A stretch of 64,000 bases of DNA, from positions 138,549 through 202,548 of the forward strand of contig NIVC01000578.1 of assembly GCA_002269645.1 (NCBI GenBank), given 5' to 3'. Shown piece after piece: positions 1-64,000 of the stretch. Origin of the DNA: Macrostomum lignano (lineage: Eukaryota). The position numbers were made by a program, and so were the translations under genes. The notes under the pieces were generated by a model. It was given only the letters and a program-made list of their open reading frames with translations. It searched no databases and was not told the DNA's origin. How positions within the stretch are numbered: position 1 is the stretch's first letter; every line of letters begins with the position of its first letter.

Positions 1-59
1 TACTTCAAGTAGGCAAGTTTGGGACTCCAGCGTGTACTGGGGGTAGAATTTGATAAAAT

Positions 60-385
60 GCTGCAGATTGGCTATTAGTTTCATCAGTATTGGCAGATTG
101 GCTGGCAGTTTTGAGTATTGGCAGATTGGCTGGTAGTTTCATGAGTATTGGCAGATTGGCTGGCAGTTTTGAGTATTGGCAGATTGGCTGGTAGTTTTGA
201 GTATTGGCAGATTGGCAGGTAGTTTTGAGTATTGGCAGATTGGCAGGTAGTTTTGAGTATTGGCAGATTGGCTAGCAGTTTCATGAGTATTGGCAGATTG
301 GCTGGCAGTTTTGAGTATTGGCAGATTGGCTGGTAGTTTCATGAGTATTGGCAGATTAGCTGGTAGTTTCATGAATATTGGCAGA
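60..385. repeat. Minisatellite, ~28-31 bp unit (GAGTATTGGCAGATTGGCTGGCAGTTTT)
   Basis: About 10 visible tandem copies; explains the repetitive ORFs 84..284 and 139..399. Confidence 0.95.
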
Positions 386-839
386 GGATCGGCCCGCAAG
401 CTCAGCTATTTTACCTCGCTGAAACTAAAGGCTCAGGCCGTTTATAATTTATAATTTATAACATTTTTTACATTCGCTCCCTGCGAGCTGGTTGGTGTCC
501 ACCGCGGGCTCCGCATATTCCATGCTTTTCAGCGTGTGCGGTTAATGTGACTGCCGCTTACTTTTATTGGAGACAAAACCCAATATTGTAACTCACTGCC
601 CCGCTGCTTCCGCTGCAGCTTCTGCGACTGCAGCTTTTGCTTTGCTTTGCAAATTTCTGCCGTTTTTGTTATTTTTATCTACTGTAGCTTCCGCCATGCG
701 ATGGTCTGAGGGGTCGAGTGGGAAGATTCTGGCCTGCCAAAATTTCATATTGGAGGCCTCTCAATCATAGTATCGGCGCCTAGTAGTCACGCATTTGTGG
801 TAGGCTTTGAGGACTACTCAGGGTAGATTTTGAAACTAC

Positions 840-1130
840 TTGGGGTAGATTCTGGGACTATTTAGGGTAGATTCTGGGACTACTTGGGGTAGATTCTGGG
901 ACTATTTAGGGTAGATTCTTGGACTACTTGGGGTAGATTCTGGGACTGCCTAGGGTAGATTCTGGGACTACTTAGGGTAGATTCTGGGACTACTTAGGGT
1001 AGATTCTGGGACTACTTAGGGTAGGTTCTGGGACTGCTTGGGGTAGATTCTGGGACTACTTAGGGTAGATTCTGGGACTACTTAGGGTAGATTCTGGGCC
1101 TGCTTAGGGTAGATTCGGAGACTACTCAGA
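840..1130. repeat. Minisatellite, 22-23 bp unit (GGGTAGATTCTGGGACTACTTA)
   Basis: About 12 tandem copies. Confidence 0.95.
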
Positions 1131-1459
1131 GTGGGTTAAAAATCAGCGTTCCCCCTACTCGATCCCCTGGCCATTCCTCAGACATGAATCCGTACGCGGA
1201 GACAGACATGGCTTACACAGAGTTCAAAGTATTTGACAACTGCATAAATGTACTTTAGCCGGCCGCATCGGACCAAAATGAGAGCCTCTTGGCTCTGCAG
1301 CTGCAGACGCCAGTTCAAGCTGGGCGTTGCCTGCCGCTGTATTGCATAACGAACTTGATGTCTCCAGATTCCAATTGCGCGGTTTTTTTATCACTTTTGT
1401 GTTTGTAACTAATTTTGCTTCCAGTTTTTATCCTTGTGCTCATTATTATCGGAATTATA

Positions 1460-2240
1460 GTCGGCATTGAGCCCGGGTGAGACTCTCAGCTCCCAGTACT
1501 GTGAGACTGTCGGCATTGAGCCCAGGTGAGACTCTCAGCTCCCAGTACTGTGAGATTGTCGGCATTGAGCCCGGGTGAGACTCTCAGCTCCCAGTACTGT
1601 GAGATTGTCGGCATTGAGCCCGGGTGAGACTCTCAGCTCCCAGTACTGTGAGACTGTCGGCATTGAGCCCGGGAGGGACTCTCAGCTCCCAGTACTGTGA
1701 GACTGTCGGCATTGAGCCCGGGAGGGACTCTCAGCTCCCAGTACTGTGAGACTGTCGGCATTGAGCCCGGGAGGGACTCTCAGCTCCCAGTACTGTGAGA
1801 CTGTCGGCATTGAGCCCAGGTGAGACTCTCAGCTCCCAGTACTGTGAGACGTCGGCATTGAGCCCGGGTGAGACTCTCAGCTCCCAGTACTGTGAGATTG
1901 TCGGCATTGAGCCCGGGTGAGACTCTCAGCTCCCAGTACTGTGAGATTGTCGGCATTGAGCCCGGGTGAGACTCTCAGCTCCCCCAGTACTGTGAGATTG
2001 TCGGCATTGAGCCCGGGTGAGACTCTCAGCTCCCAGTACTGTGAGATTGTCGGCATTGAGCCCGGGTGGGACTCTCAGCTTCCAGTACTGTGAGATTGTC
2101 GGCATTGAGCCCGGGTGAGACTCTCAGCTCCCAGTACTGTGAGATTGTCGGCATTGAGCCCGGGTGGGACTCTCAGCTCCCAGTACTGTGAGATTGTCGG
2201 CATTGAGCCCGGGTGGGACTCTCAGCTCCCAGTACTGTGT
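1460..2240. repeat. Minisatellite, 49 bp unit (GTCGGCATTGAGCCCGGGTGAGACTCTCAGCTCCCAGTACTGTGAGATT)
   Basis: Copies start at 1460, 1509, 1558 and so on; about 16 near-identical units. Confidence 0.97.
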
Positions 2241-2540
2241 GATTGCTCGGTGACAACATTTTTTAACTCAATCATTTTAGCGTCACCAGTCTTAGTCTGT
2301 GAATTCAGTTTTACACCAATTAAACTGCCATTTTTACCTGTTCAAAGTCGATAATAAAAGATTATAATTTTTAGAATCGCACGCGCGCATATCAGTAGTA
2401 TGTGAGCGAATTGAAAATGCTTTGTATTACAAATAAATTCATTTATTTATCAGTTTCTTGGCAGCCTGCGCGGAGGCAGATTTTCTAATTACTGCAACTG
2501 AAGTTCGTGCGGCTTATTTCACCACCTGATTTGCTGACTT

Positions 2541-3800
2541 GAGTGAGTGCCAGTGTGTGCAGGAGTGATTTCCACTGTGTGCAGGAGTGGGTGCCAGTGT
2601 GTGCAGGAGTGGGTGCCAGTGTGTGCAGGAGTGATTTCCACTGTGTGCAGGAGTGGGTGCCAGTGTGTGCAGGAGTGGGTGCCAGTGTGTGCAGGAGTGG
2701 GTGCCAGTGTGTGCAGGAGTGGGTGCCAGTGTGTGCAGGAGTGATTTCCACTGTGTGCAGGAGTGATTTCCACTGTGTGCAGGATTGGGTACCAGTGTGT
2801 GCAGGAGTGAGTGCCAGTGTGTGCAGGAGTGATTTCCACTGTGTGCAGGAGTGGGTGCCAGTGTGTGCAGGAGTGGGTGCCAGTGTGTGCAGGAGTGGGT
2901 GCCAGTGTGTGCAGGAGTGGGTGCCAGTGTGTGCAGGAGTGATTTCCACTGTGTGCAGGAGTGATTTCCACTGTGTGCAGGATTGGGTACCAGTGTGTGC
3001 AGGAGTGAGTGCCAGTGTGTGCAGGAGTGATTTCCACTGTGTGCAGGAGTGGGTGCCAGTGTGTGTAGGAGTGGGTGCCAGTGTGTGCAGGAGTGATTTC
3101 CACTGTGTGCAGGAGTGATTTCCACTGTGTGCAGGAGTGGGTGCCAGTGTGTGCAGGAGTGGGTACCAGTGTGTGCAGGAGTGATTTCCACTGTGTGCAG
3201 GAGTGATTTCCACTGTGTGCAGGAGTGGGTGCCAGTGTGTGCAGGAGTGAGTGCCAGTGTGTGCAGGAGTGAGTGCCAGTGTGTGCAGGAGTGAGTGCCA
3301 GTGTGTGCAGGAGTGGGTGCCAATGTGTGCAGGATTGGGTACCAGTGTGTGCAGGAGTGAGTGCCAGTGTGTGCAGGAGTGAGTGCCAGTGTGTGCAGGA
3401 GTGAGTGCCAGTGTGTGCAGGAGTGAGTGCCAGTGTCGGCAGGAGTGGGTGCCACTGTGTGCAGGAGTGGGTGCCACTGTGTGCAGGATTGGGTGCCAGT
3501 GTGTGCAGGAGTGAGTGCCAGTGTGTGCAGGATTAGGTACCAGTGTGTGCAGGAGTGAGTGCCAGTGTGTGCAGGAGTGGGTGCCAGTGTGTGCAGGAGT
3601 GAGTGCCAGTGTGTGCAGGAGTGAGTGCCAGTGTGTGCAGGAGTGAGTGCCAGTGTGTGCAAGAGTGAGTGCCAAATGTGTGCAGGAGTGAGTGCCAGTG
3701 TGTGCAGGAGTGAGTGCCAGTGTGTGCAGGAGTGGGTGCCAGTGTGTGCAGGAGTGAGTGCCAGTGTGTGCAGGAGTGAGTGCCAGTGTGTGCAGCAGGT
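2541..3800. repeat. Minisatellite, 22 bp unit (GAGTG[AG]GTGCCAGTGTGTGCAG) with variant units
   Basis: About 57 copies; the 22-aa periodicity in all minus-strand frames confirms the 22-bp unit. Confidence 0.97.
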
Positions 3801-4636
3801 GTGCCTGAATTGTCAGCCTGCACACACTGACACATTGTGTCAGTCAGTGGGACAAAAGTCAGTTTGAGCTGGTCTGCTAATCAACTACTAATTTTTCATT
3901 ACACAGTTTCTGGTGGCTAATAAATTTGTTACAGTAATTTCACCAGCTTGTAAGAGTGGATTGGGGTGCATCACAATGCAATGTTAAGTAGTGGATTTTC
4001 GTCTTTGTACGCTCGTGGCTGCCTCAACAGGTCGGGCAAAAGGCGATTTGCTCCTACAGTATGGGAAATCTCAGACTGCAAGGTAGGTCTCGCCAGTCGG
4101 CCTCTCCCATTTAAAAATTATCGATTTTCGATCCTCCCCGCTCTCACCCTGACTGGCATGACTGCCTCCCGGGGGGGGGGGGGAGCTGCTGAGTGTTCTG
4201 GGGTTGGCAGCCTTTGGAAAGGAGTAGCGGAGCGGTGGCTCCAATATGCCAGACTGTGCGACTCCCGCAGCGTATTAGGGAGTGAACTATTCCCTTAGGA
4301 AGCCACTGGTAATCCCGTCTGCTCAATGGGCGTCGCCTTAGCTGTGATTGAATTCTGAACTGCCAGGATCTGAGCCGCTGTCAGCAGCAGGCGCCAGGAG
4401 TTGGAGATCCCCAGATTCGGCCGGCCGCCCTCCCAGCTGCTGCCTGCCGGTGGCGGCGCCGGGCCCAGCAGCGGCCTGCAGAGCCACGCAATGCTGGACT
4501 TCAGGCGGACGCGATGGCGCCAGCGAAATCTGATGAGCATGACGGATGACGAGCTGCGGCCTTTCATAGGCGTGAGCCGCCTGCTGCCCGTGAGACTGCT
4601 TTGGATGAGTTTGGGTGGCGTGCCTAACAGGATGCC

Positions 4637-5190
4637 GTGTCTAACAGGGTGATGTGATTGTCTAACAGGGTTGGCGTGTCTAACAGGGTGATGTGATTGT
4701 CTAACAGGGTTGGCGTGTCTAACAGGGTGATGTGATTGTCTAACAGGGTGATGTGATTGTCTAACAGGGTTGGCGTGTCTAACAGGGTGATGTGATTGTC
4801 TAACAGAGTTGGCGTGTCTAACAGGGTGATGTGATTGTCTAACAGAGTTGGCGTGTCTAACAGGGTGATGTGATTGTCTAACAGAGTTGGCGTGTCTAAC
4901 AGGGTGATGTGATTGTCTAACAGAGTTGGCGTGTCTAACAGGGTGATGTGATTGTCTAACAGGGTTGGCGTGTCTAACAGGGTGATGTGATTGTCTAACA
5001 GGGTTGGCGTGTCTAACAGGGTGATGTGATTGTCTAACAGAGTTGGCGTGTCTAACAGGGTGATGTGATTGTCTAACAGGGTTGGCGTGTCTAACAGGCG
5101 CTGTGTCTAACAGGGTGCTCTGTCTAACAGGGTTGGCGTGTCTAACAGGCGCTGTGTCTAACAGGGTTGACATGTCTAGCAGGGTGCAGT
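4637..5190. repeat. Composite minisatellite, 21+18 bp (39 bp) built on a TCTAACAGGG core
   Basis: Alternating TCTAACAGGGTGATGTGATTG and TCTAACAGGGTTGGCGTG units. Confidence 0.95.
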
Positions 5191-5864
5191 GTCTAACGGG
5201 GAGGCGTACATGTATCTCCGTCTAACAGGGAAATGTCTATGCATAACAGGGTGATGTGTTTGTCTAACAATCAGGTAGAGCAGTGTATCTATCTAAAAGA
5301 CAATCATGTGTCAGTCTGCTCCACTGGCAGCCACAGTACAAGTAGGCAGAAAAGCCTGTACCCCACCGTAGGTTTCAAGCACTAACAGGTAGCAATGTCT
5401 CCGAATAACACAGAGCCACAGGTTAATGAACGCCTGCGCAAGAAAAGCTTTTAGCAAAATTAGTGCAATTTTTTGTCGCGTAAAAGTGGAGCTTTAGAAT
5501 AGAATTGGCCAGCTCTGCTGCATAAAAAATACCCACCCAGCAACTGCCTGGTGTGCGTTTCAAATGAGCTCTTTGCTCAGCTTTGCCCCTCCCCGCCTCG
5601 CCAGTGCTCAAAACTGCTCTTCACTTCGCATTGTTGCTCTTTGAGAATCCAAAATGCAGTCCTCGGGTCTGCGCTGGACCTGCTTAAATAAACGGGGCAG
5701 CAGAGGCGGTGCCTTAGCTGACACTGTATAGAGACTGAGCTGCTCAGCTGCATCAATTTGAGCTTTGAGCTATGCTGGCACACAGCACCCTGCTGCTGTC
5801 CACCGCTGCGACTGCGGGCGGCAGGCAGCGCCTGAGAAGAGTAGCTGGAAGTAGAGTAAGTAGG

Positions 5865-6612
5865 GCAGGGAGTAGGCGGTGAGTAGGCAGTGAGTAGGCA
5901 GGGAGTAGGCAGTGAGTAGGCAGGGAGTAGGGCAGTGAGTAGGCAGTGAGTAGGCAGGGAGTAGGCAGTGAGTAGGGCAGGGAGTAGGCAGTGAGTAGGC
6001 AGTGAGTAGGGCAGGGAGTAGGCAGTGAGTAGGGCAGGGAGTAGGCAGTGAGTAGGGCAGGGAGTAGGCGGTGAGTAGGCAGTGAGTAGGCAGGGAGTAG
6101 GCAGTGAGTAGGCAGGGAGTAGGGCAGTGAGTAGGCAGTGAGTAGGCAGGGAGTAGGCAGTGAGTAGGGCAGGGAGTAGGCAGTGAGTAGGCAGTGAGTA
6201 GGGCAGGGAGTAGGCAGTGAGTAGGGCAGGGAGTAGGCAGTGAGTAGGGCAGGGAGTAGGCAGTGAGTAGGCAGTGAGTAGGGCAGGGAGTAGGCAGTGA
6301 GTAGGGCAGGGAGTAGGCAGTGAGTAGGGCAGGGAGTAGGCAGTGAGTAGGGCAGGGAGTAGGCAGGGAGTAGGCAGTGAGTAGGCAGTGAGTAGGGCAG
6401 GGAGTAGGCGGTGATAGGCAGTGAGTAGGCAGTGAGTAGGCAGTGAGTAGGCAGGGAGTAGACAGTGAGTAGGCAGTGAGTAGGGCAGGGAGTAGGCGGT
6501 GATAGGCAGTGAGTAGGCAGTGAGTAGGCAGGGAGTAGGCGGTGAGTAGGCAGTGAGTAGGCAGTGAGTAGGCAGGGAGTAGGCGGTGAGTAGGCAGTGA
6601 GTAGGCAGTGAT
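5865..6612. repeat. Minisatellite of 11-12 bp units (GAGTAGGCAGT / GAGTAGGGCAGG)
   Basis: Dense tandem array of two variant units. Confidence 0.95.
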
Positions 6613-7089
6613 GCTGTTTACGCAAAGCAGTAAAATTGTCGATCACAACTCTCCAATCCCATTCATTGGATTTCAGAGAGCGTACGACGGGATTGACAAT
6701 GCTGCCATGGGGTGAGCGGTGGCAGTAAAGTCCACTAACTTTTCAGAAAATATTTTAGCATTTTCACTGTACTCCAGTTTTCACAAACTGCACTGTTGCC
6801 AGGAGATTTTGAAGTCTCGAGCTTGTCACCCCCATACTCGGCATCCCTTCAAACCCCAGCAGCATCCAGCTCAGCCTCAACGACCCGTCCAGATCCCGAC
6901 GCTCGGGAGACTTCACCGACCAGCAGCAGCCGCAGCAGCCGCAGCTGTACGCTGACTACCGGAGGCGCTCACTGACCGCGGACAGCGACACCACCAGCCT
7001 GGGGCGCGGTCGGGACGGCGCTAAGGGGTGATTAAAATTGCTCATAACTGTATTATTATGAAACTACATAATACACTCTGAAGTGCCTA

Positions 7090-7440
7090 ATATCCTCTTA
7101 TAGCAGAGCTAAGCTGCTTTAAAGTATTTGAGATACTCTAAAGCACATAAGACACCCTAAAGGTGGATAAGGTACCCTAAAAGTGCATAAGATACTCTAA
7201 AAGTGCATGAGATACTCTAAAAGTGCATAAGATACCCTAAAGGTGGATAAGATACCCTAAAAGTGCAAAGATACCCTAAAAGGGCATAAGATACCCTTAA
7301 GGTGTCTAGGATACCCTAAAAGTGTATAAGATACCCTAAAAGTGCATAAGATACATTAAAGTGCCTAAGATACCCTAAAAGTGCATAAGATATTCTAAAA
7401 GTGCAAAAGATACCCTAAAGTGCGCAAGATACTCTTAAGT
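7090..7440. repeat. Degenerate ~22 bp minisatellite (AAAGTGCATAAGATACCCTAA)
   Basis: About 15 diverged copies, intronic. Confidence 0.85.
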
Positions 7441-7652
7441 GAGCATCCAAAATACTGGTCAAAGTCTCGTCAAAGTATCCGCTTGAGTTTGATTCCGTGC
7501 ACGGCGCGCGCATGAGGCCTGACGATGAGAGAAAGCCAGCCGCTGTTACACCCTGTGTGAGCGTGTCCGTGTGCATGCTCAGGATATGAGCGTGACTGCT
7601 GGCCTAATTAAGGGCTGACTGGCTCGAGCCCACCTGAGAACTGACCCGCTAG

Positions 7653-10600
7653 CAACTGAACCGCCCCCCGCCAGCCTCCCCAGCACCACGCCGGTCGGCT
7701 CGTACATCAGCGGCGTCCTCGGCGGCTCGCTGCATCCCGGCCTGGCCGCCGACGATCTGGCGGACGATGCCGAGGCTGCCGACGTGCAAGACGAGGACGC
7801 GAAGAGCGCGGCAGATTCGGCTAGCGAGGCGGTGGTGCGGCTTCGAGCGGAGAACGCGCGCCTGGCCGAGCGGCTGCGCAGCGCCGAGCAGCGGGCGCGC
7901 CAGGCCGAGAGAGAGCGCCTAGCCCTGGCGGAGCGGGCGTTGGCGACAGCCGGCGAGCTGGACGAGGCGCGCGAGGAGCTGCGCGAGGAGCAGCGGCTGG
8001 CGGCCGGCTTGAAACGGCAGTTGGAGTCGGAGAGAGCGGCGAGACCCGAGTGAGTGACTGAGAGGTGTGACCGATAAGAGTGACTGAGAGGTGTGACCGA
8101 TGAGAGTGACCGATGAGAGTGACTGATGAGAGTGACTGATGAGAGTGACTGATGAGAGTGACTGATGAGAGTGACCGATGAGAGTGACCGATGAGAGTGA
8201 CCGATGAGAGTGATCGATGAGAGTGACCGATGAGAGTGATCGATGAGAGTGAGTGATGAGAGTGACTGATGAGGTGACCGATGAGAGTGACTGATGAGAG
8301 TGACCGATGAGAGTGATCGATGAGAGTGACTGATAAGAGTAGGCAATTAAAATTGACAACATTAAGAGTGACCAACACGAGAGTCATTCAAGACCCGTTT
8401 AACTCCCCAGCCCCTCGGAGTCGCCGCAGTCACCGCCAGGCAGTTCGCTGGACGCGGAGCTGGAGCGGGCGAACCGGCGGGCCGGCAGCCTGGAGCGCAG
8501 CCTCCAGGAGATGCAGCGCCGGCTGCTGCTGGCCGAAAGTCGCCAGGTTGGCGCTGACAATGAAGCGGCAGCAGCAGCGGCTTCTGACGATCTGGAAGCC
8601 GCGCCGTCGACGTCCCCGATGGATCCCGCAGCGGCCCTGGCTGTCGGCGCCATGTCGCAGGCGGTCGCCGATTTACGCGCCGATTCAGAGGCGCTGCGGC
8701 GCCGGGCGGCCCGCGACGAGTTGGCACGCAAGCGCCGGCTGGAAGAGGTGGAAGAAAAGGCGGCGGACGGGCAGCGGGCGAGTGAAGAGGCACTGCTATC
8801 CGTGTCGCTGGGGCTCGAGTCCGCCAGGGCGCAGAACGCCGAGCTGAGGCAGCTGCTGGAGCGGAGCGAGGCTGCGCGGGCGGGACAGAGTCGGAAGCTG
8901 GGGAGGCTGCAGGTGAGCCGGAAGCTGGGGAGGCTGCAGGTGAGCCGGAAGCTGGGGAGGCTGCAGATGAGCCGGAAGCTGGGGAGGCTGCAGGTGAGCC
9001 GGAAGCTGGGGAGGCTGCAGGTGAGCCGGAAGCTGGGGAGGCTGCAGGTGAGCCGGAAGCTGGGGAGGCTGCAGGTGAGCCTGAGCTAGGGAGGCTGCAG
9101 GTGAGCCGGAAGCTGGGGAGGCTGCAGATGAAGCTTATGAAGCTCCAGAGAGACTCAAGTATCAGTGGAATCTCTGTCCAATCCTCAGGAGGACTTCGGC
9201 CAGCTGCAGGAGTCCCAGTCGGGCCTGGAGGCCTGGGCCGCCCAGGTGGCCGCAGGGCGCGAGGACCTGCGGCAGCTCGGCGAGGCAAACAGCGAACTGC
9301 GCGCCCGGCTGGACTGGCTGGAGCGCGGGCTGGACGGCCTGGGCGCGGAGCTGCGGGCCGCGCGAGCCGAGGCGGCGAGGCGCAGCGAGCGGTGCCGCCG
9401 GCTGGCCGAGGAGGCGGCGCGAGCTCGCCAGGCCGAGGAGAAGTCGGGGCGGGCGGCGGCGGCGGCGTCGGCGACTCTCGGCCGGGTGGCGGCGGAGCAC
9501 CGATCACTTCGCCGGCGGCTGGGTGCGGCTGCGGAGGCGGCGGAGGCGGCCGGGGCTGCGAAGGTGGCGCGGCAGCTGCGGGAGCTGGCGGGGTCGCTGA
9601 GCGCTGAATTTCAGGTGCGGCGTTTTGGTGGGGCGATAGGGATGTCAGGAGAATGAAGGGGATGTCAGGAGAATGAAGGGGATGTCAGGAGAATGAAGGG
9701 GATGTCAGGAGAATGAAGGGGATGTCAGGAGAATGAAGGGGATGTCAGGAGAATGAAGGGGATGTCAGGAGAATGAAGGGGACGTCAGGAGAATGAAGGG
9801 GATGTCAGGAGAATGAAGGAGATGTCAGGAGAATGAAGGGGATGTCAGGAGAATGAAGGGGATGTCAGGAGAATGAAGGGGATGTCAGGAGAATGAAGGG
9901 GGTGTCAGGAGAATGAAGGGATGTCAGGAGAATGAAGGGGATGTCAGGAGAATGAAGGGGATGTCAGGAGAATGAAGGGGATGTCAGGAGAATGAAGGGG
10001 ATGTCAGGAGAATGAAGGGGATGTCAGGAGAATGAAGGGGATGTCAGGAGAATGAAGGGGATGTCAGGAGAATGAAGGGGATGTCAGGAGAATGAAGGGG
10101 ATGTCAGGAGAATGAAGGGGATGTCAGAAGAATGAATGGGCCTGTACACATATACTCACTGTACACATGTATTCACTGTACACATGTACTCACTGTACAC
10201 ATGTACTCAGTGTACACATGTACTCACTGTACACATGTACTCACTGTACACATGTAGAGCTGAGAAACCCAAACCCAGTGCAGTAGAATTTATTATCCAA
10301 CAAACCAACTGCTGCAAAAGGCGCCCGAAGTCGACCGGCAGCAGCCGGCGCTGGAATCGGCCGGGCTGCAGGCCGAACTGCGCGCCAGCCAGCGGGCCGG
10401 CCGGCAGCTTCAAGGCGAAGTTGACCGGCTGCGCCGCGAATTGCAGGTGGCCATCGAGAAGCTGACGGACTGCGAGGCCAAGCTGTACCTGGCCAGAGAG
10501 GTGACCGCCCGCCCTTGGTGCCGGTCTTTGTCTTGGTGTCGGTCTTTGTCTTGGTGCCGGTCTTTGTCTTGGTGCCGATCTTTGTCTTGGTACCGGTCTT

Positions 10601-11640
10601 TGCCTTGGTGCCGGTGTTGCTGCTTCCCAGCCTGCTGTTTGTTTATTTATTGGTTGCCATGGCTACCTACCGATAATATCGGTTGCTACTAGCTATTCCC
10701 ATGTATTCACATTTATTTGATTTACCTTGGATACGGCATAGCAACCCTTTTATGTCCAGCTATTTCCTTATATGTTTGCTACTACCTATCAAACCGCAGG
10801 TGGCCGGCAGCGAGTCGGACTCCGGGCTCGGTGACGTCACAGCGGAGCCGCGGCGCAGGTCGAACGCTCAGCTGGCCGCACTGATCGAGCAGATCGACCT
10901 GGTGGAGGCCAGAGGGGACAGTCTGCTGGCTTTGAAGCGCCGCCAGGTGCAGGAGGCCGCAACGGTGAGTGGCCACATCAGAAGAATCCCCTGTCAGTGC
11001 TAGTGTTCTAAATAGCTCGATAGCTCGCCTGCTATGTGCACTGGATTCTCGGTCTGACCACTCAGGACCCAACCTCACGCCGCCAGCAGTTTACATGCCT
11101 ACATCCACCACCCCATTCTCGTCGCCCACTTCTACCCCATTGTAGCCTTTTAACACCCCATTATAGCTCCACCACCATCTCATTCTCGATCCCCACCAAG
11201 CCATTCTTGGCCCCACCAAGCCATTCTCGGCTCCCACCACCCCATTCTCGGTACCACCACCCCATTCTCGGCCCCACCCCATTCTAACCCACTATCACCC
11301 AATCCTCGCCCCACCACCCCATTCTAGCCCCCACAACCCATTCTCGCTCCCACAACCCATTCTCGCCCCCACAACCCATTCTCGCCCCCACCTACCCTAT
11401 TCTCGCCCCACCACCCCATTCTTACATGTACATCAGACCAACTGAACAAGCAGCAGAAAAGGTTTAAACTATCAGGAAATGTCACCCTCGCTTTCTTTCA
11501 GCCTGCAGCAGCGCAGAGCCAGAAGCAGGCGACAGCGATGGCGCCTCCTGGCGGCGGCGGGCCTCCAGTTCCTGAGGACAGGAGCGACATGCAGCGCCTT
11601 CTGCGAATGCTGCTGTACAATTCCGGGGGCAGCCGCTGAG
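7653..11640 (+). CDS. Multi-exon coiled-coil protein, family unassigned (partial model)
   Basis: GC-rich, phase-compatible exons with GT-AG ends: 7653-8049, 8411-8912, 9189-9614, ~10320/10372-10500, 10800-10964 and a terminal exon from 11502. They encode heptad-rich A/E/R/L segments (RLRAENARLAERLRSAEQRARQAERE; LRARLDWLERGLDGL; LRRELQVAIEKLTDCEAKL). Possible upstream exons near 4370-4570 and 6875-7007 were not firmly linked; the frame of the last exon is uncertain. Confidence 0.7.
8050..8340. repeat. Intronic 13 bp minisatellite (GATGAGAGTGACC) starting at the splice donor
   Basis: About 22 copies directly after GTGAGT at 8050. Confidence 0.93.
8890..9130. repeat. 27 bp tandem repeat spanning an exon-intron boundary (GCCGGAAGCTGGGGAGGCTGCAG|GTGA)
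   Basis: About 9 copies; each intact copy contains CAG|GTGAGC. Confidence 0.95.
9641..10135. repeat. Intronic 20 bp minisatellite (GATGTCAGGAGAATGAAGGG)
   Basis: About 25 near-perfect copies. Confidence 0.97.
10140..10256. repeat. 17 bp minisatellite (ACTCACTGTACACATGT)
   Basis: About 7 copies abutting the 20-bp array. Confidence 0.9.
10515..10615. repeat. 18 bp minisatellite (TGGTGCCGGTCTTTGTCT)
   Basis: 5-6 copies just after the donor at 10501. Confidence 0.88.
11105..11420. repeat. Degenerate ~19-21 bp C-rich minisatellite (CCCCATTCTCGCCCCACCA)
   Basis: About 14 diverged copies, intronic. Confidence 0.85.
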
Positions 11641-13344
11641 ACTTTATGGTTTACATGTACATTCAATGTACATAGTAAATTTTTAACTCGAATTAGTATT
11701 TCCGTTCTGTTCGAGCCCTCTGCGCCATATGAGCCACAAGCTACGGTTTGCATAAAGCCTTTATAAATGCTTTAGGACTTTAGCACTACATGCAACTGTC
11801 AGAGTCAATATTTATCTGCACTATTCTCAACTACAACTAGCAACAATACGCGCTTATACTACTGAAAAACTACTTATTTAGCCTGCTCTCGTATTTCTCT
11901 TAAAACAGATTAGTAACTTACCAACTCGAATTATTGTCGGCTATTTTATTCATTAAGTTGGTACCCATCCGAGTTATTAAAATACACTGTAGACTGCAGC
12001 TTCTAAAATGGCTTTCACCTTTATTGTTTGATTTTTGCCGATTCAGTCTGCACTACTGCCAGTAGCAAAATGTGGAAGGGTGGAGAAAAAATCAGAAATC
12101 TGGATCTGGAATATTTCAGACCATAAGTTGCTCATTCAAACAAATATTTATCAATAGAATCGAAACAGTTGGTCCGCATCCACATATTTCATGTGAATAT
12201 GAATTTGCGCAGCTCATATTTATTGTATTAATATATTAATATTCACAGTCTAATAAAAGTTGCAGTGCTTTTAAATACAGCGAGAAGCAGATCACTAGCA
12301 GGTGCACAGACAGCAATATTCAACAAATCAACATTCAACAAGCACAAGGTAAGCAGAGCTAGCTCAAAAAGCGATGAAGGAAAAAGCGATTTAGAATTCT
12401 TTTCACAGCCTCCCCAGAGGTTGCAAAACTCCACTTTGAGCAGGAAGTGCGCGGGCCTGAAGCCGCGCGCACTGCTGGGGTGGCGGCCCCGGGTGCTCTG
12501 AGGTCAGCGCGGCCGCAGCTGTGCCCCCCCCCCGTATTTGGACAGCGGCTCCTGCCCCCCCCCCCCCCGGCTGAGTCATCAGCTCAGCTGCAGTCCGCTC
12601 CCCCCAGCTGCAGATTGGCTGTCCCGGACCCACCCTACAGCCCGCCCGTATATTCACTAAAGACAATAAAAGTACACTGAGACTACAGGCGGTAAATCTA
12701 AGCATATAGAATTATAAATATATATAGCTAATTGAAAACTTGCAGAGCTGTACAGAAGCTATTGCAGAGCTGCTCAATCTGTCTAGCAGGTAAAAACACA
12801 TAGGAGGATGTCTTGCTAAATAAATGAAATTTTCATGCTGAAGCGAAAAGGGATGAAAATCCCTCAGCTAGAAATCAAAACTCAGTTAATCAGCCGAAAG
12901 CTCAGAACTGTACATGAGGTGAGAGAGCGCAAGAAGCCGCAGCCTTCTTGTCCGAAACTGAAAAATCATTTGAAAATCTTGCTGGAATGCGCAGTCAGGG
13001 AATGCCAGACGGTGAGACAACATTGATAAAAGTACAGGTAGCGCACAGCAGGTGCACAAAATCACAGCAGTCAGTCCGGAATGGAAACGCAAAATATTGT
13101 TGGATTCTAAAGCCGCATAAATAATAAAAATGTAAGCAAGCCTTGAGAGTAGAAATTAAAATTTAGTAAACAATAAGTTTAAAAAGTCACAGCACGTGTG
13201 TGCGAAGTTCGCGTAACACAGACAAGCAAAAGTGCATCGTAATACTTGATAATGAACTCTCCGAGTAGGTTTCTGGTATGACCTCAGTTTTAATTCGCAT
13301 ATTACAAACAATGTATCACAAACTCAACAGTAATCAAATTATGG

Positions 13345-13630
13345 CGTCATGACCTCAGTCATAAGCATAGCTCACTCATTACCTAGTCATGACCTCAGTC
13401 ATAAGCATAGCTCACTCATTACCTAGTCATGACCTCAGTCATAACCATAGCTCACTCATTACCTAGTCATGACCTCAGTCATAAGCATTGCTCACTCATT
13501 ACCTAGTCATGACCTCAGTCATAAGCATTGCTCACTCATTACCTAGTCATGACCTCAGTCATAAGCATTGCTCACTCATAATCTAGTCATGACCTCAGTC
13601 ATAACCATAGCTCACTCATTACCTAGTCAT
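13345..13630. repeat. 40 bp minisatellite (ATGACCTCAGTCATAAGCATAGCTCACTCATTACCTAGTC)
   Basis: About 7 copies downstream of the hillarin-like stop codon. Confidence 0.95.
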
Positions 13631-13775
13631 AATAAACATAACCCACTCATAGCCATAACCTTAGTCATGACCTCAATCTAGGTTACTGGCGGGGTCATGA
13701 GCAGTCATGAGCAGTAATGAGCAGTCATGAGCAGTCATGAGCACACCCAGAACTCGCCCCCCCAAGAGTCGGCCG

Positions 13776-22476
<8,701 letters not shown>

Positions 22477-23821
22477 TGGCTTTTCTAGGCTTTAGTATGC
22501 AGTGCAGAGTTCAAGACTGACTTGGCTGTAGCCAGCAAGGTTTTATGGATCATGTGAGAACTATTGAATTTACTAATTTTATATTTCAAAACTAATATAC
22601 AGTAATAAAAAATTTAGTATATAGGAAGAAACAATAGCAAGGAAATAATATGACAAAAATATTAGCCATCCTGGTTTTCAATTGAAATCTTGAATTTAGA
22701 TCAAAGAGGCCAAATGGGACTATGATTTTGATACCTAAAATCTAAAGCCTAAATAAACCATTAACAATTTTTTTTACTGTAAACAATATGATAAGTATGA
22801 TTTTTATGAGTATATAATATAATGTATTTAAGTTTTTAGAAAGTCATTGTAGCACACTTTTTTTCACACTAACTAAAACAAAACTGCTGCTGAAACCCAA
22901 TTTTAGATTTTTTATAAGTTAGTTATTATATTGTAGGTTAGAATTTTTATATATATTTTCATTTTTATAAGTAGAGATATATACAAAATATATTTCAACT
23001 GATATATTAAAATCTCAAGATGTTAGTCAGCCATTAGGATTCTGATAAAAAAGATCACAGATCAATGAATCACTTTTTCATCCATAATAAATTTCTAATG
23101 GTCTTATAAAAACTGAACTTTGAAGCATGATTGCTTCAACAAACATTAGAGTTTGATATCAATGTCATCAAAACTAGAAAAAGCAAGCAATAAGCCAATA
23201 AATTATAAAAAGAAGCTTTAGATTTTTTTAATAAACTGTTCTGTGGATACGAAAGTAAATATAAGTTATGTTGGCACTTGGTAGTTAAAATATTAGTCGG
23301 ATATAAGTCTAATGAGTAACAGTATTACAACTAAGAGTTACAGTACAAGATTTAGCTCAATATCCTGGAAATATCCGGAAAACAGGAAAAATTAAATTTT
23401 ACTTCCATTATATTAGCACCTGTAGTTGTTGGATATTCTTTTTTCTTAGACAAAGATAAAAATGATTTTACTATGCAATTTCAGCCTAGTTAATAAATTT
23501 TAGGTTTAATAACACCTAAATACAGTATTATTTGATATACTAAACTCATCTTTATAGCTTTAGAATACTTTCTATTAGAAAATAGACGTAGACAGTTATA
23601 TAAAAAATAATTAGAGGGTACAGCTTTTTATATTGCAGAAAATTAGATATTTATAAATATTTGAGGTTAAAATATTGTTTTATCGTTTTAACAGCACGCG
23701 TTGTTTTAAGTTTCTAGAAAATCATTTGTTTCGCATTGAGTTATCGCGAGTCTGACTGCATGTTAAGAAGAGGTCATATGTTTTTTTAAGTTTCATACAG
23801 ACTCAAACCACAATATCAATT

Positions 23822-26800
23822 ATGCTTGCTCAATACCTTTTGACCTGCTTCTTAATTTTTTCGCTTGGGTTAATTGCGGCTGAACCTGTAAGTTAAGAAG
23901 TTAGAAGTTTGTACCTCAGCTATGAATAAAAACCTGTCCAGAGTATAATAACTATGGATGAGCTGCTAGTCAGTTGCATTTGTATTTCAGTAAAGAAGCC
24001 AACCATAAATATTAAGTTTAAATCTTCTATATTGATCACAATGATTGTTTTAGTATCAGCATCAGCATTGGATAGTGTCTAATACACAGAAAATCTAATG
24101 TATATAATGCAAGTTCTTAATTTTATAAATTTATTAATTTTGAAATTAATTGTGTTATCAATATTTTTTCATTTTTAATCCTATTATTATTTTTATTATA
24201 AAAGAATTCTATATTATACTTGTTTTTTGTTTTTTCTAAATTAGCTAATTAGTTTTTTTAAATAATATTTTCTTAACTTTTGAATTTGACATAATTTTTG
24301 TCAAATGTCACTATTATATATAATATTCAACGAGCATTTCTTATATAATCAAACATATGGTTAACTAGGCAATAAAACTGAATTTTATTATTAGTATACA
24401 TTTAAATAGAATATTGAATATAAAAATTTTAACTAAGAACTAGAAATGCAATGTTTTTAAAATTAAAATCTAAAGTATAGGTTTCATAGTCCAGATCATG
24501 ACAAGTGTATGCCAGAATCAAAATTAGTTTTTTTTCAATTTTATACCAACAGAAAATTTAAAAAAAAGTTATGCTAAGTCCTAAATTGTTTATACGCTAC
24601 TTTTTAATGAATATATATTTTTAGAAATTCAAAACTTTTACTAAACTTTAAAATGGCTGTTTTTTGTTAAAAATAGATATTCTTTGTTATAATTTTGATT
24701 TTCTTGTGATTGCTTTAATATTTTCTATTTTAGTTTCCAGTTATTTTTAAAGAGCTTTTGATGTTGGTTGATATTTAACTATACAATTACATTAGCCTTG
24801 AACTTGTCTATTTTTTGTACACCAACTGTGTATACTTCATGTTGAGCCTAAAAATTCTATATGCCAAGATTGTCAGCAAGAGCAAAAATATGCCAAAATT
24901 TCTGGCATAAAGGCCTTCTAGACTATGGTATAGGTTTCTGTTGTTGGTATCTAAAGTAACTAATAGTAAAAAAATAGTAACTAATTCAGGTTTAGTTAAA
25001 AAGAGATTCAAATTGTATATTGTATTTACTAATTTAATTTGCATATATCTATGTACTTAACTTTGTTTTAAAATGATTTCTAAGTATAATAAAAATAGCT
25101 ATATACAAACTTTAATAAGTCTGAGGGAGATATATATCAAAATGCTATAGTAAGGCATTAGTAAATGCTTCTTCAAATGTGTTAAGCTTCCTTTTAGCTC
25201 ATTTTATCATTGTTATCTAACTTTATCTAATACCTGTTTATTTTTGTCTAATTTACAAATGTATTTCAATTTAACTTTTAGGTTGGCCTAGGCTCAGTCA
25301 CATTAGTTAATGACCTGAAGGAACTGAAACGAATTGTAAAGTCGCATAACAATGTTCTATTGGTCTTCCAGAAGAAAAGTAAGATATAACTATCGTGATC
25401 CTTATTGATTTGTAAAATCATCTAAATGATTGTGCTATCTGAATATTTTTAGAGAACTCTGCATCCGACTGGAACCAGATTCTCACTGAAGTCTCCAACC
25501 AAATGATTGGCCAGGCCAGCATTGTTAAAGTGGATTGCAGGTGCGCCAATAATGCTATTTTTATAATTGAAAATGACAGAAATCTATATGGCTTTAGCCT
25601 AGTGACCCATGCTCGATTCCAAGTGAAGTCACATTAACTTGATGCTAAATTGGAATCTCAGCTTGGGTCTGCGCGTCCAATTTTGGCCCTCATGGGCCAA
25701 CCAAGCGAATATGCCTTGAAGCAGTCGCCAACTTCATCCTCAACTCTTTCAGCGCAGAGAAGAAGGCCTGCAAATACTTCAAGGCATCGCCCAGCCCTGT
25801 GCAAATCCAGCACTACAAGTGAGCTCTCAGCTATAGACTGCCTTTTGATTCAGAATAATTGCAGAACCCTGATAAATTTTCATTTATTTATTTAGGGACG
25901 GCAAGTTCAACGTGAATTACGATCGCAAAAAATCTGTCAAGGTGAGCTGAGGCCTCAATTTTAGCAATTAATTATGTTTCCTAATTATAACTTAAGCCTC
26001 ATTTTATTAATAATTTCAGTCTCTACGATCCTTCCTGGAAGATCCCACCGGAGATGTTCCCTGGGATGAGGAGCCCACAGCTGAGACCGTTACCCACCTG
26101 GCTAATCAAGCCGTGAGTAGCTGTTCACGTGGCCTGTCTCATGCAGTTTGTTCACGTGGACAGGAGGCAGAGTAGCTGTTCACCTGGGCTGTCTCATGCA
26201 GAGTTTGTTCACGTGAGCAGGAGGCAGAGTAGCTGTTCACCTGGCCTGTCTCATGCAGAGTTTGTTCACGTGGACAGGAGGCAGAGTAGCTGTTCACCTG
26301 GCCTGTCTCATGCAGAGTTTGTTCACGTGGACAGGAGGCAGAGTAGCTGTTCACCTGGCCTGTCTCATGCAGTTTGTTCACGTGGACAGGAGGCAGAGTA
26401 GCTGTTCACCTGGCCTGTCTCATGCAGAGTTTGTTCACGTGGACAGGAGGCAGAGTAGCTGTTCACCTGGCCTGTCTCATGCAGAGTTTGTTCACGTGGA
26501 CAGGAGGCAGAGTAGCTGTTCACCTGGCCTGTCTCATGCAGTTTGTTCACGTGGACAGGAGGCAGAGTAGCTGTTCACCTGGCCTGTCTCATGCAGAGTT
26601 TGTTCACGTGGACAGGAGGCAGAGTAGCTGTTCACCTGGCCTGTCTCATGCAGTTTGTTCACGTGGACAGGAGGCAGAGTAGCTGTTCACCTGGCCTGTC
26701 TCATGCAGAGTTTGTTCACGTGGACAGGAGGCAGAGTAGCTGTTCACCTGGCCTGTCTCATGCAGAGTTTGTTCACGTGGACAGGAGGCAGAGTAGCTGT

Positions 26801-29800
26801 TCACCTGGCCTGTCTCATGCAGAGTTTGTTCACGTGGACAGGAGGCAGAGTAGCTGTTCACCTGGCCTGTCTCATGCAGAGTTTGTTCACGTGGACAGGA
26901 GGCAGAGTAGCTGTTCACCTGGCCTGTCTCATGCAGAGTTTGTTCACGTGGACAGGAGGCAGAGTAGCTGTTCACCTGGCCTGTCTCATGCAGAGTTTGT
27001 TCACGTGAGCAGGAGGCAGAGTAGCTGTTCACCTGGCCTGTCTCATGCAGAGTTTGTTCACGTGGACACTTTAGGGGTTGAAGCCCAGTGGTTAGAGCGT
27101 TGGACTCACGACTGGAAGGTTGGGAGTTCGATTCCCGACCCACTCGGAACAATTTGCGTCCTTGAGCAAGACACTTAACTCTGCATTGCTTCAGTTCACC
27201 CAGCTGTAAAATGGGTGCCAGCATTAGCTGGGGTAATTGAGGGTGTGTGGCAACCCCCCCCCCCCCCAGTCCTTGGACTGAACAGGCGTACGTCGCAGCT
27301 TTCAGATGCGCCCCCCCCCCCAATAGCTGCGGCTGAGCTGTCGGTTGTACATCTGGCCATTAGAGCAGGTGTAATCAATTATTATTATTATATTATCACG
27401 TGAACACAATGCAGGGTGCCGTATGCTTTCTTGATAGGAAAATCTAATTAGCTAAAAGCTTGAAGAAGTGTTTGAAGTTGCTTCTTTGCGCATTTTACAG
27501 GAAATGATGCAGCTGTTCAAGCGGACCCGCGTGCCGGTGCTGCTGATGTTCTACGCTCCCTGTAAGTGCGCAGCTTCTGGGCTGATTGGTTTGCGATTGT
27601 GATTGACAGGTCCTGCCGGATTTCAGTGCATTCCCCCGCTTCGCCTCCGCAGGGTGCGGCCACTGCAAGCGGCTCAAGCCCGAGTACGCCAGCGCGGCTG
27701 CCGAGACTAAGGACACTGTGAGCTGGAGCTGGACTTGCCCCAGCTTGACGTTCGAAATGCATTCCCTGGATGCTACCATAAGATTCCCAAAAATTCCTCC
27801 TCAAAAATTTTCCTAATGTTGAATTTCTCTCGTGTTGAATTTCCTTAGTAGAAGATTCCCTACCCAGAATGAAATCCCCTAGGATTCACCTAGGAATTTC
27901 CCCTAGATTTTCCCCTGGGATTCCCTAGTCAGAAAGAATTCCCATTGGGATTCCCCAGTCAGAATGAATTCCCTTGGGATCCCCCCTTGAGAATGAATTC
28001 CCTTGGGATCCCCCCTTGAGAATGAATTCCATTGGGATTCCCCTCTGAGAATGAATTCCCTTGGGATTCCTCTCTGAGAATGAATTCCCTTGGGATTCCC
28101 CTCTGAGAATGAATTCCCTTGGGATTCCCCTCTGAGAATGAATTCCCTTGAGATTCCCCTCTGAGAATGAATTCCCTTGGGATTCACCTCTGAGAATGAA
28201 TTCCCTTGGGATTCCCCTCTGAGAATGAATTCCCTTGGGATTCCCCTCTGAGAGTGAATTCCCTTGGGATTCCCCTCTGAGAATGAATTCCCTTGAGATT
28301 CCCCTCTGAGAATGAATTCCCTTGGGATTCACCTCTGAGAATGAATTCCCTTGGGATTCCCCTCTGAGAATGAATTCCCTTGGGATTCCCCTCTGAGAGT
28401 GAATTCCCTTGGGATTCCCCTCTGAGAATGAATTTTCTTGGTATTCCCCACTCAAGAGAAATTCCTCTAAATCTTTCTACCTTGTATGAACTTCTCTAAA
28501 TAAATTCCCTATCTAGAAGGAATTCCCCTAGAGTTGATTCGCCACTAAGAAAGAATGGCATAGGAAATTCTCCACTGATAAGGAATTCCCTAACCTGAGC
28601 TCATCACCTGTAGAAATCCTAACCAAATGTCCGACACGGCCGAACCGCACTGGCAGGTCCTGGCCGCCATGGACGTGGACAGGGAGGAGAACGCCGGCAT
28701 TCGCCAGGCCTTCAACATCACCGGCTACCCCACGATTATCTACATTAAGTGAGACTGTTGCATCTATAAACATCATTTCTACTATTGACTTCAATTCTGT
28801 GCTAAACTGCTGCTTCGCTTCCAGAGGCAACGAGCCCATTCCCTATGGCGGCACTTTCACCAAAGACGGAATTTTGAGCTGGCTGAAAAAGTAATTCATT
28901 ACTGCTTGTTATTACACTACTCTCGGCAGTAGCAAGTAGGGTTTATTATCGGTCTGAACATTTTTTGTCGCCCCTAAAAACCCGCCGCCAGCCCCACGCC
29001 GCCGAAAGCGCCGGAGCCTGAGAAGGACTGGGCGGAGGAGGCTCCCGACGTGAAGTTTCTCACCGATAATAACTTTGTGACCAGCCTGGCCCAGCAGAGC
29101 TCGGCTCTCGTCATGTTTTATGCGCCCTGTGAGTAGTCTGAGCGATCTCTGGATGGGGACTCGCCCGTTCTTTGCACAACTCAATTTTCTTTTTTTGAGA
29201 TCCCAATCCTATTTTCCAATCACAAAATCCCCCACCGTCCCATCCCAAAATCCCGTCTTTTCCCATCTCCGAAGCTCCAATTTTCTCATCCCTAAATCAT
29301 CTGTTCTGTTTTCCCATCCCAGAATCTCCCTTTTTCTCACACTCAAATCTCATATTTTCTAATCCCAAATCTTTTATTTTCCCATTCCCAAATCTCATTT
29401 TCTCATTTCTAAATGCAGTTTTTTTCAATCCCTAAGCCCCCATTTTCCCATCCCCAAATCCCCTATTTTCCCTTCCCCAAATCATTCGATTTCCCATGTG
29501 CAGATCTCCTTTAAAAAAATTCATTATTCTCTTCTTTTCCCATCCCCGAATATTATTTTCACATCTCGAAATCCCCTATTTCCCCATTCGAAATCCCCTA
29601 TTTTCCCATAGCCAATCAGCTCCTTTCCCACTCCCAGTTCTCCATTCTCCAATCGCTTAAACCGCCGCCTCCCGCAGGGTGCGGCCACTGCAAGGCGATG
29701 AAGCCGGCCTATCAGGCGGCGGCTCAGCAGCTGAAGCAGCTGGGCATCCCCGGCCTGCTGGCCGCTGTGGACGCCACCAAATATCGAAAAACTGCCGAAC

Positions 29801-32800
29801 AGTTCAAGGTCACGGGATTTCCTTCCGGTGAGACGACTCAAAATTTAATTACCTATAATAAGGCGTTTCTAATTAGGTCAGGGAATTACCTGTGCATTTG
29901 GTGCTTTGTTTCTGACTTTGAAAATTTCAACTAATTGTGCTTTGAATATCCCACAGCTGAGAATCCCCCAAGTATCCCACAGCTGAGAATCCCCCAAGTA
30001 TCCCACAGCTGAGATTCCCCTAAGTATCCCACAGCTGAGAATCCCCCAAGTATCCCACAGCTGAGAATCCCCCAAGTATCCCACAGCTGAGAATCCCCCA
30101 AATATCCCACAGCTGAGACTCCCCCAAATATCCCACAGAGAATCCCGAATATCCCACAGCTGAGAATCCCGAATACCCCACAGAGAATCCCGAATATCCC
30201 ACAGCTGAGAATCCCTCGAATATCCCACGGAGAATCCCGAATATCCCACAGCTGAGAATCCCGAATATCCCACAGCTGAGAATCCCCCAAATATCCTACA
30301 GCTGAGAATCCCGAATATCCCACAGCTGAGAATCCCGAATATCCCACAGCTGAGAATCCCGAATATCCCACAGCTGAGACTCCCCCAAATATCCCACAGA
30401 GAATCCCGAATATCCCACAGCTGAGAATCCCTCGAATATCCCACGGAGAATCCCGAATATCCCACAGCTGAGAATCCCGAATATCTCACAGAGAATCCCG
30501 AATATCTCACAGAGAATCCCGAATATCCCACAGCTGGGAATCCCGAATATCCCACAGAGAATCCCGAATATCCCACAGCTGGGAATCCTGAATATCCCAC
30601 AGCTGAGAATCCCGAATATCCCACAGCTGAGAATCCCAAATACCCACAGCTGAGAATCCCCCAAATATCCCACAGCTGAGAATCCCGAATATCCCACAGC
30701 TGAGAATCCCGAATATCCCACAGCTGAGAATCCCGAATATCCCACAGCTGAGAATCCCGAATATCCCACAGCTGAGAATCCCGAATATCCCACAGCTGAG
30801 AATCCCGAATATCCCACAGCTGAGAATCCCGAATATCCCACAGCTGAGAATCCCGAATATCCCACAGCTGAGAATCCCGAATATCCCACAGCTGAGAATC
30901 CCGAATATCCCACAGCTGAGAATCCCGAATATCCCACAGCTGAGAATCCCGAATATCCCACAGCTGAGAATCCCGAATATCCCACAGCTGAGAATCCCGA
31001 ATATCCCACAGCTGAGAATCCCGAATATCCCACAGCTGAGAATCCCAAATACCCACAGCTGAGAATCCCCCAAATATCCCACAGCTGAGAATCCCGAATA
31101 TCCCACAGCTGAGAATCCCCCAAATATCCCACAGCTGAGAATCCCCCAAATATCCCACAGCTGAGAATCCCGAATATCCCACAGCTGAGAATCCCGAATA
31201 TCCCACAGCTGAGAATCCCGAATATCCCACAGCTGAGAATCCCGAATATCCCACAGCTGAGAATCCCGAATCCAGCCTGGGTTTTCCTGTCCATGCCGAA
31301 TGCTCCGATCTGTCTCAATATCTGCAGTGCTTTGCCAGTCTTCTCTGCAAAAAAGACGATGAATTTAACAGACTAAATTTCTGTTTTTCGTTTCAGTGAA
31401 ATATTTCCAGTGAGTTGCTCCGCATTGTTGTCAGTAGTATCGTAGCAGTAGTTTACTTGTTGCTCCCAATATTCTCTAATATCGCACCGCACGCTTAAAT
31501 TTGCATTAAACAATACTACTTACTAAGACCGCATTGCTAGTAGTTCAATATGCATGCGTTTAAACAATTTTATTTTGCTTTATGTTTTTGTTTGGTCCTA
31601 GTATTATTTTTAGTGCATAACCTTGTGAATGTTAATTTATGTTAATGTCCAGTAAGTGTCCATATGTGTAAACCAAAATGTGTCAGGTTGACATGATTGA
31701 CAGCAGCTCACAGGTGAGCTCAACTGACTGAGGTGATTATGATTGACAGCTCACAGGTGAGCTCAACTGCAGAATACTTTTAAGCATGGTTTAACCCCTG
31801 TTACTTTACAACCAGTACTCGTCAGTGAACTCACACCTGCTGAGTGTGATAATTAACGCGGATTACAGTCAACATGCCACTCACTGACGTCAATCGCATT
31901 TCCAGAAATGCCGAGTACAAATTTGACTTCAACGAGCGGGCCGAAGACAAAATCGTTGAGTTCATGAAAGAGTGAGTTGAGAGTAGAGATGCTGAGTCCC
32001 CTTTTCAAAGTGATTGTCAACCCGCCTCATCAGCCAGAATCCTTCATCTTCCAACCCCTCCAGCCCCAAGGAACCGCCGCCGCCGCCAGTCGAGGTGCCA
32101 TGGTCCGAGGAGCCCAGCGAGGTGCACCACCTGGCCCACGGCAACTTTGCCGACTTTCTCAAGAAGAAGCGCCGCACTCTGGTGATGTTCTATGCGCCCT
32201 GTGAGTTCGATGCGAATTGTGCTCAACTGACCTTGGTTAACTGTTCCCTGTTCCTATGGGAAAGCTGCATTCTTCTGGTCTTTCGCTTATCCGTCTCTTC
32301 ATTCCTTCATCCGCTTCTTCACCTGTTCCTCCGCCCCTTCTCCTGTTTATCCCCTGCTTCACCTGTTCCTCCGCCCCTTCTCCTGTTTACCCGCTGCTTC
32401 ACCTGTTCCTCCGCCCCTTCTCCTGTTTATCCGCTGCTTCACCTGTTCCTCCGCCCCTTCTCCTGTTTACCCGCTGCTTCACCTGTTCCTCCGCCCCTTC
32501 TCCTGTTTATCCGCTGCTTCACCTGTTCATCCGCCCCTTCTCCTGTTACCCGCTGCTTCACCTGTTCCTCCGCCCCTTCTCCTGTTTATCCGCTGCTTCA
32601 CCTGTTCATCCGCCCCTTCTCCTGTTACCCGCTGCTTCACCTGTTCCTCCGCCCCTTCTCCTGTTTATCCGCTGCTTCACCTGTTCATCCGCCCCTTCTC
32701 CTGTTACCCGCTGCTTCACCTGTTCCTCCGCCCCTTCTCCTGTTTATCCGCTGCTTCACCTGTTCATCCGCCCCTTCTCCTGTTACCCGCTGCTTCACCT

Positions 32801-33498
32801 GTTCCTCCGCCCCTTCTCCTTTTTATCCGCCCCTTCTCCTGTTTACCCGCTGCTTCACCTGTTCATCCGCCCCTTCTCCTGTTTATCCGCTGCTTCACCT
32901 GTTCCTCGCCCCCTTCTCCTGTTTATCCGCTGCTTCACCTGTTCCTCGGCCCCTTCTCCTGTTTATCCACCCTTCTGTTTATCCGCCCCTTCTCCTTTTC
33001 ATCCGCCCCTTCTTTTCATCCGCCCCTTCTCCTGTTTATCCGCCCCTTCTCCTTTTCATCCGCCCCTTTTTTTCATCCGCCCCTTCTCCTGTTTATCCGC
33101 CCCTTCTCCTATTCATCCGCCCCTTCTGGTTATCCGCCCCTTCTCCTCCTTATCCGCCCCTTTTCCCGTTCATCCGTCCCTTTCGCCCTTTCGCCATTGA
33201 GCCTCCCAGTCCATCTCCGCCGCTCCGCCCCGCCGCAGGGTGCGGCCACTGCAAGCGGGCCAAGCCGGAGTTCACCAAGGCGGCAGCCGAGCTGGCGGCC
33301 TCCGCGCCCAAGACGGCGCTGGCGGCGGTGGACTGCACCAGCGGGGAGAACTCGGCGCTGTGCCAGGCGGAGGGCGTAAGCGGCTACCCCACCATCAAGC
33401 ACTATTACTTCGGCAAGCGGGCCACCGACTATGCTGGCGGCAGGGAGGCGGCCGAGTTCGTCAAGTACATGACCAGCGAGGACAAAGTGGAGCTGTGA
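23822..33498 (+). CDS. PDIA5: Protein disulfide-isomerase A5 (PDIR) orthologue, 16 exons, 500 aa
   Basis: Phase-consistent exons: 23822-23887 (signal peptide MLAQYLLTCFLIFSLGLIAAEP), 25282-25378, 25453-25540, 25753-25818, 25896-25941, 26020-26112, 27501-27561, 27653-27717, 28657-28748, 28825-28890, 28992-29128, 29678-29827, 31397-31409, 31906-31971, 32064-32200, 33239-33498; total 1503 nt. N-terminal non-catalytic domain (DLKELKRIVKSHNNVLL, HYKDGKFNVNYDR, FLEDPTGDVPWDEEP), three WCGHC thioredoxin domains and C-terminal KVEL give the b-a-a-a layout of PDIA5. Confidence 0.93.
26115..27068. repeat. 57 bp (55 bp variant) intronic minisatellite
   Basis: About 17 copies of GTGGACAGGAGGCAGAGTAGCTGTTCACCTGGCCTGTCTCATGCAGAGTTTGTTCAC, beginning at the exon-6 donor. 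Confidence 0.97.
27074..27396 (+). mobile_element. tRNA-derived SINE with a CORE-like central domain and (TTA)n tail
   Basis: A box AGCCCAGTGGTTAGAGCG; B box GGGAGTTCGATTCCC; CORE-like GTCCTTGAGCAAGACACTTAACTC...CCCAGCTGTAAAATGGGT; ATTATTATTATATTAT tail; imperfect flanking repeat TCACGTGGACAC / TCACGTGAACAC. Confidence 0.85.
27930..28440. repeat. 29 bp intronic minisatellite (GAATGAATTCCCTTGGGATTCCCCTCTGA)
   Basis: About 17 copies. Confidence 0.95.
29945..31270. repeat. 24 bp intronic minisatellite (CCCACAGCTGAGAATCCCGAATAT) with 21-26 bp variants
   Basis: About 55 copies in intron 12 of PDIA5. Confidence 0.97.
32310..33190. repeat. ~40 bp pyrimidine-rich intronic minisatellite (CCGCTGCTTCACCTGTTCCTCCGCCCCTTCTCCTGTTTAT)
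   Basis: About 22 copies, decaying toward the acceptor at 33238. Confidence 0.93.
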
Positions 33499-33629
33499 TT
33501 GTCCACTCATTGACTCACTTGTTAGCCAATTGCCATGTCTTCCGTTTGGGTGTTGTGCCATCTTCCTAGCCTGTTCTGTATTCGTCACTGACTCCATTAG
33601 AATTCCTGACAATCCCTGACCCGATTCCC

Positions 33630-35175
33630 CTGAGATTTCCCTGGGTCCATTCTTAGACTTCCCCGGATTCACCCTGAGATTTCTCTGGGTCCATTCTTAG
33701 GCTTCCCCGGATTCCCCTGAGATTTCCCTGGGTCCATTCTTAGGCTTCCCCGGATTCCCCTGAGATTTCCCTGGGTCCATTCTTAGGCTTCCCCGGATTC
33801 CCCTGAGATTTCCCTGGGTCCATTCTTAGACTTCCCCGGATTCACCCTGAGATTTCTCTGGGTCCATTCTTAGGCTTCCCCGGATTCCCCTGAGATTTCC
33901 CTGGGTCCATTCTTAGGCTTCCCCGGATTCCCCTGAGATTTCCCTGGGTCCATTCTTAGACTTCCCCGGATTCACCCTGAGATTTCTCTGGGTCCATTCT
34001 TAGACTTCCCCGGATTCCCCTGAGATTTCTCTGGATTCGCCCTAAGATTTCCCTGGATATTCCCGGAGATTTCCCTGGATTTACCCGGAGATTTCCCTGA
34101 ATTCACCCGGAAATTTCCCTGGATTCACCCTGAGATTTCCCTGAATTCACCCCGAGATTTTCCGGGATTCCCCCTGAGATTTCCCTGAATTCACCCCGAG
34201 ATTTTCCGGGATTCCCCCTGAGATTTCCCTGAATTCACCCTAAGATTTCCTTGGATTTACGGTGAGATTTCCTTGGATTAACCCGGAGTTTTCTCTGAAT
34301 TCCCCCTGAGATTTCCTTGGATTCCCCCTGAGATTTCCTTTGATTAACCGAAATTTCTCTGGATTCACCTTAAGATTTCCTTGGATTTACTCGGAGATTT
34401 CTGTGGATTCACCCGGAGATTTCTCTGGATTCACCCAGAGATTTCCCTGGATTCACCTCAAGATTTCTCTGGATTTACCCTGAGATTTCCTTGGATTAAC
34501 CCTAATATTTCTCTGGATTCACCCTAAGATTTCCTTGGATTTACCCGGAGATTTCTCTGGATTCACCCGGAGATTTCTCTGGATTCACCCGGAGATTTCC
34601 CTGGATTCACCCTGAGATTTCCCTGAATTCACCCCGAGATTTTCCGGGATTCCCCCTGAGATTTCCCTGAATTCACCCCGAGATTTTCCGGGATTCCCCC
34701 TGAGATTTCCCTGAATTCACCCTAAGATTTCCTTGGATTTACGGTGAGATTTCCTTGGATTAACCCGGAGATTTCTCTGAATTCCCCCTGAGATTTCCTT
34801 GGATTCCCCCTGAGATTTCCTTTGATTAACCGAAATTTCTCTGGATTCACCTTAAGATTTCCTTGGATTTACTCGGAGATTTCTGTGGATTCACCCGGAG
34901 ATTTCTCTGGATTCACCCAGAGATTTCCCTGGATTCACCTCAAGATTTCTCTGGATTTACCCTGAGATTTCCTTGGATTAACCCTAATATTTCTCTGGAT
35001 TCACCCTAAGATTTCCTTGGATTTACCCGGAGATTTCTCTGGATTCACCCGGAGATTTCTCTGGATTCACCCGGAGATTTCTCTGGATTCACCCGGAGAT
35101 TTCTGTGGATTCACCCGGAGATTTCCCTGGATTCACCCCGAGATTTCTCTGGATTCACCCCGAGATTTCCCAGAG
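33630..35175. repeat. Compound satellite (42 bp, then ~21 bp GGATTCACCCGGAGATTTCTCT units) containing a ~482 bp higher-order duplication
   Basis: The rare variant GATTTACGGTGAG recurs with GGTGAG at 34261 and 34743, with the surrounding variant order preserved. Confidence 0.9.
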
Positions 35176-35664
35176 TTCACTTAGCGAACGGCCACCCGCT
35201 ACTTTATAAATTAGTCAGAATTTAGGTGAAAACTTTTTACTCAGCGTTATTGTTGTTTCGATGTGAAGTCACAGCGCAGCCATCTCTTTGCTTCCTTGCG
35301 GTCTCAAAGCTGTTATTTTGTAGCTCATTTAGTCTTTGTTCCGGCGGAGTTGATTTCGTCACAGATTCACAGGTAGTCGTTTTTGCTTGCCTATTATGCA
35401 AAATGGCTCCATTTTATGATGTTCTATAATTTCAATTCACTTTGTCTTTGTCCCCGTTTTTCTAAAAAATGTTCTTCCATTTTGTGCAGGTCTTTGTTTT
35501 CCTCTGTCCAATTTTTGCACAATGCACCCCGGGTTTTTGGATGCCAGTTTTTCTGTTGTCCCCCATGTGTTTTTCCTCAAAACATTTTTCACTGCAATTT
35601 TTTCCTTATATTGTGGCTGTTTTTGCTAATCAAATTTTACAGTGTTGAATGTTATAAATGTCCT

Positions 35665-35925
35665 GTTATGACTGTTATGTTCCTGTTATGTTCCTGTTAC
35701 GACTGTTATGACTGCTATGTTCCTGTTATGACTGTTTGTTCCTGTTATGTTCCTGATATGACTGTTTGTTCCTGTTATGTTCCTGATATGACTGTTTGTT
35801 CCTGTTATGTTCCTGATATGACTGTTATGTTCCTGTTATGACTGTTATGACTGTTATGTTCCTGTTATGTTCATGTTATGTACCTGTTATGACTGTTATG
35901 ACTGTCATGTTCCTTTTATGACAGT
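35665..35925. repeat. Short-unit repeat (CTGTTATGA / CTGTTATGTTC)
   Basis: Interleaved 9-11 bp units. Confidence 0.88.
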
Positions 35926-36409
35926 GAAACCCCATGCTGCCATGCAGAGCCCACTGTAGCAGTCCGTACATATTTTATTACTTATTTAATTGGTTTGCTA
36001 GAAATCAAAATCCTGACTAAATAATCAATTCGGTCCGCCGTGCCAATATAATTGCTCTAGACTAGATAGCTCGCTGCCACTGTGCAGCACCTGATTAATC
36101 CATTAATTAGCGCTCCGCTACTCGCTCGTGTTTCGGCCCCAAGGTTGCTGCTCGCCGTTAGAATGGTTTGGCCCTTCGCATGCGGTTTGTCACTCATTAT
36201 CGCGGTCTTAGAAATAGCATTGTTTTTTATGCAAATCAAATAAACCTGTTTGTTTGTTTTACTTTCTCCATTGTTATCGGTGATTTGACAATTATAACTC
36301 TGCTTATTTACCTTTCTTTGGATCATTTATTTTGTACTAAAATTAATAACATACCTTCATAATTGGAAGGTCATAATTGGCCAAATACATGTAAGTACCA
36401 CAGGTGCTC

Positions 36410-36670
36410 ATTCTGATGCCTCAGATGGTCATTCTGGCGCCTCAGTTGCCTTTTCTGGCGCCTCAACTGCCTATTCTGGCGCCTCAGTTACTCATTCTGG
36501 CGCCTCAGCTGCTTATTCTGCCTCAGTTGCTTTTTCTGGCGCCACAGCTGGTCATTCTGGCGCCACAACTGCTTAATCTGGCACCACAGCTTATCATTCT
36601 GGCATCCCAACTGGTCATTCTGGCTCCTCAGCTGGTCATTCTGGCGCCACAGCTGGTCATTCTGGCGCCA
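36410..36670. repeat. 21 bp minisatellite (TCATTCTGGCGCCTCAGCTGG)
   Basis: About 12 diverged copies. Confidence 0.88.
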
Positions 36671-37574
36671 AGGAGCCATGCAGATTTGCAGTGTGCACAG
36701 CCGAAGCTGTACGCTAATCCTGCCCGCATGGCAGCGCCACCGGTTAGTTAACCCGGAATCAGCTGCCGAACGAATACCGATCGATTAGCGCCGAATGGTT
36801 AATCGCGGTGCCAAGCAAAAGTTACATTTTAAAGAAATAAATTTTATATTTTAAAGCCGAACAGAAAACACCTGCGGCCGTAATGCATGCAGTTTATGCT
36901 TTTTCTCTGAAGCAGGCATTGCTTGGGGAGCCGTTTCTGAGGAATGCCCTGGGCCGGATCGGGGACAGCGCCGGGTCTGCGGCAGCGGGGAAGGGGGTGG
37001 CGGCGCAGATCACACGCGGAGCTGTTTGAGTCGGGGATCGAGGCAGGTGGCAGCGGAGACTCCTCCCTACTGCTGCACTGGTAGCCGTGATTGGAGCAGG
37101 GACTCAGCGCAGGTGGAACTCCTGGCCCGCACTGCCCCCGAGTTGATCTTTCTGGGGATAAATTGGCGAGCTCAGCCGAGCTGGGATCGGAGTCCGTGTT
37201 CTCATTGGGAAGATCGGCCTGAGGATCCCATAAGATCCCATTCGGCTTGGCTTCCGGGGTAAGTCGCCACCTTTCCCGCCTCCCAGCCGGTCATAAGTAC
37301 TTGTGCCGCAGACACCACACTGCATGTGCTGCCCTGTGCCTGCGTTTGCAAGTTCTTAAAACTGCGGGAGACTGCGCGCCTGCCGATGGCTGTCAGGATA
37401 TTTTCCCAATTTTTTGTGGGCGCTTTTTGGTGCCAAGCAGAGTCCGTTTACCAACTGCATCACCACCTCCGAACTTCACATTCCCCAAACTCACATTCCC
37501 CAAACTCACATTCCCCAAACTCCACATTCCCCAAACTCCACATTCCCCCAAAACTCACATTCCCCAAACTCTTA

Positions 37575-38518
37575 CAGAAGGGGGCGCCAGCTACAGAAGG
37601 GGCGCCAGCTACAGAAGGGGCGCCAGCTACAGAAGGGGCGCCAGCTACAGAGGGGGCGCCAGCTACAGAAGGGGCGCCAGCTACAGAGGGGGCTCCAGCT
37701 ACAGAAGGGGCGCCAGCTACAGAGGGGACTCCAGCTACAGAAGGGGCTCCAGCTACAGAAGGGGCGCCAGCTACAGAAGGGGCTCCAGCTACAGAAGGGA
37801 CGCCAGCTACAGAGGGGGCTCCAGCTACAGAGGGGGCTCCAGCTACAGAAGGGGCTCCAGCTACAGAAGGGGCGCCAGCTACAGAAGGGGCGCCAGCTAC
37901 AGAAGGGGCGCCAGCTACAGAGGGGACTCCAGCTACAGAAGGGGCGCCAGCTACAGAGTGTGGTGCTGGAGCGCTGAGCTCTAGGCACTGCAGTGACTAA
38001 CTAACTAGTTATCATGTACGTGCACCGGCAACATGCACTTTCTCTCTTGCTCTCTTTGGCCTGTCTGGCTCTACCCCTTAGATTTCATGTACGTAGTATT
38101 TGTCATCACGTGACCCCTTTCGTTATTGATCTATCAACCCTCGCTCATGTTATCATTAAATAGGCTGTTTGCTAAGTGAAATACATCTTGCAATTTTGCC
38201 ATCTACACGGCACGACACAGGAAAGGCGCCAGCTACAGAGGGGACGCCAGCTACAGAGGGGACACCGGCTACAGAGGGGACACCGGCTACAGAGGGGGCG
38301 CCAGCTACAGAGGGGACACTGGCTACGGAGGGGGCGCCAGCTACAGAGGGGACACCGGCTACGGAGGGGGCGCCAGCTACAGAGGGGACACCGGCTACGG
38401 AGGGGGCGCCAGCTACATAGGGGACGCCAGCTACAGAGGGGACACCGGCTACAGAGGGGGCGCCAGCTACAGAGGGGGCGCCAGCTACAGAGGGGGCGCC
38501 AGCTACAGAGGGGGCGCC
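37575..38518. repeat. Two arrays of one 18 bp unit (GCGCCAGCTACAGAGGGG): 37575-37957 and 38222-38518
   Basis: Same unit on both sides of a ~265 bp unique spacer; preceded by a 15 bp CACATTCCCCAAACT array (37475-37570). Confidence 0.95.
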
Positions 38519-39040
38519 CCAACGACCCGGCATTTAGCTTTTTCGGGAGCTGTCAGTATACAATGTCCAGCTCCTAAGCGGATTAGCTGTGTCTTGCCCC
38601 GAACTAAAAGTACATGAAAATAAGCAACGAAGTTCCATTTAGCCTTAAATGCGCCCAATCTCGCGTGGCGTTGCCACAAGAGATCACTGCTGCATGGCAG
38701 TTTGAAATCCAGGATATGCATCCGGGTTTTTTACTAGCAGGTGCTTTCGTTTGCTTCTGATGCTACGCATAAAATCTGTAGAAGATGCAAAAATTATTGA
38801 GGAACCCGCTGAAACTATCTGTGCTACTTTTGTTAGTAGCATATGGCTAAAAATCTAGAAAAAAACCTAGGATCAAGGATCGTCGTATGGGTTCATTTGT
38901 TTGTACTTTAACTTAAACTGAAGCGTGCATGCACATTGTCAGTGTTCAGAAAGGTGTTTGGTCTCGAAGGTACAACATTTGAACTGTTATTACTGAAACT
39001 GACTATGCTTAAATGCTATGCTATGCTATCATCAGGTCTT

Positions 39041-39980
39041 CTAGCCGCGGACAAAGAACTTCCCGCCCTGAACGCCGACCAGCTGCTGAGGCAGAACCGG
39101 TGTTGTGATTCAATGTACTGGCCCGTACTCTAGCTCTCTCTCTCCCTCTGCCAAGACCTATTTTATTGATTTATTTATTATTGAAGTTTATTTATTTACC
39201 CAGCCTGTCTGTGATTTCGAACCTCTGATTATGGTTGGCCCTCTCTCCCCGCGCCCTCTCATTGGCTGTCTCTGTCATCTGTAGCTCTTGTTTCCTACCC
39301 CCATTTGCGTTCTGCGTGGCTGCAGCCAATCCCCTCTCGCTCTCTCTGCCCCACCCCGCCGTTTCTCTTACCCTGCACCTTTAACCCCACCCCATTTGTG
39401 CTGGCTTGTATTTATTGGCCTGCGCGCCGCCCTTCCGTCTCCCGCGAGTTGTCTCCCCCCTTTCCGATTCGCTTCTGCTCACTACCCTCTCAACTCCTGC
39501 TATTCCAAGCCCAATATAGCGCCTAATATAACTCGTGCTTACTACCGGAACGTCCAGAGCGCCCGAGTGCCGAAACTGCGCAACTGCAAGTGTCACCTGT
39601 CTTATTTCTTTTGGGGTTCAATGCTTAGGATCTTGTCACCAGGTCCTGTGCGTTCGCTGCGACCCTGGTTGCCGGCCTGCAGCCTGCGCGTCAGTGCGAC
39701 AGCGGGTTGGCAAGCAGCAGGACTGGGTGCTGAGTCTTCCTGCTCGTATAGAGCGCGAGACGAAGCCGGCTGGTCCGTCTCGGGACACAACACCGGCAAG
39801 TTCAGGTGTCCAGATAGCAGGTGCCCAGGTGGAACAGGGCAGCCTTGCAGCTCGCGTCGCAACCCAGCAGGCAGTCGATGGGGCTTCCAGCCGGCTGCAC
39901 GGTGCGGTACTGGTAGAACGGCCCGCCGGAGGAGGTCGGGTTTATGTAGACGCGGGGAGCTGCGACGAAGTTGTTTCCAG
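39041..39980 (-). pseudogene. Inverted partial copy (exon 2 only) of the WSC-domain gene, interrupted by a solo LTR
   Basis: Reverse complement matches exon 2 of the + gene (GNNFVAAPRVYINPTSSGGPFYQYRTVQPAGSPIDCLLGCDASCKAALFHLGTCYL ... PQQLVGVQGGKFFVRG*). The acceptor is retained at 39981-39982. No WSC exon is found on the minus strand in the spacer. Confidence 0.85.
39101..39792. mobile_element. Solo LTR (692 bp), Ty3/Gypsy-like termini
   Basis: Termini TGTTGTG...CACAACA; 4 bp TSD CCGG at 39097-39100 and 39793-39796; the intact paralogue has a single CCGG at the equivalent site; internal CCAAT boxes and minus-strand AATAAA. Confidence 0.85.
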
Positions 39981-40514
39981 CTGGAATGAGCAATGAGCCA
40001 GTTCGCTCAGAAATCTCCAAATAAAGAAATCGTTGAAGAATTTTCATGCGCCATGCAAACCAATATGGCGGCTCTAAACTCAACTCCTCACTTCTCGCGT
40101 TTATTGATCGCAAGACAGCTCACTCCTACAGTGTTGGAGCGCCTTCTCCTACTCTCCACCGCTCCTCCTTGGATTGCCAGAGGAAAAGCTGCCGTGGATG
40201 GAAACAAGCGACTTAAAACCGGGGACTGTTGCACTCCCTGTCAATAAGTCTCTTCCATTAAGGTTTGATGGTCTATCTCGGCTTCCAATTGTTTGATTTT
40301 TTCTCTCAAAGCTACTGTAGCAGCTCCCGGCTTTTATCTTCCACCCACGCTCCCGCAGGCGCTCGCTTGAGAGTGCAGTGCCGTTCCGCAGCATCCCCAT
40401 GCGGCTCAAAGATTCTTCAACATAACTTTCCAGAATGAGTTTAAAAAGGAGTCAAGCAGAGACAGCAGCTGCTGCGATCAAGTCCGGCTTACTTACTTCA
40501 AAAGCCGTCAGAAA

Positions 40515-41312
40515 ATGTACCTCGCAGGCCCTCTGCTGATGCTTCTGTGCGCTCGGCTCTGCTTGGCTGCGGAATTCGACTTCGTCGGCTGCTACAGGGA
40601 CAACACAGATGATGCCAGGGACCTCGTCGGACTGGACGGCATGTCCTCCATCGGGCCCTACACGGTGATCACAGCAAAAAATTGCGTGATCCGGAACGAC
40701 ATGACGCTGCAGCTGTGCAGCCAGATCTGCGAGCTCGGCAACTTCAAGTACTTCGGTGCGCAATACAGGAAGGAGTGCTTCTGCGGAAACTCGTACGGCA
40801 GTCAGGGCGCCGCTCCCGAGAGCGACTGCAACATGAACTGCGCTGGCAACGCTAGCCAGATCTGCGGCTCTGGAGGCCGAAATTCGGTTTACCTGCAGGT
40901 TAACCACCGTCCCAGTGAGCAGCGGATTTCTCGCAATTTTTGTGGCTGAGGGATTTGATAGACTAACTGACCCTCTATGAGACTACTGACACTGCCCGAT
41001 GACATTTCACACTTTACATCACACTGACTTTTCAAACATTGATAATCAGCTGAACTGAACTGCATTTTGCTCATTGCAGTCGGCAACAAGTTCGTCGAAG
41101 CTCCCCGAGTCTACCTGAACCCGACCTCCTCCGGCGGGCCCTTCTACCGCACCTTGCAGCCGGCTAGAAGCCTCATCGACTGCCTGCTGGGTTGCGACGC
41201 GAGCTGCCAGGCTACCCTGTTCCACCAGGGTACCTGCTACCTGCTGAAATTGCCGGCTCTGCCGCAGCAGCTGGTCGGCGTTCAGGACGGAAAGTTCTTT
41301 GTCCGTGGCTAG
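40515..41312 (+). CDS. Secreted WSC-domain protein with a C-terminal Cys-containing PAN/apple-like module, 210 aa, 2 exons
   Basis: Signal peptide MYLAGPLLMLLCARLCLA; WSC motif FVGCYRD...MTLQLCSQIC...YFGAQYRKECFCGN...CNMNCAGNASQICG..RNSVY. Exons 40515-40914 and 41080-41312 join in phase 1. The PAN-like call is tentative. Confidence 0.85.
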
Positions 41313-41467
41313 AAGACCTGATGCTTCAGCTCGTACTTGCGCTGCGATCAACTTAATGGCGCTTTCTGTTAATCCTTACTTACTTACTTACTACTGACGG
41401 GGGGCGCAGGCGCCGCGAATAGGCCGCGAGGCCCCTATCGCAACCCCAAGGTAAAAGAGCACAAGGA

Positions 41468-46346
<4,879 letters not shown>

Positions 46347-47396
46347 TTATCCCAGGATTGCTCCCAGGCGAGGCTCCGGCAGGCCCCCGGTCCACACTCT
46401 GCAAGATCAGGGGGCGGGAGGCCGGCTGCGGGCTTGGGACACAGGCGCCAGGTCGAGTTGACAGCCGACGCCCGAGCCCTCCCCCACAAGAGCGGCCCTC
46501 GAGAACCCGTGTGGTACCAGTTGCAACTAAGGGCTGTCGATGGGTAGTTGGCGCTTAGCCAGCAGCCAACTACTTAGCAGCCACCTGCCCCGCAAAAAAG
46601 CAGCAGGGGGGATCCGTCCCCCACCAGCAGACCAAGACGAGGAAGCTAGCCGCTTCCACGCCAGGCCAGAACGAAAAGGAGGGGGAAGAGCCTCCTCGAA
46701 AAACGAAAAGCTGGCGGATGTCACAGAGTCCCTCGGTTTAAGTTGCCGTTTGCCCCCCTCTGTTAATCCTTGGGTAAATCCCTTAATCTGTGCTTTTTCA
46801 GTTCTCTTAAAAACTTTGGCTTGTTTCTAATTTAACAAAATCCTTTATGCCAGATCCACTTTAAGTTTTTTTAGTTTCAGTAATAACAGTTCGAATGTTG
46901 TACCTTCGAAACCAAACACCTTTGTGAGCACTGACTATGTGCAGGTACGCTTCAGTTCAAGTTGCAATTAAAGTGAAAAAGAATAGGAAACCGAAACTAA
47001 AAGACTATTGATTTTTCTAGGAACTGGGTTTGAACTTTTTGGATCTTTTCGCAACCCCAGCAAAATAAATATACGGGTCTCGGCTTCTCAGCCACTCTCT
47101 CCAGCATTGACAAAATGCGCCTTGCTTGTCGTCTTTGAATTTGTACATGTACGTGGCAGCGAGTTTCTCGAGCCTGAAAGTCGCTGCCTGCGCCGCAGAG
47201 CGGCTTGGAGAAAAATCTGACAATATTTTATGGCGTGAGCGTCTAGCTAATTAAAAACTAAGAACAAAAAATTGTAAGTGCACCTCGGTCCTTCAGTTAT
47301 TTTACGCATCTGTGGGGCAAGCACCTGGACCAGACTAACGCGTAAATTCATTGCTTTTCAGTAAAACTATTTGTAAGAGTACTGATATTCTTTAAT

Positions 47397-47602
47397 GCTC
47401 GCTAAGGCGTATTCAGCATGCCAGTGAAGTATGAGACAGACCAGGCCTATGATCTAAGCCCTAAGGTCTGCGATGCTTCACGCCTGCCCCCATCTTCAGC
47501 AGGCAAAGGCTGGCGGGAGGTCTGTACCCTCTATAGTCAACCCAGGGGTACTCGTCCCCGCGAGTGTTCATGGCAGACCCTCGGGCTGCTGGACAGACTG
47601 GG
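47397..47602 (+). ncRNA. HDV/CPEB3-like self-cleaving ribozyme candidate 1
   Basis: P1 GCUCGC 47397-402 / GCGAGU 47560-565 (G1.U); P2 CCCAG 47541-545 / CUGGG 47598-602; P3 GGG/CCC; L3 UACUCGU; P1.1 A47550-U47567 and C47551-G47566; P4 GCAG.CC/GG.CUGC; predicted catalytic C47594 in C-A-G-A. Folded by hand only. Confidence 0.75.
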
Positions 47603-48118
47603 CTCCGACGCTGGGTACCCATCCAGAGGCTCCGGCCGAATTTGGGTATGCAGGTCTGGCTCGCCAGTCCGCAGGCCGTGGTACTGCTTAACGTACCCTC
47701 TAATACCTAAGGTGTTGACCGAGCCTAGTATTTTATTATTTTCCCCATTATTTTTCATTTATTAATTAATCATTTTTTATCATAATTAATCTTTCATAAC
47801 AAAAATATTAAAAATATTCATCGATTACTTGATGCAAACTATGTTGCGCAAACTGCTGTAAAGCAAAGCGTTTGCTTTACATTGTGTGTGAGTTGTTACG
47901 TACTATTTTATTGCATCCTGCTGTAACACATTCATCACAGAAGCAGTTATTGTAACCACCGATCTGCTTACTTTCTACAAAGAACGCTCCAGCGAATATT
48001 GACATATCTGAATAAGTTCATAGATAATTGCAGACTTTGCTCAGTTTAGAGAGACATCATCTGTTCACATCTTAAGAACTGCTATGTTTGTAACAATATC
48101 CAATACTGCACATTTTCT

Positions 48119-48775
48119 ATGAACATGAATCTGCCAGACCCCGGCCTTCAAGGTCTTCACAGTGCTTCTGCCAGGCCCTCGGGACCGTCAAAGGCCCTTC
48201 TGGTGAAGGACTTTATCAACCGTGATGGCGAGGAGCCCGCCTTTGGCGAGAAGCCCAGAGTCCGGACCGAGCAGATCTCTGCGGGTCAGTGGGTAGCAGG
48301 CAGCAACCGAATCCTGCTGAAACTCCTCGACGAGGGCTCCCTGGTCACCGTCAAGAATGGCGCGGTGGATCTTAAACAGCTGAAGTCCTACGTTCGCTAC
48401 TGTGTTCAGTTCGTCGAGTTTATGCACCAGGGTTTCAGTCAGGCCGCCCTCAACTGTTACGATGAAGACTTCAGGATCCTGCAAAATCAGTCGAGCGGCA
48501 GCTGGGAGCGGGAGTCGCTGCAGCTGCTATCCAAGCACATTCTGGCACCAAAGTCAAGTCAGGGCGGCAACGCGATCCCCCAGCGCACCAACTTCAAGTC
48601 CAGTAGGCCAAAGCAGCAGCAGTCCGGCTTCATCGGCCCGATCGATCCTGAGGGGCGGCAGCTGTGCGTGAAGTTCAACCGCAACAGCTGCCTACGGCGC
48701 GACTGCAAGTTCAGACACGTCTGCTCCGCCTGCTACGAGGCGCACCCGCGCCAGTTCTGCACTTCAAAAAACTAG
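48119..48775 (+). CDS. DIRS/Ngaro-type gag-like ORF with a C-terminal zinc finger (probably 5'-truncated)
   Basis: ALLVKDFI...QWVAGSNRIL...YDEDFRILQ and CVKFNRNSCLRRDCKFRHVCSACYEAHPRQFC; overlaps the RT ORF, as is usual in DIRS-order elements. Confidence 0.75.
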   Translation: MNMNLPDPGLQGLHSASARPSGPSKALLVKDFINRDGEEPAFGEKPRVRTEQISAGQWVAGSNRILLKLLDEGSLVTVKNGAVDLKQLKSYVRYCVQFVEFMHQGFSQAALNCYDEDFRILQNQSSGSWERESLQLLSKHILAPKSSQGGNAIPQRTNFKSSRPKQQQSGFIGPIDPEGRQLCVKFNRNSCLRRDCKFRHVCSACYEAHPRQFCTSKN

Positions 48776-50375
48776 ATCGCGGCTGGCCGGGGAGCTCAAG
48801 TGGCAGCGCAGCTGCCCCGGCGGAAGCCAAAGTCGAACCCCCGCTGCCCCCCGGCTGGCCCTTTCCCAAGCCCCTCGAGTCCGTTGCTTTCTCATCCGAC
48901 CTCGCCACAGCCGCCTGGGAAGCTGAGCTGACTGACGACCCTGACCGCGAATTCCTGCTGAATGGCATCCGCAACGGTTTCCAACTCACCTGCCCTGACC
49001 CGTCAGAAAGAGCTTCAACTGTGTCAGAAACCCAGAACTACCTATCAGTCAACAGTGACCGGCAGCTGGTCGAGCAGCAGGTGCGGGAGGAAGTCCTAAA
49101 TGGCCGCTACGTTCAAGTCAGTGACAAGCCGGAGGTTATCAGTGCTCTTGGCGCCATTCCGAAGAGCAACAACAAGATTCGACTGATCCACGACTGCTCT
49201 AATCCTCCGGGTCTCTCCTTAAACAGCCAATTTTCTTCCAACTACCGAATCAAGTTCGAGACCGTCAGTAACTTCACCGCTAAGCTGCAACCCGGTTGGT
49301 TCATGGCCAAAGTCGACCTCGCCAATGCCTACCAGAGTGTCGGCATTAGCCCGCAGGATTTTCGGCTCACCGGTTTAAAGTGGAAATTTAGCAACCAGCG
49401 AAGCTCCTCGTACATCTGCGACACACGGCTCTCCTTCGGCGCTGCCGCCTCCGTTGAAATTTTTCACCGCCTCAGCCAGGCCGTCAAGCGCATGATGCAG
49501 AGACGGGGCTTCAACGATATCGGCAGTTATCTCGACGACTTCGCCGTAGCAGCCCCCAGCAAGGACGACTGCCAGCTCGCTCTCGACACCCTGCTCAATC
49601 TGCTGCGGAAGCTTGGCTTCTCCATCAACTGGAGCAAGGTGGTGGCGCCGTGCATCAGACTGGTTTACCTGGGCGTCCTCATCGACACCGTCAGCGGCCT
49701 GCTGGAGCTTCCGAAGGACAAGCTCGACGCCACCAAGTCTCAGCTGCAGTCCGCGCTCTCTCGAAAGCGCATCACCAAGCGCCAACTCCAATAGCTCTGT
49801 GACCGCATCAACTGGGTCTGCCAGGTGGTCCGCATCGGGAGATGCTTCCTGAGACCACTCCTGCTCGAGCTCGGCAACCTGAAGCAGCAGCGGCATAAAC
49901 TGCGCGTGCACAATGATCTCCGCGAGATCCTTAGCTGGTGGGACGCCTGCCTGGCCGCCTCCCCCAGCTGCAAAATCTGGTGTTTCACCGGGCCCAGCTG
50001 GGCCATCGAGTCCGACGCGTCCAACTGGGGCGGCTGCGGCATCATCTGCGGCTCAGACACCACCAGCTGGCTCATCATGGACTGGCACCGCGAGTCGACC
50101 GAGATCGAGCCGCTGCACATCAACTTCAAGGAAATTCTTGCTCCTGTGCTCACGGCCCTGCATTTCCAGCAGCAGCTGCAACCAGGCAGCCAGCTCGTCA
50201 TCTACTCTGACAGCACCACCGCAGTCGGCGCCATCAACAAGGGCTCGTCGCCAAATCGGCTCGTCAACTCGGCTCTGCAACAGCTGATGCTCCTCGCTGC
50301 GCACCGCGACCTCTCCGTCCAGGCCTTCCACGTCCCCGGGACATTCCAGATCTTCGCTGCTAGTGGCAGCCGAGC
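48664..50375 (+). pseudogene. DIRS/Ngaro-type reverse transcriptase - RNase H with an in-frame TAG (49792-49794); no tyrosine recombinase present
   Basis: WEAELTDDPDREFLLNGIRNGF, KIRLIHDCS, WFMAKVDLANAY, RLSFGAAAS, YLDDF, YLGVLID; after the stop ESDASNWGG, HINFKE, DSTTAVGAINKG, FHVPG...SR. Homology ends at the second ribozyme/LINE start. Confidence 0.85.
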
Positions 50376-50581
50376 GCATGCATTGGTGGGTTCAGCACGC
50401 CTGTGTAGCATGAGACAGACTAGGCTTATGAGCTAAGGTCTGCGATCCTACACACCTGCACCCCCTCTATTCTGGTGCAGGAATGGCAGGAGAACTCTCT
50501 CCAAGCTGACTCACAAGCCGACCCAGGGGTTCACGTCCCGCATGTGTTCAAGGCAGCTCTAGGGCTGCTGGACTGACTGGG
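50376..50581 (+). ncRNA. HDV/CPEB3-like self-cleaving ribozyme candidate 2, at the 5' end of LINE 2
   Basis: P1 GCAUGC 50376-381 / GCAUGU 50540-545 (G1.U); P2 CCCAG 50522-526 / CUGGG 50577-581; P3 GGG/CCC; L3 UUCACGU; P1.1 C50532-G50546 plus U.U; P4 GCAGCU/GGCUGC; predicted catalytic C50573 in C-U-G-A. Folded by hand only. Confidence 0.78.
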
Positions 50582-52865
50582 CTCCGGCGGCGGCAAACCC
50601 ACCCGTAGTCTTGACCTCGGTCTTGGCTGTGTTGGGTACGGGCTCCGCCCGGAAGTGAACCTGTGCGTATCAGGTACCTCTGGCCACGGCTCTGAGGAAC
50701 AGGTATCCCCCTCTGACCTTAACAGGGTATGCGGCCAGTCCGCAGGCTCCGGGGACAGCCTCTTGTCCCCCCAGGGCCCAGTGTAGTACCGCGCTGATGG
50801 TCCTTTGGTTCGGCCTCTGGTTTCTCCAAGCCGGGCTCTTAGCTGGGGACTTTCTCGGTTGCTAGCGGTCGGGCCGGTAAGGGCTTAAGCCACCCCCCGG
50901 TCGCTATCTTTTGGCTGGATGTTGGGTTTGCGGTTACGGCCCAGCAGCTTCTCACCTTTAGTCCCCATTCGCTTTTCACGACTCATGGAGTATTCATTTA
51001 CCTCCGACACGTCCGAGGCTGCTGGAGCACCAACCGAGGTTGGTACCGCGGCCCAGCCGGACATTTGCAACACCGGAACCCCCTGTGCCTCCCAGTCAGC
51101 CCCTGCCGCCGCTCAGGACAATACCAAAGCGGCTGGACAACAGGACAGCGGACCTCAGACCTCTAAGAAGAAGGCCCGTAGCATTGCTCGCTACAAAGCT
51201 TTTCTCCAGCGCAAAGCGGAGGAGCGGAGAAGAGCGAAAGCCTCCCCTCCGGCCGCCTCCGAGGAGGGTGCCGGTAACTCTGCGAATCCCGCGGAGGAGC
51301 CGACATCCGACAAGGGGGCGGACCCCGCGCGCCGGTCAGAAGCGTCAGGTGCCGCCGAAGCTCCTGGTGCGGCTGGCCCCTCCCGTGGCGGGACCTCTGC
51401 CCGTGTGGAAACTCCCACGGCCGCGGAGGGATCCAAAGCAGGGGGTGCTGGCCAAACCGCTAAGCCGAAGCGCACCTATGCGGCTATGGCCAAGAGGCAG
51501 CCGGTGCTGATCATTCAAGGCCAGGAGACGCCTCTTACGGCCGAAAAGCTCGATCAAATCTGGCGCAGGTTGGACTCCCACCTGGTCAAGATGGCCTTGA
51601 GCGGTACCGCTATTCAAGTCCAAAAGACGAAAGTCGAGGACCAAGCCCTTCATATCCAGCCCGCCGACAGACAGTCTGGGCAGCAGCTCCTCGAATGCTG
51701 AAAGCCTTCGACTGGGGTACGGAGCTGGAGAACCTGTTCATCTACAGGGAGGACAAGCGACCCCGGACACACCGGCACCGTGCCTGGATTCCGGCTCGCA
51801 GCTGCATCACCAAGGCCGACGAGCTGCGTCACCTGCTAGTGGCTTCCAACCCGGAGCTACCGGCCAATGGTGTCGTAGTTCACGAGACCATCTCCAAGCC
51901 GGGCGGAGACGGTTTCACGGCTATTCTTGGACTGTCGGATAGCTGGATGCTCCGCTACCCGGACATGTCCATCATCTCTGTCGGACTGTTGCAGATTCAG
52001 CTCTTTAGCTTCGAGTCTGACGCCACCCGCCCACCGCCCCCAGAGAAACGTAAGCGGGCAGTCGGGGGCTCTGCCGGGCGGAAACGCCCAGGAAAAGAAG
52101 CTCCCGGCCGTCACGACCCCTCCGAGGACGTGGACCCTGTCAGAGGGAAAGCCGCGAAAGCTGCAGCAACAGGCGGACGTGGAAAGGGCCGGAAACCCGC
52201 CCGGAACACTATCCGCTCTGGTCTGACTCAGCGCGCGAAGCAGCTGCTGGACACCGCCAAGGTCAACAACCGCAGCAACCCCCAGACCAGTGTCACAACT
52301 GCCCACCCCTGGAAAACCGGGCCGAGAGCGAGAATGCCGCCCTGGTGGTGGCCCCGCCCTCGACCATGGAGACCATCCGGGAGGAGCCCATGGAACTGGA
52401 GCCTGAAGCCAACAGCGAGGCAGAAGAGGCAGCCCTCCTGCACAACTCGCCCTGAGCCGACAGGAAGCTGCGCGGACCACTCGTGGAATCCCCGGAGTGG
52501 ACATCCTGCATCGCGGCCTCTACCAACCTGATGCAGTTTCAAACTTCGTGATTCTACTTCAGGAGCCCTGGACGAAGAAAGGTAAGATTCTGAATATTCC
52601 TGCTGGTTTTGACTTTTTCAGGACCCTCAAAACCCCAGAGCAGCTATTTTCGTATCTACCCACCTCAAAGCTTGGCACAGACCGGACCTCTCTGACAGAG
52701 ACCTCTGTGTCATCATCGCCTCGATTTATATCCCTGGCGATGGCCCCGCGGTTCCACCCAACCTCACTTCCCTCGTGGACTACTGCTCTGACCGCAGGTT
52801 CGAGCTGTTGGTGGCGGGCGACGCCAACGCCCACAACACACACTGGGGCAGTAACACCTCCAACA
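50376..52865 (+). mobile_element. 3'-truncated, frameshifted LOA-like LINE (5' UTR, ORF1 and start of the endonuclease)
   Basis: ORF1 from ATG 50985 with a frameshift at ~51695 (RTYAAMA; HRHRAWIP...LLVASNPELP), homologous to ORF1 of the minus-strand LINE; APE fragments ILLQEPW, PRAAI, ASIY, AGDANAHNTHWGS; ends abruptly near 52865. Confidence 0.82.
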
Positions 52866-53527
52866 GCACAATCTACCTCAATCTACCCCAACACATCTAT
52901 CTACCCCAACACACCCCTCGTGTCCCCCATTAGACGCCTAAATATGGTGTTAAAACCACAATCTCTATCTGTAGTCGTAATTTTACATACTACTACATAG
53001 TACCCCCATAGACATCAAAAACACACACTACACACACTATTACAAAAACGCCCCAATACAATAAATACATAAAAACAAACTAATTAAGATTATGTAAAAT
53101 TACAAAATTTTCGCAAAAATCGAGCTCTAAAATTAGCATTTAAAAATGTAAAATTTTCGTTAAAATTGTATAAAAAATAGATATAGGATGTGTTACGAGT
53201 ATCTATCTTAATAATCTTTAAGAAAACGGAAGAAGAATTTTTAAGGTAGTAAATTTCGAGTGTTTTAGCAACACATTTAAGCCGCGGAGGCAAAGACAGC
53301 AATGCATTTAACACATCTCGGAGATTCCAAATAAACAACATGCAGATTCCAAACAAGCAACTAGGAGATTCCGAATAAACATCTAGTGGATTCCAAATAA
53401 CCAACTTGGAGATTCTAAACAACCAACTAGGAGATTCCGAATAAACATCAACGATGTACAGCTTTCTATAGTATATGGATGCATTATACCAAAATTTAGT
53501 GCAAATCTTAAATGTTTAAGTACATTT

Positions 53528-54180
53528 TTGGATAATTATGGAGAGAAGATTAAAATAGATGGAATAAAAGAGTGGTTATGTCTAGAAATACCGATTCTTA
53601 CAAAAAAATATAATCTATTAAAAGAATTAAGAGAGCAAGGTATCGATTTCCATAAGAAAATAATAGAGCGTCTACCAGAGCAAACAGAACAGCAAATAGA
53701 ACAAACAACAGTAGAAAAATTACTGCAGAATAACCAAATAGATCCCAAAGCTTTTGGACTTGAACCCGGAGCAGATAAAACTCTACTAGGACACAAACTA
53801 TTAATAGAAAACTTAAAAAACAACAATTTACTATCCGATGTTGGTAATATCGATTATACATACAACGAAACACACTCAAGAATCAAGTCGCATTAACAGA
53901 TTTATTTTGCGACAATATAATGCTCCTTAAGATTACATCCGCAAACGACATTCGAAACTACAACGAAGGAGATCCAATTCCAAAACAATTCTTAATTACG
54001 GAGCAGCATACAGGAGCACACAATTCCTTTATTCGCGGGGCTTTTCGCGATTTTGCAACACAACCACATTCCGTTAAAGCTAAACGAACACTAAATTTAC
54101 ATACAGACAACGCAGAGAAAATTTATACTAAAAAACTATCGCTGGTGCAAGAAAAGTTATTGTTCTACATTTGCAAATAA
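53528..54180 (+). other. Two tandem A-rich ORFs of unknown function (53528-53896, 53920-54180), followed by AATAAA
   Basis: Open frames of 122 and 86 aa in an AT-rich block; no recognisable motif; 22 bp repeats upstream (53320-53450). Confidence 0.3.
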
Positions 54181-55140
54181 ATAAAGAGACGTATGGCAAC
54201 CCATACGTTGGTGTTACCCAGTGGGAAATTCTGGTACGCCCAAGGGTGCGCAGACCGCGGCGCCCGGTGGCCTGTGGCCGGTAGCGGGGCGCACTCTTTG
54301 TCCAGTCGGGGCGCCGGCCTTATACCCGGCGCCCGGTGGACTGCCCAATAAATTAAGGCAAGAATTGGTTTACTCTACTAACAGTAGTATGCAGGGCTTT
54401 TACTGATATATTTTGCTCTGGCAGCAGCCTAGCTTTCTGGTTGTTTCAAAATTGAATTTATTTCCAAATAATTTTCAGAGCCATCCGATTTTTTTAAGCA
54501 ATTGTCTCTTCCATTATAAATTTAAACAACCTTGCTGCTACCTGCTTACGAAGTTTGCCTTTTGTAAATTTTTTTGCAGTTCTTTAGAAAATTAGTTTGA
54601 GTCTATGAATGAAATCGAATAAGAAACTTGAATGTAATGAAATTTGAATTTATTTAGCGAAGTTAAATGGAACTGATATTAAAACACAATATTAGAACGA
54701 AAAATAGTTAAGTTTTTGGCAACAAAGGTGTTGAAAGAATGTCAGTTTTAAAATCATTTTGACAGCATTTACTCGTAAAATACGTGCTCTCATAATTAGA
54801 AGATTTTAAATTGTCCATCATCCAGCTCTCGCTGATCTTCGGACCAGTTTGATCCACTTGATTCGGTTTCGTCATCAGATTCGAGAGAGCAGTCAGTGCG
54901 GTAGTTGGTTTTTGACTTTGCTGAACGGGGGCGATGGTTGTTCCGCTTTCGAGGCTGAGAATCCAACTGAATACTCGCTCGCTTTCTGGATTGGGAGCTC
55001 GGCTTTGCTGTCGCCGCTGGCGGCACTTCTCCCGCTGATAGTCGCGATGGTGTCTGTGACATTGGAAAGAAAACAAAAAATTACTGCATGCACATTTTAT
55101 CTTACTGATAGTAGTATTTAATGCTTAGCAATCATAGTAT

Positions 55141-57703
55141 TCATCGTTCATTATTCAGTTTAGATACGTTTTTACTCACTAGGGAAAAAGAAGATGAATG
55201 GCTGTGTCTTTGCACGGCGCTGCCAGAAGCGGGACTTTGAGTCGCTGCCACCAAAGACCGTCTTTGCACGGCGCTGCCAGAAGCGGGACTTTGAGTCGCT
55301 GCCACCAGAGATCGTCTTTGCACGGCGCTGCCAGAAGCGGGGCTTGGAGTCGCTGCCACCAGAGACTGTCTTTTTACGGCGCTGCCAGAAGCGGGGCTTG
55401 GAGTCGCTGCCACCAGAGACTGTCTTTGTACGGCGCTGCCAGAAGCGGGACTTTGAGTCGCTGCCACCAGAGACTGTCTTTGTACGGCGCTGCCAGAAGC
55501 GGGGCTTGGAGTCGCTGCCACCAGAGACTGTCTTTGTACGGCGCTGCCAGAAGCGGGGCTTGGAGTCGCTGCCACCAGAGACTGTCTTTGTACGGCGCTG
55601 CCAGAAGCGGGACTTTGAGTCGCTGCCACCAGAGACTGTCTTTGTACGGCGCTGCCAGAAGCGGGGCTTGGAGTCGCTGCCACCAGAGACTGTCTTTGTA
55701 CGGCGCTGTCAGAAGCGGGGCTTTGAGTCTGGACTCCGGAAAGCAGCTGGCTTCCTGTGCGATGCGACCGCCCCTTTAATCGGTCACCGCCATGCTTTAG
55801 CTGCTGTCTGCAAGTATTTCTTACAGATTGTTCAGAGGGCCTGCCGGCTTCAGCGGTCGCGCCATAGATGAATGTGATTGCTTCTGTTAGGAAAAAAGTT
55901 GAAAGTTACTATGAATAGCATGCACTGTGCTCGACTAATTTCTTGATATTTAGCTCTAAAAGTCTCATTGAACGTTGATTAAGTAGACTTACTTTGGAAA
56001 TGGCTGAGCAGAGTGCTCTGAAATCCAAGCTGCGCATCAGTAAGGTTGGTCGCAACTCCAGCAGCAACAGCTCGGCTTCGCATGTCTGACCCGATTAAAT
56101 TAATAACCGCCTGCATCTCTTTCGACAAGCTCTCGTTAAGCATTGCCATTAAAGCATCGGACCACTTGTCTCGCTTGCATGAACGTAGCAGGCTCTTCTG
56201 TTTAGATTTTTACAGGTGAGAATACTTATAGATTATTATTTCAGTGATAGTACTAGTGCGCTTTGAGTAGTAGTTAGAGCATTTCTTCTAATGAAAAGAA
56301 AATAAAAAACTCTGTCATGAACTTACCAAAGTAGAAATATGTTCATTTGGACTGGAAGCGAATTGCACATATTTTTCCCAGGAGTTGATCGGCCAGAATG
56401 AAGGCTCAGAATTATCAGTTGGAATGTCAGCGCCAACAGGTTCCAAAAAGCGTAGCACGCTCTGCACTTCAGTGCGCATTGCGGTGATTTGTTTGGTCAA
56501 ACTATTTTCTAATGCTTTCAATTCATTCTTGCGCATAGTAAGTTCGCGTAGGGCATATAAGGACAGAAACTTGATGCCTCTTGGACTTTCCAGCTCAAAG
56601 CTAACACCGGCTTGGATCTGCTCTTCTAGTTTTCTAAGAAAGCCAGAACCAAAATTAAAAGATGAAATGGTGGGAGGCGACTTAGGAATCGTCGATCGAT
56701 CATCTGCTACGAACTCAGCTTCTATTTCAGCTTCCGCCTCAGCTTCCACCTCAGCTCCCATCTCAGCTTCCACCTCAGCTTCCGCCTCAGCTTCCGCCTC
56801 AGCTCCCATCTCAGCTTCCACCTCAGCTCCGATCTCAGCTTCCACCTCATCTTCCGCTTCAGCTTCCGCCTCAGCTTCCACTTCAGCTTCCGCCTCAGCT
56901 TCCACTTCAGCTTCCGCCTCAGCTTCCGCCTCAGCTTCCATATCGGCGTCTACGCCAGCTTCTGCTTCATCATCACTAATAGGAGGCATTGGCGCTAACT
57001 GTGCAATCGTAGGCGGATGTTGTTTAGGCAGCAAAGCTGGAGGTTGCAAACAGCGGCTGCTCTTATCTTCGAAGATTGCCTCGGAATCGGTGGCTGAGCC
57101 GTCTGACAGATTCTGTTTGGGATGGTTACGGCATGAGAAATTATCAAGTTAATGTCAGTTTTAAAGATTATTTTCACATTTAATTTCTTCCCTTTTCTTA
57201 AAAAATAGTTTAAAAGGTAAAACGGAGAAAACAAAGTTCTCGATAAAAATTATATGGGCTGTGCTTAATTTTACCTTAGTCTGGTAATGCCTTCGTGCTT
57301 TCTTCATGTCACGCTCCTGAAAGACTCTGGGTTGAACCAACTCGAGAATTCGGTTCAGTCGGGTCTTTTTGGCCACCAATTCACGCACAAAGCGGAAGCT
57401 CCCAGGCTCTAGGTTGTTGCTTAGTATTACCTTTAAATTAATGAGAAAATATGAGCGTACAAATATTAGATCGATTCAAGAATTTTAACATTTCAATCGT
57501 TGGGATCGGTTGCTTACCTGAATAATTAGAGCAGAGTAAAAACAGCCTTCATACAAGGCTTCACACTTCCACTTCTCAGTGGAGTCCCTCTTTTCTAACC
57601 ATTCCTCTTCCTTAAGGTTTTGAAAGCCTTCAGGAAGCTTCACTTCGCTTTCCGAGACCTCAACAATTTGACGGTCGTCTTTAAAGATCACTAAAAACTT
57701 CAT
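55141..57703 (-). CDS. Five-exon transposon-associated protein (691 aa), DUF4806-like accessory protein
   Basis: Phase-consistent GT-AG exons: 57703-57518, 57430-57275, 57112-56327, 56197-55993, 55883-55141 (2076 nt). Acidic EAEAEV tract, coiled coil, [12 protein letters not shown] motif and ten in-frame 18-aa repeats. The domain call is from recalled motif resemblance only. Confidence 0.7.
55200..55730. repeat. 54 bp coding minisatellite (SLVAAT[PQ][11 protein letters not shown] on the minus strand)
   Basis: About 10 copies in frame within the last exon of the partner gene. Confidence 0.93.
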
Positions 57704-58067
57704 TGTAGCATGCAGACTAGACTATGCTAGTGCAAAACTGAGTACCAAATAAAGCAAGAGTTTGGAGCTCACACTATAGTTTATGCTTATTTAATGATTC
57801 AGTGGTTTAGGTTGCTTCTAGAAGCAATTGTCTTCTATAGTTCTTCGAATGAAAAAGGCCGCCCTGGCTTTTCCAATTTCATTGGCCCTACCGTCCCCGC
57901 ATCCATACCTGTCCAATCAGCGCGCACAAACCCCCAAAGGAATAGTTTTCAATTCTTCCCAGCTTTTGTTCATATCCTTTCTTTAATACGAAATAAGCAA
58001 TCGTAGTAATTACTTTATTATTATTACAACAGTCAACTATCATCAAAGTCTGATTCGGACGAAAACA

Positions 58068-60095
58068 ATGACAAGGCAATTGAGGCGACAAGCAAATAAG
58101 GATTTGCTGGGCTTGTTCATGGAAGGAGAACAAGAAGCTTTGGAAGACATCGCACTGCAAGAGAAAAAAAGAAAAGTATTCGAAGCAGATGATTCTGGGA
58201 GAGTCGCCGGTTTCATCGCTTCGGAGTCCTCTGTAGCAGAAGTCAATGAAGGTACGGATCCAGATCTTGACAACGACAATGGCAGCTATCCTGATTTTGA
58301 CGAGTTCGCGCGAGTTTGCAGCGATGAAGATGAGGAGATTGACAAGAAAGAGGATGACCGCTCTTTAGAAGATAAAATATTCGCCTTGCTGGTAGTCTAC
58401 TTTTCTTGTTTCAACCTAAGTCGTGGATCTAAAAAATTCCTTGTTGATGGTCTAAGAGACATAGGCTTGCCTGCGCCGAAGTCTGTCAACTCTATTGAGG
58501 CCGTCATCAATGCTGGCGATCCAACGGAAAAATTGGAGCCCATGGGAAAAGGCCATTTTCGCTACATTTCGATTCTGAAAAATCTAGAACTAATGTTTCG
58601 CAAAAACCAGCTGCACATGAAGCCAGAATATCTACAACACGATAGTGAAACTGAGAAGGTTTACAAAATTGAAGCCATCGTTAATTTTGACGGCTTGCCT
58701 TTGTACCGAGCAAGCCACTTCGGTCTTTGGCCCATACTTATGTCTATTCCCAGCATATTCAGCAGACCTTTTCCAGTAGCCGTATGGGCTGGTTGTGGCA
58801 AGCCACCTCTGAATGATTATCTTCGACAATTTTGCGACGAGGCTAAACGTTTTCTTACGGGTCCAATAAAAATTATCGAAAATTTAAGCATCAGCTTCTC
58901 GACTATCCGATTTGTTTGCGATGCGCCTGCTCGAGCCTGGGTCTCAGTAACTCAAGGGCACATGTCGTACGTCGGTTGCATGTACTGCAGGGCTACTGGA
59001 CCTTATACCGACAACAGAGTAACATTTTCAACGAGCGTCGGGGAGTCTCGTAGCAGCCAACAATACCGAGAGGGAAAGGAGTCTAACCAGGAAAATAAAA
59101 AAATCGCTCTATCGCCCCTTCTAAATTTGCCTAACATTAGTTTTGTCGATGCTTTTCCCCCTGACTACCAGCATGCCGTATGCCTTGGAGTCACAAGGAA
59201 GCTATTTTACCTATTTTTCGACAAATCTAATGGCAAGAAGTGTCTCGTCTATCCCGGTCCGATGAGCCTATTGGGCGACCGAATTACTATGGCTGCCGGT
59301 TGGACACCTTCAAACTTTCAACGAAGACCCCGGAAAATCGACTTGGAACTGAAGCACATGAAGGCTACTGAATTCAGACAGTACTTGCTGTACCTAGGAC
59401 CTGTCCTCTTCAAAGGCATTTTAAATGAAGAAAGGTATAACCACTTTCTTTACCTCCATTTCGCCATTTACGCATACTCCAACGAAAGGTACTCCAAGTG
59501 GTGGACGCAGGCAAAAACTTGCATTGAAGTTTTTGTTGAACGGGCTGCCCACCTTTACGGCCAGAAGTTTATAAGTTTCAATCTTCACACTATTCTTCAT
59601 TTGGATGAGTTTGTCCGAAAGCTAGGCAGTTTAAACAACTTTTCGACTTTCCCTTTCGAAAACTTTCTTGGATCTGTAAAGCGCCGCGTAAAGGTGACAA
59701 GGCACATGGCAGCGCATTCAGTTAAGCAGGTGCTCAGAGTTCGCGATCTTCTGTTGAATGAGCAGCGAATTCCACCGTTGAAATTCAGCACAAAGCGAGG
59801 TGATAATTGTTGCATAATCGACAAAGTATGCGTCCTAATCGAAGCTGTAAGTGAAGCTAATCAAGTCACTGGCAGGATTTTACACCCAGTTGACAACATC
59901 TACGCCAACCCATATCCATCTTTGCGTCTGGGAATCGGCTTGTACAGGATGACATCTGGTGTTCTAACTGGCACACCTGAGCGAAAGTGCTGGATTTTGC
60001 CTGCGAATCTGCTTGCCAATCTTGCTGGAGCGGACAGGGATCCAGCAAGCCATTTTTTTGTCATTCCTCTGACAGGTGACTCCGAGGAGGCCTGA
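58068..60095 (+). CDS. CACTA/EnSpm-family (animal-type) DDE transposase, 675 aa, intact
   Basis: NFDGLPLY..SHFGLWPIL, RFVCDAPARAW...GH..Y.GC.YC, PPDYQHAVCLGV, KATEFRQYLLY.GPV, FISFNLH.ILHL, FSTFPFENFLG.VKR. Confidence 0.88.
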   Translation: MTRQLRRQANKDLLGLFMEGEQEALEDIALQEKKRKVFEADDSGRVAGFIASESSVAEVNEGTDPDLDNDNGSYPDFDEFARVCSDEDEEIDKKEDDRSLEDKIFALLVVYFSCFNLSRGSKKFLVDGLRDIGLPAPKSVNSIEAVINAGDPTEKLEPMGKGHFRYISILKNLELMFRKNQLHMKPEYLQHDSETEKVYKIEAIVNFDGLPLYRASHFGLWPILMSIPSIFSRPFPVAVWAGCGKPPLNDYLRQFCDEAKRFLTGPIKIIENLSISFSTIRFVCDAPARAWVSVTQGHMSYVGCMYCRATGPYTDNRVTFSTSVGESRSSQQYREGKESNQENKKIALSPLLNLPNISFVDAFPPDYQHAVCLGVTRKLFYLFFDKSNGKKCLVYPGPMSLLGDRITMAAGWTPSNFQRRPRKIDLELKHMKATEFRQYLLYLGPVLFKGILNEERYNHFLYLHFAIYAYSNERYSKWWTQAKTCIEVFVERAAHLYGQKFISFNLHTILHLDEFVRKLGSLNNFSTFPFENFLGSVKRRVKVTRHMAAHSVKQVLRVRDLLLNEQRIPPLKFSTKRGDNCCIIDKVCVLIEAVSEANQVTGRILHPVDNIYANPYPSLRLGIGLYRMTSGVLTGTPERKCWILPANLLANLAGADRDPASHFFVIPLTGDSEEA

Positions 60096-61769
60096 TGTAG
60101 GACGCGTGAGTCGCAAGTGAGTACTAAAAATATCTTTCTCTGGTTTTTTATATCAATCCGATTTCCTTCTATCTCGATTCTCGTATTCCCTGTATTCTGC
60201 AATTCTGCAATTTCTTCCTGTATATGTTCTCAGCTTCAACACGCAGACATGATTGTAGATTGTGAGTTAAATATTAGTATATTACGATGCATACTCGATC
60301 GCAACTGCCATTTTATCTTTACTTTTAGGATCCGCAGTTTCACGAGTTTACTACAAGCCTGGCGATCGGTCATTCATGAACTGGAGTTATTTTAGAGACT
60401 GATTATATTGATTCTATCTTTATTGTTTACATTCTTGAACCCTAGAATTAGGTACAGCTTAAAATTCGGTGTTATAGAGGCCGGAGGGGTAATTTAGCTC
60501 AAAACTGTGTAGGAGGGGTGGAGGGGCCGGAAACTTAGTGGGAGGTGATGCCGCTGTATGTGGCTGAAATGGGGGATTTATTTTCTTAAACCCCAGTATA
60601 CGAGTATGAAATACTAATGGTATTGTATACAGTATTCCTACCTCCAATTCAAGCCAACAGAATTTTTGTAATATTTTACTTATCCCATTGATAATAATCA
60701 ACTAGCTGCACAACTGTAATTTCCATCTGTTACCATCTGGTTTTACTTTTAAGCACATATAAAATGCTATGAATATTTTCTTTCTTTTGCTGGCACCTAT
60801 TTTAGGTCAGATCGAATCAATACTTTCCGTATCAAAGTATTTATGTGTTTATGCTAGGTTGTAACTTATAAAATATATATATATATAGTTCAGACCTTGT
60901 CAAGCCTCGCACGAAATTCGTCTTTGTTCTTCCTTTATCTTTGGTGCAATATGGGAATAGAAAAAACTTGATGACCTGCACTGATAAGGAGTCAGGACAG
61001 TTTGTTTGTTTCGCATAGGTTCGCTTAAGCAGGCAAGAACGGTACAACGTAGAAATTCCCATATCACTTCTCTAGCCTTTCTTCTAACCCCCCCCCACCC
61101 AACTGAAATGAATTGGCCAAAATTAGCTGTCACCTCTAGGTTAAAATAATTCCTTGCATTGCCCTGTCATTACGGGTTATTGCCACTGGCCAGGAAATTC
61201 AAAACATTTTTCTAAGAGCAACTCAAAATGAGTAAGCTTTATACAGGCTATAATTGATGAGAGATTTCTGTTAATGAGAGATAAAGCCCACACGGGTTTT
61301 ATTGATGTCGGGTTGTAAAAGACGATCGCAAATAGAGAACAATATAGCGAGAATATTCAAGCTGGCGGACGTGCGCCGAGCTATAATTTTCTGTTAACTC
61401 GGGGATTCAGTAAGACTAGAATAATTGAGTGGCAAAAACTGTCATGAGAACGCAAAGGCACTTTGAAACCTTTATGATTCAGTGGATTTATTCATCCGGA
61501 AAAATGACAAGGCGGGGGTTAGATTGTTATTTATTCATGACCTGTCCCATTTGAGCTCTGACCGCCTCTGAATATGAAAACTGAGAAAATATCTATGTCT
61601 ATGTATCCCTCCTTATCAAAATGTGACTGAGTGACTGTGCCCTACTCGTAATCGGGGAGATAAATGAAGGGGAGACAGGGGAGACAGTCTCCTATCTCCA
61701 ATCTCCCATGTCTCTTATTTGCCATTATGCAGTTAACTGGGCCCGTCATGCATAGCCTACTGCAGGCTG

Positions 61770-61880
61770 CAGGGGTCAGCAAACTCCAGCCCACGGGCCA
61801 CATGCGGCCCGCAGTCTCTCTATCCAGCCCTCGGGTCCTTTCTAACTTCCCATGCCAATAACAATCCAGCCCGCTCAAGG
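61770..61880 (+). mobile_element. hAT (Charlie/MER-like) terminal fragment
   Basis: CAGGGGTCAGCAAACT...GCCCACGGGCCACATGCGGCCCGC matches the familiar hAT end consensus; partner end not seen. Confidence 0.65.
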
Positions 61881-61971
61881 TTTGCATCTCTTCTCAGCTT
61901 TTTTGCTAATTTCTTCTCCTTTTCTCATCAAAATCTCCCCTCTCTCCTCCTTTCCCCTCTTTCCTTGCTCC

Positions 61972-62157
61972 CAGTGGCGCAACCAGGGGGGGCGGGGGGG
62001 GGGGGGGGCCCCCCCTTAGGCGGAGACCCAGAAAAAATTGAAGGGGGGACCAAGCGAATTTTCGCCAAAAACAGAGCCTCCCCTCCGCCCCCTCCCTCAC
62101 GGGACTTTACCTTCCAGAATCCGCCCCCCCCTCAAAAAATTTCTGGTTGCCCTACTG
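61972..62157 (+). mobile_element. 186 bp hAT-type MITE
   Basis: Imperfect 15 bp TIRs (CAGTGGCGCAACCAG / CTGGTTGCCCTACTG); exact 8 bp TSD CTTGCTCC at 61964-61971 and 62158-62165. Confidence 0.85.
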
Positions 62158-62495
62158 CTTGCTCCCTTCCTCTGACATCTCTCCTTTCGCCTCTCTCCTC
62201 TCTCCCTTTATCTCCCTTCTTTCTCTCATCTCGCCTCTCTCCTCTCTTCCCTCCTCTCACATCTCACATCTCTCCCCTCTCCCCTCCACTCTCCTCCTTC
62301 TGGCCCGCAGTCTTGAGCTAGATTCTCTATCTGGCACTTAAAGTAAAATAGTTAGCCAATCCCTCGCAAGGAATTTCGATCATTACAATGAGCAAAAGTT
62401 GACATTAACAAAATTTTGGCGGGCGCGTTGTGCCAAGCCTGAACAGCTTCTCTAGACAGCACTCTGTGCTCTCCAGAATTACTTGAACTGTTAGC

Positions 62496-62640
62496 AGTGG
62501 CGCAAGCAGAATTTCTTATGTGGGGGGGGGGCGGATTCTGAAGGGTAAAGACCCAAGGGGGGCGGAGGGGTGGCTCTGTATTTTGGCAAAAATGCGCTTG
62601 GTCCCCCTTTAATACAGCTTGGCAAACCTGATTGATTTTC
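62496..62640 (-). mobile_element. Second, inverted and truncated copy of the same MITE family
   Basis: 62496-62615 matches the reverse complement of ~62040-62157 (GGGGCGGATTCTG; GGCTCTGT.TTTGGC.AAAAT.CGCTTGGTCCCCC). Confidence 0.7.
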
Positions 62641-63038
62641 CGGGATTTCCCCTGTCCTAGTTGTATTTCTCTAAAATTCTGGAAGATAAATCGAGATTCT
62701 AGATAATAGCTGCATCTAAGATTAGTTTGTTTTGCTATCGCATTGTACCGTACAATTAATTATTGAAAATTTTAAACCTTTGCTGGCATACGCATATGTT
62801 ATCTTTGACCTTACCTGTTGTTTAATAGGTAAATTATTACTGTATGGAGGTACATGTAGATATAGGCATTTTGACTGTCAACTGTCCACCCCATACAAGC
62901 ATACGGCTTTCAAATAATTATGCAACCTTGTGCAAGGGTATGCCGCCTACTTACATGTAAAACTTTGAAATGAGTATTTATTTACGCCACTATCCAAGGG
63001 GGGGGCGCGGCCGCGGGAGACCGACAGCGGAGACCGCC

Positions 63039-63690
63039 ACAATTTGCCCGCCAGACAATTTGCCCGCCAGACAATTTGCCCGCCAGACAATTTGCCCGCC
63101 AGACAATTTGCCCGCCAGACAATTTGCCCGCCAGACAATTTGCCCGCCAGACAATTTGCCCGCCAGACAATTTGCCCGCCAGACAATTTGCCCGCCAGAC
63201 AATTTGCCCGCCAGACAATTTGCCCGCCAGACAATTTGCCCGCCAGACAATTTGCCCGCCAGACAATTTGCCCGCCAGACAATTTGCCCGCCAGACAATT
63301 TGCCCGCCAGACAATTTGCCCGCCAGACAATTTGCCCGCCAGACAATTTGCCCGCCAGACAATTTGCCCGCCAGACAATTTGCCCGCCAGACAATTTGCC
63401 CGCCAGACAATTTGCCCGCCAGACAATTTGCCCGCCAGACAATTTGCCCGCCAGACAATTTGCCCGCCAGACAATTTGCCCGCCAGACAATTTGCCCGCC
63501 AGACAATTTGCCCGCCAGACAATTTGCCCGCCAGACAATTTGCCCGCCAGACAATTTGCCCGCCAGACAATTTGCCCGCCAGACAATTTGCCCGCCAGAC
63601 AATTTGCCCGCCAGACAATTTGCCCGCCAGACAATTTGCCCGCCAGACAATTTGCCCGCCAGACAATTTGCCCGCCAGACAATTTGCCCC
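63039..63690. repeat. Perfect 16 bp tandem array (ACAATTTGCCCGCCAG), ~41 copies
   Basis: No variant units seen; all six frames stay open and give artefact ORFs. Confidence 0.98.
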
Positions 63691-64000
63691 TATTTCACCT
63701 TGAATAGAACGGCGATCAAATTGTGGCGGTCAAATGTACTCGTAGATGTAGTAGACCCGGCGGCCGCCCCCTTTGCCATGGCTGGACTTGCATATAAGGG
63801 GGGTAAATTTTGAGCTTACTTTGGCTTTTTAGACCAAAACAAAAATTTGGGAAAATCTGCCCCCACTACTTTAAAAATCCTGAATTGACCACCAAATCGG
63901 ACTCATCTAAATGAAAACTTAAGAATACAAGCAACATTGTACATGCGCTAGTGCTTAAGTAGTGGAGTATTAAAAAATATATTTTTTGTTGCGTTGATTT

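Follow-up and report, generated by a model that had tools for sequence, protein, structure and literature searches.

At LINE 5' ends, HDV-like ribozymes are established for R2, R4, R6, RTE, SART, Baggins, and L1Tc (PMC11620745). When such a LINE is transcribed together with upstream sequence, HDV-like self-cleavage releases its 5' end (PMC11620745; PMC3774820), and the ranges published for HDV-like ribozymes comprise 6–7 bp for P1, a minimum of 5 bp for P2, a P4 that varies greatly, and 23 to >700 nt for J1/2 (PMC3774820; for P1 and P2 also PMC4908430). Compensatory variation in P1 between related elements is known from Drosophila R2 (PMC3774820), and structured J1/2 domains speed up cleavage by holding P1 and P2 together (PMC4908430). 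The only flatworm LINE ribozymes that we found in the literature are twister variants of Schistosoma (PMC8501958); a literature search for HDV-like ribozymes returned no report for Macrostomum and nothing relevant for flatworms.

A 64,000-nt stretch of contig NIVC01000578.1 of Macrostomum lignano (hereafter, the window) contains a pair of direct repeats that can be compared with these systems. Both members, copy 2 upstream (47397–47602) and copy 1 downstream (50376–50581), lie on the plus strand, and repeat analysis of the window places their starts 2979 nt apart. The initial annotation of copy 2 had the spacing right, but described the partner as lying upstream. With a probability of about 0.7, we read the segment 47397–47724 as the 5'-terminal ~328 nt of a second, diverged M. 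lignano member of a LINE family that starts with an HDV-like self-cleaving ribozyme. Among LINEs, both this mechanism and this arrangement are textbook knowledge, and no new mechanism is opened by the locus. Features of both copies are listed in Table 1.

Table 1. Predicted ribozyme parts and adjoining segments of the two copies (window coordinates).
Feature	Position	Strand	Evidence or remark
P1, 5' strand, GCUCGC	47397-47402	+	Sequence, descriptor, RNAalifold, two compensated pairs relative to copy 1
J1/2 peripheral domain, 138 nt, structured	47403-47540	+	MFE folds of both copies
P2, CCCAG/CUGGG, 5 bp	47541-47545 with 47598-47602	+	Descriptor, pair counting
P3, GGG/CCC	47546-47548 with 47557-47559	+	Sequence, descriptor, RNAalifold
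L3, UACUCGU	47549-47555	+	Copy 1 L3 is UUCACGU
P1, 3' strand, GCGAGU	47560-47565	+	Followed by G47566 and U47567, the P1.1 partners
P4 hairpin, GGCAG/CUGCU plus CC/GG, bulged A47577, loop 47580-83	47572-47590	+	Descriptor, RNAalifold, pair counting
J4/2, GGACAGA	47591-47597	+	Candidate catalytic C47594, 3 nt before P2'
P2, 3' strand, and possible P2 extension	47598-47609	+	GAC 47607-09 with GUC 47536-38
Rest of GC-rich island	47610-47724	+	Weakly homologous to LINE 5' UTR 50702-50794
Copy 1 ribozyme	50376-50589	+	P1 50376-81/50540-45; P2 50522-26/50577-81; P3 50527-29/50537-39
Copy 1 ribozyme, remaining parts	L3 50530-36; P4 50552-58/50563-69	+	Candidate catalytic C50573
LINE body after copy 1	50590-52864	+	5' UTR, ORF1, start of APE endonuclease, then truncated

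The repeat itself is certainly beyond chance, the expected number of chance matches to its patterns in the window being 0. BLAST aligned the two copies with 72.5% identity over 211 nt (47412–47610 vs. 50391–50589), and 52 of the 205 columns of a MAFFT alignment differ, with the ribozyme core as the less diverged part (15% vs. 25% divergence over the whole alignment). Neither patterns with up to three mismatches nor an nhmmer profile of the two copies detected a third copy within the 64-kb window. Weak nhmmer matches that recur every ~57 nt on the minus strand at about 26168–27064 are unrelated to the ribozyme, and their recurrence indicates a tandem array with a period of ~57 nt. The start of the homology is abrupt. 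Upstream of the two predicted G1 sites, 14 of 60 positions are identical, which is the level expected by chance, so that the flanks are unrelated; homology then sets in within 15 nt of the predicted cleavage site (7 of the first 15 nt identical, 80–90% in the next stretch). In both insertions (n = 2), the element–flank junction falls on the predicted cleavage site at a resolution of ~15 nt.

Judged from their sequences, both copies thread onto the nested double pseudoknot of HDV-like ribozymes. Our descriptor of this topology, which tests the strand order P1, P2, P3, L3, P3', P1', P1.1, P4, J4/2, P2', matches exactly 47397–47602 and 50376–50581, with one possible P1 each. RNAalifold, although blind to pseudoknots, recovers P1, P3, and P4 unaided, and the single-sequence MFE fold of copy 1 contains P2, its possible extension, P3, and P4. 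The predicted cleavage site of copy 2 lies 5' of G47397, which forms a wobble pair with U47565; a 6-bp P1 with G.U in the first position is common to both copies, with GCAUGC/GCAUGU as the P1 strands of copy 1. The geometry of copy 2 (P1 of 6 bp, P2 of 5 bp, variable P4, large J1/2) is inside the published range. Residues expected in an HDV-like active site are also present, namely the L3 pattern U.C.CG, a C-G pair in P1.1, and a candidate J4/2 cytosine before a purine-rich linker ending in A. The L3 pattern of both copies agrees with that of HDV and CPEB3. In copy 2, AGA and then P2' (CUGGG) come after C47594; the candidate cytosine has the same spacing in copy 1, and the J4/2 sequences differ only at the nucleotide directly after it. 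P1.1 consists of A47550-U47567 and C47551-G47566 in copy 2, and of a U.U mismatch and a C-G pair in copy 1. The extra C47556 of copy 2 leaves two pairings for P3: a helix of 3 bp beside which this C is surplus, or one of 4 bp that reduces P2 to 4 bp. P4 differs from that of copy 1 by one C-G to U.G change and one indel, with zero pairs broken. What the initial annotation had described as the P1 sequences of the two copies, the full A-U plus C-G P1.1 created by the L3 of copy 2, a P4 that differs yet still pairs, and the retention of C47594 and of the purine-A of J4/2 is borne out by the sequence and by the descriptor. The compensatory changes that it placed in the catalytic core, however, sit in the substrate helix P1, and the change in L3 is one-sided.

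A conserved alternative helix, GUUCA/UGGAC, can form in both RNAs (47566–47570 with 47590–47594; 50546–50 with 50569–73 in copy 1) and extends P4. Since it would pair the G of P1.1 with the candidate catalytic C, it could represent an inactive conformation in competition with the ribozyme fold.

How far this resemblance exceeds chance depends on the comparison made. The descriptor matches six loci in the real window and on average ~3 in windows shuffled in 500-nt blocks. It is thus unspecific on its own, and the weight of the argument rests on the pattern of differences between the copies. Chance descriptor matches at 17.5–19.3 kb fall within the GC-rich stretch (60–72% GC) that holds a 1689-aa ORF (17407–22476, minus strand) without a Pfam match. 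Nested MFE z-scores of the whole RNAs are modest (−1.7 and −1.8). Searches of the whole window, of a 16-kb region, and of trimmed 3' cores with the HDV-like models of Rfam (HDV_ribozyme, CPEB3, drz-Agam, and others) gave no match, either at the gathering threshold or at E-values up to 10, so that the repeat is not a member of any curated sequence family. Scans of metagenomes with core patterns yielded 0 matches in a first round and 53 loci in a second, all of them chance matches confined to a 20-nt pattern.

Between the two copies, 10 substitutions fall in the 66 aligned core columns, and none of them breaks P1, P2, P3, or P4. Four of the 10 compensate each other within two pairs of P1, of which one went from A-U to U-A and the other from U-A to C-G; a fifth turns a C-G pair of P4 into U.G, a sixth creates the A-U pair of P1.1, and the remaining four lie in L3, J1.1/4, L4, and J4/2. 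When 10 random substitutions were placed on copy 1 in a simulation, the probability was 0.0011 for no broken pair, 0.011 for at least two compensated pairs, and 1.9e-4 for both together, figures that compare two sequences and are post hoc because the structure was chosen with both sequences known. Pair counting on the same two sequences used a structure of 47 pairs, with the pseudoknots and the major hairpins of J1/2 among them. In this structure, 96.8% of cells pair and both sides have changed in four pairs, as opposed to 31–44% of cells paired and 0 compensated pairs in slid controls with the 3' partners moved by 1–3 columns. Compensated pairs occur twice in P1 and once each in J1/2 and the tentative extension of P2. 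P2, P3, and most of P4 are invariant between the two sequences, and P2, being identical in both copies, gives no covariation information. A further pair flagged as compensated by RNAalifold (columns 86–108) was rejected as an alignment artefact, as a loop indel in copy 1 shifts the 3' strand of the hairpin.

These data also bear on the idea that the repeat is a conserved structured segment of a LINE 5' UTR (an internal promoter, a protein-binding element, or a translation element) whose likeness to an HDV-like ribozyme is fortuitous and which lacks cleavage activity. The ~3 descriptor loci per shuffled window, the lack of an Rfam match in the searches above, the modest thermodynamic z-scores, and the alternative helix that would bury the candidate catalytic C are all in keeping with it. 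It does not explain, however, why P1, whose strands are ~160 nt apart, stays paired through two double substitutions, why 0 of 10 core substitutions break a core helix, why both copies have U.C.CG in L3, a C 3 nt before P2', and G.U at the site, or why homology begins at the predicted cleavage site, and we regard this idea as very unlikely. The structure-level selection on the two lineages proposed in the initial annotation is supported insofar as the HDV-like topology is kept, with two compensated P1 pairs and one C-G to U.G change in P4, but it was overstated for two sequences that have no Rfam match and include one double change in J1/2 that breaks a pair.

The J1/2 domain is structured in both copies, with MFE z-scores of −2.1 and −3.3. 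Its predicted MFE hairpins in copy 2 span 47406–47422, 47424–47481, 47482–47504, and 47508–47538. One pair is compensated between the copies (A-U to U-A, GUGAAG/CUUCAC vs. GUGUAG/CUACAC; n = 1), three further changes are one-sided and wobble-compatible, and the double change that breaks a pair (U.G to C.C) is in the long hairpin. The possible extension of P2 is tentative, since relative to copy 1 one of its pairs is compensated (C-G to U-A) but another is broken, and competes with an alternative hairpin (47508–12/47534–38). Similarly, drz-Agam-2-1 of an Anopheles RTE element has a long, stably folded insert between P1 and P2 and a possible extended P2, and such domains were described to “pinch” P1 and P2 together, resulting in faster cleavage (PMC4908430). 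In contrast to the single P1.2 helix of drz-Agam-2-1, the 138 nt found here contain three or four hairpins, and the P2 extension is interrupted, ambiguous, and in competition with a J1/2 hairpin.

Going by its sequence, the LINE that begins with copy 1 is degenerate, truncated at the 3' end, and belongs to the two-ORF APE type (R1/LOA-like). This LINE has a 5' UTR of 540 nt, an ORF1 from 50919 to about 52100 with a frameshift near 51695, and a frameshifted APE part (52548–52864) equivalent to the first ~115 residues, which aligns to residues 72–185 of ORF2 of an intact LINE on the minus strand of the window (BLASTP and tblastn). For ORF1, a DUF4780 match below threshold is in register with the significant match of a relative, and no homologue of it was detected in a set of 5.8 billion proteins; exact look-ups of ORFs from the window likewise returned no record. 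The contigs of two distant LINE relatives (L001 and L002, 33–36% amino acid identity) gave no BLAST, Rfam, or descriptor match, and no TSD of at least 8 nt was found at the copy 1 LINE. The predicted ribozyme fold is thus located at the extreme 5' end of the LINE, on the coding strand and upstream of ORF1, as in LINEs with 5'-terminal processing, whereas copy 2 has no ORFs and lacks this arrangement.

The minus-strand LINE (41833–46208) is apparently intact and contains two ORFs: ORF1 has 307 aa, and ORF2 (41833–45285) has 1150 aa with APE, RT, and RNase H domains. UniRef entries of M. lignano match this ORF2 with 100% identity, and distant relatives of it carry R1-type names; going by these sequence features, the element may still be active. 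No HDV-like descriptor match was found in its GC-rich 5' UTR (about 46209–46800), indicating that not all LINEs at this locus carry the ribozyme.

Between the two copies lies a further retroelement (48119–50370, plus strand) with a gag-like ORF containing a CCCH-like motif, an RT with a YLDD motif, and an RNase H. As the relatives of its RT sit in gag-RT-tyrosine-recombinase units, it is assigned to the DIRS order of tyrosine-recombinase retroelements; it lacks the recombinase gene, as the LINE headed by copy 1 starts at 50376, and copy 1 accordingly adjoins the end of the RNase H-like ORF. Relatives with 45–50% identity are widespread in eukaryotic assemblies, one of them (L057) being a tandem array of gag-RT-YR units. 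Assignment of the ribozyme to this middle element was rejected, as the related gag-RT-YR units have no HDV-like descriptor match. The two segments flank the middle element in direct orientation, 2979 nt apart, and could for this reason be taken for its terminal direct repeats, or else for the products of a local segmental duplication. Both views are hardly tenable, since copy 1 runs unbroken into the LINE ORF1 and the APE domain, the segments are only ~75% identical although the internal ORFs are largely open, and the flanks outside the segments are unrelated.

Copy 2 is part of an island of 328 nt (47397–47724) with a GC content of 59%, embedded between DNA of 36% and 31% GC, the latter being the AT-rich sequence from 47725 onward. 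The end of the island (47614–47724) aligns to the 5' UTR of copy 1 with a local score of 40, compared to 25.4 ± 4.3 for shuffled sequences. On our reading, copy 2 retains only the ribozyme and about 120 nt of UTR. The fading of similarity into AT-rich DNA that had been noted initially was recovered as strong similarity to ~47610 and weak similarity over 47614–47724, with the AT-rich sequence beginning directly afterwards. Likewise, the earlier statement that no ORF follows holds: tblastn detected no LINE ORF after copy 2, and the reading frame of a 115-aa ORF at 47418–47765 is not conserved between the copies. TSDs and a 3' tail had been suggested as features to look for around this solo copy; no TSD of at least 8 nt was found around it, and its sequence has no A-rich or simple-repeat tail.

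A discrete island that starts at the predicted cleavage site and is followed by no ORF would also be expected of a complete short non-autonomous retroelement, in which the 5' ribozyme is joined by an internal deletion to the LINE 3' end and which is mobilised in trans by an autonomous LINE. The SIDEs (Short Internally Deleted Elements) of Drosophila R2, and R2/R1 SIDEs, provide a precedent (PMC3414825), and target-primed reverse transcription begins at the 3' end, so that 5'-only fragments are not normally produced. Like copy 2, R2 SIDEs combine a ribozyme-bearing LINE 5' end with the absence of coding capacity, but they carry the LINE 3' end and insertion-typical junctions with TSDs (PMC3414825), and copy 2 is known without either. 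In addition to the missing TSD and tail, the last 110 nt of the island align weakly to the 5' UTR of copy 1 and not to a distinct 3' module, and the AT-rich DNA downstream may be no more than non-coding sequence at the 5' end of the neighbouring DIRS-order element. A complete SIDE-like element is therefore considered unlikely, and the context favours a remnant over a non-autonomous element. It is still less probable that copy 2 represents a whole family of ~330-nt ribozyme-capped non-autonomous retroelements in Macrostomum, in which case the conserved 138-nt J1/2 would itself be a functional module, e.g. a platform for LINE-protein binding or translation initiation, instead of a passive brace.

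In our favoured view, copy 2 is dead, a remnant of the 5' part of a LINE from a sister subfamily, and not a working gene. The rest of its LINE was most likely lost when a DIRS-order retroelement starting near 47725 inserted, or by a later rearrangement. In relatives of the DIRS-order element, gag is preceded by several hundred non-coding bases, and this would explain the AT-rich stretch 47725–48118. As the remainder of the presumed parent LINE is found nowhere in the 64-kb window, this route of truncation is a guess.

By analogy with R2, RTE, Baggins, and L1Tc, a LINE of this family would be transcribed within a longer read-through RNA. In this RNA, the ribozyme would fold with P1, P1.1, and P4 stacked on each other and P2 and P3 forming a second stack, braced by the structured 138-nt J1/2 domain. 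The J4/2 cytosine (C47594 in copy 2, C50573 in copy 1) would catalyse cleavage immediately 5' of the G with which P1 begins, and the retrotransposition template, hence every full-length insertion, would start at that G.

Compared with the LINE 5'-end ribozymes described so far (PMC11620745; Eickbush & Eickbush, PMC3774820), the M. lignano pair has the same topology and, in copy 1, the same 5' position upstream of ORF1 on the same strand, and shares the 6-bp P1 starting with G.U, the 5-bp P2, the variable P4, and the compensatory P1 variation seen in Drosophila R2. It differs in its flatworm host and in its carrier, a two-ORF, R1/LOA-like LINE with APE and probably RNase H that shows no sign of site-specific insertion; moreover, it has no Rfam HDV-like match, and cleavage is here only predicted. 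If the ribozymes are active, HDV-like 5' processing of LINEs extends to free-living flatworms and to another lineage of APE-type two-ORF LINEs. In the M. lignano genome, which is very rich in repeats, the motif shows annotators where LINEs truly begin at their 5' end, and ribozyme biochemists are offered a natural pair that differs in P1, in the strength of P1.1 (U.U vs. A-U), and in the P4 bulge.

With the mammalian CPEB3 ribozyme, copy 1 shares the L3 (UUCACGU) and a weak P1.1 (U.U and C-G, then GU). A primer in PMC10274809, GTTCACGTCGC, supports UUCACGU as the L3 of CPEB3. The CPEB3 ribozyme differs in being intronic, single-copy, and ~68 nt long with a short J1/2, and the likeness probably reflects convergence on a small active-site sequence space, as argued in PMC3774820.

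Several other features of the window were observed. The AT-rich DNA after the truncated LINE contains two tandem arrays, one at 55205–55729 (9.7 copies of a 54-nt unit, 95% matches) and one at 53313–53447 (six copies of a 22-nt unit). Long open frames on both strands at 37326–38577 encode short peptide-like repeats (APATEG/PSVAG) and form a coding-looking minisatellite. Finally, two plus-strand ORF fragments, one with a WSC carbohydrate-binding domain (40515–40949, E = 1e-16) and one with a thioredoxin domain (32014–33498, E = 3e-15), are probably exons of host genes.

Follow-up and report, generated by a model that had tools for sequence, protein, structure and literature searches.

A predicted large HDV-like ribozyme at the 5′ end of a two-ORF LINE from the flatworm Macrostomum lignano

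Introduction

In HDV-like ribozymes, helix P1 comprises 6-7 bp counted from the cleavage-site nucleotide, and G1 usually forms a G.U wobble. Work by Ruminski from 2011 reportedly places a ribozyme of this kind at the 5′ terminus of Baggins1, a LOA element. HDV-like ribozymes have been described at the 5′ ends of R2, R4/Dong, RTE, and L1Tc/ingi (PMC3774820, PMC4035085, PMC3185411), and Baggins1 is among the element sequences used in one of these studies (PMC3774820). The drz-Agam-2 family of Anopheles gambiae comprises large HDV-like ribozymes that carry a P1.2 peripheral domain (Webb et al. 2016, PMC4908430), and a structured J1/2 domain of this type activates large HDV-like ribozymes (PMC4908430). 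For Schistosoma LINEs, twister variants have been described (PMC8501958). In full-text searches of the literature, we found no HDV-like ribozyme reported from Macrostomum or from any flatworm LINE other than R2.

Here, we analyzed 64,000 nt of M. lignano DNA (assembly GCA_002269645.1, contig NIVC01000578.1, positions 138,549 to 202,548 of the forward strand), referred to as the window herein and numbered from its first letter. We consider it very likely that the first ~213 nt of a two-ORF LINE with endonuclease, RT, and RNase H domains encode a large HDV-like self-cleaving ribozyme, with cleavage predicted from the fold. Like drz-Agam-2, this ribozyme has a nested double pseudoknot, a long, paired J1/2 with a closing helix that adjoins P1 and P2, short single-stranded linkers (4 and 2 nt), and a P2 longer than the usual ~7 bp, built here from a core of 5-6 bp, an internal loop, and 4 further bp. 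It differs from drz-Agam-2 in that J1/2 branches into several hairpins over 138-163 nt rather than forming a single P1.2 helix, in that no sequence similarity is detectable between the two, in its flatworm LINE host, and in that its cleavage is a prediction. As in R2, R4/Dong, RTE, and L1Tc/ingi, the ribozyme forms the very 5′ terminus of the element and precedes the first ORF, its predicted cut site equals the 5′ junction, and processing of a co-transcript is possible. The host belongs to another LINE lineage than those elements, with two ORFs, an APE-type endonuclease, RT, and RNase H, and comes from a free-living flatworm; in contrast to R2 it is not site-specific, and its ribozyme is about three times longer than the 77-nt L1TcRz.

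Results

A nested double pseudoknot at the start of the LINE

An initial annotation of the window had proposed an HDV-like ribozyme at 50376-50581. Our helix table placed P1, P2, P3, L3, P1.1, P4, and the C-UGA segment at the same positions as that proposal, so its 5′ edge and core helices stand. The 3′ edge does not: after a 1 × 3 internal loop, P2 gains four more base pairs (50517-50520 with 50585-50588), and the ribozyme therefore extends to ~50588. The four bases UCAA, previously read as a free strand before P4, are better drawn within a P4 of 50548-50572, which leaves C50573 directly 3′ of P4. The features of this copy, all on the + strand, are as follows.

50376-50588, +: HDV-like ribozyme, copy 1 (w1), from the descriptor match, helix table, P2 extension, and covariation
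50376-50381, +: 5′ strand of P1, GCAUGC, pairing with 50540-50545; the predicted cut is 5′ of G50376
50382-50516, +: J1/2 peripheral domain, from the architecture common to w1 and L001 (see below) and from RNAalifold
50517-50526, +: 5′ strand of P2, consisting of GCCG (50517-50520, partners 50585-50588, the extension), a bulged A, and the core CCCAG (50522-50526, partners 50577-50581)
50527-50539, +: P3, GGG (50527-50529) with CCC (50537-50539), around L3 UUCACGU (50530-50536)
50540-50547, +: 3′ strand of P1, GCAUGU (50540-50545), and the P1.1 bases GU (50546-50547), which pair with C50532 and U50531 as C-G + U.U
50548-50572, +: P4 hairpin, present in three of three copies with differing sequence and length
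50573-50576, +: J4/2, CUGA, with C50573 as the predicted catalytic cytosine
50577-50588, +: 3′ strand of P2, CUGGG (50577-50581), a CUC loop, and the extension CGGC (50585-50588)

P1 has 6 bp and opens with a G1.U pair. P4 begins with U-A and C-G pairs, followed by an AA/G internal loop and the helix GGCAGC/GCUGCU.

The fold is conserved in three diverged copies

Two further copies of this sequence were found. Copy 2 lies 3 kb upstream of copy 1 in the window and is ~70% identical to it over ~230 nt. Its homology to the LINE 5′ UTR (~330 nt) ends at ~47720-47730 and is followed by AT-rich, unrelated DNA.

47397-47609, +: HDV-like ribozyme, copy 2 (w2), from the descriptor scan, alignment, and helix table
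47397-47402 with 47560-47565: P1 of copy 2
47541-47545 with 47598-47602: P2 of copy 2
47546-47548 with 47556-47558: P3 of copy 2
47594: predicted catalytic C of copy 2

The third copy is on a 6492-nt Logan contig, L001, which holds a full-length element with a 5′ UTR, ORF1, and a 1232-aa ORF2 containing endonuclease, RT, and RNase H domains. Its 5′ UTR aligns with that of copy 1 over the full length, up to the ORF1 ATG, and carries the same ribozyme fold at ~60% nucleotide identity. The order P1, J1/2, P2, P3, L3, P3′, P1′, P1.1, P4, J4/2, P2′ is kept in all three copies, which compare as follows.

P1: copy 1 GCAUGC/GCAUGU; copy 2 GCUCGC/GCGAGU; L001 GCCUGC/GCAGGC
P1 position 3: copy 1 A-U; copy 2 U-A; L001 C-G
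P1 position 4: copy 1 U-A; copy 2 C-G; L001 U-A
P1.1: copy 1 C-G + U.U; copy 2 C-G + A-U; L001 U-A + C-G
L3: copy 1 UUCACGU; copy 2 UACUCGU; L001 UCUCCGU
J4/2: copy 1 CUGA; copy 2 CAGA; L001 CUGC

Several positions are constant. G1 is invariant; its P1 pair is a G.U wobble in copies 1 and 2 and G1-C in L001. The 3-bp P3 is GGG/CCC throughout, and the 7-nt L3 keeps U1 and G6 in three of three copies, the positions of the metal-site U...G pair (U20/G25 in HDV). The predicted catalytic cytosine (C50573, C47594, and C228 of L001) and the 3 nt after it fall directly between P4 and P2′ in each case. Around these fixed points the helices vary in a compensatory manner, as had been anticipated for P1, P1.1, and P2 in other family members: position 3 of P1, for instance, is A-U, U-A, or C-G, P1.1 still pairs although both of its strands change, and P2 with its extension shows C-G to U-A changes. 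The P2 core itself is short, at 5-6 bp.

To quantify the covariation we used a core sub-alignment of 59 columns that left out P4, the J1/2 interior, and three lineage-specific bases, since MAFFT misregistered P4 and P2′ of L001. Among these three sequences, from which the tested structure was also derived, 96.7% of the core pair cells held standard pairs, compared with 27-38% when the partners were slid by 1-3 columns. Changes on both sides were seen at 6 of the 20 core pairs, two of them in P1. The slid controls showed no such double change, and the observed values were reached in only 1-2 of 500 shuffles. An unconstrained RNAalifold run from G1 to P1′ returned the long-range P1 (two compensatory positions), P3, and the shared J1/2 hairpins, with 13 of 51 pairs compensatory. 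The single-sequence minimum free energy structure of L001 contains P1, P3, P4, and the J1/2 closing helix (z = -3.0), and the fold of copy 1 is not more stable than its shuffles (z = -1.4).

The L3 heptamer UUCACGU and the P1.1 with one Watson-Crick pair (C-G + U.U) of copy 1 form the arrangement of the mammalian CPEB3 ribozyme, in which P4 directly follows P1.1 as it does in copy 1. The label "CPEB3-like" is nevertheless not supported: this L3 is specific to copy 1, P1.1 consists of two Watson-Crick pairs in both homologues, the ribozyme sits in a retrotransposon rather than an intron and has a long J1/2, and there is no match to the Rfam CPEB3 model. Judged by its sequence, the LINE ribozyme is not a member of the CPEB3 family, with an unconserved L3 identity and no model match, and the resemblance of copy 1 is convergent within the constraint U-N-Y-N-C-G-U.

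Conservation, and not the motif, separates the fold from chance

A motif this permissive could match by accident, since a long, free J1/2 allows a 6-nt P1 nearly anywhere. Indeed, a loose HDV descriptor, in which J1/2 could be any sequence of up to 220 nt, matched 14 sites in the window, about a dozen of them non-homologous, as against 5-9 per window in block-wise dinucleotide shuffles. A loose match is therefore not significant. A strict descriptor, which required U1 and G6 in L3, a C plus 3 nt before P2′, and an abutting P4, matched only two sites in the window, 50376 and its homologue 47397, and gave one match in eight shuffled windows. The absence of any matching Rfam model also fits a chance occurrence. 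Against this stand homologues at ~70% and ~60% identity that keep every helix with compensatory changes, slid-partner controls that stay at ~35% paired with no double changes, and a G1 that marks the homology boundary in independent copies. A chance match is thus exceedingly improbable, and we regard it as effectively refuted by the homology boundary, the RNAalifold compensation, and the slid-partner controls. By itself the motif is weak evidence and would be unconvincing genome-wide; it is the conservation and covariation that persuade.

Rfam was searched at several levels. An Rfam HDV or CPEB3 match to copy 1, proposed earlier as a check, was not obtained: no family matched in the whole window at the gathering score or in 50300-50700 at E ≤ 10, and none, CPEB3 included, matched the copy 1 core alone with 5′-truncated matches allowed. 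Positions 1-700 of L001 gave only chance matches. Because Rfam models are sequence-specific and this class is usually found by structure descriptors, the result counts against membership in those Rfam families and not against the fold class.

J1/2 is a structured domain with a near-invariant hairpin

J1/2 measures 140 nt in copy 1, 138 nt in copy 2, and 163 nt in L001. Copy 1 and L001 share one layout: the linker next to P1 has 4 nt (AUUG or AAUG) and leads into a closing helix around three hairpins, and a 2-nt AA linker is then followed by a P2 with the 4-bp extension beyond the 1 × 3 internal loop. The closing helix has 6 bp in copy 1 (50386-50391 with 50509-50514) and 9 bp in L001. The closed, paired J1/2, short linkers, and extended P2 that distinguish the P1.2 type are accordingly found in copy 1 and L001 and not in copy 2, which has a degenerate or lost closing helix and lacks one pair of the P2 extension; copy 2 is probably a decayed relic. 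The long J1/2 is a conserved structured domain, not a weakness of the ribozyme call. By sequence and predicted structure, then, the element groups with the HDV-like fold class, with the 5′-terminal LINE ribozymes, and with the large P1.2-type subclass.

The central J1/2 hairpin, UAUGAGA..GAC.AGGC...CUAAGGUCU.CGAU, is near-invariant and conserved far above the rest of the UTR, and this holds across families whose ORF1 proteins are only ~53% identical. Such conservation hints at an additional, sequence-specific role. J1/2 could conceivably be a second functional module inside the ribozyme, beyond a "pinch" helix, a reading that we put forward as unlikely; it might serve as an internal promoter, as a docking site for proteins of the element itself that links 5′ processing with RNP assembly or translation, or as a regulated cleavage switch.

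G1 is the 5′ boundary of the LINE family

The ribozyme had been suggested to define the 5′ end of the LINE family, and three copies agree with this. Copies 1 and 2 are homologous from G1 onward and unrelated upstream of it, where 3 of 20 bases are identical (by eye, from the alignment) and the flanks are retroelement RNase H sequence for copy 1 and AT-rich DNA for copy 2. The Logan contig, independent of the window, starts exactly at the homologous G and at its 3′ end extends past the element into flanking DNA, so the pile-up of family 5′ ends at G1 that had been expected is seen in two window copies and in L001. The start of L001 could reflect a repeat boundary in the assembly graph or the 5′ end of an RNA; both readings support G1 as the first base, and a contig end is weaker evidence than a sequenced junction.

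The host LINE is a dead copy inserted in an older retroelement

The remaining features around copy 1, all on the + strand, are as follows.

48664-50373, +: older retroelement (RT, then RNase H) that hosts the copy 1 insertion
50589-50984, +: rest of the LINE 5′ UTR, ~62% identical to the L001 5′ UTR
50985-52285, +: LINE ORF1 with a frameshift near 51695, from tblastn with L001 ORF1
52548-52864, +: start of LINE ORF2, endonuclease residues ~32-150 only, from tblastn with L001 ORF2

The ORF1 ATG at 50985 lies 609 nt past G1, in agreement with the ~610 nt noted before. At 52864 the element ends, 3′-truncated, as judged by a change in sequence and a drop in G+C. With a frameshifted ORF1 and a truncated 3′ end, this element is dead, a fossil of the mechanism; despite this, all helices of copy 1 are intact.

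Upstream, the older retroelement, labelled DIRS in the initial annotation, matched only Pfam RVT_1 (2.7e-15) and, weakly, RNase_H (E 0.013, profile positions 33-121 of 141, cut at junction 50374/5). Its reading frame confirms that the HVPG...SR motif ends at 50373, just before G1. DIRS-type elements have internal and terminal repeats, and the copies at 47397 and 50376 bracket the RT-RNase H fragment, so the repeated sequence might be thought to belong to this retroelement, as terminal or split direct repeats, instead of to the LINE. L001, however, contains no retroelement of this kind, and there the sequence runs directly into the LINE 5′ UTR, ORF1, and ORF2. Copy 1 also stays collinear with the UTR of L001 up to the ORF1 ATG, and the RNase H domain is truncated at junction 50374/5. 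We give this reading almost no credence and consider it refuted by the structure of L001, which assigns the repeat to the LINE.

Both window copies (47397-47730, 330 nt, and 50376-52864, 2.5 kb) keep the 5′ end and are without the 3′ part. LINE insertions are usually truncated at the 5′ end, the opposite of what is seen here. Possible causes of the 3′ loss are later deletions, nested insertions, or something else. Alternatively, the short 5′-only copies could be a ribozyme-bearing non-autonomous derivative or reflect an unusual, 5′-retaining mode of insertion, and not be products of deletion.

Other repeats in the window

A second, apparently intact LINE occupies 41531-46208 on the - strand, with ORF1 at 45285-46208 (307 aa) and ORF2 at 41833-45285 (1150 aa); its ORF2 has endonuclease, RT, and RNase H domains and is 40% identical to L001 ORF2. 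The 5′ UTR of this LINE (46209-47100) showed no nucleotide similarity to the ribozyme-bearing UTR, and a relaxed descriptor gave only noisy, unconvincing HDV-like matches in it. A 104-nt inverted repeat (38910-39013 with 46860-46963, 88% complementary, 7.8 kb apart) brackets the region of the minus-strand LINE, and there are further inverted pairs (39030-39993 with 41067-41323); these may represent a DNA transposon or foldback structure.

Minisatellite arrays with periods of 9-57 nt pack the window, and many yield long, spurious ORFs on both strands. Examples are found at 745-3500, 4560-6500, 9518-10240, 16000-17560, 26033-28550, 30190-31360, 32251-33150, 33908-35000, 37449-38570, 55151-55837, 56655-57008, and 62879-63800. 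Two further ORFs, at 17407-22476 (-, 1689 aa) and 58068-60095 (+, 675 aa), are without a Pfam match and may be host genes or unclassified repeats.

Relatives of the element

Searches with ORF1 returned L001 and one M. lignano gene model only. The ORF1 protein encoded on L001, P0001, is 53% identical to the window ORF1 (searched with the frameshift-merged ORF1), and the ORF1 part of the M. lignano model P0002 is ~93% identical (195 of 210 aligned residues, counted manually). ORF1 of L001 is called from a GTG at position 548; the counterpart of the window ORF1 ATG lies at ~599, which makes the true L001 5′ UTR ~598 nt long. Exact-protein look-ups gave no record for the window ORF1 or for the intact minus-strand ORF2.

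The closest ORF2 relative was P0004, at 56%. Three distant ORF2 relatives (L002-L004, 34-37%) have long non-coding 5′ regions without a descriptor match or similarity, a result that says nothing either way on conservation of the ribozyme across the clade. In metagenomes, a DNA pattern built from the conserved J1/2 hairpin gave 0 matches and an ORF1 profile found no true relatives. A relaxed J1/2 pattern gave seven matches in GTDB genomes; all were bacterial, with similarity confined to the pattern, and were rejected.

Several M. lignano UniRef models (P0002, P0005, P0006, P0008, P0011, P0017, and P0034) combine LINE-matching stretches with unrelated host Pfam domains, namely LRR, peptidase S8, acyltransferase, and ankyrin. 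Their domain content suggests chimeric gene predictions into which fragments of the LINE have been drawn.

Discussion

We envision that the LINE would be transcribed within a longer read-through RNA, here perhaps from the same-orientation host retroelement, or alternatively from its own promoter with a start further upstream. The RNA would then fold, with the 138-163 nt J1/2 domain pinching P1 and P2 together, and C50573 in J4/2 would catalyze the cut immediately 5′ of G50376. The released LINE RNA, with G1 as its first base, would be the template for target-primed reverse transcription and probably also the messenger RNA. Since the released RNA would carry G1 first, we propose that every full-length insertion begins at G1. 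The scheme follows the mechanism already established for R2, R4, RTE, and L1Tc/ingi elements (PMC3774820, PMC3185411, PMC4035085). Catalysis, co-transcription, and any role in translation are steps that we infer from the fold and its position.

The same conserved structure might instead be a non-catalytic element of the 5′ UTR, with G1 as the transcription start and the structure acting as a DNA-level internal promoter, an IRES-like element for translation, or a site bound by proteins that the LINE itself encodes. The sequence conservation of the J1/2 hairpin suggests just such a sequence-specific reader, no Rfam ribozyme model matches, and the 77 nt of L1Tc are at once promoter and ribozyme (PMC3383444). 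Yet the covariation falls on precisely the helices that make up the HDV double pseudoknot, including the two pseudoknotted ones, P2 and P1.1, the covarying P1 uses the first six bases of the LINE, and the catalytic-site positions are all kept. The roles are furthermore not exclusive, and a second function in J1/2 would add to the ribozyme rather than replace it. A purely non-catalytic element is therefore improbable in our view, and a self-cleaving ribozyme remains the preferred reading of the LINE 5′ end.

The LINE ribozyme is a genuine but foreseeable further case of an established class; it will not surprise a specialist, and it leaves views on how HDV-like ribozymes work unchanged. With a J1/2 that is both branched and very large, it offers a natural system in which to examine the "pinch" model of activation. 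For annotation, G1 gives a nucleotide-exact 5′ boundary for this LINE family, and the element flags several M. lignano gene models, P0002 among them, as LINE-containing chimeras. Lastly, the group of retrotransposons in which an HDV-like ribozyme, here a predicted one, sets the element's own 5′ end gains a flatworm lineage and a LINE that has two ORFs and an RNase H domain.
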